A stretch of DNA of 64,000 nucleotides. It comes from Syntrophorhabdaceae bacterium. GTDB taxonomy: Bacteria > Desulfobacterota > Syntrophorhabdia > Syntrophorhabdales > Syntrophorhabdaceae. The notes beneath the pieces are model-generated. The model was given only the letters and a program-made list of their open reading frames with translations. It searched no databases and was not told the DNA's origin. Numbering within the stretch: position 1 is the stretch's first letter; every line of letters begins with the position of its first letter. The stretch spans positions 4,768,001-4,832,000 of the forward strand of contig OY762209.1 of assembly GCA_963665295.1 (NCBI GenBank), given 5' to 3'. Both the position numbers and the translations under genes were made by a program. Below are positions 1 to 64,000 of the stretch, one piece after another.

Positions 1-677
1 AAAGGGTCTTCCGGGCAAAATGACCGCAATGCCTTTGTGATGTCCAGGGCAGCGTTCCACGAGGGGCTTTTTCTTTTCGTCCAGCCCAGGCATGTCCCTA
101 TCTTGAAGAGATGGGTATCGAGGGGCACCATAAGGTCTTTCGTATCCATGAAGTCCCAGAGTCCCCGGTCGATCTCGTCCTTCCTTACCATCCACCTGAG
201 GAAGAGGTTCCACCTTTTGAGGGGGTTCGACTTGAGGGGCTTGGGGAAGAAGAAGATAAGGTCCCTGTCGTTCCGGAAAAGCCGCTCCCTTAGCCGCCAT
301 ATGGTCCGCCTCGTATCCTCTTCATACAATGTCTCAAACATTCTTCCTATACTACCGTATTCATTAAGTATTTTGCTGATGGCCGTCAAAAGGCCCTTTA
401 TCTCCTCTTCTTTCTGAAACCTGTAATAGAGGCCGTCCATGGCCGACCAGTCCCCTGCCTTTACAAACGCCGCGGGGCTCGCCCCCATGCGCTCAAAGAG
501 ATTGCCCAGGAATCGCTTCATCACCTCGATCCGCCCGTAGGCAAACTGGGAGGCGAGAAATCCGACAACCTCCATGTCTCCGGCCTCCTGGTATCTATGG
601 ACAAACTCCACCGGGTCATTGCCGATAAGATGGACAAGACTGCTTTCTTCCTTCTTATATATCTCTTCGAGCTTAAT
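1..677 (-). CDS. TIGR02757/DUF2400 family protein (partial, runs off the window start)
   Basis: Hand translation of the minus strand gives DPVEFVHRY...FLASQFAYGRI...KRWNLFLRWMVRKDEIDRGLW...VPLDTHLFKI...EDP, typical of this family. It is not in the ORF track because its stop lies outside the window. The start is uncertain (see findings). Confidence 0.8.
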   Translation of the reverse strand, partial: MKLEEIYKKEESSLVHLIGNDPVEFVHRYQEAGDMEVVGFLASQFAYGRIEVMKRFLGNLFERMGASPAAFVKAGDWSAMDGLYYRFQKEEEIKGLLTAISKILNEYGSIGRMFETLYEEDTRRTIWRLRERLFRNDRDLIFFFPKPLKSNPLKRWNLFLRWMVRKDEIDRGLWDFMDTKDLMVPLDTHLFKIGTCLGWTKRKSPSWNAALDITKALRSFCPEDP

Positions 678-718
678 TATCTGTTCCCTGGTGGTATTGT
701 TGTGGAAATAGCGTAAAA

Positions 719-1285
719 TCAGGGGCTTGGAAATAAACCCTTATCTAATATCTTAACCACTTTTCCTTTCCACTCTTTTATATGTTCAGCCACATTGCGC
801 GCCGATTCTTCTCTGGCATGGTCCCATTCTTCCCACGCCTCCACGTTCGGTTCGAGACCGTCTCCCGTAATGCCCATCCCGTGAAGCCGTTCCGTCACCC
901 GCTCCCTGATGAGGCCCTCTTTTGCCTCCAACTCCCTGAGAAAGTCCTCCCGGATCGTTTCGAATTCATCCATGAGCGCTCCGGGCAGGTCTCCTGCCGC
1001 GCGCCTGAAAAGAGGCAGCAGGCGGGTATTATCCCCGGTAATATCAATCTCGTCGAGGAGAAGTCCGACAAGGAGGCTTTTCTTAAGGGCCGGGTCGGCC
1101 TTTACCTCTTCGATCTCGCTCATTGCCCCGTCCGCTCCTGTCATGCCTTCAAGATATCTTCTCAGTATGGCCTTTACCTTGTTCTCCGCTTCTTTCTTAC
1201 GGGACTCTCTCTTCTCCTCATCGTCCATGACGAGGTTTTTCGTCCTCTCCATTGCCAGTTCTATTGCACTCTTTATCTCGGCCAT
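719..1285 (-). CDS. Conserved hypothetical helical protein (DUF6657-like)
   Basis: 188-aa ORF with N-terminus MAEIKSAIELAMERT and GAGGA RBS, 9 bp from the upstream gene. Confidence 0.7.
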   Translation of the reverse strand: MAEIKSAIELAMERTKNLVMDDEEKRESRKKEAENKVKAILRRYLEGMTGADGAMSEIEEVKADPALKKSLLVGLLLDEIDITGDNTRLLPLFRRAAGDLPGALMDEFETIREDFLRELEAKEGLIRERVTERLHGMGITGDGLEPNVEAWEEWDHAREESARNVAEHIKEWKGKVVKILDKGLFPSP

Positions 1286-1294
1286 ACTCTTTCC

Positions 1295-1726
1295 TCAAGC
1301 ACTTCGATTTGTTCCGCCGGAAGCCGGTGCGACATCGCCGAACTCCATGGCCACCGTGTCTTCCGAAACGTACTTCTGCGGGCTATATTCTACAACAAGT
1401 GTGTCTTCCATTCCATAGAAGATGTGGCCGCACCGGGGGCTGATGAACATCTTTTCCCCTTTCCCCACAATATATTCCCTTCTCTCGCCCGTGTCCGTAT
1501 CGATGCAGATCCCATACATCCGGCCATCGATTACATAGAAGGTCTCTTCCTTTTCCTTATGGTAATGGCCGCCCCTCATATACCCTTTCTTCAGCTCAAA
1601 GAATGCGAGGTGTCTTATTTCCTCACCATAGGATATCTGGGCAAACTCGCCCTTGTCCTCCACCCATCTCTTCGCGCCCAATACGTCTTTCGTCTCGGGC
1701 AGTTTCCATATTCTCACTTTATTCAT
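1295..1726 (-). CDS. Cupin-domain protein
   Basis: RGGHYH-x4-ETFYV and ISPRCGHIF cupin metal-binding motifs. Confidence 0.75.
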   Translation of the reverse strand: MNKVRIWKLPETKDVLGAKRWVEDKGEFAQISYGEEIRHLAFFELKKGYMRGGHYHKEKEETFYVIDGRMYGICIDTDTGERREYIVGKGEKMFISPRCGHIFYGMEDTLVVEYSPQKYVSEDTVAMEFGDVAPASGGTNRSA

Positions 1727-1818
1727 CTCGAAAGCCTTTCATCGGAATGTGCCGCGTATATACTAACAGATATGGCCCCGACCCGCAACGCAGAAGGGCG
1801 GCGCGTTACGATGAAGCC

Positions 1819-1847
1819 TTGAAAATCCTTGCAATAGGCGGTATATT
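1819..1847 (+). promoter_or_regulatory. Putative sigma70-type promoter for the htpX operon
   Basis: TTGAAA (1819-1824), 17-bp spacer, TATATT (1842-1847), 32 bp upstream of the htpX ATG. Confidence 0.55.
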
Positions 1848-1879
1848 AATTTGAGATATTACGTAGCGGGGAGAGGTAC

Positions 1880-2731
1880 ATGAACCAGATGAAAACATTC
1901 TTTCTGATGGTTGTTTTGACGGTCATACTCGTAGCCCTGGGCGGCCTCATCGGAGGCACGTCAGGAGCCCAGATCGCTTTTTTTATCGCCCTGGCGATGA
2001 ATTTCGTGAGCTACTGGTTTTGCGACAAGATCGTACTCACCATGTATCACGCGAAGCAGGTCACCGAGGCCGAGGCGCCTCAGCTTTACAGGATCGTGGC
2101 TTCCCTTGCCCAGAAGGCGTCCCTGCCCATGCCGAGGGTGTACATTATCGACAGCGAGAGCCCCAATGCCTTCGCCACAGGAAGGAACCCGGAACATGGC
2201 GTTGTCGCGGTTACCGAGGGCATAATGCGGATTCTCTCCCCCAATGAACTTGAAGGTGTGCTGGCCCACGAAATGTCCCACATAAAACACAGGGACATAC
2301 TTATCCAGTCAGTAGCCGCTGCCATCGGTGGAGCTATCACCATGATTGCCAACTGGGCGCGTTTCGCCGCCATCTTCGGAGGCGGGGGCCGCGACGATGA
2401 GGGAGGGGGCAATATCTTCGGCGTGATCATTTTCTCCATGTTTGCCGCTTTTGCCGCCATGCTCATTCAACTTGCCATCTCAAGATCAAGGGAGTATCTT
2501 GCCGATGACGGGGGGGCCCTTCTTACGGGCAACCCGCTTTTCCTCGCGGGGGCCTTGAAGAAACTGAACGCCGGGGTGGCACGGAGCCCCATGAACGACG
2601 CGAATCCGTCGACTGCGCCCCTGTTCATCGTAAACCCTTTCAGCGCGAAAGGCATTCTCTCCCTTTTCAGCACCCATCCTCCCATAGAAGAAAGGATCAG
2701 GAGACTGGAGGATATGGCTTATAAACGATAA
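1880..2731 (+). CDS. htpX: Zinc metalloprotease HtpX (M48)
   Basis: PNAFATG, AHEMSH (HExxH), SRSREYLAD and FSTHPP motifs, plus transmembrane segments. Confidence 0.95.
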
Positions 2732-2777
2732 TTTCGGAGACACATTAAGGTCGCTTTCAATAAGGATTATAAGAGAC

Positions 2778-3998
2778 GTGGAAGATGGCGCCTTCCTCGA
2801 TGAAACGGTGAATAACTGTTTCTCGGAACCTGATGTCGCCGAGTCCGTGAAGGGACTCGTCTATCAAATCGTATCCGGGGTTATCAGGCGGAAAGGTTAT
2901 TTCGACTGGGTGCTTTCGCGGATGCTGAGAAAGGATGTACAAAAGGACATCCGGTACCTCCTCTGGATCAGCCTCTACCAGATCTCGTTCATGAAGAAGG
3001 CCCACTATCACGTGGTCATGGAGGCGGTGGAGTACGCGAAGCAGCAGAATGGGAGCGGCGTCGCAAACTTCGTAAACGCCATCCTGCGAAGGTTCATCAG
3101 GGAAAGAGATACCTTCTCTTATCCCGAAGCTCCGGTCCTGAGGCTCTCCATCGTCCATTCCTTTCCTGAATGGCTGGTGAAAAGGTGGCTCAAGTGGTTC
3201 GGGGTTGAGGAAACGGAACGCCTCCTCACCATCCTCAACGAGACCCCTGACTTCACCATCCGGATCGACCCGGGGAAGGCTTCAAGAGAAGAAGTCACGG
3301 CGGAACTCGAAGCAAGGGGCATAGAGACCCGGCCGGGAAGATTCCTGGATTCGGCCATCCACGTCGACAGGCTGGCCCCTCTCCTCAGTGATCGCCTCTT
3401 CGAGGAGAAAGTGATCACCATTCAGGATGAGACTTCCCAACTTGTAGCCTCCGCCGTTGATGCCAGGGACGGTGATTATGTCCTCGACGCATGCGCGGGC
3501 CTCGGCACCAAGACGCGGCAACTCCGAGAGACCTCGCCGGGCGCGATATTCGTGGCCATGGATACAAATATGAAACGCCTTGGGCTCACCACGGACACTA
3601 CGAACCTCGTGAGGGGAGACGGGGTGAGGAGTCCCTTCAGGAAGGACTTTTTCGATGTCATACTCGTTGACGCCCCGTGTTCTTCCATGGGCATCATACG
3701 GAAGCATCCGGAAATCAAATGGCGGAGGAAGGAAGCGGACATAAAGCGCTTCGGCAATTATCAGTTAGACTTGCTCCGAAGTCTGTGGGATAATCTCAAG
3801 AGAGGGGGCCGCCTGGTATACAGTGTCTGCTCCTTCGAACCGGAAGAGACCGCAGGTGTTCTGGAAAGGTTCCGCAAGGAAAGGGAGTTTCTTCTTGAAA
3901 ACCCTTTGCCTCATTTGTTTACGACCGAATGTTTCCTGTCCTTGCCCCAGGAAACGGGCATGGATGGATTCTTTATCGCAAGGTTGAGAAAACCATGA
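2778..3998 (+). CDS. rsmB: 16S rRNA m5C967 methyltransferase RsmB/Sun
   Basis: NusB-like N-domain, IQDETSQ, DACAGLGTKT, DAPCS and VYSVCS motifs, C-terminal DGFFIARL. The true start may lie upstream, near 2721. Confidence 0.9.
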   Translation: MEDGAFLDETVNNCFSEPDVAESVKGLVYQIVSGVIRRKGYFDWVLSRMLRKDVQKDIRYLLWISLYQISFMKKAHYHVVMEAVEYAKQQNGSGVANFVNAILRRFIRERDTFSYPEAPVLRLSIVHSFPEWLVKRWLKWFGVEETERLLTILNETPDFTIRIDPGKASREEVTAELEARGIETRPGRFLDSAIHVDRLAPLLSDRLFEEKVITIQDETSQLVASAVDARDGDYVLDACAGLGTKTRQLRETSPGAIFVAMDTNMKRLGLTTDTTNLVRGDGVRSPFRKDFFDVILVDAPCSSMGIIRKHPEIKWRRKEADIKRFGNYQLDLLRSLWDNLKRGGRLVYSVCSFEPEETAGVLERFRKEREFLLENPLPHLFTTECFLSLPQETGMDGFFIARLRKP

Positions 3999-4696
3999 AA
4001 TGGAAAAGGGGTATCCTCTATCTTCTTGTTCCCATAGTAGTCTTCATCATGTCGTCATACATGACCATAAATATCCTCCTCAAAACAGGCGGCACCGTGG
4101 TCTGCCCCGACGTGAGAGGCCAGAAGGTGGAGGACGCGAAGCGCCTTGCCGAGGGCAGGGGCCTCTCCATCGCCGTGCTGAGATATGAACCAAGAACCGA
4201 TGTGCCTTACGGCTATATCACCGTGCAGAAGCCGGAGGCGAATATCACCATCAGGAAGGGCCGCGTGGTGAACGTCCTTGTTTCCGAGGGCCCCCAACAG
4301 GTCGGGCTCCCCAATGTGACGAACCAACTGCTGGAAGAAGCCGAGGCAACCCTGAAACAGAAGCAGTTGGAGGTAGAGAAGACCGTCCTCGTACCGCACA
4401 AGAAGGTCGGTAAGGTGATCGCCCAGATCCCGAAGGGAGACACGAAGGTGCTCGAGGGAAGCGGCGTTACCCTTTTTGTGGGAAAGGACCCACAGGTTTA
4501 CTATCTCATGCCCGATACCAGGAGCGCTGATATAACCGCCCTTTCCGAGGAGATGGACAGCAAGAAGATCAAATATAAAATATCGTACACGAGAGACGAT
4601 TCCACCCTGGCGACAGGGACAAAAACGGCGGCAACGCCGGCCAGGGTAATCTTCAGTGGCGATGACGATGTGGTAATAAATGCGAGTGGAGGATAA
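3995..4696 (+). CDS. Membrane-anchored PASTA-domain protein
   Basis: ATG at 3995 overlaps the rsmB stop (ATGA). N-terminal TM helix, then PASTA repeats (PDVRG...Q.P...VSEG; PNVT...AQIP). The rsmB-PASTA-rpe order is conserved. Confidence 0.85.
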   Translation: MKWKRGILYLLVPIVVFIMSSYMTINILLKTGGTVVCPDVRGQKVEDAKRLAEGRGLSIAVLRYEPRTDVPYGYITVQKPEANITIRKGRVVNVLVSEGPQQVGLPNVTNQLLEEAEATLKQKQLEVEKTVLVPHKKVGKVIAQIPKGDTKVLEGSGVTLFVGKDPQVYYLMPDTRSADITALSEEMDSKKIKYKISYTRDDSTLATGTKTAATPARVIFSGDDDVVINASGG

Positions 4697-4697
4697 T

Positions 4698-5363
4698 ATG
4701 AAAAAGATCCTGATAGCGCCCTCCATCCTGTCCTGCAAGTTCTCAAAGTTGGGACAGGAGATCAGGGAGGTCGAAAAAGCGGGAGCGGACCTTATCCATG
4801 TGGATGTAATGGACGGCCATTTCGTGCCGAATATTACCATAGGCCCCCTTGTCGTCCGGGCAGTGAAGGAAGTGTCGTCAATACCCCTCGATGTGCACCT
4901 CATGATAGCGAACCCGGGGAAATACGTAGCCGATTTCATCGAGGCGGGAGCGGACATCATCACCCTCCACGTGGAAACGGACGACCATATCTTCCGTACT
5001 ATAGATGAGATAAAGTCCTTCGGGAAGAAAGCCGGGGTCTCCATCAACCCCTCCACGCCCGAAGATACCCTGAAATACATTATCGACGTGGTCGATATGA
5101 TCCTGGTCATGACCGTCAATCCGGGCTTCGGAGGTCAGAAGTACATCCACTCCATGGAACCCAAGATAAGAAGAACGAGGCAGATGATAGAGGAATCCGG
5201 AAGGGAGATCGACCTCGAGGCAGACGGCGGCATAAAGGCCCAGAATGTGAAGCAGGTCGTGGACGCGGGCGCCAATGTCCTGGTCATGGGCACGGAGATA
5301 TTCCACAGCGAGGACTATGCCGCGAAGATCCAAGAGATCAGAAAGGTGATAGGCGGGAAATGA
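4698..5363 (+). CDS. rpe: Ribulose-phosphate 3-epimerase
   Basis: IAPSIL, HVDVMDGHFVPN, DVHLMI, MTVNPGFGGQ and DGGI motifs. GGAGG RBS. Confidence 0.97.
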   Translation: MKKILIAPSILSCKFSKLGQEIREVEKAGADLIHVDVMDGHFVPNITIGPLVVRAVKEVSSIPLDVHLMIANPGKYVADFIEAGADIITLHVETDDHIFRTIDEIKSFGKKAGVSINPSTPEDTLKYIIDVVDMILVMTVNPGFGGQKYIHSMEPKIRRTRQMIEESGREIDLEADGGIKAQNVKQVVDAGANVLVMGTEIFHSEDYAAKIQEIRKVIGGK

Positions 5364-5400
5364 CCCTCCCGGAACAACAGGCGCCTGAGGTAACCCGTAC

Positions 5401-6057
5401 ATGGAACTGAAGAAACAAAAGGCCTACAAAAGCGTCTTTGATATGGCCTGCGCCGATTTTCTCCGTCTGGACCCGTCAACCCAATGCCGCAATGCGGGAG
5501 CGGACTATCGCGGGCAGGGGAGCGCCGGCAGTGTGGATATCCCCTACTTTGACGAAGTAATCACCCTCGGGCTGCCGGGGTTCTCATTCAAAAGCTCGAA
5601 GGACGTGAATGTGACCCTTGTGGCGAAGATCATCATCCTTCACTACCTGGTCAGGGCGCCGGATATGCCTTTAAAGGATGAACTGGTTGCATACGAGGAC
5701 ATACCGGGGGCGCGTCACTACCTCCCTGTATTCGAGAGAAGAGTGACCCGGCCTCTCGCCCTGGCCTTCGGCTACAACAGGGATGCCTTCGTGGAATCGG
5801 GGATTGCCCTGGGCGGCACAAAGGAAGACTACGGCAACGCCTCCTTCACCCTTACCATTCTCCCCCGCGTGCCCGTTACCTTCATTCTCTGGGAAGGGGA
5901 TGAGGAGTTCCCCCCCTCTGTGAGAACACTCTTCAATCCGTCTGTTTCCGCCTACCTGTCACTCGAAGATATTGTGGTCCTGTCCAAGATGGCCGTCACA
6001 AGGATAGTAAAAACAGCGCGAAAAAAATACGCCGGGGAGGAGATGAGTGATATTTAA
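5401..6057 (+). CDS. DUF3786-domain protein
   Basis: IILHYL, LPRVPVTFILWEGDEEFPPS and YLSLED motifs resemble DUF3786. Confidence 0.75.
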   Translation: MELKKQKAYKSVFDMACADFLRLDPSTQCRNAGADYRGQGSAGSVDIPYFDEVITLGLPGFSFKSSKDVNVTLVAKIIILHYLVRAPDMPLKDELVAYEDIPGARHYLPVFERRVTRPLALAFGYNRDAFVESGIALGGTKEDYGNASFTLTILPRVPVTFILWEGDEEFPPSVRTLFNPSVSAYLSLEDIVVLSKMAVTRIVKTARKKYAGEEMSDI

Positions 6058-7213
6058 ACAGTTCAATTTCGAAGGCTGTCTGTCTTACATCATTGCCTCC
6101 GGCAACGACCGGACCGGGGCCATCATCGACCCTTCCCACGAGTCGGAACCCTATCTCGCTTTTGTGAAAGAGAATGACCTGAAAATCCTCTACGTCGTCG
6201 ATACCCACACCCATGTGGACCACCTATCCCTGGTTCAGGACCTCGCCGACATCCTCGGCGCGACAACCGTGATGAGCCGTAACACACCTCTTCAGAGGAA
6301 GATGGGGGCCGAAGTGTTGGACCTCTTCGGTATCGAAAAGATCATAGAGGCCAACAGCCGGAAGAGAGTCGATATGTACCTCGGGGAAGGAGAGCGTCTC
6401 ACTTTGGGCAACATCTTTCTCGAGGCCCGGCTCACTCCCGGTCATACGAAGGATTCCATGTGCCTCCTTTCCCACGGCAGGGTATTTACGGGGGACACGC
6501 TGATCATCGGTCAGTGCGGCCGCACCGACCTGCCCGGAGGAGACCCCGGAGAGATGCACGAAAGTCTGTTCGGAAAGATCATGGCCCTTTCCGACAGCCT
6601 CATTGTCTGTCCCGCCCACGATTACAGGGGGAACATCAATTCCTCCATGGGTTATGAACGGGTGAACAACGTCTGCCTCAAGACCCCGAGGACCCGTGAG
6701 GAATTTGCCGTATTTCTGAAGGGTCTCTTCCCACCCCTCTCTGCGGGGACCGGCAAACTCCAGTGCGGACTGACCATGGAAAAAGAAGAGGGGCAGGAAG
6801 CCGGGGACCATCTGAACCCTCTTATGAAGAGCTTCTGCATGTCTATGGAACAGTATCTTGAAACACCCCACCAGGCTACCCTCGTAAGGACCGGCGAGCT
6901 TAAGAACAGGCTCGCGGGACACGACAGGCCCGTTATCCTTGACGTAAGAGAGCCTGCGGAGCTTTCAGAGACCGGTTTTATTGAGGGAGCGATCAACATA
7001 CCCGTAAGGGAAGTGGCCCGGCGGGTGGGCGAACTGCCGGGAGGGCTCGCGACCCCCATCGTTGCGGTCTGCGAGAGCGGCATCCGCTCCGCCCATGCGG
7101 CCATCTACCTGAGGGCTTACGGATACACGAATGTGACGAACCTCGAATTCGGGATGCGGGAATGGAGGAGAGAGGGACTTCCCGTCGTGTTTCCCGGAAA
7201 GACCTCCGTATAA
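6047..7213 (+). CDS. MBL-fold hydrolase (ETHE1/persulfide dioxygenase-like) fused to rhodanese
   Basis: THTHVDH, TPGHT, FTGDTL, GRTDL and PAHDY motifs. C-terminal rhodanese with LDVRE and CESGIRS active-site loop. Confidence 0.85.
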   Translation: MIFKQFNFEGCLSYIIASGNDRTGAIIDPSHESEPYLAFVKENDLKILYVVDTHTHVDHLSLVQDLADILGATTVMSRNTPLQRKMGAEVLDLFGIEKIIEANSRKRVDMYLGEGERLTLGNIFLEARLTPGHTKDSMCLLSHGRVFTGDTLIIGQCGRTDLPGGDPGEMHESLFGKIMALSDSLIVCPAHDYRGNINSSMGYERVNNVCLKTPRTREEFAVFLKGLFPPLSAGTGKLQCGLTMEKEEGQEAGDHLNPLMKSFCMSMEQYLETPHQATLVRTGELKNRLAGHDRPVILDVREPAELSETGFIEGAINIPVREVARRVGELPGGLATPIVAVCESGIRSAHAAIYLRAYGYTNVTNLEFGMREWRREGLPVVFPGKTSV

Positions 7214-7219
7214 ACGGAT

Positions 7220-8020
7220 ATGAAAGGGCGCGCCCGGAGACCGGTCTTCTTCTGTCTATTCTTCCTTCTTATCGCCTTCAGAGCATATTGCGCAGTCTAC
7301 CCTCCCCAAGGTGGGGACGAGGCTGAAAAGACGACCCAAACCCCTTCAATGGGCCCACAGCCGTGTGTCCCATGTGAGGCCTTCAACAGATTGAATACGC
7401 AGGTACGGGACGGCGCCATAAGCCAGGCGGCCGCCATGAAACAGATGGCGGGACTACTCGCGGCCATAAAAGATTATTATTATGGGGCCGGCGGGAAACA
7501 ATGCACCTCCGCGGAATGGGTTTTCCCTGTGGAAGGCTACGGACCGAAGGCGATAGGGGGAACGGGCGACAAGGGATATAAGGCAGGGGGATATCGTTAT
7601 TTCGACGGCAACCGTCACGGCGGTCATCCCTCTTTCGACATATTCATCCGGGACAGGAACAGGGACGACCTCGACGATGGGGCCCGAAGGCCTGTGAGGG
7701 TCCTTTCCATGACGGGCGGAATAGTCGTGGCACGGGAAACCGCGTGGGACAGGAATAGCCGCCTCAGAGGGGGCGTCTACCTCTGGATATACAGCCCTTC
7801 GGAAGAGGCCCTCGTGTATTACGCGCACAACAGGGAGGTACACGTAGGTGTGGGAGACATTGTCCGGCCCGGCGACCCGGTCGCTACCGTGGGACGCACC
7901 GGATTGAATGCCCATAAAACACGTTCGCCGACCCACCTCCACCTTACGTTCCTGAAAGCAAAGGACGGGCATCCTGTTCCGGTAAACATCTATGCCGAAT
8001 TATTGAAGCGCAAGCCCTGA
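7220..8020 (+). CDS. Secreted M23 family metallopeptidase
   Basis: Signal-peptide-like N-terminus; HPSFD (HxxxD), YYAHN and HLH motifs. Confidence 0.8.
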   Translation: MKGRARRPVFFCLFFLLIAFRAYCAVYPPQGGDEAEKTTQTPSMGPQPCVPCEAFNRLNTQVRDGAISQAAAMKQMAGLLAAIKDYYYGAGGKQCTSAEWVFPVEGYGPKAIGGTGDKGYKAGGYRYFDGNRHGGHPSFDIFIRDRNRDDLDDGARRPVRVLSMTGGIVVARETAWDRNSRLRGGVYLWIYSPSEEALVYYAHNREVHVGVGDIVRPGDPVATVGRTGLNAHKTRSPTHLHLTFLKAKDGHPVPVNIYAELLKRKP

Positions 8021-8082
8021 GAGGCTCTTGCCCGGCGCATTGCATGGGAAAAAGGGGAGGCGGATGAACGGACCGGAGGACC

Positions 8083-9471
8083 CTACTGGAGTTTTCTGTC
8101 CCTCGATGAATGGATGTGCAGTTCGTCCCTGTACTTCGCTATGGTCCGACGTGCGATTTTTATGTTGTGTTTCTCTCTTAAGACCGTAACGATCTCATCA
8201 TCGGTCAGGGGGGCAGCCTTGTCCTCGTCTTTCACGATTTCCGAGATTATACCCATAACGACGTTCGTGGACAGCTCATTTCCTTCTTCCCTGCCGATGC
8301 CGGTGGGAAAGAAAAACTTCATTTCGTAAATGCCCTGGGGCGTGCTCATGTATTTGTTCGTGGTAATCCTGCTTACCGTCGATTCGTGCACCCCTATGTC
8401 CTGCGCCACATCCTTGAGGATCAGCGGTTTCAGGCATTTGACGCCCTTCTCGAAAAATTCCCCCTGGAACGCGACGATGCTCTTTGCCACGAGGTAGAGC
8501 GTTCTTTGCCGCTGCTGAAGGCTTTTTATAAACCATTCAGCCTGTTTTACTTTCTGTTTTATATACTTCCTCGCATCACCGTTTGTGCCCTTGTTCATAT
8601 AGAGTTCGATGTAGTGCTTGTTCATCCGAAGCTCCGGCAGGTCCTCCTCGTTGAGAAAAACCTCGAATTCGCCCTCCTTCTTTGCCACGTAGACATCGGG
8701 GATCATGTAAAAGACATGATCGTCCCCATAATTCCTTCCGGGCTTGGGATCGTAACTCTTTATCTTGTCCACGATGTGCTTCACGAGGTCAATGGGATAT
8801 CCGGTCTTCTTCACGATATCCTTCAGGTTACCTTTTTCTACCAGATCGAAATATTTCGTAAGAAAATCCTCGAATATGGGGTCTTTGTCTCCTCCCGCCC
8901 TATACTGTATGAGGATACACTCCCTTACGTCCCTGGCCCCGACCCCGGGAGGGTCAAGTTTCTGGACCTTGAGGAGAATCTTTTCCAGGTCTTCTTCAGA
9001 ATAACCCGAAACACCCGATATCTCGGAAAGGGGGTATGCGAGGTATCCGTTGTCATCAATGTTTTCGAGAATCCACTCGGCAATAATCCGCTCTTCGGCA
9101 CTAAAATCGGAGAGTCCCACCTGCCATCTCAGGTAATCCCTGAGGTTGGTGCCCTTGCTTACCATATTCTCGTAGTCCGGGTATTCCCGGTCTTCGAAAC
9201 TGGAGTAATCGGAAGATATCTCTTCCGACGCCGAATACCTTTCCAGCCATTCGGCCATGTCGTCCTTCTCTTCCGGTGCTTCTTCCGTCTTCTCCTCGAG
9301 GCGTTCCTCCGCCGGCTCTCCTTCCTGGAGTTCCAGAACGGGGTTTTCGTTAAGCTCGAGTTCGATGGCTTCCACCAACTCCAACTGGGAAAGCTGCAGA
9401 AGCTTTATCGCTTGCTGAAGCTGTTGCGTGAGTATGGGGGAAAGCCTCTGAGTCTGTTTAAGTCCCAACAT
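8083..9471 (-). CDS. rpoN: RNA polymerase sigma-54 factor
   Basis: LQQAIKLLQL region I, HESTVSR helix-turn-helix and ARRTIAKYR RpoN box. Confidence 0.97.
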   Translation of the reverse strand: MLGLKQTQRLSPILTQQLQQAIKLLQLSQLELVEAIELELNENPVLELQEGEPAEERLEEKTEEAPEEKDDMAEWLERYSASEEISSDYSSFEDREYPDYENMVSKGTNLRDYLRWQVGLSDFSAEERIIAEWILENIDDNGYLAYPLSEISGVSGYSEEDLEKILLKVQKLDPPGVGARDVRECILIQYRAGGDKDPIFEDFLTKYFDLVEKGNLKDIVKKTGYPIDLVKHIVDKIKSYDPKPGRNYGDDHVFYMIPDVYVAKKEGEFEVFLNEEDLPELRMNKHYIELYMNKGTNGDARKYIKQKVKQAEWFIKSLQQRQRTLYLVAKSIVAFQGEFFEKGVKCLKPLILKDVAQDIGVHESTVSRITTNKYMSTPQGIYEMKFFFPTGIGREEGNELSTNVVMGIISEIVKDEDKAAPLTDDEIVTVLREKHNIKIARRTIAKYRDELHIHSSRDRKLQ

Positions 9472-10201
9472 CAATGTAAAATTCCTCTCCTAAATAGACC
9501 TCTCGCACTATCTTGTCTTTTGCCACATCTTCGGGGCTGCCCTCGAGGAGCACCTTCCCGTTGTTTACCACATAGGCCCGGTCACATATGGGCAGGGAAT
9601 CCCTCACATTGTGATCCGAGAGAAGTATGCCGATTTTTTTGCTCCTCAATCCGCTGATTACCTTTTTCAAATCCGAGACCGATATGGGGTCGATGCCTGA
9701 AAAAGGTTCATCGAGGAGCATGAAGTGAGGATTGGTCATGAGAGCCCGCGCTATTTCAAGCCTTCTCCTCTCGCCACCGGAAAGGGAGTCGGCATTATTG
9801 CGGGCCAGATGTTCCAGTTTGAAGGATTCAAGAATCTCCATCACCTTGTGGTCCATCAACTCCTTATCCACATCATGAAATTCCAGAATGGCCTTGAGGT
9901 TGTCCGCCACGCTCATCTTCTTGAATACCGACGGCTCCTGGGGAAGGTAAGTGATCCCCTTCCTCGCCCTCATGAACATGGGAAGGGACGTGATATCCTC
10001 AGTATCGAGCAGAATACTCCCTCCATTGGGTTTTATGAAACCGATTATCATATAAAAGGTGGTTGTCTTTCCGGCCCCGTTCGGCCCGAACAATCCCACC
10101 GTTTCGCCCGTATTTATATGTATGCTGATCCCGTCCACCACCCTCCTCGAGTTGTAGGACTTGGCCAGGTTCCGGGCAAAGAGCGTCGAAACCTCCGTCA
10201 T
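9458..10201 (-). CDS. lptB: LPS export ABC ATPase LptB
   Basis: GPNGAGKTT, YLPQEPSVF, LSGGERRRLEIAR and LLDEPFSGIDP motifs; directly upstream of rpoN. Confidence 0.95.
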   Translation of the reverse strand: MTEVSTLFARNLAKSYNSRRVVDGISIHINTGETVGLFGPNGAGKTTTFYMIIGFIKPNGGSILLDTEDITSLPMFMRARKGITYLPQEPSVFKKMSVADNLKAILEFHDVDKELMDHKVMEILESFKLEHLARNNADSLSGGERRRLEIARALMTNPHFMLLDEPFSGIDPISVSDLKKVISGLRSKKIGILLSDHNVRDSLPICDRAYVVNNGKVLLEGSPEDVAKDKIVREVYLGEEFYIDVGT

Positions 10202-11115
10202 TGTTTTTCTATCCTCATTTTTGGCCTGTTTACCGAGAATTTCCCCTCAGAAACGCTATACGCGATGGAGTCGCCATCCATCTCGACCTTGTCCTTGGTC
10301 ACCTTCGGGGACCCGGTCATCAAGACCTTGTCATCCTTAAAATGATATACTGACTTGTCACTTTTCGCAATAGTCCCTTTTGAAGCGAGGGTTACCCTTC
10401 CGATTGCATCGACCCGTTCCATTTCATTGTCCTTACTGTGGACATACAGCTTGTCGCAGTGCAGGTCCATATCCTTACCTTTCATGGCAACCCGGCCTTC
10501 CAGGATATAGATATTTTCCTTCAGGTGATACGAGAACCTGTCGGACTCGAAATTGTAACGCCCCTTGCCGCTCTCTATGAAACCGGTCACATTCTTGTCT
10601 ATGTTTATCGTCTGGGCATTTGTGTTGGCCGTGAGCCCAATGCCGTTCAGGCTCAGCTTGGCCCCCTCGATGACTACCGGCGCGTCGGTATGGGTATACC
10701 CCTTCTTGAAATCAAAGTCCATGTATTTCGTCTTCAGACTGTACTCGTCTTTATAGACGATATGCACATCGGTCATGCTACCTCTTTCCTGATCCGTGTC
10801 CATTCTCCCCTTTGAACCGGTGAAAAGGACGGTGGCATCCGGCTTCGGCTTGTACTGCCCTTCGATAGCCTCCATCTCGACTTCCGGCTTATCGATAAAT
10901 TTGCGCGCAATTTTTGCCTTGATCTGCCATTCCACCTCGCCTTTCTTCTCCCCGGAGTAATGAACGTCCTTGAAGACGATGGCCTTTGTCCCTTCGTCCA
11001 CCTTCGGGGTGGCCACTCTCTGCGGTTTCTTGGCAAAAAAGTAGAGGGCAAGTGCGAAGCTCACGATGATAACGCCTATGGCGATATATACAGTCAGGTC
11101 CCTTTTATTTTTCAT
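10198..11115 (-). CDS. LptC-LptA fusion (LPS export periplasmic bridge)
   Basis: N-terminal TM helix plus an LptC-like beta-jellyroll (W.IKA..A, TDAPVVI, GIGL.AN), followed by an LptA/OstA-like domain (LEGRVAM, LHCDKL, MTGSPKV, GDSI.Y). Lies between kdsD and lptB. Confidence 0.8.
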   Translation of the reverse strand: MKNKRDLTVYIAIGVIIVSFALALYFFAKKPQRVATPKVDEGTKAIVFKDVHYSGEKKGEVEWQIKAKIARKFIDKPEVEMEAIEGQYKPKPDATVLFTGSKGRMDTDQERGSMTDVHIVYKDEYSLKTKYMDFDFKKGYTHTDAPVVIEGAKLSLNGIGLTANTNAQTINIDKNVTGFIESGKGRYNFESDRFSYHLKENIYILEGRVAMKGKDMDLHCDKLYVHSKDNEMERVDAIGRVTLASKGTIAKSDKSVYHFKDDKVLMTGSPKVTKDKVEMDGDSIAYSVSEGKFSVNRPKMRIEKQ

Positions 11116-11195
11116 CTGTCCCCGTGTGGCGGATCTTCCGGTCTACCGGCCGCAACGCGTACCGGCTGCCTGTGAATCGTCAGCCCCAATTCCCC

Positions 11196-12160
11196 CTACA
11201 CTATCTTCGCCCTCAAAAGGTCGTGGATGTGGATAATCCCTATAGGCAGCCTGTCCCCTTCCCGCTCGACCACGAAAAGGGATGTAATGGAGAACTCCTC
11301 CATCTTCTTGAGGGCATACGCGGCAAGGGAATCCTTTCTTATCCCTTTCGGGTTGCCGGTCATTACATCTCCGGCCTTTTTGACGAGAAGGTTTTCATGT
11401 TTCTCTATGGCCCTCCTCAGGTCGCCGTCGGTAACGACCCCTACCAGCTCGCCGGCGGTGTTCAGGACTCCTGCCACACCAAGCCTCTTCGAGGTGATCT
11501 CGAGGATCACTTCTTTCATGAGACTCTCCTCGCCGACTTTCGGTATGGCTTCCCCGGTATGCATAAGGTCCTCCACCTTGAGGAGTAGTTTTCTGCCTAA
11601 CGAGCCACCCGGGTGAAGGGATGCAAAATCCTCGGGCTTGAATTCTCTTTTTTCCATCAATGCGACGGCCATGGCGTCTCCAAGGGCCAGCGCCGCGGTG
11701 GTGCTCGAGGTGGGCACCAGATTGTAAGGACACGCTTCGTCCACTTTCACGTTGAGGACCACGTCCCCATGGGCCGCTATAGTGGAATTGACGCCCCCTG
11801 TTACCACTATGGTGGCAAGGTCCATCCTCTTGATCCACGGGAGAATCTTGACTACCTCTTCCGTCTCACCGCTGTTGCTCACAATGAGGAGCACATCCCC
11901 TTTCTGCAACATGCCGAGGTCCCCGTGAAGGGAATCTCCCGGGTGGAGAAAGAGCGCGGGTGTGCCCACGCTTGAAAGGGTCGATGCGATCTTCTTACAG
12001 ATGAGCCCGGATTTTCCCACACCCAGAACTACGACCCGTCCGTTGCAGCCATGTATTATATCGATTGCCCTGTCGAAAGTCTCGTCGAGTCTCTCCATAA
12101 CGTGGAGGATCGCTTCCGCTTCCTTCCTCAGCACTTCCTTGCCGGTCTTGAGGAGGGTGC

Positions 12161-12164
<4 letters not shown>
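11196..12164 (-). CDS. kdsD: Arabinose-5-phosphate isomerase (KpsF/GutQ; SIS + CBS)
   Basis: GVGKSG, HGDLGM, SNSGET, EACPYNLVPTSSTT and HPGGSLG motifs, plus a CBS pair. Confidence 0.95.
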
Positions 12165-15806
<3,642 letters not shown>

Positions 15807-15837
15807 GACACCGTAATCATGGGAATGTCGGCGGGTT

Positions 15838-17127
15838 TCATGAGTTGCCTTCTTCTATCCTTATGTGTACGCTCTCCCCCTTCACAAAGGATAGTGTGTC
15901 AATTTCGGCCTTGGCCTTTTTCAGGCTCTTTTCGATTGCTTCGTGGGTAACGATCACAAGGGGCACGTGACCGATCTCCTTTCTTCCCTTCTGGATCACC
16001 GACGAGAGGCTTATATTGTAATTCGCCAGTATTCCTGCTATTTTGGAGAGCACACCAGGCCTGTCTTCAACAGTGAACCTCATATAATAAGGGAAAGACG
16101 ATTCCTCGCTTGTCCGCATACGCCTGTCACCTTGAGAGAGGGGCAACACCACCCTCGGGGCCTTTGCCTTGAGTCTCGACGCCATGTCCACGATATCACT
16201 TACCACTGCACTCCCCGTGGGGTCACTGCCCGCGCCTCGTCCGTAGTACAGGGTCGGACCCACCTTGTCGCCTACCACGTAGGTCGCATTGAAAACGCCG
16301 TTCACGTTGCTCATGGGATGGGCTACCGGTATCATGGCAGGTTCCACCCTCGCGTCGATCAACCCGTTTTCTTCCTTTCCCACTCCGAGAAGCTTTATCC
16401 TGTAACCGAACTCGCGGGCAAACTCGATGTCTATGGGCTCTATCTTCGATATGCCTCTCGTGGCGATATCGCTCATCTCCACGGGATAATGAAATGCAAG
16501 GCGGAGCAGGATGCACAGCTTGTGCGCCGCGTCTATGCCTTCGATATCGAGGGTCGGGTCCTTTTCCGCGAAGCCCAGCCGCTGCGCCTCGGCGAGTGCC
16601 GTACCGAAGGATATACCCTCTTCCGTCATTTTCGTGAGGATGTAATTGCAGGTGCCGTTAAGGATGCCGAGGATATAGTTGATCCTGTTTCCCACCAGGC
16701 CGTCCCGTATGGCCCGGATTACCGGGATGCCTCCACACACGGAGGCTTCAAAGCCTATCTCGCTCCCCTCTTCTTCGACAAGGCGGAATATCTCGTCCCC
16801 CCGCTCCGCAAGAAGGGCCTTGTTTGCGGTAACGACCCATTTCTTTCTCTTCAGCGCCTCTGAGATATAATCGAAGGCACGGTCCACGCCTCCCACAAGT
16901 TCGACCACGATGTCCACACGGTCATCCTCGATCAACTCCTGCACATTGCGGGTGAGAAGGCCTTTTTCCAGGGGTACGCCCCTGTCTGTCTCAATGTCTA
17001 TGTCCGCAATCCTCACGACCTCAAGGTCCGCGCCCGTTCTCTGTTTTATGAGGGACTTGTACTCCCTGAGGATTTTGTACGTACCAATACCGACGGTTCC
17101 TAAGCCTATGATTCCTATTCCGGTCAT
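15838..17127 (-). CDS. hom: Homoserine dehydrogenase with C-terminal ACT domain
   Basis: [38 protein letters not shown] motifs; ACT domain DRPGVL. Confidence 0.95.
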
Positions 17128-18308
17128 TTTTTATCTGCTGAGTATAGAAGATTCCTTATACCTTTTACAGCTTGTTTGATCCTGTGTTCATTCTCTATGA
17201 GGGCAAACCGTACATATCCCTCGCCGTATTCTCCAAAACCGATGCCCGGGGATGTGGCAACCTTCGCCTCCTGAAGCAGGAGTTTCGAGAATTCGATGGA
17301 TCCCATCGACTCGAAGGCCTCAGGTATCTTTCCCCACACGAACATGGTCGCCTTTGGTTTCTCCACTTCCCATCCGTAACGGTAGAGCCCTTCGCAGAGC
17401 GCATCTCTCCTGCCCCTGTACTTCTCCACTATCTCGGCCACATCCGAATCGCACTCGTTCAACGCAATGATCGATGCGATCTGGATAGGTTGGAATACAC
17501 CGTAATCAAAGTAGCTCTTGATCCGGCTCAAGGCGTTTATCATCTTTGCATTACCTACCGCGAACCCTACTCTCCATCCCGGCATACTGTAGCTCTTCGA
17601 GAGGGAGAAAAATTCAACGCCCACGTCCTTTGCCCCTTCAACCTCGAGGAAGCTCGGCGCACGGTAACCGTCGAATACGAGGTCTGCGTAGGCAAGGTCG
17701 TGAACCACCATCAGATCGTGCTCCTTCGCAAAGGCAACGATCTTCTTGAAAAACTCCAGATCCACAACTTCCGTGGTAGGGTTGTTGGGGAAACTGATTA
17801 TGAGCATCCTTGGCTGGGGCCACGTGGTCTTTATGGCCACGTTCAGCCTGTCGAAAAACTCTTCTTTCGGCAGAAGCGGTATGGTCCGGAGGTCTCCTCC
17901 GGCGATCACCACCGAATAGGTGTGTATCGGGTATGCCGGTCCAGGGACAAAGACTACCTCTCCCTGGCTGATGGTGGCGAGCACGAGGTGGCCGATACCT
18001 TCCTTTGCCCCCATGGTGACCACAATTTCCGTTTCAGGGTCGACATCCACGTTGAATTTTCTCTTGTACCAGGCCGCGATGGCGGTCCTCAGCTTCTGAA
18101 TACCCTTGGTCACCGAGTACCTGTGGTTCTTCGGGTTCCTCGCCGCTTCCACGAGCTTGGAAACAATGCGCTTCGGCGTGGCAAGATCGGGGTTTCCCAT
18201 GCCGAGGTCGATAATGTCCTCGCCCCTCTTCCGCGCCTCGATAAGAAGGTCTCTCACTATGGCGAACGTGTAGGGCGGGAGTCTCGATATCCTGTAGAAA
18301 TCGTCCAT
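17124..18308 (-). CDS. PLP-dependent class I/II aminotransferase (AlaC-like)
   Basis: [21 protein letters not shown] and [14 protein letters not shown] motifs. Confidence 0.85.
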
Positions 18309-18409
18309 TTAGGTCAAAAATACCATATAACCGGATGAACAATCAATACCAAAAGAAAACGCAGGTTTATCCGGACCCTTGTGGCTGTTGGGAAGAACCG
18401 GCAGGATGG

Positions 18410-18892
18410 TTACAGCTTATATCCGAACCTGCGCAGAAGGTCTTTTCGTGCTTCCTTGTCCTCGTCCTTTTCGATGCCTTTCGGGCGGGCGCCGTCGATC
18501 ACCCCCAGAATGCCGTTTCCGTCCTCACCAACGGCGAGAATCACCTCGAGGGGGTTTGCGGTCGCACAGACTATGTGACACACTTCCTGGCACGCCTTAA
18601 GGGCATTAAGCACGTTGATAGGGAAGCCGTCCTTGAGGTAAATGACGAAGGTATGCCCCGCGGAAAGGGCTAAAGAAGTCTCCGAGGCAAGTTTCGTGAG
18701 GGCTTCGTCGTTGCCCTCGTACCTTATCAGGCAGGGTCCGCTCGCTTCCGAAAAAGCGACGCCGAACTTGAGCTGAGGGGAAGCGCCTACAAGGATCTCA
18801 TACATGTCTTCCACGGTCTTTACAAAATGGGATTGTCCCACGATAATATTCAGCCCTTCCGGAACATCGATCTTTACTGTCTTTATCTCCAT
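18410..18892 (-). CDS. Adenosine-specific kinase family (DUF355)
   Basis: GQSHFVKTVED, FSEASG, AGH.F, CATANP and GVIDG motifs. AGGAGG lies 9 nt before the ATG at 18892. Confidence 0.85.
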   Translation of the reverse strand: MEIKTVKIDVPEGLNIIVGQSHFVKTVEDMYEILVGASPQLKFGVAFSEASGPCLIRYEGNDEALTKLASETSLALSAGHTFVIYLKDGFPINVLNALKACQEVCHIVCATANPLEVILAVGEDGNGILGVIDGARPKGIEKDEDKEARKDLLRRFGYKL

Positions 18893-18977
18893 TTTCTCCA
18901 TCCTCCTCAGTCGGATTCCCACGGGTACCTGCCCGTGGAGGGGTTTTCACAAGTCTCTGCGGCAAAATTCGCTTTCC

Positions 18978-19907
18978 TCAGCCTTTTGTGCCGGTCTTCT
19001 TCTCGAATGGCCTGTCCTTCCCGAAATCGGGCACAAAGAGGGACGCACTCTCCAGTTCCTGAACGAACACGTTCAGGAACCCATATGTGTTGAGGAGGTC
19101 GATAAGCACATTATACTCCTCCTCCGTGATTCTACGGTCCAGCATGGGGTACGTGGATGCGTTATAGAGGGGACAGTACTGGGCCATGAGGCTCATGAAG
19201 GTCTGGGGGCCGAGATTGTCCCTGATCCACGTCACCACTTCCCTGGAGCCTGCGAGGTTATTGGGGAGTACAAGGTGGCGGACAAGGAGTCCGCGCCGGG
19301 CAATCCCGTTTTCGATCACCAGGTCTCCTACCTGGGCCTTCATCTCGAGGATGGCCTTCTTTGCCCACACCGGGTACTCGTGGGCGTCCGAAAGAAGCCT
19401 CCCCATTCTATGGCTCGCGTATTTGAAATCAGGGACGTAGATATCGATCAGGCCGTTCAGAAGTCTGAGGGCTTCCACATTCTCATAGGCATTCGTGTTG
19501 TAGAGAAAGGGAAGGCCGAGGCCCTCTTTTCGCGCCGCCTTGATGGCCGATGCGATAAAGGGCATGTAGGGGGTGGGGCTCACCAGATTTATGTTGTGAA
19601 CACCCTGCTCTTTGAGTACGAAGAATATTTTCACCAAACCGGCGACATCGTGCCGCCCGCCCTCCAGTTGATGACTGATCTGGTAGTTCTGGCAGTAGAT
19701 GCACTTCAAGTTGCAGGAAGCGAAAAAGATATTGCCCGATCCCTTCTCTCCCGAAACAGGCGGCTCTTCGCCGAAGTGCGGGCCGTAATGGGCGATAACG
19801 ACCTCATTCGTCACATTACAATAGCCTTTGCGTCCCCTTGACCTGTTCGCCTTGCACCGCCTCGGGCACAACTCGCATTTCCTGAGATGGGAATTGAGAT
19901 CATCCAT
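18978..19907 (-). CDS. Radical SAM protein (PflX-like)
   Basis: N-terminal CELCPRRC, HFGEEPP, CNLKCIYCQN (CxxxCxxC), NINLVSPT and RHLVLP motifs. Confidence 0.85.
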   Translation of the reverse strand: MDDLNSHLRKCELCPRRCKANRSRGRKGYCNVTNEVVIAHYGPHFGEEPPVSGEKGSGNIFFASCNLKCIYCQNYQISHQLEGGRHDVAGLVKIFFVLKEQGVHNINLVSPTPYMPFIASAIKAARKEGLGLPFLYNTNAYENVEALRLLNGLIDIYVPDFKYASHRMGRLLSDAHEYPVWAKKAILEMKAQVGDLVIENGIARRGLLVRHLVLPNNLAGSREVVTWIRDNLGPQTFMSLMAQYCPLYNASTYPMLDRRITEEEYNVLIDLLNTYGFLNVFVQELESASLFVPDFGKDRPFEKKTGTKG

Positions 19908-20161
19908 AACGATATTATATCAGAAAAAAGCCCGCAAAATAAAGTCCGGCAGGCCTTCGTGACAGAGCCCCCGCCAGGGACGCGCATCCAGTGGCAGACC
20001 GGACATCCACGGGCCGAACCTGTTCTCATTCTACGCAGCGTATCTCCTGACATGGGGCCCTCCGGAAAGAAACAAATAGACGGACCGGCCCGGAAGAAGG
20101 GACCGCAAGTCCGTGGAGGACGGAAAACATGACCGTCCATCCCCTGCAAAGGGGATAACCG

Positions 20162-20332
20162 ATGAAGATAAGGGAATTGCCCGGAGCCTTCACAGGCCAG
20201 GCACTGATAATCACGGTGAGCGGATGCACCGGTACGGGGTCGGCGAGGGCAAGGCCGGGACTCGTGGAGGCAGAGGTATTCGTTGAGGCGGGGGAAGGGA
20301 CTATTGCCGAAAGGATCAAAATCCGGCCATAG
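20162..20332 (+). CDS. Small hypothetical ORF (56 aa), possibly a relic
   Basis: AGGGGA RBS, then MKIRELPGAFTGQALIITVSGCTGTG...VEAEVFVEAGEGTIAERIKIRP*. Below the ORF-track length cut-off. Confidence 0.3.
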   Translation: MKIRELPGAFTGQALIITVSGCTGTGSARARPGLVEAEVFVEAGEGTIAERIKIRP

Positions 20333-20360
20333 CCCTTTCCCCCGCCCTGCTATCTCCCAT

Positions 20361-21089
20361 CTACTTAAAGAGCGTCACCACGCCGTCATCGAGATCATAC
20401 CTGGCAGCCACAATCCTCACCTTCTTTTCTTCCACCAGGTGCCTGAGGACCGCGGATTTCTTTGTAAGGCTTGCGGCCACCGCCTTTGTGTTGGCATCGA
20501 CCACACATTCCACGAACTCGTCCTTCTTTGCTTCAGCGCATTTAGCCTCACCCTTGCAGGGTCCGCAATCATGGGCGGCCGACTTTATGCTGGGCGCAAT
20601 GATTTTCACGATGGCATCGATATTTGCGCTACCCGTGCTTCTTCCTTTTGCGTCTACGGCAGCCTTGACGGCTCCGCAACGTTCGTGACCAAGTACCATT
20701 ACCAGGGGCGTCCCCAGGTGCTCCGCGGCATACTCAATGCTCCCGAGCACCACGGGATCAGGCACATTTCCCGCCACACGGACCACAAAAACCTCGCCCA
20801 GACCCTTGTCAAATATGATTTCCGGCGGAACGCGGGAGTCGGAACAGGTGAGGATTACCGCGTATGGCCTCTGTGATCTTGCAAGGGAGGCCCGTGTTGC
20901 AGGGTCACTCCTCAACCCATTCGTGAGCTTGTTTTCCACATATCGCTTGTTACCGTCCATCAGCTTCCCAAGCGCCTCGTCCGGCGACATGCCTGCAATC
21001 GTGCCTGAACTCGCAAAAGCGAGTCCGGCGGCAAGCGCCACAAATCCCCATGTTGCCGCCACACGCTTCACCGCGTTTCTTCTCCACAT
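20361..21089 (-). CDS. Exported beta-class carbonic anhydrase
   Basis: CSDSRV, VRVAGN, SIEYA and GHERCGAV Zn-ligand motifs. GGAGG RBS before the ATG at 21089; signal-peptide-like N-terminus. Confidence 0.92.
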   Translation of the reverse strand: MWRRNAVKRVAATWGFVALAAGLAFASSGTIAGMSPDEALGKLMDGNKRYVENKLTNGLRSDPATRASLARSQRPYAVILTCSDSRVPPEIIFDKGLGEVFVVRVAGNVPDPVVLGSIEYAAEHLGTPLVMVLGHERCGAVKAAVDAKGRSTGSANIDAIVKIIAPSIKSAAHDCGPCKGEAKCAEAKKDEFVECVVDANTKAVAASLTKKSAVLRHLVEEKKVRIVAARYDLDDGVVTLFK

Positions 21090-21476
21090 ATAATCCACCT
21101 CCATTTGGGATACGGTATCTCCTGCAGAAACCGCAGATACCGGTAATTCGTCTCGATCAAGGGGCATATGTGAATTCCGTCCATCCTCGTGCCCCGATAC
21201 TTGCCACTCCTCTCCCCCGCGCAATTCACCTATACGGCAGTCACGCCGCTCCTGTCAACAGAAAGTTGTTGCCGCGACGTAAGCCATGCCTTTGTAATGG
21301 AGTTTTATAAAGATTCAATGTCCCGAGGAAAGGAGGCGTTCCCGGGTTACAGGGCCGCCCTGGTAACAAAAATGGTTTTGAAACCCGGGTAGATCACACG
21401 ATCGCCCACAGACCCTCCGGCCGGGAGGTAAAGGCCCGGCCTGTCGGCATACCGCGTAGATCACAGCGGGTAGCGA

Positions 21477-22148
21477 TCACTTCCCGCCTTCTTTGGAGAA
21501 CCTGTACTTTTTAAGGCTGAGCCCGGGCAGATATTCCTGGGTAGCGTCCCTGAAGCGGTCCTTGTCCCAGATGAACACGTCGGTCTTCCTCTTCACGATC
21601 GTACCTTCCTTCGGGTCATCCAGGTCCATGTCCGTTTCCAAGGACCTGCGAACGATATCGAGCCACCCGTCCTTATTCAGGTCTTCAACCCAGGCCTGGA
21701 TATTCATCTCGTAGCCTCCATCGCTCCACCAATCGGCAAGTCTCAGCGGCTGTTGCCACGTGCCCCGCCCGGTATCGAATACCCAGAGGTCTATGGCATC
21801 GCTGGCATACATGCCCGGAACCCTAAGCAGGAAACACTTCCAACGGGAGTCTTGAGAAAACTTGTGGACGGCGAAGACTTCGCCGGGCATCTCGGCGTTC
21901 TTCAGGTCTCCGTATGCAGAAGCAAAGAAGTCGTATGCGGAAACGGGAAGGCGAACACCCTCGAAGCCGGTATGTTCACGAACACTATAGACATGGAAAG
22001 GGAATTCGCTGATCTCCTTCGATTCCCGCGAGAGAAGCTCAAAGGCCTCCTTACCCGAGAAGCTGTAAACCGAAAAGGGAAGGACGCAGAAAACTACGAT
22101 CACCGCCATTCCCGTGATCCGTCGAATAACTAACTCAGTCCCGGTCAT
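21477..22148 (-). CDS. Hypothetical exported protein
   Basis: 223 aa with a hydrophobic N-terminus and a DLNKDGWLD Ca-binding-like motif. ATGA overlap with the upstream gene. Confidence 0.65.
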   Translation of the reverse strand: MTGTELVIRRITGMAVIVVFCVLPFSVYSFSGKEAFELLSRESKEISEFPFHVYSVREHTGFEGVRLPVSAYDFFASAYGDLKNAEMPGEVFAVHKFSQDSRWKCFLLRVPGMYASDAIDLWVFDTGRGTWQQPLRLADWWSDGGYEMNIQAWVEDLNKDGWLDIVRRSLETDMDLDDPKEGTIVKRKTDVFIWDKDRFRDATQEYLPGLSLKKYRFSKEGGK

Positions 22149-22591
22149 TGTCTCTCCTGTTTCTTTACGATGGTTCCATAGATAGTCGATTCGTAAACCA
22201 GCATCCCTTTCTGGTTCTCGATGCCGACTTCAAACTTGGCTATCTTCCGTCTGCCCTGCCATTTCTTGATCAATACGTTCATCTGGTCCTTTGGATAGAG
22301 AAGACCCCTCAGCTTGATATGCTCGATCATACCCACTGGAATATCGTCAAAATCGGGGTACAGAAGGCGGATCAGAAGCCTGATTCCCTGATTTATCAGT
22401 TTCCCCACCGCATAGTCCGGATACACGGGATAGTCCGGTATATGACTTCTGAAATCAATATCATTTTTTGCCAGTAATTTGAAGATCTTAAGGTCATTCG
22501 GATAAAGAGCGTCGTAAACCGCCCTGTCGATGACGACGTATTTCTCCTGTAGTCCAAGCAGTGTCCCGATTCGCTCCCTGTCGAGGTTCAT
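22145..22591 (-). CDS. Divergent FabZ/FabA-like hotdog-fold protein
   Basis: VIDR...FRSHIPDYPVYP...INQ...YPKD aligns with FabZ LVDR...GHFP..PIMP...EA.AQ...PGD. Confidence 0.6.
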   Translation of the reverse strand: MNLDRERIGTLLGLQEKYVVIDRAVYDALYPNDLKIFKLLAKNDIDFRSHIPDYPVYPDYAVGKLINQGIRLLIRLLYPDFDDIPVGMIEHIKLRGLLYPKDQMNVLIKKWQGRRKIAKFEVGIENQKGMLVYESTIYGTIVKKQERQ

Positions 22592-22761
22592 AAGGTCACA
22601 GTCTAATTATAGCAGCCCCCGGGCAAATTTGCCGGCCCCTTCAGCCTCGGTCCCATAATTCTTCCTTTTCCCCGGGCGAGGCAAAAAGGACCGGAACCGA
22701 AAGGCTCCGCGTTTCAGTGATCATTCTTCCTGCGGAAAATGAGCCTTCGCGGATTGCAGCT

Positions 22762-23136
22762 TCACGACAGATCGCGTGTCCCGTCAATCTCCCTTATGCA
22801 ACTCACGATCCCCCTGGTGTATAACCTTCCCACGCTTTCAAAGAGGATGTACTTCGTGGTGAGGAGGGGAATCTGCAACTCCTCCGCGAGTTTGATGGTT
22901 TCGGGAAAAGGACGCTTTCCCCGGACTATGATGACCGCCGCTATATCGAGAACGTCAGCAGTGCGGATAACCTGAGAGTTTGCCAGTCCTGTCAGCAACA
23001 GACTTCCGGGTTTGCAGAAGACCAGAACATCGCTGAGCAGGTCGGCGCAGCCCCCTTCTGTTATCTCCAGGCCAAGTCGATCATGGCCGACAATAACCTC
23101 AGCGTCAAGTATTTCCTGGACCTCCCGCAGCGTCAT
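22762..23136 (-). CDS. DRTGG-domain protein
   Basis: DLLSDVL, LLLTGL.N.QVIRTA, IIVRGK.P and IPLLTT motifs. Confidence 0.8.
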   Translation of the reverse strand: MTLREVQEILDAEVIVGHDRLGLEITEGGCADLLSDVLVFCKPGSLLLTGLANSQVIRTADVLDIAAVIIVRGKRPFPETIKLAEELQIPLLTTKYILFESVGRLYTRGIVSCIREIDGTRDLS

Positions 23137-23435
23137 CTGCGGCTCTTTTCCCTCATGTGAATATGATATGTTAGGAACAGGCTATAATCAACGCTTAAAT
23201 TTCAATAACGCGATAGTTTTCTGTGCACCGGCCAATCCGGAAAATGGCTGATGAATGAGGGTGAACCCGATCCTGACTCCCCCGGAAGCGGAGATACAAC
23301 GCGCCTGCCGGGTAATGAGGCGACAGAAATCGCGGTGCCCGCTGACGACATCCTGCGCCGGGAACACGAGGCAACGCATACACAGATCGCGTCACATTCA
23401 CTATACGTAATCGGTTCGGATTGTCGTTGATTTTT

Positions 23436-23510
23436 TGGAGGCGGCATCCGGATTTGAACCGGAGAATAACGGTTTTGCAGACCGCTGCCTTACCACTTGG
23501 CTATGCCGCC
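23436..23510 (-). tRNA. tRNA-Cys(GCA)
   Basis: GGCGGCATAGCCAAGTGGTAAGGCAGCGGTCTGCAAAACCGTTATTCTCCGGTTCAAATCCGGATGCCGCCTCCA: cloverleaf, GCA anticodon, encoded CCA. Confidence 0.97.
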
Positions 23511-23601
23511 GCTCACTGATTTATTCAGCAAATAGTGCACAGTGAATAGCGTGAGGCCTTCTGCTATCCACCTAGCCTCTATTCGCGGTCAACTGCTTTT
23601 A

Positions 23602-23676
<75 letters not shown>

Positions 23677-23686
23677 ATGGTGTCTT

Positions 23687-23716
23687 TTTATAATACAAAA
23701 CAGAGTGCCATGTCAA
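23687..23716 (-). promoter_or_regulatory. Putative sigma70 promoter of the tRNA-Gly/Cys operon
   Basis: TTGACA (23716-23711), 18-bp spacer, TATAAA (23692-23687), 10 bp before tRNA-Gly. Confidence 0.6.
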
Positions 23717-23794
23717 ACCTTTCTTGCATTCCCGCGGTGAGAAAATTCATTTACCCTGGAATACCCTCATCGAGGCGGTCGGTCCGGGCGCACC

Positions 23795-23831
23795 AAATCA
23801 AAGGGCCTCCCTTTCGGGAGGCCCTGTTTTT
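23795..23831. terminator. Intrinsic terminator downstream of dctM (possibly bidirectional)
   Basis: Perfect 10-bp stem AGGGCCTCCC/GGGAGGCCCT (23802-23825) with a GAAA loop on the minus strand and T-rich flanks. Confidence 0.8.
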
Positions 23832-23866
23832 CGGTTATGCGTGACGCCCTGGCGGGCAGATTGGCC

Positions 23867-25171
23867 CTAGCTGGGCATGAGTACGCCGGGAAGCCATGTA
23901 GCAAGCTGCGGGAATATGAAGAGCACTATGCCGCCCACCACAAGACTTATGAGGAACGGATATACACCGGCATAGATTACACTGAAGGGCGTCTTTGTGA
24001 TCTGCTTCACCACAAAGACGTTGATAGCCACCGGAGGGACCACCACGCCGATCATAACGGTAATACCGATCATCATCCCGAACCAGAGCGGGTTGTAGCC
24101 GAGCTTCTGGATGGCAGGGAAGAATATCGGGGTCGCAAGGATCATGAAAGCAAGGTCATCGATAAAAGACCCGCCCACAAGATAGATAAGGGAGATGAAG
24201 ATGAGGATTATCGACGGATGGAGAGGAAGACTTGTAATCCAGTCCGCCGCGATCATCGGTATCTTCGTAACTGCGATGAAGTGACCGAGAACCGTCGAAC
24301 CGGCAATGAGCATGAGAACCATACACGCCGTCCGGACCGACTCCATCACGGATTTGATATACCCCTTGAAGTTGAGGTCTCTTTTGCCGAATGTCAACAG
24401 GAGCACGAGAAACGTACCGACGCTGCCTGCCTCGGTAGGCGTGAAGAAGCCTTTAAGGATACCGCCGATTACGAGGATGAAGATGAGAACAACCCACCCT
24501 ATCTCGGGGATCGATTTAGCCCTCTCACCCCAGGTCGATTTCGGGCCCTTCGGACCGATCTTGGGGCTCATTTTACACCAGCCGTAGATGATGCATACAA
24601 AGAAACAGGCGATCATAAGGCCGGGGAAAATACCGGCAAGGAAAAGTCTTCCAATCGACTGGTCGGTGATAATGCCGAATATGATGAGGGTCACGCTGGG
24701 AGGCAGAAGAACGCCCAGAGTTCCCACGCTCGACACGATACCCGTCGAAAGCCTCTTATCATAGCCATAGCGATCCATTTCAGGTACTGCAACACTCGCG
24801 AAGGTAGCCGCCGTAGCAGGAGACGAACCGCAGATAGACTTGAATGCCGTCGCTCCCGCCACTGTTGCCATGGCAAGGCCGCCGGGGATATGTCCGATAA
24901 ATTTATAGGCCGCATCGAAGAGCCTCTTCGCGATGCCCGAGTTAAAAGCAACCTGACCCATCAAAATAAAGAGAGGAATGACGGTAAATCCATACGTGTT
25001 GAGAACGTCAAAAAAATCCTTTGCGAGCAGGTTAAAAGCGGCCCCCCACGAGATGAGGTAGCCGAAACCGAGAAAACCTATGACTATCATGGCAAACGCC
25101 AATTCTATTCCTGTAAGGAACAAGACTAATACGACTGCCAAACCTATTATGCCGACGACGACCTCATTCAT
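23867..25171 (-). CDS. dctM: TRAP transporter large permease DctM
   Basis: IPLFILMG, GGLAMA, CGSS.ATAA, GTLG.LLPPS, F.TPTEAG and PPVA.NVFV motifs; highly hydrophobic. Confidence 0.92.
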   Translation of the reverse strand: MNEVVVGIIGLAVVLVLFLTGIELAFAMIVIGFLGFGYLISWGAAFNLLAKDFFDVLNTYGFTVIPLFILMGQVAFNSGIAKRLFDAAYKFIGHIPGGLAMATVAGATAFKSICGSSPATAATFASVAVPEMDRYGYDKRLSTGIVSSVGTLGVLLPPSVTLIIFGIITDQSIGRLFLAGIFPGLMIACFFVCIIYGWCKMSPKIGPKGPKSTWGERAKSIPEIGWVVLIFILVIGGILKGFFTPTEAGSVGTFLVLLLTFGKRDLNFKGYIKSVMESVRTACMVLMLIAGSTVLGHFIAVTKIPMIAADWITSLPLHPSIILIFISLIYLVGGSFIDDLAFMILATPIFFPAIQKLGYNPLWFGMMIGITVMIGVVVPPVAINVFVVKQITKTPFSVIYAGVYPFLISLVVGGIVLFIFPQLATWLPGVLMPS

Positions 25172-25646
25172 ATTTGCCTCCGATTATCTTGAAAATATCA
25201 CAGATCAGGACAACACACTGGACGAAACAGCAAACCCCCAGCCCATACGCGATGGGATAAAAGGGAAGCTGACGGGTAAGGGTGACCTCGCCCGACTTGA
25301 AGAGTTCAAAAGCCACTCTAAAAAGGTTCCATCCTATGAGAAAGAAGAGCACTATACCTAATATTCTCGTGACGGTATTCAAGATATTCTGGACCGGCTT
25401 CGGGCATTTCTGATAGAAAAAATCAACGAAGATATGACCTCTCATCCATGAGGTAATGGGGATAGCGAACCCGATAACTATCGCCCCGCCGAGACCGACC
25501 ATCTCAAAAGTGCCGACTATGGGCATCCCGAAAAGCCTCAGAACAACGTCAGACACGGTGAGAAGCATAATGAAGGTCAGGGCCACGCAAGCAACTGCTT
25601 GCATCCACTTACTTACTCTTTCGACAACACTGAATACTCCTTCCAT
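25164..25646 (-). CDS. dctQ: TRAP transporter small permease DctQ
   Basis: Four TM segments with DVVLR and GHIFVD motifs. GGGGG RBS before the ATG at 25646; overlaps the dctM start. Confidence 0.88.
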   Translation of the reverse strand: MEGVFSVVERVSKWMQAVACVALTFIMLLTVSDVVLRLFGMPIVGTFEMVGLGGAIVIGFAIPITSWMRGHIFVDFFYQKCPKPVQNILNTVTRILGIVLFFLIGWNLFRVAFELFKSGEVTLTRQLPFYPIAYGLGVCCFVQCVVLICDIFKIIGGKYE

Positions 25647-26498
25647 AAAACCCCCTATTGCAATGAACTGCCCGCCGCTCACAAGCCGCGGGTTACCACA
25701 TTTTGCGCTTATGCAGACTTCGTGATGCGCGTCGCGAATCAACGGTGTTTCCGTGTGCGATCCTGTGTGACTCTTGCTCCCCCCCTTTTTCCGATCTTCT
25801 CTCACTCAAGCAATATCTGTTTGTCCATAGGCATCCTCCTTGGCGTAAATTATTGAGCATCTTTCGTCACCGGGCAAAACCGACCAAATGCCGGCGCCAT
25901 GCTCTTTTTAGTCAGACGGTTGCTGCACATTTCCCCGGGCACGCAGCATGAAGCCGAGGCAACGTCAGGGCTGCACCACCCGACGTGCTTTCCTTCTCGC
26001 GTATGCAAAGGCGCAACGGAACTTTGCGCGATTCCTCTGAGCCCAACAAACCCGGCCTGTCTTCTCAGCTAACTTGTATTACTTTACATAAAATATTTCC
26101 ATGGTTACGTGGGATTTGTCAAGTGAATAAGTACACGAGGCCTTCAGGAAAGCCCCGGCCTTCCTGCCATCTCGGCCGTATGCCCTGCGTGCTCAATGTT
26201 TTTCCCCATGACCTCCCGTCGGCTGAAATTTTGTACGACGGCCCGGATTCTCCTCCGGGGTCCGTTCCATTCCCGGGTCGTTGAGGGTCGGCGGGGAGCG
26301 GGAAGGATGCCTGCCTTCCATTCCCTTGCCGACCCGACTACAGGCTACCAAAGAAGTCGGGAATGTGGTATATTGTGACGCCAAGTTGCCTTCATTTCTA
26401 TGGTTTCGCCGGTCCGCAGAGACGCCCCTCCGGGCCTTCCGCCAATCCCGGATGAATCGTTACGGCTATGGCTCATTTATTGAAAAGGAGAAGAACTC

Positions 26499-27362
26499 AT
26501 GACGGCTGAACAATGGTTTGAAAAAGGGTCCATACTCTACGGATCGGCGCGATATAAGGAAGCGATAGAGGCGTTCACTTCCGCCATCGACCTGGACACT
26601 ACCAAGGCGGTGTCATTCTATAACAGGGCTAACTGTTACGCCGCCATGCGCGATTACCCGGAGGCGGTCAAGGACTACGACAAGGCCCTCGCTCTCGACC
26701 CGGAAGACAGCGAGACCTATCTCAACCGCGGCGTCGCCCTCTACTGCGTCGGAGAAGTAGACAAGGCAATCGATGATTGTACCAGATCCATTGAATTGAA
26801 TCCGGGCGAGGCGAAGGCCTACGTGATCCGGGGAGACGCACTGGGTCTGCTCGGAAAACCCGAAGAGGCCGTAAAGGACTTCAGCAAGGCCATCGAACTG
26901 GCGCCCCGCGATGTCGGGGTTTATTATAACCGTGCTCTCACCTACTTTACCCTCGGCCGTCTTCCCGAGGCGATCCAGGATTACACGAGCGCCATCAACA
27001 TTGACCAGAAATTCGCGCGGGCATACTATAACAGGGGTATCGCATGCAGCCGGGCGGGCGACTACGAGCAGGCCATGAGCGACTACACCACGGGAATAGC
27101 CCTGGGACTCAAACATCCCCAGGCATACTGCGTGCGGGGAGCGCTCAGCGCAAAAATGGGAAACCTCGAAGGCGCCATGGCAGATTTCAACAAGGCAATC
27201 GAAATGGACCCGGAATTCGCGCTTGCCTACTTCTACCTCGGCAACGGATACCTCCAGATGGGAGACGAGGCACGGGCAGTGGAAAACCTGGAAATAGCCG
27301 CTGAAATGGGATTTGACAAGGCACACGAGGTCCTGGAGAAACTCGCGGCACGCAGGAGATAA
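26499..27362 (+). CDS. Tetratricopeptide repeat protein
   Basis: About 8 tandem 34-aa repeats (AYYNRG...EAI.DY.KAIELDP). AAGGAG RBS. Confidence 0.92.
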   Translation: MTAEQWFEKGSILYGSARYKEAIEAFTSAIDLDTTKAVSFYNRANCYAAMRDYPEAVKDYDKALALDPEDSETYLNRGVALYCVGEVDKAIDDCTRSIELNPGEAKAYVIRGDALGLLGKPEEAVKDFSKAIELAPRDVGVYYNRALTYFTLGRLPEAIQDYTSAINIDQKFARAYYNRGIACSRAGDYEQAMSDYTTGIALGLKHPQAYCVRGALSAKMGNLEGAMADFNKAIEMDPEFALAYFYLGNGYLQMGDEARAVENLEIAAEMGFDKAHEVLEKLAARRR

Positions 27363-27384
27363 GCCGTCGGACCGGAACCGGACC

Positions 27385-28011
27385 CTACCGAAGAAGCTGC
27401 CTCAATCGGTCCATATCTTCCCACGCCTCTTTGACACGATCGCTGTTGCGAAGGAGGAAGGAAGGATGATAGGTAGGCAGAAGTAAAATCCCCTTGTACC
27501 TGACAGGGACGCCCCGTATCCGGGTTATACGTTCGTCCGTGTCGAAAAGGGCGTTGTACGCATGCCGTCCGAGAGTACAAATGACACGGGGGTTGATGAT
27601 TTCCAGCTGAGCGGTCAGGTATTCCTTGCACGCCGCCGTTTCCGCGGGCTCGGGGTCTCTATTTCCCGGGGGTCTGCATTTCAGGACATTGCATATATAC
27701 ACCTCGTCCCGTCGCAAGCCCGCCCTCTCTATCAATTGATCGAGAAGTTGGCCGGCCCTGCCCACAAACGGTCTCCCCTGAGAGTCTTCCTCCTCACCCG
27801 GGGCCTCCCCCACGAAGACGAGGCGCGCATTCGGGTCGCCTTCGCCGAAGACCACGTGCTTTCGGGTGTTTGCAAGGACGCACCTTACACATTCCCTTGC
27901 CTGCCGCTGGACCACGGACAACGTGGCGACATGAGCCCTGTTGAAGACATAGGAATTGACACCCATGCCTTTCAAAGCGATCAGGAAACGCCGTGCTTCC
28001 CGCCTGTCCAT
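27385..28011 (-). CDS. Uracil-DNA glycosylase family 4
   Basis: CVRC, VGEAPG.EED..GRPFVG, NVLKCRPP and TYHPS motifs. Confidence 0.93.
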   Translation of the reverse strand: MDRREARRFLIALKGMGVNSYVFNRAHVATLSVVQRQARECVRCVLANTRKHVVFGEGDPNARLVFVGEAPGEEEDSQGRPFVGRAGQLLDQLIERAGLRRDEVYICNVLKCRPPGNRDPEPAETAACKEYLTAQLEIINPRVICTLGRHAYNALFDTDERITRIRGVPVRYKGILLLPTYHPSFLLRNSDRVKEAWEDMDRLRQLLR

Positions 28012-29474
28012 CAGCCTCTGAATCTATCCGGTATTGTCTTCACCTTCCTCAGGCTCTCGAGAACAAACGCTGCCTGAAGCATGCGGGCTTCATCAAGAGG
28101 CTTCCCTATGATCTGGAGACCGATGGGAAGTCCCGCCCGGTCAAACCCGCAGGGCACCGACATACCGGGCAGCCCCGCGAGGTTAACGGGGATGGTGAAT
28201 ATGTCGGAAAGATACATCTGGAGCGGGTCTTCTACTTTTTCTCCTATTTTGAAGGCCGTGGTGGGGGAAACGGGGGTCATGACGACATCGCACTCCTTGA
28301 AGGCCTCCTCAAAATCCCTCCTGATAAGGGTCCTCACCTTTCCCGCCTTTCCGTAATAGGCATCATAGTACCCTGACGAGAGCACATAGGTACCGAGGAT
28401 AATCCTCCTCTTCACTTCCTTGCCGAACCCCCTCATCCTCGTCTTCTTGTACATATCGATAATGTCTTTGCCCTCTACCCTCATGCCGTACTTCACCCCG
28501 TCATAGCGGGCAAGGTTGGAGGATGCCTCGGCAGTACAGATGATATAGTACGTGGCTACCGCATACTCCGTGTGGGGCAGGGTTATGTTCACCAGGATGG
28601 CTCCCTGTTTTTCGAGCAACCCCAGGGATTCCTCCACCGATGCCTTTACGTCCGGTTCCATACCCTCGATAAAGTATTCCCCGGGTATTCCGATCTTCAT
28701 CCCCTTGATGTCCCTGCCGAGAAAGGAGACGTAATCAGGCACGGGCTGAGGAATGGAGGTGGAGTCCAGGGGGTCGTATCCCGCGATGGCCCCCAGGACG
28801 ACCGCACAATCGGTCACATTCCTTGTGATGGGACCGATCTGGTCAAGAGACGACGCGAAGGCGACCAGGCCATATCTCGATACCCTGCCGTAAGTCGGCT
28901 TCATGCCCACCGTGCCGCAGAGGGAGGCCGGCTGCCTGATGGAGCCCCCCGTATCGGTTCCGAGACTGGCTACGCAGAGCCCTGCGGCTACCGCGGCCGC
29001 CGAACCGCCGCTCGACCCTCCGGGAATACGGTCGAGGTCCCACGGATTTCTCGTGGTCTGAAAGGAAGAGTTCTCCGTGGACGAGCCCATGGCAAACTCG
29101 TCCATGTTGAGCCTTCCGAGATGCACAAAATGAGATTCCTTCAGCTTTCTGATCACAGTGGCGTCGTAGGGGGCGATAAAGCCCTTCAATATCTGGGACC
29201 CGCATGTGGTTTCGAGGTCCTTCGCGCAGAAAATGTCCTTTATGCCCAAGGGGATCCCGAGAAGAGGGGCATCTTCTCCGTTCTTGATCTTCCGGTCAGC
29301 TTCCCCGGCCATATCCATGGCAATCTCCTCCGTCATCCGGAGGTATGACCGGACCGCTCCGTCATGTTCCTTCGCCCTGTCGAGATAAAACCCGGTGAGC
29401 TCCCGGGAGGTTATCTCACCCTTCTTCAGAAGCTCTCTCATTTCCAGTATGTTCATATCAAGGATTGTTTTCAC
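28011..29474 (-). CDS. gatA: Asp/Glu-tRNA amidotransferase subunit A
   Basis: [32 protein letters not shown] and [11 protein letters not shown] motifs. Confidence 0.97.
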
Positions 29475-29601
29475 ATTATCTCCTTTCAGAAAAACAGCCG
29501 TTCCTCGCTGTCCTGATTCTCTCCGTCATCGTTCTCCGCCAACGATCGTGACCCATCCGGCCCGCGCTCCCGTCAATCGCGGCGATTCGGTCGCAATTGC
29601 C

Positions 29602-29895
29602 TTAATCGACCTCGATCACAGGGGGAACCTTGAAAAAATTGCCTTTCCGGTCAGGGGCGTTTCTCACCGAGCCTTCGACGCTCAAAGACTCCCTTCCCGC
29701 GTCTTCCCTCAAAACACAGGTGACGGGTACGGCATGGCTCGTCGGTTCAATCCCGTCGGTATTGAGGGCGTTCAGTGTATCCATATGCTGGAGTATCCGG
29801 TCCAGTTGAGATGTATAAAGCTCGATCTCGTGGGGCTCGAGTTCGAGTCTGCCCAGATGGGCCACATATTCTACCACGTTCTTATTGATCTTCAT
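29602..29895 (-). CDS. gatC: Asp/Glu-tRNA amidotransferase subunit C
   Basis: VAHLGRL, EPTSH, LRED and NAP...FFKVPPVI motifs. Confidence 0.93.
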   Translation of the reverse strand: MKINKNVVEYVAHLGRLELEPHEIELYTSQLDRILQHMDTLNALNTDGIEPTSHAVPVTCVLREDAGRESLSVEGSVRNAPDRKGNFFKVPPVIEVD

Positions 29896-29922
29896 TTCCG
29901 CTTCTCCTTCAGCGCCGGGCCT

Positions 29923-30294
29923 TTAGCCGCACTCCGCGACCGCTTTAATTATGTCCCCTCTGGTCACAATGCCCACAAGGTTATCATTCTCCATAATCGG
30001 TATCCGGTTCACTCCTTTTTCTATCATAACCCTCGCTATATTTACCACAGATTCCGTCGGAAGCGCGGCAATCACGTCCGTAACCATTACGTCCCTTACG
30101 GTGAGTTCCTGCATCTCTCCTAACTTCAATCCCCTCAAAACGTCGCTCTGGCAAATGATACCCACAAGCTTCCCTTTGTCTACCACCGGCATGCCCGCGA
30201 TGTTGAAGAGTTCAAATTTATTGACAATAACGGCTAGTGTCTCAGAAGCGTGGCATGTCACCACGTTTCTGTTCATAAGTTCTACGACCTTCAT
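29923..30294 (-). CDS. Stand-alone CBS-pair protein
   Basis: Two CBS repeats (GMPVVD..LVGII; RIPIME..LVGIVT.GD). Confidence 0.88.
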   Translation of the reverse strand: MKVVELMNRNVVTCHASETLAVIVNKFELFNIAGMPVVDKGKLVGIICQSDVLRGLKLGEMQELTVRDVMVTDVIAALPTESVVNIARVMIEKGVNRIPIMENDNLVGIVTRGDIIKAVAECG

Positions 30295-30303
30295 GGATAC
30301 CCC

Positions 30304-31617
30304 CTAGACAGCCTGTCCGAAAAGCAGAACGGACTGTATGTATTTTTGTAAGGCCTCCACCGCTCTCATAGCTTTCCTCAGTCTTTCCTGTTCCTGGGGG
30401 CCGAGCATGTCGGGCCTTAAATAACTCAGGTCCATATGGTTTTCCACGTCCTTGCTGTTCATCTGGTTCATTATCCGGAATTTGACAAAAACGAGATAGG
30501 CTTCCGTCAAATCGGTTTCCATCTCCCTCTTTATGACGTTCATGGCCCGGAGTTCCCGTATGCGCCTCAGCGTATTGGGTTCAAGGACGCCGTTCGACAG
30601 GGCGAGCATCCTCACCGCGAGAATAAGGGGCGCCCATCCATGCAGCTTGAGGTTGAGCATATCTTTATGGACACCGTTCTTTTCGACCTTGAAGTTTCCG
30701 AAAAAACTGAGCGCCGTAGGCATGAGGACCGCCGCCTGGATGAAATCCTTCATTACGTTCTTATTCTCTGTGAGAAACCGGAAAAATCCCGTGAGAAGCT
30801 CGTCGAGCATCTTCCGGTCGCCTGCCACACACCGGGCATCAGTGAGGATCACCACATCCAGGGGCTCGAAAATGCCCCTCTCAAAGGTAAGCCTCTCTTC
30901 CAACCTCTCCTTCCAGTCTGTAAGGGAACCCCTCCATTTCTGGTTGGAGGGCATCACGTTTCCCGTACACTTCGGAAATCCCACTTCATCGAGACGTTCC
31001 ACGACCTTTTCCGAAAAAATCTTGAAATAATATTCGATTACGTGTTTCGACGAGATCTTTTCAAATCCGTCCTCGACGCCCTTGCCTTTGTAATGTTCAT
31101 AACACTGGTCCACAAGATATTCGGTGAACGAACCCTTTCCCTCCCCCTCCCCGAAAATGATCATGTTGTCCTGGTCCGTAACCATCGTCTGCTCGTCTCT
31201 GCCCTCGCTCCCCAACCCGATCCACACATACCCGACCGGGGGATAGCCGAAGGCGTCCCGCTCCATTTCCTCCTCTACAAGCCTGAGGACCCTGACGGTT
31301 ATACTGTCTCTCGCGGTACGGAGCAGGTCGTGGACATCGACAGTGCTGTCTTCTTCGAGGAAGTAGGCTTCCACGTCCGCTCTGACCTTATCATGCAGGT
31401 CATGCAATTCACCAAAATCAGCAGCTTTCTCTATTTCGCCCTTCACGAGGGACGTAAATGCCGCCTCAAACGCCTCGTATTGCCCGAAGGAATCCGAAAG
31501 CCGGTCAAAAAGTCCGCCAAGGATCCTGCGCCTCTCATGACGAAGGAGTGCCCTGTTTTTCATGGCCTCGCTGTTCTCTTTGAGAAACGAGTCTATGATG
31601 GCGAAATCAAGAGGCAT
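30304..31617 (-). CDS. DUF294 putative nucleotidyltransferase with DUF294_C domain
   Basis: LGSEGRDEQT..TDQDN nucleotidyltransferase motif, GFPKC.GNVM.SN..W, NLKLHG.AP and NTL.RI motifs. Confidence 0.85.
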   Translation of the reverse strand: MPLDFAIIDSFLKENSEAMKNRALLRHERRRILGGLFDRLSDSFGQYEAFEAAFTSLVKGEIEKAADFGELHDLHDKVRADVEAYFLEEDSTVDVHDLLRTARDSITVRVLRLVEEEMERDAFGYPPVGYVWIGLGSEGRDEQTMVTDQDNMIIFGEGEGKGSFTEYLVDQCYEHYKGKGVEDGFEKISSKHVIEYYFKIFSEKVVERLDEVGFPKCTGNVMPSNQKWRGSLTDWKERLEERLTFERGIFEPLDVVILTDARCVAGDRKMLDELLTGFFRFLTENKNVMKDFIQAAVLMPTALSFFGNFKVEKNGVHKDMLNLKLHGWAPLILAVRMLALSNGVLEPNTLRRIRELRAMNVIKREMETDLTEAYLVFVKFRIMNQMNSKDVENHMDLSYLRPDMLGPQEQERLRKAMRAVEALQKYIQSVLLFGQAV

Positions 31618-34259
31618 TAATCTTCTGCCAACCCTTCCAGCACCTTCTTGCTCACCATAAGTTTTTCCTTTTTGGCCTCAAGGCTCCGGTACTGAATCTC
31701 ATTCTTCGCGATTACCTCCTCGGGCGCTTTTGCCCTGAAGGCCTGGTTATTCAGCTTGTTCTGTATCTTCTGCATATCGTCTTCGGCCTTTGCCAGTTCT
31801 TTTCCGATCCTGGCCAGTTCCTTGGAAACATCGATCACCCCTTTCAGGGGTACAAATACCTCGACTCCTTTGTAGATGCCGATGGCTGCCTGACCAGGCT
31901 GGTCGGCGTCGGTGAAGCTCAGGTTTTCGATCTTTGCAAGCTCCTTTACGTAATACCCGTATTCTTCAAACAAGGGCCTGAACTCGTGGGCCTTTATTAT
32001 GGCGGACACCTTCACGTGAGGAGGAATGCCTGTTTCGCCTCTGATGTTCCTCACCGTATCGACCACACCCATTATCATGTCCATTGCGCTTTCGCTCTCT
32101 TCATCCACTTCCCCTTCATCAAAGACGGGAAAGGGCGCGATCATGATACTCTCTGCTTCCCTTGCGGGGAGCCGCCCATACAGTTCTTCGGTGATGAAAG
32201 GCGTGATGGGATGGAGCAGCTTCAATATATCCGTAAGTGTGCGGAAAAGGGTATTTTTCGTCACGTCGCCGTCAAAGGAGGTAACCTTTCCGTAGAGGTT
32301 GGGCTTGATCAGTTCGAGGTACCAGTCGCAGAATTCGTGCCACACAAAAGTGTAGAGCCCCGTCGCGGCATCGTTGAACCGGTACGTGTCGATACTCGAC
32401 GTCACTTCCCGTATCACCTTTTGCGCCCGCGAGCGTATCCAGCGGTCGGGCAGGTAGCTCGACCTTACCTTGGCCGCATAAGGTGCAGGTTCCATGCCTT
32501 CCATGAACGTGAAGGCAAGTTTCGAGGCGTTCCAGACCTTGTTCACGAAGTTTCTTGCCCCTTCCACTCTCTCCTCGGAAAGGAGGATATCCCTCCCCTG
32601 GGCGGCGAGCATGGTCAGGGAGAACCTGAAGGCATCGGTGCCGAACTCGTCGATCATAACGAGGGGATCGATTACATTCCCCTTGGATTTGCTCATTTTC
32701 TTGCCTTCCGCGTCCCTCACGAGGGCGTGGATGTATACCTCGCTGAAGGGCACATCGTCCATGAAGCGGATGCCCATCATGATCATCCTTGCCACCCAGA
32801 AAAAGAGGATGTCAAAGCCCGTGACGAGAAGGGACGTAGGGTAGAATGTCTTGAGGTCGTCCGTTTTTTCAGGCCATCCCAGGGTCGTGAAGGGCCAGAG
32901 ACCGGAGGAAAACCACGTATCGAGCACGTCGGATTCCTGGCGAAGCTCTCCCTTACACTCCTCGCAGACGGTGAGATCCTCCACGGAGACATACATTTTG
33001 TTGCACTTGTCGCAGTACCAGACCGGTATCCTGTGGCCCCACCAGATCTGTCTGGAGACACACCAGTCCCTGATGTTCTCCATCCATTCAAAATAGACCT
33101 TCTCCCAGTTTTCCGGGATGATCCTCACTTTGTGTGATCGTACCGCTTCGATCGCCGGCTCGGCGAGGGGTTTCATTTTGAGGAACCACTGAAGCGACAG
33201 GGTGGGTTCCACCACCGTCTTGCAGCGGTAGCACTTGCCCACACCCAGATTGTAAGGTTCCGTTTTTTCAAGGAGACCCTTCTCATCCAGTTCCTCGACG
33301 ATCTTCTGCCTGCATTCGAACCTGTCCATGCCCTGGTAGTGGAGGGCGGCCTCGTTCATCAGGCCCTTCTCGTCAATCACCTTTACCACCTCGAGGTTGC
33401 ACCTTCTCCCTATCTCGAAGTCGTTGAGGTCGTGGGCGGGGGTCACTTTCAACACCCCTGTGCCGAAGGCGGTATCGACATACGTGTCGCCGATGACGGG
33501 AATCTTCCTGCCCACGATGGGTACCGTCACATATTGTCCCACATATTTTCCGTACCGCTCGTCGTTGGGATTGACGGCCACCGCCGTATCCCCGAGCATG
33601 GTTTCCGGTCTCGTGGTGGCGACAGTAAGGGTTCCGGTGCCGTCCGCGAGCGGGTATCTTATGTAATAGAGAAAGCCCTTCGTCTCCTCATGCTCCGCTT
33701 CGAGGTCGGAGAGCGCGGTTTCGCAACGGGGACACCAATTGATGATATAATCCCCCCGGTAAATGAGTCCCTCGTTAAAGAGCCTCACGAAGACTTCACG
33801 GACCGCCCTGGAAAGGCCCGCGTCCATAGTGAAGCGTTCCCTCGACCAGTCACAGGAGGCGCCAAGCCGTTTCAACTGCTCGATAATGGTGCCGCCCGAC
33901 TGCTTCTTCCATTCCCAGACCCTCTCGATGAACTTCTCCCTGCCGAGCATATCGCGGGTCATGCCTTCTTTCGCAAGTTCCCTTTCCACTACATTCTGGG
34001 TCGCTATACCCGCATGGTCCATCCCGGGCACCCAGAGGGCGTTGAAACCCGCCATCCTTTTGAACCGCGTAACGATATCCTGCAGCGTGTTATTCAGAGC
34101 ATGGCCCATGTGAAGCGAACCGGTTACATTCGGTGGGGGTATTACCATCGAAAACGGCGGCTTTGAAGAGACGCCTTCCGCCTTGAAATAGCCTTTTTTC
34201 GTCCATACATCGTACCATTCCTGCTCAATTTTGTGCGGGTCGTATACCTTTTCCATCAT
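31617..34259 (-). CDS. valS: Valyl-tRNA synthetase
   Basis: [39 protein letters not shown] and KMSKS motifs; C-terminal coiled coil. AGGAG RBS. Confidence 0.98.
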
Positions 34260-34296
34260 ATCCTGAACTCCTCTCGATTTATATGCCGCTCTGCCG

Positions 34297-35340
34297 TTAT
34301 ATGGGGATCTTCCACGGCATGGGAAGAAATATCTTCTCAAAAAGATTAAATGCGTACCGGTCGGTCATGCTCGCCACAAAATCACACACGCACACTTCCG
34401 GGTCATCGTAATAATCCATCCGCCCTATCTCTTTAAGGAAGACATCGGGATTCCCCAGGAAATAGAAGTAGAGTTCATTCACGATCTTCGTGCACTTGAT
34501 GAAGTCCCCATGCACCACGCTATTGTCATAGACCTTCTCATAGAGAAAATCCCTTAGTTTCTTTATGTAGCGGTCAAAGTCGCCGCTGATCCTGAGATCA
34601 AGGCCGGGACCTTTCATTGTCTCCGTCAATACGCCCCGCACCATGGTGTCGATCCTGTCCGAACTGCTGTGACCGAGATATTCGGCACAATCTCCGGGCA
34701 GATCGGCTTCTGTGATGATGCCGCCTCTCGTTGCGTCATCGATATCATGGTTGATGTAACCGATGATATCGGCGAGCCTTACCACTTCCGCCTCTTTCGT
34801 CAGGGGCTTATCACAGTCGTCCTTACAGACGATCTCTCCCTTCCCCTTGGAATGTTTTACAATCCCGTCCCTCACCTCCATGGTGAGATTCAGTCCCGCG
34901 CCGTCCTTCTCAAGGATGTCCACCACACGAAGGCTCTGTTCGAAGTGGTGAAACCCTCCTGCGTGGATTTTGTTCAGGGCTGCCTCTCCCGCATGGCCGA
35001 AGGGCGTGTGCCCCAGGTCATGACCGAGCGCTATGGCCTCCACGAGGTCTTCATTAAGAGAAAGGGCCTTTGCAATAGTCCTCGCAATCTGAGACACCTC
35101 AAGGGTGTGGGTAAGCCTCGTCCGGTAATGGTCGCTCGCGGGAGAAAGAAATACCTGGGTCTTGTGCTTCAGCCTCCTGAACGCCTTGCTATGGGTAATC
35201 CGGTCTCTGTCGTGCTGGAAGGCCGGTCTTATATCGCATTCCCGCTCGTCTTTAAGCCTCCCCCTTGACCGGCTGCTCCTTTGGGCAAAGGGAGACAGTA
35301 TCAATTCCTCTCTTTTCTCCAGCCTCTCTCTGATGTCCAT
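34297..35340 (-). CDS. dgt: dGTP triphosphohydrolase-like HD protein
   Basis: [21 protein letters not shown] and [14 protein letters not shown] motifs. Confidence 0.92.
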
Positions 35341-35674
35341 TTTACAATCCAGGTACAGAAACCGTGAATGCGAAAAAGACCCATCCAAGTTTAAGCGTAA
35401 TCTATCATAATGATACGGTTCTTTCAACTTACTTGTGCACATGGTTGAGTTCCGCGGGGGAAGATTTTCCTCACTTCCGGGCTTGCGGGACTATCCGGGA
35501 TTACCGGGAAGCACCTTTAATATACGGGTAAACCGTTAGTTCTCTCCTGCCGGGCAGCTCCCGCTGGAGATCGGGAGAGCCGGGCGCTGCTCCTAAATGA
35601 GGACCCCTGTGGACATGACCCGCGACTGGCTCTATATTAGGTAAAAAGACGAAGCTGATCAAGGAGGTGTTGAA

Positions 35675-36064
35675 ATGAAGAAGCTGGCGGCACTGGCAGT
35701 CGCCTTGTTGCTCGTGGCAGGCGTGGCCTACGCAAGGGATTACGAAGTAAACAAGAAGGCGGGGGAATACAATGTTCTTGTCCGGATTGACAAGAACCCG
35801 CCCGTGGCCGCACAAAACCGCGTGGAAATCACCATTACCGACGCCTCGGGCAAGGCAGTGACCGATGCAAAGGTTGTGCTCACTTACTCCATGCCCGCCA
35901 TGGCAGGAATGCCCGCCATGAACTACAAGGCCGAAGCCAAACCCCAGGGGAGCATATACAGGGCAACCATCACCTACTCCATGTCGGGCTCCTGGAACAA
36001 TGAGTTGAAGATAACCCACAAGGGCCAAACGCAGTCGGTCAGGTTCACGGTAGATGCGAAATAG
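35675..36064 (+). CDS. Exported FixH/YtkA-like protein (Met-rich, heavy-metal associated)
   Basis: AGGAGG RBS and signal peptide; D..GKAVTDAKV...SMPAMAGMPAM and MSGSW motifs. Confidence 0.75.
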   Translation: MKKLAALAVALLLVAGVAYARDYEVNKKAGEYNVLVRIDKNPPVAAQNRVEITITDASGKAVTDAKVVLTYSMPAMAGMPAMNYKAEAKPQGSIYRATITYSMSGSWNNELKITHKGQTQSVRFTVDAK

Positions 36065-36113
36065 CGCAACGTCCCGTTCCTGCCTGCCCGGAAGGCCTGT
36101 GGAGGTGATCATA

Positions 36114-36424
36114 TTGAGGAAAATTTCCTTTTCGGCCGGATCATGTATGAGAACTAACCCGGCGCTTTTATACTGCTCCTGTCCGTCTTCCTGCTCTTGC
36201 AGGGGACGGTTGTTCGCGCCGCAGAGGAACCCCTCGTCCTTCAGGACCTCATCGACGAAGGGCTGAAAAACAGCCCGGAAATCCTTGCCTTCGGGTCGCG
36301 GGTGGACGCCGCGAAGTATAGAATCCCCCGGGTAGGGAGCCTTCCCGACCCCATGTTCATGTTCGGGCACCAGAATGAAGGGTTCCGGAGGCTTACCATA
36401 GGGGTCGCGAATAAGACCGGCTGA
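36114..36424 (+). pseudogene. Truncated, disrupted TolC-family outer-membrane efflux protein (CusC/CzcC-like N-terminus)
   Basis: L.LQDLIDEGLKNSPEI...IPRVGSLPDPMFMFG is a TolC N-terminal signature. The signal peptide is interrupted (in-frame TAA at 36155-36157, or a frameshift after TTG 36114), and the frame ends after about 90 codons. Confidence 0.7.
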
Positions 36425-36446
36425 GCAACCAGCGGGGCATGACGGT

Positions 36447-37412
36447 CTATAGCCCTCCCTTGAGAGGGGCCGTGTATGATTTCCTGGGCTCGGGAACAGC
36501 CAGGAACTGTACGGCGGCACCCGCTCCCGAGGGGTAGACCCGAACTTCCATCCATCCCGTTTGTTGGGGAGAAGGGACCTCGAATACGTGGCATTTTCCT
36601 TTCTTGAATGCGTAAAGGAACCCCTGGTGGACGGCCCTGCCGAATTCCCCTGGAAATACCTCCGTAATATCTGCGCCTGTCAGTTCCCGGGAACTTTTGT
36701 GCAAGGCCTTTTCCGTCTTCTTGTTGGCGTAAACGAACCTTCCTTCCTTGTCAACGGCAAAAAACCCGTCGGTTATGCCCTCCAGCATGTCGGCAAACCT
36801 TTTATTCGATTCCTTCATCGCCTCTCGCAAGCGCCTCTCCCTCGTGATGTCGGTCACCACGTGGACCACGCCGATAGTCTTGCCTCCCCTGTTCTTCAGA
36901 GGGGTCACGGAAACCTCAAGCCACAGGTCTCCCGACGGCAGATGTACAGTCTCCTTATGCCTCGATTTACACATGCGAAAGAAGGGGCAGCCTTCTATGG
37001 GACTTCCTGTCCCGTGAACCAGTTCAAAACATTTTACGCCGACTATATTCCTGTAGTCCTTCTTGAACAATTTTGATGCTGCCTTGTTGCAGCGGACAAT
37101 CGTCTGGTCCATATCCATGAGCCAGACTGCGTCCGTGATGGCGTCAAGGGTATCACGCCACTGAGCGGCCACGGTTTGAAGGGCCTCCTCGGCCCTCCTG
37201 CGATTCTCTATCTCGCTTTGAAGCTGCCTGTTCGCAATTCGTATCTCCGCCATGCGTTCTTCCACCAGGCCTTCTATACGCTCATAGTACGCTCCCTGGT
37301 CCGTCATGGTCCGGCGAGCTTCCTCTTCCGCCTGCTCCATGAGCGCCAGCTTCGTTCTCATATCCCTCATTTCCGCCAGGAGTTCTTCTCTTGTTTTATC
37401 CTTGTTCTTCAC
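36447..37412 (-). CDS. Coiled-coil plus two PAS domains, no output domain (possibly a truncated sensor)
   Basis: GTG start KNKDKTREELL; ERMAEI...EIENRRRAEEAL; PAS (CFELVHG...GCP...DITRER) and a second PAS (DGFFAVD...YAN). Confidence 0.75.
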   Translation of the reverse strand: MKNKDKTREELLAEMRDMRTKLALMEQAEEEARRTMTDQGAYYERIEGLVEERMAEIRIANRQLQSEIENRRRAEEALQTVAAQWRDTLDAITDAVWLMDMDQTIVRCNKAASKLFKKDYRNIVGVKCFELVHGTGSPIEGCPFFRMCKSRHKETVHLPSGDLWLEVSVTPLKNRGGKTIGVVHVVTDITRERRLREAMKESNKRFADMLEGITDGFFAVDKEGRFVYANKKTEKALHKSSRELTGADITEVFPGEFGRAVHQGFLYAFKKGKCHVFEVPSPQQTGWMEVRVYPSGAGAAVQFLAVPEPRKSYTAPLKGGL

Positions 37413-37588
37413 TTGGTCCCTCGAAAAACTTCGGGCCCCATTTCCGGCCGATTCGACGGGAAAGGGGTCTCTTTCCTTACCCATACGGACAGTTCTCAAC
37501 CCGCACTCTATAAGTAATTAATCTCATAAGTAGTTTTTCTTGTCAACCGGAATTGTGACATGGACCGTTTTACCGCAGACCTTGAACC

Positions 37589-37617
37589 TTGCAAAAAACG
37601 TGAGCATTTCATATACT
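37589..37617 (+). promoter_or_regulatory. Putative sigma70 promoter
   Basis: TTGCAA (37589-37594), 17-bp spacer, TATACT (37612-37617), about 100 bp upstream of the ORF at 37717. Confidence 0.55.
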
Positions 37618-37716
37618 TACATCTGACATCAGACCCTCAGGGCGTGCTCCCGGGTCGTTGTGTCTCAAAGGGGTCCCGACACGATGGAAGGAAATTAAAC
37701 CGAAGGGGGAACGTGT

Positions 37717-38058
37717 ATGGCTTTGATCGATGACCTGAAAAAGAAAACGGAAGAAGGCCTGAAAACACTGAAGGAAACAGCACAGGATTTTGCCTTTAAC
37801 GTTGAAAAGCAAGCCAAGATAGGAAAGAGAAGGTATCTGGATATTACCAAACTCCAGCGGAGCATCCAAACCCTCTTTACGGAAATGGGTGAATACGCCT
37901 ACGACGAAATGACCTCAGGAAGGTCCATAAAAAACACCGACCCCTACCTCAAAGAAAGAGCAGACTCCATCTCCCGAATGAAATCAGAGATAACCGCAAT
38001 AGAGGAGGAAATAGCCGAAATTGAGCATCTGGAGCCACCTAAGCATCTGGGTGAGTAG
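37717..38058 (+). CDS. Hypothetical coiled-coil protein
   Basis: 113-aa charged helical ORF with AGGGGG RBS. Confidence 0.7.
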   Translation: MALIDDLKKKTEEGLKTLKETAQDFAFNVEKQAKIGKRRYLDITKLQRSIQTLFTEMGEYAYDEMTSGRSIKNTDPYLKERADSISRMKSEITAIEEEIAEIEHLEPPKHLGE

Positions 38059-38125
38059 GCTGTTCATCCAGCACGCACCGCGTGCGAGAGGGGGAGGCTC
38101 TACAAACTCCTTCAACTGTGCATCT

Positions 38126-38149
38126 CGCCCCGGGCTTATGCCCGGGGCG
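38126..38149. terminator. Hairpin between convergent genes (probable terminator)
   Basis: Perfect 10-bp stem CGCCCCGGGC-TTAT-GCCCGGGGCG. Confidence 0.65.
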
Positions 38150-38164
38150 CTCTTAATTTTGATG

Positions 38165-39181
38165 TTACAGATATTTCTTGATCAGCACTTCAGCAATCTG
38201 GACTGCGTTCAGGGCGGCGCCTTTTCTGATATTATCTGCCACCACCCACAGGTTGAGCCCGTGCGCCACAGACTCATCCCTTCTTATCCTGCCCACAAAG
38301 GTTTCATCTCTTCCTGCGGCGTCTATGGCAAGGGGATATATTTTCTTTGACGGGTCATCGACAACCTTCACGCCGGGGGCTTTCTTGAGGATCTTCCTCG
38401 CCTCTTCCGGACTCAGGTCCTTTTCGAATTCGATGTTCACGGACTCGGAGTGGCTGTAGAATACCGGCACCCTGACGGTGGTCGCCGTCACTTGGATGCT
38501 CTCGTCTTCCAGGATCTTCTTCGTCTCATTTACCATCTTCATCTCTTCCTTCGTGTATCCGTTGTCGAGGAATACATCGATCTGGGGGAGACAGTTGAAG
38601 GCGATCTGATAAGGGTACACTTTCTTCTCAACGGGTTTGTTGTTATAGATGGCAAGCACCTGCTGTTCAAGCTCATAAATGGCCTTTTTTCCTGTACCTG
38701 AGACCGCCTGGTACGTGGAGACCACGATCCTTTTGATCTTCGCCGCGTTGTGAAGGGGTTTCAGGGCCACCACCATCTGAATGGTGGAACAGTTCGGATT
38801 CGCTATGATGCCCTTCTTCGTATAATCCTTGATTGCATGTTCGTTCACCTCGGGCACTACGAGAGGGACATCAGGGTCCATCCTCCACGCGCTCGTGTTG
38901 TCTATCACCACACACCCGGCCGCCGCCGCGATGGGGGCGAACTTCTCGCTTATGGAACCGCCCGCGGAAAAGAGGCCTATCTGGATATCCTTGAAGGAAT
39001 CTTCCTTAAGCTCCTCGATCTTCACGTCGTGTCCCTTATATGTCAGCGTCTTGCCCACGCTTCTCGAAGACGCGAGCAGGGTCAGTTTCTTTACGGGAAA
39101 TTTCCTCTGTTCGAGGGTCTCGACCATTTCGTTTCCCACAGCGCCGGTGGCGCCTACAACGGCTACGTTATACTCTTTCAT
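38165..39181 (-). CDS. asd: Aspartate-semialdehyde dehydrogenase
   Basis: GATGAVG, IANPNCST, STYQAVSG, RVPVFYSHSE and DNIRKGAALN motifs. Confidence 0.97.
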   Translation of the reverse strand: MKEYNVAVVGATGAVGNEMVETLEQRKFPVKKLTLLASSRSVGKTLTYKGHDVKIEELKEDSFKDIQIGLFSAGGSISEKFAPIAAAAGCVVIDNTSAWRMDPDVPLVVPEVNEHAIKDYTKKGIIANPNCSTIQMVVALKPLHNAAKIKRIVVSTYQAVSGTGKKAIYELEQQVLAIYNNKPVEKKVYPYQIAFNCLPQIDVFLDNGYTKEEMKMVNETKKILEDESIQVTATTVRVPVFYSHSESVNIEFEKDLSPEEARKILKKAPGVKVVDDPSKKIYPLAIDAAGRDETFVGRIRRDESVAHGLNLWVVADNIRKGAALNAVQIAEVLIKKYL

Positions 39182-39182
39182 T

Positions 39183-39674
39183 CTATTCCTCCAGTTTCTT
39201 TTTGAGGTATTTGATCAGCCCGCCTTCATTGATAAGTTCCACCATAAAGGTTGGGATCGGTTTCGCCTGTATCTCCGCTCTCTTGCATTTTATGATCCCT
39301 GAAACGAGATCGACCTGAAGCTCCTCGCCCTCCTCAACGAAGTCCGCAAGGTCGGCCTCGAGGAGCGCCAACCCCTTGTTGAAGGCATTGCGGTAGAATA
39401 TCCTCGCGAAACTTTTTGCAATGACAAGGGGTATACCCAGTGCCGCGATCGCGATGGGAGCATGCTCCCGAGATGACCCGCACCCGAAATTGAGACCCGC
39501 CACAATAATGTCGCCGGCCTTTACATCCTTTGAGAAGGATGGGGCAAGGGGTTCCATGCAGTGCTCGCCCAGCACCTTGGGGTCGGTATGGGCAAGGTAT
39601 CTCGCGGGGATAATGATATCCGTATCTATGTTATCACCGAATTTCCAGACTCTTCCTTTTAAAGTTGTTTCCAT
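39183..39674 (-). CDS. leuD: 3-isopropylmalate dehydratase small subunit
   Basis: NIDTDIIIP, NFGCGSSREHAP and SFARIFYRN motifs. Confidence 0.93.
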   Translation of the reverse strand: METTLKGRVWKFGDNIDTDIIIPARYLAHTDPKVLGEHCMEPLAPSFSKDVKAGDIIVAGLNFGCGSSREHAPIAIAALGIPLVIAKSFARIFYRNAFNKGLALLEADLADFVEEGEELQVDLVSGIIKCKRAEIQAKPIPTFMVELINEGGLIKYLKKKLEE

Positions 39675-39778
39675 CGTAACTCCTTCTTCGCTATTCGCTA
39701 AGGGCTCTCTTTTCTCAACCGAAAACAGGATGGTTTATGGGCAGACGATCCCTTGCAGCCGGTCGCTGGGCGCCGGTA

Positions 39779-41041
39779 TTATAAGACCTCTTCCGGGACC
39801 GCGATCCTGCCTTTGATGGCGCTCGCGGCTGCGACCGCGGGACCTGCAAGGTAAACCTCGCTCTCCGGATGACCCATTCTCCCGATAAAATTCCTGTTGG
39901 TCGTGGCGACGGCCCTTTCGCCCTTCGCAAGGATACCCATGTGACCGCCGAGACAGGGACCGCACGTGGGAGGCGAAATAATGCATCCCGCATCAAGGAA
40001 GATATCGAAGTAACCCCGTCCCAGGGCCTCTTTGTAGACCGCGGGCGTTGCGGGAATGATTATACACCTTACGAAGCGGGCGACCTTCTTCCCTTTCAGT
40101 ATCTCCGCCGCAGCTTCGAGGTCTTCTATTCTCCCGTTCGTACATGACCCGATGACAACCTGATCGATGTCGATCCCTCCAAGGTCCTTCGCGTCCTTAA
40201 CGTTGGACGGCAGGGAAGGAAGGGCGACTTTCGACCCTATGGAAGTCACATCTATGTCGATAACCTGTTTGTAACGGGCGTCCGGGTCGCTCTCGTATAT
40301 CCTCGAAGGTCTTTTTCCCCGGTCCTTCACGTAGGCAAGGGTCTTTTCATCCACCTTGAATATGCCGTTCTTCCCGCCTGCCTCGATCGCCATATTGGCC
40401 ATGGTGAAACGCGACTCCATGGAGAGGGCGGAAATGGCCTCGCCATCGAATTCCATGGCGGAATAAAGGGCCCCATCCACTCCGATCATGCCGATAATAT
40501 GGAGGATAAGATCCTTTCCCGTGACCCATTTCTGCCATTTTCCATGACACACGAACTTGATGGTCTCCGGCACCTTCAACCAGACCCGTCCTGTTACCAT
40601 CCCATATGTTAAATCCGTGCTCCCCATGCCGGTCGAGAAGGCGCCCAGGGCGCCGTAGGTGCAGGTATGACTGTCAGCCCCTATCACTACATCGCCGGGC
40701 ACGACAAGGCCCTGCTCCGGGAGCAGGGCATGTTCCACGCCACACTGCCCACCCTCATAGAGGTGCTTTATACCGTACTTAACGGAAAACTCCCTGATCG
40801 TCTTGCAGTTCTCCGCGGAAAGTATATCCTTGTTCGGCGTAAAGTGATCAAGGACAAAAACCACCTTCTCCGAGTCGAATACCCGTGTGGCGCCTACTTT
40901 GTGAAACTCCTCAAGAGAGAGGGGCGCGGTAATATCGTTTGCAAGGGCAAGGTCTATCCGTGCCTCGATGATTTCACCGGGTTCCACCACATCTCTCTCA
41001 GCGTGTGCAGCCAGTATCTTTTCCGTGATTGTCATTCCCAT
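39779..41041 (-). CDS. leuC: 3-isopropylmalate dehydratase large subunit
   Basis: [22 protein letters not shown] and TNRNF.GRMG motifs. Confidence 0.93.
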
Positions 41042-42571
41042 TTACAGGCCCTCAACTTTTCTTTTTTTCACATATTCGAGCTTGTTCAGGGCATTGATGT
41101 ACGCCCTGGCGCTCGCTACGATAATATCCGTATCCCGTCCCTTTCCTATGACGGTGGCCCCCTTCTCCTCGATCTTCACAAACACTTCTCCCTGGGCGTC
41201 CATGTCCCTCGTGATCGAGTTAACCGAGAACTTGAGCAATTTGCTGTTCGTCTTCACCATCTTCTTGATGATCTTGTAAGCGGCGTCCACCGGCCCGTCG
41301 CCATATCCCACGTCCTGAAGGATCGTTCCGTCTATCTCGAGTTTCACCATTGCGGTGGGTATGGTCTGACTCCCGCAGGACACATTGAGATAGACGATCT
41401 TGTATTTCTCGGGTATCTTGTATATCTCGTCCATAATGATCATTTCAATGTCTTCATCATACACGTTCTTTTTCATATCCGAGAGCGTTTTGAACCGTTT
41501 GAACGCCAGGTTGATCTCCTGGTCGCTGAAGGTATACCCCATCTCCTCGATTCTATCCCGGAAAGCGTGTCTCCCCGAGTGCTTCCCGAGGACGAGGGAG
41601 CTTTTCGTTATGCCCACCGATTCGGGTTTCATGATCTCATAGGTGAGCTTGGATTTCAAAAGGCCGTCCTGATGGATCCCCGACTCGTGAGCAAAGGCGT
41701 TGGCGCCGACTATGGCCTTGTTGGGCTGCACTCCTCCGCCGGTAATAGACGTTATCAACCTGCTCGTGGGGTATATCTTTTCGCTCACAATCTTCGTATC
41801 GGCGGAAAGCACGTCCTTCCTGGTACGCAGTATCATGGCGATCTCTTCAAGGGACGCATTTCCCGCCCTCTCGCCTATGCCGTTGATAGTGCACTCCACC
41901 TGCCGGGCGCCGTTCTGGACCGCTGCAATGGAGTTCGCCACCGCAAGGCCCAGATCGTTATGGCAATGGACACTTATAACAGCCTGGGCGATATTGGGGA
42001 CATTGTTCACAATATAACGGATCATATCGCCAAATTCGGAAGGCACTGCATATCCCACCGTATCGGGCACGTTCACGGTGGTGGCTCCTGCTTCTATGAC
42101 TTCGGCAAGGACCTTGCATAGGTAGTCCCAGTCGCTCCTCGTCGCATCCATGGCGGAAAATTCCACGTTCGGAGTGTGCCCCTTCGCCCTTTTCACCGCA
42201 TCGACGGCGATCTTCACGATCTCGTCCTTCGTCTTCTTGAACTGGTGCTTGAGGTGAATGTCCGACGTGGAGATGAATGTGTGAATCCTGGGCATCTTCG
42301 CAACCTTGACGGCTTCCCATGCCCTATCTATATCTTCATTGTTCGCCCGCGCCAAGCCGGCAATCTCACAGTTCTGAACAGTCTCTGCGATCAATCTGAC
42401 CGCTTCGAAATCGCCTTCCGACGCGATGGGGAAACCCGCCTCGATGACATCGACTCCAAGGATTTCCAGTTGCCTCGCGACCCTTAGTTTTTCAGGGGTG
42501 TTCATGGTGTTGCCGGGCGACTGCTCCCCATCCCTTAATGTCGTATCGAATATAATGATTCTCTCTGGCAT
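41042..42571 (-). CDS. leuA: 2-isopropylmalate synthase
   Basis: DTTLRDGEQ, HCHNDLG, GERAGN and HESGIHQDG motifs; C-terminal regulatory domain. Confidence 0.95.
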   Translation of the reverse strand: MPERIIIFDTTLRDGEQSPGNTMNTPEKLRVARQLEILGVDVIEAGFPIASEGDFEAVRLIAETVQNCEIAGLARANNEDIDRAWEAVKVAKMPRIHTFISTSDIHLKHQFKKTKDEIVKIAVDAVKRAKGHTPNVEFSAMDATRSDWDYLCKVLAEVIEAGATTVNVPDTVGYAVPSEFGDMIRYIVNNVPNIAQAVISVHCHNDLGLAVANSIAAVQNGARQVECTINGIGERAGNASLEEIAMILRTRKDVLSADTKIVSEKIYPTSRLITSITGGGVQPNKAIVGANAFAHESGIHQDGLLKSKLTYEIMKPESVGITKSSLVLGKHSGRHAFRDRIEEMGYTFSDQEINLAFKRFKTLSDMKKNVYDEDIEMIIMDEIYKIPEKYKIVYLNVSCGSQTIPTAMVKLEIDGTILQDVGYGDGPVDAAYKIIKKMVKTNSKLLKFSVNSITRDMDAQGEVFVKIEEKGATVIGKGRDTDIIVASARAYINALNKLEYVKKRKVEGL

Positions 42572-43614
42572 ATCTCCCTCTTCAGTTTTTTCTGTATCAA
42601 CTCGAATAGTTCCTGTTCCTTCTCTATCTGTACTGTCACCGCAAGATAGAAGAGGTTGTCCGGGACTTCCATGGCCGCCATCTTGATCGCGTCTTTTTCC
42701 GTAGTCACCACAAGGTCCGCGCCTCCGTACGACGCGATCCTTCTCACCTCTCTTTCGTTATACCCATGATGGTCGGGAAAGGAGGTTTCATGGATCACAT
42801 CCGCCCCCAACTCGCGAAGGAGGTTAAAAAAAGACCGGTTGTCCCCAAGACCCGAGAAGGCGGCAACCCGTTTCCCCTTCAGAAGCCTATAATGGATCAT
42901 CCCGTCAAACTTCATATTGTAGAGATAAGCGGGTTTGTACCTCATGCGGTATCTCGGCGTCTGCCCGGCATAGGCCTCCATGTCCGCGTCCAGGTCGCCC
43001 TTATTAATCAATATGATATCCGCGTCCCTTATCCTCTCAAGGGGCTCCCTGCATGGACCGAGAGGAAAAAGACCATGGCCTGACAGCCCTTCGTTTCCGT
43101 TCAGGACAAGTACCTCTATATCCTTCTCAATATTCCGCAATTGAAAGCCGTCGTCGAGCACCGCAAGATCGATGGGAAACGACTTCATCCCCATGTCGAT
43201 GGCTTCCGCCCTGTTGCTTCCCACCAGAACGGGCACCTGTGTCTTCCTTGCGAGCATCAACGCCTCGTCCCCTACGTCCTCCGCTTTATCGTTCCTCGGG
43301 TCGACGGGGAACGTGCCTTTCCTCTTCCTCTTGTAACCGCGAGTGGCTATGGCGGGATGGAAGCCCGCCTCCTTCAACATCGCGGAAAGCCTCTCCACCA
43401 CCGGGGTCTTTCCTGTCCCTCCGAGAGTAATATTGCCCACGCTTATCACGGGGATGGTGACCCCTTGTATCGCAATCCAGCCCCGCTCGTAAATCTTTTT
43501 CCTTACATTGAGGCACGTCTTATACAGGACTGAAAGGAGGAAAAGGGGCCCATAAAAAAGCCACTTTGTATACTTTGCTTCCCCATTCCAAACCCTTATG
43601 ATGGCATTCCTCAT
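42535..43614 (-). CDS. lpxK: Tetraacyldisaccharide 4'-kinase
   Basis: SVGNITLGGTGKTP, GDEA, LDDGFQ, FPDHH and TTEKDA motifs. Confidence 0.93.
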   Translation of the reverse strand: MRNAIIRVWNGEAKYTKWLFYGPLFLLSVLYKTCLNVRKKIYERGWIAIQGVTIPVISVGNITLGGTGKTPVVERLSAMLKEAGFHPAIATRGYKRKRKGTFPVDPRNDKAEDVGDEALMLARKTQVPVLVGSNRAEAIDMGMKSFPIDLAVLDDGFQLRNIEKDIEVLVLNGNEGLSGHGLFPLGPCREPLERIRDADIILINKGDLDADMEAYAGQTPRYRMRYKPAYLYNMKFDGMIHYRLLKGKRVAAFSGLGDNRSFFNLLRELGADVIHETSFPDHHGYNEREVRRIASYGGADLVVTTEKDAIKMAAMEVPDNLFYLAVTVQIEKEQELFELIQKKLKREICQRESLYSIRH

Positions 43615-43737
43615 TTAATTAGCATAGTTATACCAAAATCGGGGGAAAAAATCAAAGCCAATTGTCCTTGAACACGAAGACCCGCGGAAACAGGACAACT
43701 GACCCCCTCCATTGCGGAGGCCGGGCCACGCCCTGTT

Positions 43738-44030
43738 TCAGATCAATGTGCCCCGCACCCACCTGACTGTCGTCGCCAATTCCTGTCTGGCGAGAGGCTT
43801 CATGAGGAATTCCCTGATCCCCATGGGGAAGCCCGCGCTGTCGAGGACTGCGCTCTTCAACTTCCTGTTGCAGCCTGTCCATAATAACGGTGGCCCTTTG
43901 CAGGCGTTCCGATATATTGTTGAAAGTCCGGCCCAACTCGCAGGCTGAGCCCCCTATGTTCTTCGCAAGAGTGGAAGACGTGATGCCGGCCGAAATGATC
44001 GGCGTGACTCCAGAAGCAAGGACAGGGAAC
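43738..44030 (-). pseudogene. Decayed receiver (REC) domain fragment
   Basis: The minus strand reads ...PLLWTGC...MGIREFLMKPLARQELATTVRWV...* (ATG 43824, TGA 43738), matching the REC C-terminus of the neighbouring hybrid kinase. The upstream part is frameshifted and degenerate, so the upstream boundary is approximate. Confidence 0.6.
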
Positions 44031-44316
44031 AGGGTACGGATACTATTGTAAACAATACAGTTCCGCTCGGTATTTGCCGCCCGGGACATGGGAAGGGCCC
44101 GTTGTGCCGACCTGAAGGCTGGTTGAGCTGACGGACAAAAAAGGCGAAACAAATACCGTGATTGATGCGGGAACATATGGCATCAGAGGCGCGTTAAGTG
44201 GTATAGTTTATTCGGTTCTTTTTGTTGTTCTCGGAGACTTCGAGAGGAAAGATGGGAGGGGGACGGGGAGCACCGCCGGTAGCTTCCGCGTGTACAAAAC
44301 CAGTTACGGAGGACAC

Positions 44317-47300
44317 GTGAATTCTAGGTCAAAACCAAAAGCACACGAGCCCGAAGAAACCCTCTCCGTAGTGGGAATAGGCGCCTCTGCGGGTGGTCTC
44401 TATTCCCTCGAGTGTTTTCTGTCGGCCTTGCCTGAAAAATTTAATTTTCCTGTCGTTTTCGTGCAGCACCTTCCGGCAACCCACAAGAACCTTCTGCCGG
44501 AGTTGCTCCGTGCGCGAAGGTCCGACCTCGAAATTGAGGAAGCGTCCGACGGACTCCCTCTCCTTCCGGGACGGCTTTACCTGGCTCCGGCGGCTAAAGA
44601 GATCACAATCGAAAAAGGGAAGTTGAAGATATCTCCTTACGCCGATGGCCATATCCACCTTCCCATCGATGAGTTCTTTGTCTCCCTCGCCCGATATACC
44701 CCTGAACGGGCCACTGCGGTCGTCTTCTCCGGGGCAGGCACCGACGGCGCCCTCGGGGCACAGACTCTCAGGGAGGCGGGCGGCACCGTGTTCGTTCAAG
44801 ACCCCGAGACCGCCGAATTCGGCGCAATGCCCCTTGCCGCGATAAGCGCGGGACAGGTGGACGGCGTGCTTTCGCCGCAGGATATCGCCCGGGAAATCGT
44901 CAGGCTTCATGGAGAAGGGGCCTTGTCCGGACCCGGCGGAGACCTCGTCACCGCCAGGGAACTCGAACCGTTTTTCGGACTCATCCATAAGAAGACAGGA
45001 TACCGGTTCAACCATTACAAAAAGAGTGTCGTGGCGAGAAGGATCAGGCGGCGCATGTACCTGCGCTCAGTCCCTTCAGTGAAAGACTACCTTGACATGG
45101 TAGCGCACAAAGAGGGGGAGGCGGCAATGCTCGCGGCGGACCTCATGATCGGCGTCACTTCCTTTTTCAGGGACCAACTCGCCTGGAAAGCCCTTCATCT
45201 CGACGTGACGCGAAAAATCATCGCCGAAGAGAGCGACGCCCCCATCCGGGTCTGGACGCCCGCGTGCGCAACAGGGGAAGAGGCGTACTCCATCGCCATG
45301 ATGCTGGAGCAGGAACTTGAACTGGCGGGTAGGATGAGGGAGGTGCAGGTCTTCGCCACGGACGTGAACGAACGGGCCCTCGATAAGGCCCGGGAAGGCG
45401 TATACCCGTCGGGGGTGACTGCCGACGTCCCGGCGGAGTACATGAAAGAGTTCTTCAGCGAGTCCGAAGACCACCTCTCGGTGGTCATAAACAAAGACCT
45501 TCGCCAAAAGGTGGTGTTTGCGAAACACGACATCCTCGTCGACCCGCCCTTTTCACGACTGGACCTCGTGATCTGTCGCAATCTTTTGATCTACCTGGAA
45601 ACGGAGGCCCAGGAAAAGTGTATGTCCATCTTTCACTATGCCCTGAAAGAGAATGGATACCTCTTCCTCGGAAATGCCGAATCTCCGGGCCGGGACACCA
45701 ACCTCTTTGCCGCCCTTCCCCACAAAAAGTGCCGCGTCTACCGGAAGATGGAGGTCAAACCGCCCACGAAACTGCCGTTCCCGCCCGCTTTTGCCGCCGA
45801 ACAGTCCCCTCTCCTCTTTTCAGGTCCCCAAAAAAGCGTGGATTCCCGGCAATCGGCGGTACTCTTTATCCAGAATGCATTACTTGAAGAATACGCGCCG
45901 GCGGCCGTGGCCATAAATGGCGACTATGATATCGTGTATCTTAACGGCCCGACGCACAGATTTCTGCGCCAGCCCCGGGGGGTCCCCACCCTCAACTTGC
46001 TTGAGCTTCTTCATGAAAGACTCAGGAACCGGATCCGTGCGGCGGTTTACCGCGTAGTCCAGGAGAAAAAGCCTGTGTCGGTCCGTACCGGTATCCCTGA
46101 CGACGGAGGGAGGAGAAGACCGGTGACGATCCGCGTTTCAGGGCTGAAAGAAAACCTTCTTCTCATAGTCTTCCGCGAAAAGAACGGTGTGCCGGGGCAG
46201 GAAGACGCACTCTCCCTGGAGGCCACCGCTGTTGAAGAGACCGCGATGCGACAACTCGAAAACGAGCTATCCACGACACGCGATGACCTTCGAAGCAACA
46301 TTGAGCAACTACGGAGCCTCAATGAGGAACTGCATTCGTCGAATGAGGAACTTCAGGCGGCCAACGAAGAACTCGAGACATCAAGGGAAGAACTTCAGTC
46401 CCTGAATGAGGAGCTGATTACGGTAAATGCTCAGCTCCAGGCGAAGATCGAGGAACAGGAAGCGACTAATAACGACCTGAACAACTTCCTCGCGAGCGCG
46501 GATATTCCCACGATTTTCCTCGATCACCGGCTGCGGGTGCGCCGTTTTACCCCTGCCATGACGAGGTTGATCAAACTTGTCCCCCGGGATGCGGGACGTC
46601 CGATCAGCGACTTTTCACAGGAGAACCTCGGGGGTGACATCGTCCGGGATGCGGGGTCGGTACTCGAGCATCTTTCACCCGTCAGGAAGGAACTACAGAT
46701 CGGCGGCGTATGGTACGTCCGTACTGCCCTCCCGTACCGCACCTCTGACAACCGGATAGAGGGCGTGGTTATTTCCTTTGCGGACATAACGGAAAGCAAG
46801 CTGGCAGAAGAGAACACTCGACATCTCGCGTCTTTCCCCAGCATGAACCCGAACCCCGTGATAGAGATCGATGCCGGCGGCAAAGTGATCTTCCACAACC
46901 CGGCGACAGACAGGATACTCGAGGATCTCGGAATGAGCAAAGACAGCGTGGAGGTCTTCTTTCCCCACGATCTGAAGGATATCTTCCGGAACTGGGACGG
47001 TAAGCAGGGAACAAACCTTCTCCGCACGGTGAAGATAAAGGACCGTATCTTCGGTGAGTCCGTTTTCCTTCACCCCGGGTCTTCCGTGGCGCGGATCTAC
47101 GCCTTCGAGGTCACCGAACGGGAGCGTGCGGAAGAGGCGCTGAGGCAAAACGAAAAGCGGATGAACGCCGCCCAGGAAATAGCCCATCTCGGGGGTTGGG
47201 AGCTTGACCTCGTGAGCAACCACCTTTCCTGGTCGGACGAGGTATACCGTATCTTCGGTTTTACACCCGGGGAATTCGATGCCACCTACGAGGCATTTCT

Positions 47301-49956
47301 CGAAGTGGTGCACCCCGACGACCGGGCCGTCGTCTACGAAGCCTATTCCCGCTCTCTCAGGGAGGGGAGGGATACCTACGAAATCGAGCACCGTGTGATA
47401 AGGAGGTCGGACGGCGAGGTACGCATCGTCCATGAAAAATGCGAACACGTCCGCGACGGGTCCGGCCGCATTATCAAGTCTATCGGGATGGTGCACGATA
47501 TCACGGAGGCCAAGCAAGGAGAGGAAATCCTCAGGAAAAGTCTCGAAAGACTCGACATTATTTCGAGCACGGCAAGTCAGCTCCTTATGAGCCGGGAGCC
47601 GCAGAAGATCGTCGAGTCCCTGTGCCGGAGAGTCATGGAACACCTCGACTGCCATGCCTTTTTCAACTACCTTGTAGATGAAGGGGGCGGTTATCTCACT
47701 CTCAATGCATACGCCGGGATCCCGGAAGAAAATGCGCGGGAGATACATGTTCTCACCTTCGGGACCGCGGTGTGCGGATGCGCGGCGAGGGATGCGTGCA
47801 GGATCGTTGCCGAGCACATCCCTACCACGCCCGACATAAGGACCGACCTCGTCCGTTCCTTCGGCATCAAGGCCTACGCATGCCACCCTCTTCTCATCGA
47901 AGGACAGGTTATCGGGACCCTTTCATTCGGCACAAAGACGCGGCTTACCTTCGAGGAGGACGAACTCTCCCTCATGAAGAACGTAGCAGATCAGGTAGCC
48001 ACCGCCATGGAGCGCATGAAGCTCCTCCATTCCCAGAAGGAACGGGCGGACGAACTGCAGAGGCGGGTTGAGGAGAGAACCGCCGAACTGGCCCGGCAGG
48101 CAGGCCTCCTGGACCTCGCACACGACGCCATAATCGTAAGGGACGAAGACGGCAGGATCGGCTTCTGGAGTTCAGGCGCGGAAGACACCTATGGCTGGAC
48201 CAGAGAAGAAGCGCTCGGCAGGATTACCCACACGCTCCTCGAGACGAGGTTTCCCTTCCCTCTCACGGAGATTGATAACATTATCCGCACAAAAGGCCGT
48301 TGGGAAGGAGAACTCAGACATACCACGAAGGCCGGGAAACGCATTGTCGTGCTCAGCCGGTGGGCGGTAAGGCCTGGCGTGACCCCGGGGTCACACGAGA
48401 TTATGGAGATAAACTGCGACATTACCGACCGCAAGCACGCTGAAGAGATCCTTCGTGTGGCGGGTGAATATAACAGGAGTCTTCTTGAAGTAAGCCTCGA
48501 CCCCCTTGTCACCATCGACCGCGAGGGCAGAATCAGCGATGTCAATAAGGCCACGGAGAACGTAACCGGATATTCCAGGGAAGTCCTCATCGGCAAGGAC
48601 TTTTCCGACTACTTCACCGACCCTGAAAAGGCAAAGGCCAGCTACGAACTGGCGTTCAGGGAAGGACTTGTCCGGGACTACGAACTTTCGATCCGCCATC
48701 AGGACGGACATGTAACGCCGGTCTTTTACAATGCCTCCGTTTACAAGGACGCTTCAGGCAAGGTGGCGGGCGTGTTCGCGGCAGCCCGGGACGTCACCGA
48801 ACAGCGCCGTCTCGAAGAACACCTGCGACAATCGCATAAAATGGAAGCCATCGGCACCCTGGCGGGAGGCATCGCCCACGATTTCAATAATATCCTGGCC
48901 TCGATCCTGGGTTATACCGAAATGGCCGTGGAAGATGTGCCGGACCGTCCCGAGGTGGAAAAAAACCTCCGGAATGTGCTGAAATCGGCGGTCAGGGCGC
49001 GGGACCTCGTGAAACAGATACTCGCCTTCAGCCGGAAGAGCGATGAAGTGAGGAACCCCTTGTCCTTGTCACCCCTCATCGAGGAGACGGTGCAGTTCCT
49101 CAGGGCTTCGATTCCTACCACCATCGACATAAGGCTCGGGATGAGCGCGGGATCGGACACCGTCGTTGCATCGCCTACTGAAGTGCACCAGATACTCATG
49201 AACCTCTGCACCAACGCAGCCTCCGCCATGGAAGAAGGGGGCGGAGTTCTCGATATCAGCCTCGCCGGCATCGAATTCGGGCTCGATCCGACCTATCCCG
49301 GCCTCAACATACTGCCCGGGAAGTATGTCCGGCTCTCGGTAAGGGACACGGGCGCCGGCATGACCAAGGACATAATCAAGAGGGTATTCGAGCCGTTTTT
49401 CACCACCAAGGAAGTGGGCCGGGGTACAGGAATGGGTCTTGCGGTAGTCTACGGAATCGTGAAGGATTTGCATGGAGCCATCACCGTCGAGAGCGAACCC
49501 GGGACCGGTTCCGTCTTCCACGTATTTCTCCCCCTTGTGGAAGCCCACGTGGAAGAGGAGCATGGAGGCGCCGACGGCGTTCCCCGGGGCAGTGAGAGAA
49601 TCCTTTTTGTCGACGACGAGGACCTTCTTATGGAATGGGGGCAGGCAACCCTGGAACGGCTCGGCTATAAAGTGACGACGACCGCGGGCAGCGCCGAGGC
49701 CCTTGCCGTCTTTTCCAAGGACCCGTCCCGGTTCGACCTCGTGATCACCGATCAGACCATGCCTGTCATGACCGGGGTGCAACTGGCCGCCCGGATATTA
49801 TCCATGAGAAGCGACGTCCCGATTATCCTCTGTACAGGACACAGCGAAACGGTTTCGCCCGATCAGGCGAAGACCATGGGGATTCGCGAGTTCCTCATGA
49901 AACCCGTCACCAGGCAGGAGCTTGCCCATGCAGTCCGGCGGGCCCTCGACCGGTAG
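44317..49956 (+). CDS. CheB-CheR-PAS(n)-GAF-PAS hybrid histidine kinase with receiver domain
   Basis: CheB: GASAGG, VQHL, SGAGTDG. CheR: VTSFFRD, ACATGEEAYS, CRNLLIY. EELQAANEELETSREELQSLNEEL coil, several PAS/PAC, GAF, H-box AHDFNNIL, GTGMGL, REC DLVITDQTMP. Probable GTG start at 44317 after GGAGG; the ORF is open from 44158. Confidence 0.92.
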   Translation: MNSRSKPKAHEPEETLSVVGIGASAGGLYSLECFLSALPEKFNFPVVFVQHLPATHKNLLPELLRARRSDLEIEEASDGLPLLPGRLYLAPAAKEITIEKGKLKISPYADGHIHLPIDEFFVSLARYTPERATAVVFSGAGTDGALGAQTLREAGGTVFVQDPETAEFGAMPLAAISAGQVDGVLSPQDIAREIVRLHGEGALSGPGGDLVTARELEPFFGLIHKKTGYRFNHYKKSVVARRIRRRMYLRSVPSVKDYLDMVAHKEGEAAMLAADLMIGVTSFFRDQLAWKALHLDVTRKIIAEESDAPIRVWTPACATGEEAYSIAMMLEQELELAGRMREVQVFATDVNERALDKAREGVYPSGVTADVPAEYMKEFFSESEDHLSVVINKDLRQKVVFAKHDILVDPPFSRLDLVICRNLLIYLETEAQEKCMSIFHYALKENGYLFLGNAESPGRDTNLFAALPHKKCRVYRKMEVKPPTKLPFPPAFAAEQSPLLFSGPQKSVDSRQSAVLFIQNALLEEYAPAAVAINGDYDIVYLNGPTHRFLRQPRGVPTLNLLELLHERLRNRIRAAVYRVVQEKKPVSVRTGIPDDGGRRRPVTIRVSGLKENLLLIVFREKNGVPGQEDALSLEATAVEETAMRQLENELSTTRDDLRSNIEQLRSLNEELHSSNEELQAANEELETSREELQSLNEELITVNAQLQAKIEEQEATNNDLNNFLASADIPTIFLDHRLRVRRFTPAMTRLIKLVPRDAGRPISDFSQENLGGDIVRDAGSVLEHLSPVRKELQIGGVWYVRTALPYRTSDNRIEGVVISFADITESKLAEENTRHLASFPSMNPNPVIEIDAGGKVIFHNPATDRILEDLGMSKDSVEVFFPHDLKDIFRNWDGKQGTNLLRTVKIKDRIFGESVFLHPGSSVARIYAFEVTERERAEEALRQNEKRMNAAQEIAHLGGWELDLVSNHLSWSDEVYRIFGFTPGEFDATYEAFLEVVHPDDRAVVYEAYSRSLREGRDTYEIEHRVIRRSDGEVRIVHEKCEHVRDGSGRIIKSIGMVHDITEAKQGEEILRKSLERLDIISSTASQLLMSREPQKIVESLCRRVMEHLDCHAFFNYLVDEGGGYLTLNAYAGIPEENAREIHVLTFGTAVCGCAARDACRIVAEHIPTTPDIRTDLVRSFGIKAYACHPLLIEGQVIGTLSFGTKTRLTFEEDELSLMKNVADQVATAMERMKLLHSQKERADELQRRVEERTAELARQAGLLDLAHDAIIVRDEDGRIGFWSSGAEDTYGWTREEALGRITHTLLETRFPFPLTEIDNIIRTKGRWEGELRHTTKAGKRIVVLSRWAVRPGVTPGSHEIMEINCDITDRKHAEEILRVAGEYNRSLLEVSLDPLVTIDREGRISDVNKATENVTGYSREVLIGKDFSDYFTDPEKAKASYELAFREGLVRDYELSIRHQDGHVTPVFYNASVYKDASGKVAGVFAAARDVTEQRRLEEHLRQSHKMEAIGTLAGGIAHDFNNILASILGYTEMAVEDVPDRPEVEKNLRNVLKSAVRARDLVKQILAFSRKSDEVRNPLSLSPLIEETVQFLRASIPTTIDIRLGMSAGSDTVVASPTEVHQILMNLCTNAASAMEEGGGVLDISLAGIEFGLDPTYPGLNILPGKYVRLSVRDTGAGMTKDIIKRVFEPFFTTKEVGRGTGMGLAVVYGIVKDLHGAITVESEPGTGSVFHVFLPLVEAHVEEEHGGADGVPRGSERILFVDDEDLLMEWGQATLERLGYKVTTTAGSAEALAVFSKDPSRFDLVITDQTMPVMTGVQLAARILSMRSDVPIILCTGHSETVSPDQAKTMGIREFLMKPVTRQELAHAVRRALDR

Positions 49957-50087
49957 AAGTTCCTCCCTTTTCCGTGAAAAGGACCGGAGCGGCACATGGC
50001 ACACGACGCAACAAGCCGGGCATTCATTAATATGAGGGATGATTTCGGCAGGCTGCCCTGAAAGGGGCGGCGGACAAGAGTACACAG

Positions 50088-50120
50088 AGGGGCCGTCCGC
50101 GTCGATCGCGGACGGCCCCT
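50088..50120. terminator. Hairpin between the convergent kinase and glutamate-synthase-like operon
   Basis: Perfect 14-bp stem AGGGGCCGTCCGCG-TCGAT-CGCGGACGGCCCCT. Confidence 0.65.
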
Positions 50121-50176
50121 GACTATCACCACGATCCAGAGGAAAGTCCGGCATTCGCTCTCCCGGTCTATTTCTT

Positions 50177-52834
50177 TTACTCCTCCTCGTCCCACTCCTC
50201 ATTCATCACCAAAGCGGTGGTGCCGCCGGCGAGGACCGACAGTTTTACTGCCCCAATGGTGCGATAGACTTCGCTTGGGCTCCGTTTCCTGCCGTCCACC
50301 ATGAGGAGGTGGTCTTCAATGGATACGCCGAGGAGGCGTTCGTTCTCTCTCAAATAAGGTAGTATCAACTCCCAGTCTTTATCGTCAAAAGGCATTATCT
50401 GTCCTCCGTTCAACTGCTCCTGAACGATCGTCCCGTGAGGGTCGCGGACAAATATCGCCCCTCCCGAGGCGAGGGAGAAGAGGTTGGAGCCCGGGTACGG
50501 CGTATCGAGGGGGATCACCTTCCCGTCGTCCCCAAAGGTGAGACCGTTCAGGATCACGAAGCCGCCGCCGTTGTATGGGTCTCCCGCCATAAACGATTCC
50601 GCGAGGAAATCGAGGGCCGTGCCGTTAATCACGACTCTGGGCTTGCCGGCGGCATTGATGAGCGGACGCCCCGCCGCATTGCCGAGCACATAGACTTCTC
50701 CGCCCTTGGCCCCGTACATGAACGTCTGGCCCACGTCGCCGTACACGACGAGTTTGCCCGACTTGAGTATCTGTCCAAGTTGGTCCTGGGCGTTGCCGTG
50801 GACATGTATCTCAAGGCCGTCGATACCTGATGCAAGGTAGTCGCCGGTGGAATCGAAGGCATCGATGCGCACACCCGTAGAGTTGGGACCGAATCCGCAA
50901 CCCAGAAAGCGCTGTCCCCGATGGCCGAAACATATGAACCGTTTCCACCCTAGCTTATAGGCATTGGATATAAGGCTTGCAAAGGAATCATCGCCTTCCG
51001 GCGGAAATTTGCCTGCGTCGGCCACAAGCACCCGCTCACCCGACTCGGGAGCCCTGAGCGCAAGGCGACTGTCCCAATCGATCCGCCGTCCGTAAAGCAC
51101 GGCTCCCTTTGCATCGATCAGGGGAATCGCCCTGAAGATCGAATCGAGGGTGTTCGAAACCATCTGCAGCACCGACCTCCGTCTCTTGCTCCCAAGAGAA
51201 TAGCGCCTGTCGAGAAGACGGGAAAGAAGGCCGATTACCGGGCCTTTCAGATCATCCTCTTCCGCAAGGGCGGTGAGAAGGTCGAGGAACGTATAAAATC
51301 TTGAATAATCCCACTTCGCAAACCCCTCTTTCAAGTCGCTGAAGAGTTTTTCCGTGTTCTTCTTTGACAATTCCCTTACGATCGTCCTCAAGTTGTCTAC
51401 ATGGAAAGTAGGCGTACGAGGCAGCTCCGTGCGAAAATCATGAGGCGTCTGGTCTTTCGGGACATCGATGGCGCGTCCGAATTTGTCCGTGCACGTAAGG
51501 TCCATCTTGCCGGGCATCGACTCCTTCACGGTAAAGATGAACGCGCCGCCGTCCGTATAGCTCCCGCCGCGGGCGTTCCAGTATCTGTCGGCCACGGTCC
51601 CGAAACGGGGATCTTCTTCCGCAAGACTCGCGAGGGTGGCATCTAATGCCTGCTTTTCCGAGCAGATAAGACCTATCTCCACTTCACCCTTTTGAAGGGC
51701 GAAGACCTGGGGCCTCAGCATCGCCGTATCGGTGATACCGATGAGCTGGTACTGTTTGTTCTGAACATCCGTGCGGGCAATGATAAAGAACCATGGTCCG
51801 TCGGGAGAACCGTGGATATGGGCCGCCTGGATCTGTCTGTAGATGGGTTGTTTTTCCCGGGGAAGGTGATCGAAGTCCATCTCTCCCGTAGGTGCAAGGG
51901 CTTCGATGATATATTCCAAGGGATAACCGTAGACCCTGTTCAAAAGGTCGAATACCTGCACGGAAACCTCCGTATCCGTGAGGAACAGGGGATAGACGTT
52001 CCGTTGTTTCAAATATTCGGAAACCGAATAATAGTTCGCGAAGTCTCCATTGTGCACCAGGGCCTCGTCGAGCCCGATGAAGGGATGGGCGCCGCCCGGA
52101 TGCCACACGCGGCCTTTCGTCGGATAGCGCTGGTGAGCTATCCATATATGGGCATCGAAGTTCTCAAGTTTGTAGTACTGCGCCACCTGTTCGGCATAAC
52201 CCACGATCTTGAGTATCATCATGTTCCTGCCGTGAGAAAGGACGAAGGCTCTCTTTTCGCCAAGGGCGCTGTAAAGGTTCAGATTCAATTGGTACGTATT
52301 CTGATAGACGAACTCTTCTTCCGCCTTGTAATCGGGAAGCATCTCAAGGCGCCGCTCCTTCTTGAAGGCGGCGAGGACTTCGGGTTTTACCCTCACAAAA
52401 TACCGTTTCACCTGGGGGGGCTTCATTTCGAGGCCCGGCACATCCCTGTAGTCATCCACTGTTTCGATGAAGGATTCATGGTCAACCCGGAAGAAAGGCC
52501 TGATAAAGCGCGCTTCAAGCTCGGGCACCACTGTTTCATCGAGGAGCGCTATCTGAAGAAGAAAATCATTGTCGAGTATCTCCCGGCTTACCCCGAGTTT
52601 TTCGGGAGTGAGTCCTACTGCCGAGAGACCCCCGCCCTTACCGTTTCCCCTGTTGTGCATCTGTATGGAGGGCTCGATGATGTGACGACCGCTCACGGGG
52701 ATGTTACAAACAAAACCGGTAACCCCGCATCCACCTTCTTCCGCCTCTATGCCGGCCTGTTTTACACGTGCTTCAGCGTCCCGGAAGTGGTAGCGCGCAT
52801 CTATTATTGCTTCTCTTATGCTTCTCTGTTTCAT
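50177..52834 (-). CDS. Glutamate synthase-like subunit: class II (Ntn) glutamine amidotransferase plus C-terminal GXGXG domain
   Basis: EEGG-CGVTGF nucleophile after a ~35-aa leader, HNRG, AHQRYPT, AHPF, HNGDFAN, TDTE. GXGXG motifs GQRFLGCG, GNAQDQLG, GDVGQTFMYGAKGG. Confidence 0.85.
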   Translation of the reverse strand: MKQRSIREAIIDARYHFRDAEARVKQAGIEAEEGGCGVTGFVCNIPVSGRHIIEPSIQMHNRGNGKGGGLSAVGLTPEKLGVSREILDNDFLLQIALLDETVVPELEARFIRPFFRVDHESFIETVDDYRDVPGLEMKPPQVKRYFVRVKPEVLAAFKKERRLEMLPDYKAEEEFVYQNTYQLNLNLYSALGEKRAFVLSHGRNMMILKIVGYAEQVAQYYKLENFDAHIWIAHQRYPTKGRVWHPGGAHPFIGLDEALVHNGDFANYYSVSEYLKQRNVYPLFLTDTEVSVQVFDLLNRVYGYPLEYIIEALAPTGEMDFDHLPREKQPIYRQIQAAHIHGSPDGPWFFIIARTDVQNKQYQLIGITDTAMLRPQVFALQKGEVEIGLICSEKQALDATLASLAEEDPRFGTVADRYWNARGGSYTDGGAFIFTVKESMPGKMDLTCTDKFGRAIDVPKDQTPHDFRTELPRTPTFHVDNLRTIVRELSKKNTEKLFSDLKEGFAKWDYSRFYTFLDLLTALAEEDDLKGPVIGLLSRLLDRRYSLGSKRRRSVLQMVSNTLDSIFRAIPLIDAKGAVLYGRRIDWDSRLALRAPESGERVLVADAGKFPPEGDDSFASLISNAYKLGWKRFICFGHRGQRFLGCGFGPNSTGVRIDAFDSTGDYLASGIDGLEIHVHGNAQDQLGQILKSGKLVVYGDVGQTFMYGAKGGEVYVLGNAAGRPLINAAGKPRVVINGTALDFLAESFMAGDPYNGGGFVILNGLTFGDDGKVIPLDTPYPGSNLFSLASGGAIFVRDPHGTIVQEQLNGGQIMPFDDKDWELILPYLRENERLLGVSIEDHLLMVDGRKRSPSEVYRTIGAVKLSVLAGGTTALVMNEEWDEEE

Positions 52835-52907
52835 ATCAAGACCTCATTTTCTTGGGGTAGAGCTTTCTCATTCAGTGCACGGCGCGGAATGCAAAACATT
52901 GTCCGCT

Positions 52908-54428
52908 CTAGATGTCCAGTTCCCCGTCTATCTCTTCCTTCTTTATGTAGTCAAGATGGGCGATTACATCAAAACGCCCCGTCAATTCCGTAACGCTCTT
53001 CATACCAAACCGCTTGAGGATGGAGACAAGCTGTCTGCGCCACACCGTGTACATATTGATGATACGCTGTGTTGCCCATTCCAGGTTCATGAGACCCGTG
53101 AGCCCTTCATCCGTAGTGGCAATCCCGCGGGCGCATCCCCGGCCCGACTCGCAGTGGTGACAGCGAATGCATTCAAGGGCCACGAGATCGGCGGTCCCGA
53201 GACAGACGCCGTTGGCGCCCATGGCGATCGCTTTTGCAAGATCGTAAGCCGAGCGTATGCCGCCGCTCGCTATGATGGTTATATTGTCCCTTATACCCTC
53301 TTCGCAGAGAAACTTGTGTACTTTGGGGAGGGCATATTCGATAGGCATGGCGATATTCTTCTTCGCGATATCAGGGGCTGCCCCTGTTCCGCCGTAGCTT
53401 CCGTCGAGCTGCACGATATGTGCCCCCGCGTAGTAGCTTCCCACCGCAACCATGTCGACATCCGTGGGGGTCGAAACCTTCACGGACACGAGGGCGCGCG
53501 GGTTTGTCTCCTTTATCCAGTCCACATGTTTCTTGTGGTCTTCAACCGAGTAGACGCTGTGAAAGGGGAACGGCGAAAAAAGGGCGCTCCCGGGCACGGC
53601 CTCGCGCATGGCAGCCACGCGGGGCGTTACCTTATCGCCAAGAAGGTGGCCTCCCAGACCTGGTTTCGCGCCCTGGGCGTATTTGAATTCCACTATCCTC
53701 ACTCTTTTGATCGTCTCTTCTCTGACGCCGAAAAGGCCCGTTGCCACCTGGGTAATAATGTGGTCGTCATAGGGCATAAGCTCTTCAGGGTATCCGCCCT
53801 CGCCCGTACAGCAGAAGGTATTCAGAGCCGAAGCGGCTCTGACGCGGGAGAGCATGGTTACAATACTTACGGAACCGAAGGACATGCCGCCGAGATAAAA
53901 AGGAACCGGGATGGTAATCCTGGGTCGCGAATCTCCGGAACGGTTCAACTCGATGGCCGTCGAAATCTCTTCTTCCGCCACCGGGGCCTTGTCCTGGGTG
54001 GGAAAGATGAAACGAAGCTTGTCGAAGCCGCCGCCCGAATCACCGGTTTTATAGTTCAGGTCCTGGTGCGGAATATTCCCTGTTTCCGCCATATGCCAGG
54101 TACCCGCAAGAAGTTCTGCGGGCCACCGTCTGTCTCCGAGTATCTCGAAGGACGGATTAAGGCTCAGGTGTATGGCCTTCTCCGGGCATCTGGTCACGCA
54201 GTGAAAATCATTCTTGCTGCAGGGAAAACCAAGGCAGAGGTGGTCCAGCGCGGGCTTGGGTCTCTTCTTCCCGGCCCTGAAGACCCCGTGGGGACAAAGG
54301 TCCACACATAGTCCGCAGTTATTGCACGCCTTGCTCACCGCCACGCGATACTTGCCAAGGGCATTACGGAAGCGGCTCGGCACCGGCTTAATTTCAGGAA
54401 ATGTGAATGTTCGTGATTCGCTTGCCAT
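52908..54428 (-). CDS. Glutamate synthase FMN-binding (synthase) subunit with N-terminal ferredoxin domain
   Basis: CNNCGLCVDLCP, GGMSFGS, TGEGG, QVATG.FGV, EFKYAQGAKPGLGGHL, DGSYGGTGAAP, ASGGIR and CIRCHHCESGRGC motifs. Confidence 0.9.
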   Translation of the reverse strand: MASESRTFTFPEIKPVPSRFRNALGKYRVAVSKACNNCGLCVDLCPHGVFRAGKKRPKPALDHLCLGFPCSKNDFHCVTRCPEKAIHLSLNPSFEILGDRRWPAELLAGTWHMAETGNIPHQDLNYKTGDSGGGFDKLRFIFPTQDKAPVAEEEISTAIELNRSGDSRPRITIPVPFYLGGMSFGSVSIVTMLSRVRAASALNTFCCTGEGGYPEELMPYDDHIITQVATGLFGVREETIKRVRIVEFKYAQGAKPGLGGHLLGDKVTPRVAAMREAVPGSALFSPFPFHSVYSVEDHKKHVDWIKETNPRALVSVKVSTPTDVDMVAVGSYYAGAHIVQLDGSYGGTGAAPDIAKKNIAMPIEYALPKVHKFLCEEGIRDNITIIASGGIRSAYDLAKAIAMGANGVCLGTADLVALECIRCHHCESGRGCARGIATTDEGLTGLMNLEWATQRIINMYTVWRRQLVSILKRFGMKSVTELTGRFDVIAHLDYIKKEEIDGELDI

Positions 54429-54432
54429 TACA

Positions 54433-55815
54433 TCAACCCCTTTTGCCCATTCCGGCGAAGATTTCTTTCTCAAGGTCCTCGAAAAACATGGCACGGCCCA
54501 TCTCGCCCCTCAGCCGTCTTACCTCGCGGATACCCATGGCCCCAAGGGTCTCGAGGAGCTGACTGTGCCAGCCGGCCATGAGATTGCGGACGCGGGCCGA
54601 ACCCCATACGGGATTCACGCTCTCCAGATCCACCGGACAGGCGATGCCTTCCTTACAACGGCGGCACACCCTGCATTCCATGGCCACAAGGAGAGGTATG
54701 TCCACGGCGACAGCGTCTGCGCCGCATATGATCTGCTTTGTCACATGCTCCGCCATGGCAATCCCACCGCCCGCGATCAGGGTGATCTGGTCCCTCACGC
54801 CCTTTTCCACAAGATGGAGGTGTATCTCCTTCATCCGGTCTTTTATGAAGAGGGGCCGGGCGGCTTTCTCGCGGCCGAACTCGTCGGCCACAAGGTGTAT
54901 TACTTCAGCGCCGTCGATAGCAAGGCCGAGTATGGCTCCGGAAGCGTCGGGATTAAGTTCCATCCTTATCATCACCACGATGCCCGGGTTCTTTTCCTTG
55001 ATCTTCTTCTGCAGCGCCATGACATCCTTGCCGTGGGGCACTTCTATCATGCGCAGTCGGCCCACCACGGCCGGATCAAGATCGTCCGGTTTTCCGTCAA
55101 CGTAAAGCACCATATTGGAAAGGTACTTCTCCATGTCGGGCCGGTAGTCGCTTTGACGGACGATGCAAAAGGTACCGAGTGATCCGGCTCCTTCGAGGAG
55201 CGCCGTCGTTATCCGTTCCCTCGGGGGCGACCATGGCAGAATATCGAAAATAATGGGCAAGGGTATCTCTACAAGAGGCGGCGGGGTTGTCATTAGCGCT
55301 CCCGACGAGTCGAATTCGAGGGCCATCACCTTTCGGCCTACATCCACCGTGGTGCTTATATACTCGCGGCCATGAATACCATCTCTGGTAGGCCGCACGA
55401 TTTCCGACATATCCGTCCACATGGCATCGAATCCGGGGCCTGAAAACGGTCCACCGTAACCGCCGCCTGAAACGGGAATACGTCCCGCTTCCGCCTGGAA
55501 CCAGAGCCCGGCAATGATCTCCGGCGTCCAGTAATGGTCGCCAAGGACTTTATAGGAAGGGTTAACACCCTTTTGGATCAATCTGTTGGGACAGTTCTGC
55601 ACACAACGGAAGCAGTCTTTGCAGACGCTGTCAAGGGATTCGAGCATCTGGCGTGAATCGATGCCGCGTTTCTCGTATACCTTGTAAACACAGTCCTTCT
55701 TCACGCAACGCGCACACTTGAGGCACCCTTCCTCCCACGCGATGACACCCGACCGGGTGATCGACTGGAATCTGTTCGGCGCCTGATTGGTCTGAATATG
55801 GTATTTAAGAGGCAT
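54433..55815 (-). CDS. Degenerate glutamate synthase FMN-barrel paralog with N-terminal ferredoxin domain
   Basis: CLKCARC...CKDCFRCVQNCP; FSGPGFD.MW.DMSEIVRP; IAGGGI...GADAV...CRVCRRC...CP. Lacks the MSFG, GEGG and QGAKPG motifs. Confidence 0.8.
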   Translation of the reverse strand: MPLKYHIQTNQAPNRFQSITRSGVIAWEEGCLKCARCVKKDCVYKVYEKRGIDSRQMLESLDSVCKDCFRCVQNCPNRLIQKGVNPSYKVLGDHYWTPEIIAGLWFQAEAGRIPVSGGGYGGPFSGPGFDAMWTDMSEIVRPTRDGIHGREYISTTVDVGRKVMALEFDSSGALMTTPPPLVEIPLPIIFDILPWSPPRERITTALLEGAGSLGTFCIVRQSDYRPDMEKYLSNMVLYVDGKPDDLDPAVVGRLRMIEVPHGKDVMALQKKIKEKNPGIVVMIRMELNPDASGAILGLAIDGAEVIHLVADEFGREKAARPLFIKDRMKEIHLHLVEKGVRDQITLIAGGGIAMAEHVTKQIICGADAVAVDIPLLVAMECRVCRRCKEGIACPVDLESVNPVWGSARVRNLMAGWHSQLLETLGAMGIREVRRLRGEMGRAMFFEDLEKEIFAGMGKRG

Positions 55816-55827
55816 ATCGTTACTCCT

Positions 55828-56751
55828 CTAGGCCAGGGGTCGCGGAGAAAGTCCTGACCTTTCCACGAGTTCCGGGACCACATCTTCCCATTCTATTGCC
55901 ATAATATGGACCCCGCTCACACCGTCCATTTCTTTCAAAGCCTGGATCGTCTCCACGGCGATTTTCACGCCTTCCTGACGCTGGTCTTTTGCGGGCACCG
56001 ATTTCATCCTCTCTATCACCGACTCGGGGACATCCATGCCTGCCACCTGTTTGGCCATGTACTCCGCCATTCTCGCGGATTTGAGGGGCGTAATGCCGCC
56101 GAGGATGTACACTTGTTTGTCGAGTCCAAAATCCTTTACAAGCCCCATCCACTCCTTGAACCGGGGCACGTTATAGATGCACTGGGTCTGAATGAATTCC
56201 GCCCCTGCGTCAACCTTCTTCGCGAGCCTTGTTACGCGGTATTTGAAGGGGTCGGCAAAGGGATTCGCCACGGCACCGATAAATAGTCTCGGAGGTTCCG
56301 TCAGTTTCTCTCCGCCGATCACCTGACCGAGGTCTCTCATCTGACGGACCGTCTGGATTAACTGGATCGAGTCAATGTCAAAAACACCCTTCGCCTGTGG
56401 CTGGTTACCGAAGGATTGGTGGTCGCCGGAAAGGCAGAGGATATTCCGGATGCCCAGGGCGGAAGCCCCGAGGATGTCCGACTGCAGCGCAATACGGTTA
56501 CGGTCACGGGTCACCATCTGGAGTACGGGATCGAGCCCTTCTCCCTTGAGGAGTGCGCACGCGGCAAGACTGCACAGGCGGACCACGCCCGTCTGGTTGT
56601 CCGTGACGTTTACACTGTCCACGTGCCCTTTGATGATCTTTCCTTTGTTCTTTATCGCATCGGGATCAGCCCCTTTTGGCGGCCCGCACTCGGCGGTAAC
56701 GGCAAAGTGGCCTCCGGTAAGAACCTTTTTAAGCTGGCTTTCAGTTTTCAC
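55828..56751 (-). CDS. metF: Methylenetetrahydrofolate reductase MetF
   Basis: TAECGPP, VTDNQ, RDRNRIALQSDILGA, LSGD and KKVDAGAEFIQTQ motifs. Confidence 0.92.
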   Translation of the reverse strand: MKTESQLKKVLTGGHFAVTAECGPPKGADPDAIKNKGKIIKGHVDSVNVTDNQTGVVRLCSLAACALLKGEGLDPVLQMVTRDRNRIALQSDILGASALGIRNILCLSGDHQSFGNQPQAKGVFDIDSIQLIQTVRQMRDLGQVIGGEKLTEPPRLFIGAVANPFADPFKYRVTRLAKKVDAGAEFIQTQCIYNVPRFKEWMGLVKDFGLDKQVYILGGITPLKSARMAEYMAKQVAGMDVPESVIERMKSVPAKDQRQEGVKIAVETIQALKEMDGVSGVHIMAIEWEDVVPELVERSGLSPRPLA

Positions 56752-57416
56752 GTTTTCTGATCCTCCCTATGGATTTTCCTTGGTCCCTTTCCCTGTTGCT
56801 TCGACCAATCCGCAGGGGGATGTACCTTTTTGAGAAGGTCAAGCCGACCCATCTCATCAAGTCTGGCAATTATGATCTGCCATGCGCATTCCGTGTCCGG
56901 ATCAACCTCGCAACGATCGGTTCTGGAGCCTCCGCACGGACCATTGAAAAGCCCTTTTGCGCAACGGGTAACGGGACAGACAGCGGCAAAAAATCCGAGC
57001 TTGCAGTCACCACATGCCCGGCAACTCTCCACCCAGACGCCTGCTTCCTTTGTCTCTCCGATGAAGGTCGTATTCAGGGCGGGAACGATATGGACCTTCG
57101 GGAAGACCTCGGCAACGGCCTGCACGCCGGCGCCGCACCCCAGGGACAGAACCACATCATACCGGTCGATCACTTCCGTCAGTTGGTCGATGAACTCATA
57201 GACACACTGACGGTCCAGGGTCATTTCCTCGACCTCTATCTCCTTGCCGGACGCCTTGGCGTCCATGCGGAGTTGTGAGGCGAGAAGCCCTGTCTCTTTC
57301 TCCCCTCCCGACGCGCATTCCGCCACGCAGGTACCGCATCCGACCACGAGGATCTTCCTGTACGGCTCTATCATTTCTTTGATTTCCGATAAAGGCTTTC
57401 TTTCCGCTGTTATCAT
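56748..57416 (-). CDS. metV: MetV (Fe-S/Zn small subunit of MetFV; MTHFR C-terminal-domain family)
   Basis: GCGTC, RQC, GCGAG, CRACGDC, CPVTRCAKG..NGPCGG and CEV....CAW motifs. 4-bp overlap with metF. Confidence 0.88.
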   Translation of the reverse strand: MITAERKPLSEIKEMIEPYRKILVVGCGTCVAECASGGEKETGLLASQLRMDAKASGKEIEVEEMTLDRQCVYEFIDQLTEVIDRYDVVLSLGCGAGVQAVAEVFPKVHIVPALNTTFIGETKEAGVWVESCRACGDCKLGFFAAVCPVTRCAKGLFNGPCGGSRTDRCEVDPDTECAWQIIIARLDEMGRLDLLKKVHPPADWSKQQGKGPRKIHREDQKT

Positions 57417-57456
57417 GCTCTTACTCCTTCGTGATTAACCACTATTATCTCCGGAT

Positions 57457-57876
57457 CTATTTCTCTCTCACCGGTGAGAAGCCCACAGAGGCTTCCCTGG
57501 CAAGCAGCTCCCGCGCCAGTTTATCAACCGTAACGGACTCGCCCGGTGCCAGGGCGATCACTTCCAGGCGCTGCCCCTCGAGGCCGATCTCTTCTATCAA
57601 CCCCCGGGTATATGCAACGCGCTTCCTGGCCCGTGTATTGCCTTCACGATAGCGGCACGCCCCTTCAGGGCACGTGACCAGGTACACCATGTCCGCCCCT
57701 GCTTCAAAGGCGCGCATAAGGTGGAGGGAATCGATCCGGCCGCTGCACGGCAGCGGGAAAAACCTTATCCGGTCACCCAATTCCTTTTCCAGGGCCCGTC
57801 TGTTTGCATCCTGCGCAGGATCTAGTTGCTCGCAGAAGAATATGGAAACGTTTAATCCAGCGGTTTTCTGGTCCAT
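57457..57876 (-). CDS. mvhD: MvhD-like [2Fe-2S] protein (hydrogenase iron-sulfur subunit delta family)
   Basis: FFC...LPCSGRID...AFEAGAD.V.LVTCPEGACRY.EGN..A..RV...IGLE..RL. AAGGGA RBS before the ATG at 57876. Confidence 0.85.
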   Translation of the reverse strand: MDQKTAGLNVSIFFCEQLDPAQDANRRALEKELGDRIRFFPLPCSGRIDSLHLMRAFEAGADMVYLVTCPEGACRYREGNTRARKRVAYTRGLIEEIGLEGQRLEVIALAPGESVTVDKLARELLAREASVGFSPVREK

Positions 57877-57905
57877 AAAGCTGTCCCTTCTTATCCTTGT
57901 GACAT

Positions 57906-57937
57906 AAATAAAAAAAACGCCCTCATCGGACGCCTTT
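57906..57937 (-). terminator. Leader intrinsic terminator (attenuator) of the mvhD-metVF-glt operon
   Basis: Minus strand AAAGGCGTCC-GATGA-GGGCG-TTTTTTTT, lying between the promoter and the first ATG. Confidence 0.7.
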
Positions 57938-57968
57938 GTCTCGCCTTCAATGACACCCCGTTGTGTCA
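57929..57968 (-). promoter_or_regulatory. ANTAR-type tandem stem-loop RNA element
   Basis: P1 TGACAC-AACGGG-GTGTCA and P2 GAC-AAAGGC-GTC. Both have 6-nt loops with A1/G4, closed by C-G, joined by a 10-nt linker. P2 overlaps the 5' arm of the terminator. Confidence 0.75.
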
Positions 57969-57980
57969 AATTAGCAAATA

Positions 57981-58009
57981 AGATTACCAGATTAGAAAAT
58001 ACTTGTCAA
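57981..58009 (-). promoter_or_regulatory. Sigma70 promoter for the mvhD-metVF-glt operon
   Basis: TTGACA (58009-58004), 17-bp spacer ending in TGn (extended -10), TAATCT (57986-57981). Confidence 0.65.
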
Positions 58010-58050
58010 CAAAATGGTCAAAATGGGTAACTCCCTTCCCCCGGTACCTG

Positions 58051-58860
58051 TCACGAACCTTTCGCCGGCCCCCGGGCAGGTTCCTTCGGGTTCCGCCGCG
58101 CCATCGATTTCTTTTCCTTCCCCCTCCCGTCTTCCATAAAGAGATTCATAAGCCTTCTGAAATGCATGGAGGACTCTATGAACGTTCTAAAGTTAATCAA
58201 GAAACGGCCGGTTTGGTCCTCGAACCTTTCCTTCAACGCCGCGCTGTCGCAGATAATCTTTTCCGTGTCGACTTTCCCTCGTTCCGCCTTCATCCATTCT
58301 TCTATCATCAAATGGGTAACCTCCGGGTGAAATTGCAAACCGTAGGCGCTTCTTCCCATCCTGAATGCCTGATTCCTGCACGTCTTCCCGCGGGCCAGGA
58401 GCAAACCGCCTTCAGGAATGCCGAAGGTGTCCTCGTGCCATTCAAAGACCGTGAACTGCCGCGAAAAGTCCTTGAAGAGCGGGTCCTTCGCACCTTCGTC
58501 CGTCACATGCACAGGGTAGAACCCCACTTCCCTGCGAGCGGCTTTTACAACCTTCGCTCCACAAGTCTTTGCGAGAAGTTGCGCTCCCAGACATATGCCC
58601 AGCATGGGCAATTCGTCTATCAGCGTCCTCCGTATCAAATGCTCCTCTTCTTCAAGAAAAGGGTACCCGGCGATCTGGTACACATTCATGGGACCTCCGA
58701 GAACGATTACCGCGGCGAAGCTGTCGATGGACTCAGGCAGTCTCCCGCCGCTGCCGAGTTCGACGATTTCCAGGTCCCATCCGTCGTTTCCGAAGAATGT
58801 CCCGATGAGCCCCGCACCCTCCTGTTCCACATGTTTTATTATAAGAATCCTTCTGTCCAT
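58051..58860 (-). CDS. Class I glutamine amidotransferase (GMP-synthase-like, stand-alone)
   Basis: LGGPMNVY, LGICLGAQ (nucleophile Cys), WHEDTF and LQFHPE (His-Glu) motifs. Confidence 0.88.
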   Translation of the reverse strand: MDRRILIIKHVEQEGAGLIGTFFGNDGWDLEIVELGSGGRLPESIDSFAAVIVLGGPMNVYQIAGYPFLEEEEHLIRRTLIDELPMLGICLGAQLLAKTCGAKVVKAARREVGFYPVHVTDEGAKDPLFKDFSRQFTVFEWHEDTFGIPEGGLLLARGKTCRNQAFRMGRSAYGLQFHPEVTHLMIEEWMKAERGKVDTEKIICDSAALKERFEDQTGRFLINFRTFIESSMHFRRLMNLFMEDGRGKEKKSMARRNPKEPARGPAKGS

Positions 58861-59183
58861 TCGGAACCTCTGTTCACGCACGCACGTGCCGCCTTGAACG
58901 GCATCGTTCGGTATTCGCCCCTGTCTCTCTGAAACAGGCGACGATTGCCGTTCCGCGCTAATGCGAAAATATCGCTTCATATTATACAAGTACCTGTTCT
59001 GTGCGGATTGTTAACCGTCGGGAATATGAGTGTCCGGCGGGTACCCTTGACTGAGGGTACAAGGACGCATTATGGTTGGTTTAGGGCCGAACGTTACCGG
59101 TCTCGGGAAAGGACCGGGGCTATCCACCTGAATTTGCGCCATGCGCCCGATGGGCCGGCGGCACATGAAAGAGAGGAGAAACG

Positions 59184-60548
59184 ATGACGGTAAAAATATG
59201 TCTTAAAATGTTGGTATGGTTCCTTGTTCTGCTCATGGCGGCTCCTCCCGCTGTCTTTGCCCAGGCCGGGCCTGTCCCCTCCGCCGAACAAACGCCTGCG
59301 GCTCCGCCGCCGCCTCTTTTCGGTCAGGAAGAATTGGACCAGATGCTCGCCCCCATCGCGCTCTATCCGGACACGCTGCTCGTCCAGGTACTCATCGCCG
59401 CTACCTATCCGCTGGAGATCATCGAAGCGGACCGCTGGCTGAAAGGCCGCGGTAACCTGCAGGGTGACCAGCTCGCTGCCGCAGTGGACCAGCAGAACTG
59501 GGACCCGAGCGTAAAATCCCTTGTAAACTTCCCTTCCGTCCTCGCCATGATGGATGACAAACTCGAGTGGACGCAGAGGCTGGGCGACGCCTTTCTGAGT
59601 CAGAAAGACCAGGTCATGGACACGGTGCAAAAACTCCGGGCAGCGGCCCATGCCAGAGGAAATCTGAAAAGCACCCCTCAGGAAAGGGTCATCACCGAGG
59701 GGCCGAGCATAGTGATCGAGCCGGTCGATCCGACCGTAGTCTATGTGCCCACATATGACCCCATGGTGGTATATGGGCCGTGGTGGTACCCCGCCTACCC
59801 TCCCTATGCGGTCTATCCGGTGGGTGCCGTCATCGTGGGCGGCCTGATATCCTTTGGACTGGCCGTTTCCCTCGGACCCTGCTGGGGCTGGGCGTGGGGA
59901 GGTTTCGGATGGGGCCGCCACGACGTAAACATCAACGTGTATCAAAATGTGAACTTCAACCGCAATATAAACAGGAACTTTTACAGTAACCGCTACGGAG
60001 GCGGGGGCCATGGCGTGTGGCGCCACGAACCCGAACACAGGCGGGGTGTCGCGTACCGGGACAATTCCCTGGCTCAGCGATACGGCCAGGGGCCGAGAGG
60101 CAGCGCCGCGCAAAGGGGCACCTTCAGGGGACGCACCCAGGGGCCGGGGCAGCCGGGAGCCCTGGGCGGGGGCAGCCGACAGAGATTACAGACACAAAGT
60201 GAGCGCGGCCGTCAGAGCCGAAGCTCCATGACGGCCCCCCGTGAAGGCACGGCATCCCGGAGTATGAGCAGACCGTACGGTGGCGGAAGCACCGGCATGG
60301 GCCGTCCTTCGGGAAGCCCGGGCGTCAGTCGTCCCTATGGCGGGGGGAGTATGGGTCGCGAAGGCGGCATCAGCAGACCGTCAGGCGGAGGAAGCATGGG
60401 TCGTCCGTCCGGTGGCGGAGGTATGAGCCGTCCTTCGGGTGGCGGAGGAGGTTCCGGCGGCGGAGGTCACGGCGGGGGCGGTGGAGGTGGAGGTCACGGC
60501 GGGGGCGGTGGAGGCGGAGGTCATGGCGGAGGCCATGGCGGGCGCTGA
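59184..60548 (+). CDS. DUF3300-domain exported protein with Gly/Arg/Ser-rich low-complexity tail
   Basis: Signal peptide; LDQMLAPIALYPD.LL.QVL.AATYP, WDPSVKSL and YVPTYDPMVVYG motifs. GAGGAG RBS. Confidence 0.88.
   Translation: MTVKICLKMLVWFLVLLMAAPPAVFAQAGPVPSAEQTPAAPPPPLFGQEELDQMLAPIALYPDTLLVQVLIAATYPLEIIEADRWLKGRGNLQGDQLAAAVDQQNWDPSVKSLVNFPSVLAMMDDKLEWTQRLGDAFLSQKDQVMDTVQKLRAAAHARGNLKSTPQERVITEGPSIVIEPVDPTVVYVPTYDPMVVYGPWWYPAYPPYAVYPVGAVIVGGLISFGLAVSLGPCWGWAWGGFGWGRHDVNINVYQNVNFNRNINRNFYSNRYGGGGHGVWRHEPEHRRGVAYRDNSLAQRYGQGPRGSAAQRGTFRGRTQGPGQPGALGGGSRQRLQTQSERGRQSRSSMTAPREGTASRSMSRPYGGGSTGMGRPSGSPGVSRPYGGGSMGREGGISRPSGGGSMGRPSGGGGMSRPSGGGGGSGGGGHGGGGGGGGHGGGGGGGGHGGGHGGR
60462..60527 (+). 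repeat. 27-bp tandem repeat (about 2.4 copies) encoding (GGHGGGGGG)n
   Basis: GGAGGTCACGGCGGGGGCGGTGGAGG(T/C) twice, plus a partial GGAGGTCATGGC. Confidence 0.85.
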
Positions 60549-60598
60549 TCGCCGTTGGTCCGGTATTATCTGCAAATAACCCTCGAGGAGGAATACAT

Positions 60599-61558
60599 AT
60601 GATCCGTACGATCAAATACAGGGAAGGGAGGCCGGTGTTCGACACGGGTGCTGTCATGGCTCTCGCCCTCGTAATGACCTTATTCCTTGCACTTTCGCCC
60701 TCTCACGCGAAAACAGCGGGGCAGAAACACTTCCCGTCTCCAAAAGACGCGGTGGAAGCCATGGCCGATGCTCTCAGGGTCAACGACAATAGAGCCCTCC
60801 GAGCTATTTTCGGTCCCGCCGGCCGGGATCTCATTTTCTCCGGAGACGAGGTGGCAGACAAGAGGCACCGCGAACATTTCCTTAAATTATACGATGAGAA
60901 GAACCGGTTGGAACGCGTAGGGGACAGAAAGGCGCTCCTCTTCGTGGGAAACGAGGAATGGCCCCTCCCCTTCCCTATTATCGGGAAGGGCAAATCCTGG
61001 TTCTTCAATGTGAAGGCGGGCCGGGAGGAAATCCTCGACAGGAGGATCGGAGCTAACGAGCTTGACGTCATCCAGGTGTGCCTGGCCTACGTGGATGCCC
61101 AAAGGGAGTATGCCCTCGGGAACCTCAAACAGACGGGACTCGCCGGGTACGCCCGGAAATTCATGAGCGAACCGGGTACGCAGGACGGCCTTTACTGGGA
61201 CGCGCCTGAAGGCGAGCAACCGAGCCCTCTCGGTGCCTTTGTCACCGCTGCCCGGGCGGAAGGTTATAAAGGCGCTCAGTCCGAAGGACATCCTTACCAC
61301 GGCTATTACTATAAAATCCTCACTGCCCAGGGAAAGAATGCCCCGGGAGGGGCGTACGATTACATCGTAGACGGCAGGATGCTCGGAGGTTTTGCTCTCG
61401 TGGCCTATCCCGCGCGCTACGGCAACTCCGGGATCATGACGTTCATGGTAAACCACGATGGGGTGGTATACCAGAAGAACCTGGGCAGGGAAACGGAAAA
61501 GACCGCAAGGGGCATAAAGCTATTCAACCCTGACGGGACATGGGAAAGGGCGGAATAA
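60599..61558 (+). CDS. DUF2950-domain exported protein
   Basis: WPLPFPI, RRIGANEL, DGLYW, PYHGYYYKIL, GGFALVAYPA.YG.SG.MTF.V motifs. Usual partner of DUF3300. Confidence 0.88.
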   Translation: MIRTIKYREGRPVFDTGAVMALALVMTLFLALSPSHAKTAGQKHFPSPKDAVEAMADALRVNDNRALRAIFGPAGRDLIFSGDEVADKRHREHFLKLYDEKNRLERVGDRKALLFVGNEEWPLPFPIIGKGKSWFFNVKAGREEILDRRIGANELDVIQVCLAYVDAQREYALGNLKQTGLAGYARKFMSEPGTQDGLYWDAPEGEQPSPLGAFVTAARAEGYKGAQSEGHPYHGYYYKILTAQGKNAPGGAYDYIVDGRMLGGFALVAYPARYGNSGIMTFMVNHDGVVYQKNLGRETEKTARGIKLFNPDGTWERAE

Positions 61559-61737
61559 GCACCTTCGCTCCCTGTAAATCAACTTCTTCAATGCCGCTCG
61601 GTGTGGCCGGCGATAAGGAACCTTGGACTATTCCAAAGGGCGGTGCTACAATATGTAAAAGAAGGTAACAGCGCCGTCGCAAGAGATGAGGGTCGCAAGG
61701 GAGGATAGTCGCACTATCCGCGGGGAGGGACGAAGGG

Positions 61738-62829
61738 ATGGACTCCATATCCTGGTCTGACAACCTGAGCAGCAAACTGATCGAGATAATCAAGACGGGA
61801 ATCCTGTTGACGGATACGGAAGGTCGCATCCGTTTCGCCAATAGTCTGGCGTCAAGACTCCTCGGCGTCCCGGAGGACGATTTGCACGGTATGCCGATCG
61901 CGGCCTTCTTCCTTCCGGACGATACCCCCATACTCCTTCCCAACATCATGAAATTGACGCGGCAAGGTTCGGGTTTCGAGGGAGAGGCACTCTTGCGGAG
62001 GAAGGACGGGGAAACCTTCTTCGTCAACCTCTCCACCACCCTGTACAAGGAAGTTGGAGCCCCCTACGAATTCATGATCTTCGCTATTCAGGACATTACC
62101 CATCTGAAAAAGATTCAACAGGAATGTGCCGGCTCCGAGAGGTTCGCAGGGCTGGGGATGATGACCGATCAGATTTCCCACCAGATTCGGAACCCCGTTG
62201 CATGCATCGGCGGATTCGCCTTGCGATTGGCGAAAGACCGGGTCTCTGCCGACGAGTACGCCCATTATACCACCATCATCCACGGCGAGGCGAAACGCCT
62301 GGAGTACATAATCGACCGCCTGGTGGAGTTCGCCCAGGTGCATACGGCGCGTTACGCCGCCCTCACCCTGGGCGAAATCATGGACGGAGCGAGAAAGAAC
62401 GGTGAAGCCTCTCAGGAGCAGGATTTCTCCAGGATAAGGTTTCCCGATCCGTCAAGCCTGCCCGAAACAGTCTTCTTCGGCGATCTCCCCCTCCTTGTCA
62501 GCGCCGTCTGCTGCGTGCTCCGAAACGGCGTCGAAGCCACCCCGGAAGACGGTGAAGTGGCGGTAACCGCCGACATGACGGGGGAACACGCGGTAATCAG
62601 GATCAGAGATAACGGCGAAGGGATCCCTCCCGAAAATATGCCCTTTATCTTCGATCCATTTTTCACTACCAGGTTCAATCTTCTCGGCCTCGGGCTCACC
62701 ATGGCCAAACGCATCGCTGAAACCCATAAAGGGTTTATGGAAGTTGACAGCACGGTAAATGCCGGCACCCATGTCCGTATCATCCTGCCCCGTGACCGGC
62801 GGCGTGAGGTTCGCAGAAAGCTCGTCTGA
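61738..62829 (+). CDS. PAS-domain sensor histidine kinase (cytoplasmic)
   Basis: PAS (RRKDGE.F.V...QDIT), H-box SHQIRNP, DNGEGI, FDPFFTT and GLGL motifs. Confidence 0.88.
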   Translation: MDSISWSDNLSSKLIEIIKTGILLTDTEGRIRFANSLASRLLGVPEDDLHGMPIAAFFLPDDTPILLPNIMKLTRQGSGFEGEALLRRKDGETFFVNLSTTLYKEVGAPYEFMIFAIQDITHLKKIQQECAGSERFAGLGMMTDQISHQIRNPVACIGGFALRLAKDRVSADEYAHYTTIIHGEAKRLEYIIDRLVEFAQVHTARYAALTLGEIMDGARKNGEASQEQDFSRIRFPDPSSLPETVFFGDLPLLVSAVCCVLRNGVEATPEDGEVAVTADMTGEHAVIRIRDNGEGIPPENMPFIFDPFFTTRFNLLGLGLTMAKRIAETHKGFMEVDSTVNAGTHVRIILPRDRRREVRRKLV

Positions 62830-62912
62830 AGATCTGCGACGGCACAGGACGACGGGGTTCACGGGATCGGTTTTGCTGTGTGAGGACCATCAGGGCAGGA
62901 ACCGCCCTTCCC

Positions 62913-64000
62913 TTAACACGCGGTGATGCAGAGGGCCAGTCCCCCTTCGGCGGTCTCCTTGTATTTCGAGCACATGTCTTTGCCTGTTTCCCCCATGACC
63001 CATATTGCCTTGTCAAGGTCCACCACGTGCCATTCGGGAATCTCGTCCCGTGCAAGGAGAAACGCGTTGTAGGCCTTCACTGCGCCCATGGCGTTCCGTT
63101 CAATGCAAGGGATCTGCACATATCCTCCCACGGGATCGCAGGTAAGCCCGAAGTGGTGTTCCAGAGCTATCTCCGCTGCATCTTCCGTTACCTTGAACCC
63201 GTAATCATGGGCATAAGCAAGCATGGCCGCGGCCATGCTTGACGCCACGCCTACCTCACCCTGGCAGCCCACTTCCGCTCCGGATATGCTCGCATTGTGT
63301 TTTGCGAGAAAGCCTACCACGGCGGCAGCGAGAAACCCCTGCCGCAAAATCTGCGCGGGCATGCGAAGCTGGTGCTTCATGATGTAGAGAATTCCGGGCA
63401 TTACCCCCGAAGACCCTGCTGTCGGTGCGGTGACGATCCTGTGGCCTGCGGCGTTTTCTTCCGCTGCGGCGATTGAATATGCGCTGAGGAGGATCATGAA
63501 CCGGTCCGCCGCGTGGGGCTCCTTCAAGGCCTTCCGGTAAAGTGTGGGGGCCTCCCGGTGCAGGCCTATAGGACCGGGAAGAATGCCTTCGGCCTCGATG
63601 CCTCTTTCAACGCTCTCCTCCATGGCCTTCAATACCCGGTCAAGCCTTGCATACACCTGCTCTTCCGTCATACCCGTGATGGCCTTTTCATTTTCGAGCA
63701 TCAACTCATGGAGACGCAGGTGACGGGTCAGGAGTAACTCATTGGCTTCTGCCATGCAGGTGTAAGGGAACACCGGCGCGCCCCGTTCGGGCTCCCTGAA
63801 TCCTTTCCATTCAAGGAAACCCCCTCCCACGGAATAATATTCCTCTTCGAAGAGGGTCCCTTCTCCGCCCATGAGGCGTATGACAAGGGTATTCCGGTAC
63901 GGGAACCCGTGTTCCAGGCCGTCGAACACGATGCCGTCCCGGGCCATGGTAAGCGTAGTGGGGCCTAAGTCCAGGTCATAGCGCACACCGTCCGTAGCCA
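62913..64000 (-). CDS. sdaA: Fe-S-dependent L-serine ammonia-lyase (partial, 5' end outside the window)
   Basis: YYSVGGGF, EENAAG.RIVTAPT.G, SISGAEVGCQGEVG and GLTCDPV.G.VQIPCIERN motifs. The frame is open to the window edge. Confidence 0.92.
   Translation of the reverse strand, partial: ATDGVRYDLDLGPTTLTMARDGIVFDGLEHGFPYRNTLVIRLMGGEGTLFEEEYYSVGGGFLEWKGFREPERGAPVFPYTCMAEANELLLTRHLRLHELMLENEKAITGMTEEQVYARLDRVLKAMEESVERGIEAEGILPGPIGLHREAPTLYRKALKEPHAADRFMILLSAYSIAAAEENAAGHRIVTAPTAGSSGVMPGILYIMKHQLRMPAQILRQGFLAAAVVGFLAKHNASISGAEVGCQGEVGVASSMAAAMLAYAHDYGFKVTEDAAEIALEHHFGLTCDPVGGYVQIPCIERNAMGAVKAYNAFLLARDEIPEWHVVDLDKAIWVMGETGKDMCSKYKETAEGGLALCITAC

Follow-up and report, generated by a model that had tools for sequence, protein, structure and literature searches.

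A glutamate synthase operon without GltD that also encodes an MvhD-MetV-MetF module in a Syntrophorhabdaceae genome

Introduction

From which donor does a split glutamate synthase take its electrons when no GltD is encoded beside it? This question is raised by six genes in a 64,000-nucleotide stretch of a Syntrophorhabdaceae genome (contig OY762209.1, positions 4,768,001 to 4,832,000; hereafter the window), which place the genome's sole complete glutamate synthase, the enzyme by which nitrogen enters amino acids, alongside a small iron-sulfur adaptor and an enzyme that reduces folate. The original prediction for this locus, made from the letters alone, knew of no biochemical description, and our literature searches likewise found no published description of a pairing of glutamate synthase with MvhD-MetVF. 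The pairing of MetVF with glutamate synthase was found repeatedly in many uncultured anaerobes. Our best explanation is a single self-contained enzyme made by all six genes: MetF would pass electrons from methyl-tetrahydrofolate (methyl-THF) via MetV, MvhD and an auxiliary subunit, dBar, to the glutamate synthase; we give this reading a probability of roughly 35%. Some sharing of electrons between the MetVF-MvhD and Glt proteins is probable, while methyl-THF as the electron donor is a tentative part of the reading, with two close rivals, in which the assembly is a client of an Hdr hub or is driven by ferredoxin.

Organization and control of the operon

The six genes lie on the minus strand in the order mvhD, metV, metF, dBar, aBar and a GATase II-GXGXG fusion (Table 1), with intergenic gaps of 40, -4, 12, 4 and 73 bp as recomputed from the coordinates. 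Together with the domain matches, this bears out the earlier claim of six co-oriented genes with such gaps. The single promoter/attenuator proposed ahead of them is present as a TTGACA/TAATCT promoter and a leader terminator, and the 14-bp hairpin placed at the operon end proved exact, with arms that are 100% complementary. The window had also been said to hold no gltD, hdrABC or methionine synthase gene, and a Pfam scan found none of these among its 51 ORFs; nor did it find an NAD(P)H-binding protein encoded in the six-gene operon.

Table 1. Positions of the operon genes and neighboring elements in the window
Feature	Positions	Strand	Evidence and remarks
GATase II fused to GXGXG beta-helix domain, 885 aa	50177..52834	-	PF13522 and PF01493
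aBar, 506-aa catalytic FMN subunit of glutamate synthase	52908..54428	-	PF01645, 303.5 bits; start is ATG at 54428
dBar, 460-aa auxiliary subunit	54433..55815	-	Pfam match to Glu_synthase positions 260-367 of 369 only
metF, methylene-THF reductase catalytic subunit	55828..56751	-	PF02219, 130.3 bits; second genome copy
metV, cysteine-rich small subunit of MetVF-type methylene-THF reductase	56748..57416	-	PF12225, 121.5 bits
mvhD, 139-aa MvhD/FlpD-type iron-sulfur adaptor	57457..57876	-	PF02662, 83 bits
Leader RNA	57913..57968	-	Hairpin P1, mini-hairpin P2, intrinsic terminator; terminator scan and RNA fold
Sigma-70-like promoter	57981..58009	-	TTGACA 58009-58004, 17-bp spacer, TAATCT 57986-57981; read from sequence
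Class-I glutamine amidotransferase gene	58051..58989	-	PF00117, 77 bits; directly upstream, ahead of promoter
14-bp perfect inverted repeat	50088..50120	.	Arms 50088-50101 and 50107-50120; 57 bp past last stop codon, between convergent genes

When the upstream regions of relatives were aligned, the TTGACA element and an A/T-rich -10 element proved conserved; a consensus scan did not list the promoter because its -10 hexamer matches at only 3 of 6 positions. The leader (fold of -24.5 kcal/mol, z -2.14) comprises hairpin P1 (57968-57951, hexaloop AACGGG), mini-hairpin P2 (57940-57929, hexaloop AAAGGC) and, overlapping P2 with its 5' arm, an intrinsic terminator (57937-57913, followed by a T-run), and the promoter-hairpin-terminator layout was found again in 11 relatives. 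Both loops obey the A1/G4 dual-hexaloop rule of ANTAR substrates, as given in PMC3369931. We infer ANTAR control, by which the operon would be turned on through a terminator/antiterminator leader. The alternative start of mvhD, a 170-aa frame opening with TTG and reaching up to 57969, was rejected, as its extra stretch is the leader and an alignment with 64 orthologues supports the ATG. The co-oriented class-I amidotransferase gene occupies the same upstream position in 21 of 80 related loci and is a conserved neighbor, and a candidate rather than an established member of the unit.

The glutamate synthase core

The catalytic subunit aBar carries a ferredoxin domain at its N terminus and aligns with the FMN domain of Azospirillum brasilense GltB (E 2e-49) over the AQGAKPG.GG and GGTGA segments and all three cluster cysteines, plus a fourth cysteine. 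The GATase II-GXGXG protein, with GlmS/PurF-type and FwdC-type matches, has a conserved propeptide of about 35 aa followed by an invariant EEGG-CGV(T/V)GF in all in-register rows, as in an Ntn amidotransferase. The auxiliary dBar, only 25% identical to aBar, carries a CxxCxxCx5C motif and an N-terminal 2x[4Fe-4S] ferredoxin domain, and its shortened TIM barrel has no counterpart to the GltB substrate segment; the barrel blocks of its AF2 model are mostly above 90 pLDDT, and the top Foldseek match is the GltB FMN domain (7mfm_G). It had been described as a degenerate barrel. The truncation is real, but decay does not agree with a mean column identity of 70% and 12 invariant cysteines across 74 orthologues. 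Fusions of dBar to aBar, about 960-1070 aa long, occupy the best 120 of 1033 longer relatives, which indicates that dBar belongs to the synthase. In the proposed mechanism the amidotransferase/GXGXG protein would free ammonia from glutamine, aBar would reduce 2-iminoglutarate to glutamate with its FMN and Fe-S clusters, and dBar, as a non-catalytic aBar paralogue that keeps three cluster-binding motifs, would be its electron-relay partner. The ferredoxin-like domains of both barrels could also accept electrons from ferredoxin without MetF, which counts against this mechanism.

Like the A. brasilense GltBD alpha subunit (PDB 1EA0, 2VDC, 6S6S), to whose FMN domain aBar aligns and the dBar model is most alike by Foldseek, the core combines a class-II Ntn amidotransferase with propeptide, a GXGXG domain and a cluster-bearing FMN barrel. 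It differs in that no GltD adjoins it, the 1500-aa chain is split into three proteins, a ferredoxin domain precedes each barrel, a second, truncated barrel subunit is present, the cluster motif (CxxCxxCx5C) has a fourth cysteine, and the amidotransferase is so divergent that a sequence search matches no GltB chain. The ferredoxin-dependent enzyme of Synechocystis (PDB 1OFD, 1LLW), whose FMN domain aBar matches with an E of 6e-46, likewise has no GltD subunit and takes single electrons into its Fe-S cluster and FMN, but it is a single chain with free ferredoxin as donor and has no MvhD, MetV, MetF or second barrel. Two further systems resemble the core in outline. The split 'archaeal-type' glutamate synthase, a phrase under which we found no paper, consists of a separate amidotransferase, a ferredoxin-fused FMN subunit and a GXGXG subunit; it shares the fused ferredoxin domain, the separate subunits and the missing GltD, whereas here amidotransferase and GXGXG form one 885-aa protein, dBar is added, and MvhD-MetVF is encoded alongside. 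N-methylglutamate synthase MgsABC, the three-part GltB-like enzyme of the aerobic methylamine pathway of methylotrophs, is similar by description only: it shares the amidotransferase, GXGXG and FMN parts and ties glutamate chemistry to one-carbon metabolism, but has no MetF, MetV, MvhD, ferredoxin domains or second barrel.

A candidate electron path from MetF to the synthase

MvhD, MetV and MetF would form the input arm. They are 38%, 48% and 60% identical, respectively, to their paralogues in an Hdr-linked locus of the same genome; C15, C44, C69 and C74 of MvhD are invariant across 65 sequences, and the glt-linked MetF clade keeps 95 of the 108 columns that are invariant in Hdr-linked MetF, by which MetF looks catalytic. 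We infer one six-protein complex, in which MetF would oxidize 5-methyl-THF to methylene-THF and hand two electrons on, in this order and direction, to the clusters of MetV, the single cluster of MvhD, those of dBar and finally the aBar FMN. Since the methylene-/methyl-THF couple lies near -200 mV and glutamine-driven 2-oxoglutarate reduction well above it, this transfer would be downhill.

One contact of this path, MvhD with dBar, gave a fold score of 0.52 (runs 0.74, 0.27 and 0.52) against a best control of 0.00, with at least 65% of contacts agreeing between runs and a partner pLDDT of at least 82. Among the calibration pairs, 116 of 157 solved complexes and 2 of 215 mismatched pairs reached the mark; of these, only 18 complexes but both mismatches had scores of 0.60 or lower. 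This single test of binding is a weak pass, which by this calibration would be wrong oftener than right unless binding was likely beforehand.

This weak score would also suit two separate co-transcribed enzymes that share only a nitrogen-responsive promoter and leader, one being a split glutamate synthase of the ferredoxin type and the other an MvhD-MetVF reductase that supplies anabolic methyl groups. Such an arrangement is consistent with the longer relatives, of which the best 120 of 1033 contain no barrel fused to an MTHFR, MetV or MvhD domain, and with the clusters (see below) that have the core without MetF or, once, without any detectable partner. We nevertheless regard it as improbable. 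The gaps across the metV-metF-dBar junctions are only -4 to 12 bp, MetVF was recruited independently twice, and we know of no role for MvhD on its own. Moreover, of 40 standard-order genomes counted, 39 have another MTHFR besides the glt-linked MetF. The string also moves as a unit, since the dBar of the window is up to 87% identical to that of Nitrospirota-labelled clusters and 72% identical to that of a cluster from its own family.

Conservation and exchange of the input arm

Conservation of the linkage, for which the original prediction had proposed a survey, is clear among the 80 closest loci: 58 have all six genes in the same order, and 5 further loci have the order MvhD-dBar-aBar-GATGX-MetV-MetF. 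In an even sample of the phylum, dBar was present in 91 of 301 genomes, and 53 clusters of this sample were fully visible (at least 2.6 kb seen on both sides). MvhD accompanies the core in 47 of the 53, MetV in 37 and MetF in 33, and the complete MvhD-MetV-MetF arm is found in 27. MetF is thus absent from 20 clusters, among them 8 with MvhD and core alone and 4 with MvhD-MetV and core, in which dBar starts about 18 bp past metV; L231 is the cluster with no detectable partner. A 33-aa remnant is all that is left of MetF in L021. Hdr modules and a GlcD-like dehydrogenase, at times fused to the core, make up the other arms seen. This FAD dehydrogenase, which carries a 2x[4Fe-4S] domain too, lies 29-54 bp upstream of dBar in L153-L155 and is again upstream of dBar in L234-L236; in L147 and L148 a single reading frame covers it together with dBar, aBar, GATase and GXGXG (L147, the one of the two scanned with Pfam, has 2528 aa). 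The invariant core is dBar, aBar and GATase-GXGXG, and the arm in front of it varies. A substrate dehydrogenase can evidently be a built-in partner of this core, which fits an exchangeable input arm standing in for GltD. For the earlier proposal that MvhD-MetV-MetF may replace GltD, the checks made here, among them conservation and the two recruitments, all favor a functional link; MetF chemistry as the driver of synthesis stays tentative, with MvhD kept in 47 clusters and MetF missing from 20.

The four clusters with MetV and no MetF suggest that MetV can serve without MetF chemistry. They are among the observations that would suit a glutamate synthase and an attached MTHFR that both depend on ferredoxin, a wiring in which reduced ferredoxin feeds an Fe-S chain of MetV, MvhD and the barrel ferredoxin domains, and MetF and aBar both work reductively. 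The 2x[4Fe-4S] ferredoxin-like domains on both barrels and the lack of an NAD(P)H site in the operon point the same way, and purified acetogen MetVF enzymes oxidize reduced ferredoxin in vitro. We consider this wiring unlikely, because it gives no reason for two recruitments of MetVF to the operon, leaves the substrate dehydrogenase in the same slot of other lineages unexplained, and spends low-potential electrons on two high-potential acceptors.

Relation to Hdr-linked MetVF sets

Moorella thermoacetica has a MetFV-HdrABC-MvhD methylene-THF reductase, the type that works with Hdr, and thus the same three proteins MvhD, MetV and MetF as the window operon. PMC2702500 describes hdrL-mvhD gene sets in Desulfobacterium autotrophicum. 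The operon proteins branch among such Hdr-linked sets, but their string has no HdrA/L, HdrB or HdrC, and glutamate synthase subunits adjoin MetF instead. In the phylogeny, the 61 standard-order MetF, embedded among Hdr-linked MetF, formed one clade (SH-aLRT 83; inner node 98), and the 5 rearranged-order MetF a separate one (99). Forcing all 66 together cost 160.9 lnL with a p-AU of 2.2e-5, which is optimistic as the group was chosen after the identities had been seen. To the earlier question of whether glt-linked MetF forms its own clade the tree thus answers with two clades, and MetVF joined glutamate synthase genes at least twice. The nesting of the standard clade among HdrL-MvhD-linked MetF suggests a duplicated Hdr client as the origin of the arm.

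A check of the genome for other metF, gltBD and hdrA copies, as had been proposed, located a second, canonical HdrCB-HdrL-MvhD-MetVF locus, with the HdrL/HdrBC flavoprotein genes about 140 kb from the operon. The only complete GltB barrel is aBar, and the 8 GltD-like matches above cut-off all lie elsewhere in the genome, none near the operon. A locus of this Hdr-linked type was found in the window's genome and in 10 of 10 other genomes examined, with an HdrL match within the examined stretch in all but G007.

These loci bring in the other close rival, in which MvhD docks the MetVF-Glt assembly onto HdrL/HdrBC and the GltD-like part of HdrL is the entry point for NAD(P)H. Electrons would then reach two acceptors of high potential, methylene-THF at MetF and 2-iminoglutarate at aBar, and flavin-based electron bifurcation may use the downhill step to reduce ferredoxin. 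MvhD serves as the adaptor to HdrA in systems that have been solved and purified, and among the partners of the core it is the one found most constantly here. HdrL lies in the same string in 7 of the 53 clusters, some with two mvhD genes, and related operons mix Hdr genes with the core as HdrC-HdrB-HdrL-MvhD-MetV-MvhD-MetF-dBar-aBar (L156, L229), MvhD-core-HdrL-MvhD-MetV-MetF (L176, L178, L180) or MvhD-MetF-core-HdrC-HdrB-HdrL (L216, from the window's own family). Such clusters suggest an NAD(P)H/Hdr hub rather than MetF-driven synthesis, and the position of the standard MetF clade agrees with it. Docking of this kind is still doubtful for the operon studied here, since the string has no Hdr gene in 27 of the 53 clusters, the window's among them, the HdrL locus of this genome already has its own MvhD-MetVF, and the GlcD-like and fused variants need neither Hdr nor MvhD.

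The glt-linked MetF of G253, a 99% complete genome, is the sole MTHFR match there, with HdrC-HdrB following in the string as the Hdr reading would have it, and it must also run in the ordinary reductive direction, which counts against the methyl-THF reading. In favor of that reading, the genome of the window has genes for acetyl-CoA synthase and, close to it, a pterin-binding methyltransferase, from which methyl-THF is predicted to be a central metabolite of this organism.

Layout and composition of the glutamate synthase core

When the layout of the predicted six-gene operon was recomputed (see table), the intergenic gaps of 40, -4, 12, 4 and 73 bp were the same as in the original prediction, and the absence of gltD, hdrABC and methionine synthase genes that it had reported was borne out among the 51 window ORFs scanned.

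Features of the mvhD-metV-metF-glutamate synthase operon (window positions)
Feature	Position	Strand	Remark
Promoter-like TTGACA / 17 bp / TAATCT	begins 58009	-	sequence reading
Leader of ~100 nt with hairpin and intrinsic terminator	between promoter and mvhD	-	
mvhD	57457-57876	-	
metV	56748-57416	-	
metF	55828-56751	-	
dBar	54433-55815	-	truncated ferredoxin-FMN barrel
aBar	52908-54428	-	intact ferredoxin-FMN glutamate-synthase barrel
GATGX	50177-52834	-	class-II amidotransferase + GXGXG, 885 aa
Perfect 14-bp inverted repeat	50088-50120		downstream of operon end

The last three genes (dBar, aBar and GATGX, together the core) are the constant unit, which is a glutamate synthase without a pyridine-nucleotide subunit. 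The aBar protein matched PF01645 over profile positions 55-368, substrate segment included (303.5 bits; 304.9 in the genome search), and aligned at E 2e-49 with the GltB FMN domain from Azospirillum (1EA0/2VDC). The two share the substrate segment and three cluster cysteines, whereas a fourth cysteine stands in the cluster motif of aBar; this CxxCxxCx5C motif is also invariant in dBar. The amidotransferase part of GATGX matched PF13522 and GlmS/PurF-type proteins, and its EEGG-CGV(T/V)GF motif is invariant after a propeptide of ~35 residues in all orthologue rows in register (two rows, L058 and L158, fell out of register), as expected of a class-II (Ntn) amidotransferase with an N-terminal catalytic cysteine behind a predicted propeptide. 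Bacterial GltB is likewise made with a propeptide. The GXGXG domain was recognized by PF01493 (47.1 bits, residues 656-810) and by FwdC-type matches. The core combines the hallmarks of a GltB-type enzyme, namely an FMN barrel with substrate segment (in aBar), an Ntn amidotransferase, a GXGXG domain and the cluster cysteines. In NAD(P)H-dependent GltBD, in contrast, the small subunit GltD (Fer4_20 plus a pyridine-nucleotide reductase) is encoded alongside, and the operon has no such gene.

The PF01645 match of dBar is confined to profile positions 260-367 (47.6 bits); the central substrate segment is absent, and identity to aBar is 25%. What dBar retains is the ferredoxin domain, the C-terminal barrel half and the four-cysteine motif. 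Column identity averages 70% over 74 orthologues; 12 cysteines are invariant, and residues 113-155 hardly vary. In the AlphaFold model (mean pLDDT 79.4, barrel blocks mostly >90) the fold was closest to GltB FMN domains and other FMN barrels. Because of this conservation and the GltB-like predicted fold, dBar is probably a conserved, non-catalytic electron-relay subunit rather than a decaying gene; a pseudogene reading was rejected because few proteins of the set are as well conserved as dBar. Of note, nine loci, most of them Nitrospirota-labelled (L009:15471-16952, L017, L024, L028, L038, L047, L050, L059 and L062), have another distant Glu_synthase-like barrel 3-6 kb past the cluster on its downstream side; it shares 23-33% identity with aBar.

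Copies elsewhere in the genome

The window's genome is closed (5.5 Mb). A genome search with PF01645 hit three places: aBar, dBar and one other site, the last only weakly and in part (25.9 bits). Since the matches other than aBar are partial, the cluster holds the genome's only complete glutamate-synthase barrel. Among six carrier genomes examined, counting the window's, four gave no further strong match to PF01645; G006 additionally has a classical GltB of 1475 aa, and G005 a second barrel (185 bits). The window's genome also encodes two glutamate dehydrogenases and a single glutamine synthetase, whose 723-aa frame lies ~10 kb outside the window.

The original prediction had proposed a check for further metF, gltBD and hdrA copies, and this revealed a second, Hdr-linked metF as well as eight Fer4_20/GltD-like matches over the cut-off, all away from the cluster. 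The nearest of these, ~140 kb off, lies inside HdrL, a 1466-aa fusion of HdrA with a GltD-like part, which belongs to the second MTHFR locus with the string HdrC-HdrB-HdrL-MvhD-MetV-MetF (C1:4679174-4689170; L006, L007). This is the arrangement of the MetFV-HdrABC-MvhD complex, in which HdrA/L, HdrB and HdrC are encoded with MvhD-MetVF, whereas all three are absent from the studied operon. The operon copies are 60% (MetF), 48% (MetV) and 38% (MvhD) identical to these Hdr-linked paralogues. On the 3' side of the canonical HdrL-MetVF locus, genes for an FMN reductase-like protein and then a PP-loop ATPase were seen. In addition, the genome encodes an acetyl-CoA synthase and a pterin-binding methyltransferase, and methyl-THF is therefore a central intermediate in this organism.

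The MvhD-MetV-MetF arm

The three genes preceding the core (the arm) encode an MvhD/FlpD-type iron-sulfur adaptor (MvhD; PF02662, 83 bits) in which C15, C44, C69 and C74 are invariant among 65 sequences, and a MetVF-type reductase, with a PF02219 MetF adjoining a PF12225 MetV and the two genes overlapping by 4 bp. Among solved MTHFRs there were distant matches only, none better than E 9e-10, and no match to the E. coli enzyme; residue conservation in MetF was judged instead against Hdr-linked paralogues, and 95 of the 108 columns invariant in 14 such sequences are kept. Complex prediction with alignments gave MvhD-dBar a score of 0.52 (runs 0.74, 0.27 and 0.52; best control 0.00), graded as 'weak support'. 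In the calibration, 116 of 157 solved complexes came up to the mark, as did 2 of 215 mismatched pairs; both of these mismatches, but only 18 of the 116 complexes, scored no higher than 0.60. At least 65% of the contacts agreed between runs, and the partner pLDDT was at least 82.

Exchangeable arms in front of a constant core

A dBar profile was run against 301 genomes sampled evenly across the window's phylum. There were 91 carriers, 89 with an intact full-length dBar and two with a split one. The 20 kb around the dBar of 88 carriers were classed together with the window, the two split ones being left out, and arm classes were counted in those 53 loci where 2.6 kb or more could be seen to both sides (see table). 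Partners in these loci were MvhD (47), MetV (37), MetF (33) and HdrL (7).

Gene arrangements around the core in 53 loci
Arrangement	Loci	Remark
MvhD-MetV-MetF-core	27/53	
MvhD-core	8/53	
GlcD-like dehydrogenase-core	5/53	
MvhD-core-HdrL-MvhD-(MetV-(MetF))	5/53	
MvhD-MetV-core	4/53	dBar start ~18 bp past metV
Hdr genes upstream, two mvhD	2/53	
MvhD-MetF-core-HdrC-HdrB-HdrL	1/53	
Core alone	1/53	

The arm before the core is thus exchangeable. A GlcD-like FAD dehydrogenase of ~620 aa with 2x[4Fe-4S] takes the place of MvhD-MetVF directly upstream of dBar in L153:7115-8965, L154:10788-12680 and L155:10497-12368; the genomes with this arm are from the window's phylum, one of them from its own family. 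Such a dehydrogenase can even be part of the core chain. Sequence resembling dBar lies inside frames of 2366-2548 aa in seven sampled genomes, and the 2528-aa chain at L147:4966-12552 reads FAD_binding_4, FAD-oxidase_C, 2x[4Fe-4S], dBar, aBar, GATase and GXGXG, with glnA adjacent; tblastn matches indicated the same fusion in L148. Where the dehydrogenase is fused into the core chain, the donor can be hardly anything but the substrate of that dehydrogenase. Together with the core, the GlcD-like arm may form a glutamate synthase driven by a hydroxyacid; our guesses for the substrate are D-lactate or D-2-hydroxyglutarate.

The two barrels are also found joined to each other. In 11 sampled genomes dBar and aBar share a single open frame of 975-1086 aa; the one such frame scanned with Pfam (L150:9091-12090) encodes a single 999-aa dBar-aBar protein. 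Longer dBar relatives numbered 1033 at E <= 1e-10, and the best 120 were all dBar-aBar fusions of ~960-1070 aa from many phyla, with Latescibacterota, Phycisphaerae, Chloroflexota, Kiritimatiellae and Thermodesulfobacteriota among the record titles. No MTHFR, MetV or MvhD domain was fused to dBar in these best 120 of the 1033 relatives (proteins of up to 2300 aa).

Conservation of the string and origin of its MetF

Conserved linkage in other genomes was an expectation of the original prediction. A dBar search with one genome per species gave 216 relatives, and in 58 of the best 80 loci all six genes stand in the window's order. Five more have the order MvhD-dBar-aBar-GATGX-MetV-MetF, and nearly all remaining loci are interrupted by contig ends. 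In L021:9388-11377, all that stands between mvhD and dBar is a 33-aa C-terminal remnant of MetF; this looks like a natural metV-metF deletion from the standard string. Carrier record titles name Nitrospirota, Syntrophorhabdaceae, Syntrophaceae, Desulfobacteraceae, Desulfarculaceae and Spirochaetota. Since the window's dBar is up to 87% identical to Nitrospirota-labelled copies and 72% to the copy of an own-family genome, the string has passed from lineage to lineage as a unit.

For the MetF tree (99 rows), all MetF copies of ten carrier genomes were added with their neighbours and 25 fragments were removed. The glt-linked MetF fell into clades of their own, two in number. One, which lies within the HdrL-MvhD-linked MetF, unites the 61 standard-order sequences (SH-aLRT 83; 98 at an inner node), and the five rearranged-order sequences form a separate one (99), several supported nodes distant. 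Constraining all 66 together cost 160.9 log-likelihood units, with a p-AU of 2.2e-5 that is optimistic because the choice of the tested group followed from identity values already known. MetVF has thus come to lie beside these glutamate-synthase genes at least twice. Such double recruitment is poorly explained by chance or mere co-regulation, and plain co-transcription of arm and core strikes us as an improbable account of the operon.

Proposed electron path

The most far-reaching interpretation, at a probability of roughly 0.3, is that the operon belongs to a large modular class of glutamate synthases whose core is powered by a plug-in dehydrogenase (here MetF with 5-methyl-THF, elsewhere a GlcD-like hydroxyacid dehydrogenase or an Hdr module) and not by NAD(P)H or free ferredoxin. 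In the reading that we tentatively prefer, external electrons would enter the window's enzyme at MetF and pass from methyl-THF over the MetF flavin, MetV, MvhD, dBar and the aBar FMN to 2-iminoglutarate. MetF was taken as the donor site because of the analogy with the fused dehydrogenase arm, and because there is no other site for an external reductant except the ferredoxin-like domains. The folate couple lies at about -200 mV and NAD(P)H at about -320 mV, while glutamine-driven amination of 2-oxoglutarate has, as a rough estimate, a clearly higher potential; on these values the path would run downhill.

Several observations run counter to MetF as the donor. Many lineages do without MetF, some strings include Hdr genes, and G253 (99% complete, from the window's family) has no other MTHFR: its sole copy is glt-linked and followed by HdrC-HdrB at the contig end (L165, G253:C65). 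G253 is the exception among 40 standard-order genomes, the other 39 having at least two MTHFR matches; of six sampled GlcD-type genomes, five have a weak MTHFR match only (E 1e-19 to 1e-24). Two other models were therefore retained close behind. That an Hdr hub feeds the core, as the Hdr genes of some strings would suggest, is a tentative alternative, and a ferredoxin-driven core, for which the ferredoxin-like domains would be the entry, is an unlikely one.

Glutamate synthase is the main nitrogen gate into biomass, and its textbook electron sources are NADPH through GltD, NADH and ferredoxin. If a plug-in class exists, ammonia assimilation would draw directly on carbon-pathway intermediates at about -200 mV, and the enzyme would have a fourth, possibly energy-saving supply, in which MvhD/MetV wires bring electrons from a folate enzyme, a hydroxyacid dehydrogenase or an Hdr hub; with an Hdr-module arm, electron bifurcation could make nitrogen assimilation energy-conserving. 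With the core in 91 of 301 sampled genomes of the phylum, this would concern a large share of strictly anaerobic bacteria of sediments, aquifers and digesters. It would also give 'extra' MetVF and MvhD copies a physiological role, and has a bearing on what partners serve MetVF-type reductases. The compact genes suit heterologous expression. A full-text literature search found no description of a MetVF-glutamate synthase linkage or of this enzyme type; in passages of related papers, including PMC2702500, glutamate synthase occurs in other contexts only.

Leader RNA and flanking genes

The leader is predicted to fold into a hairpin P1 (hexaloop AACGGG) and a terminator, with a mini-hairpin P2 of only 3 bp (hexaloop AAAGGC) that overlaps the 5' arm of the terminator. 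According to PMC3369931, ANTAR antiterminators follow a dual-hexaloop rule (A at position 1, G at 4) in which the second short hairpin excludes a terminator, and putative ANTAR substrates are placed ahead of glutamate-synthase genes in Desulfotomaculum reducens. The operon leader fits the A1/G4 rule and is a candidate ANTAR substrate. The window's genome encodes one GAF-GAF-ANTAR protein, and GAF-ANTAR genes lie near the cluster in ~10 other loci, in L150 directly upstream of mvhD. Because P2 is weak and Nitrospirota-type leaders differ, being without clear hexaloops, we treat ANTAR control as a lead rather than a finding. A loose genome-wide motif search gave one other site, C1:2646848 (+) (L237:2848), with a P1-like hairpin CAC-AAnGGn-GTG and then a terminator; no obvious nitrogen gene follows it, only small unassigned ORFs and, at a distance of 2 kb, a class I/II aminotransferase. 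No ANTAR-type leader was found upstream of the type-III glutamine synthetase gene, and with Rfam at gathering thresholds the whole window gave two tRNAs only, the leader matching no known riboswitch.

Upstream of the operon there is no good match to a sigma-54 site. A sigma-54 promoter based on TGG..TTGC in the leader was dropped in favour of the TTGACA promoter because its spacing is one base too long. The window does encode rpoN (sigma-54; 8083-9474, -), beside lptB/lptC-like genes. Directly upstream of the promoter lies a class-I glutamine amidotransferase gene (58051-58989, -), and 21 of 80 related loci have the same neighbour no more than ~400 bp from mvhD. Converging on the far end of the operon is the gene for a 1932-aa CheB-CheR-PAS-GAF-histidine kinase-receiver megaprotein (44158-49956, +).
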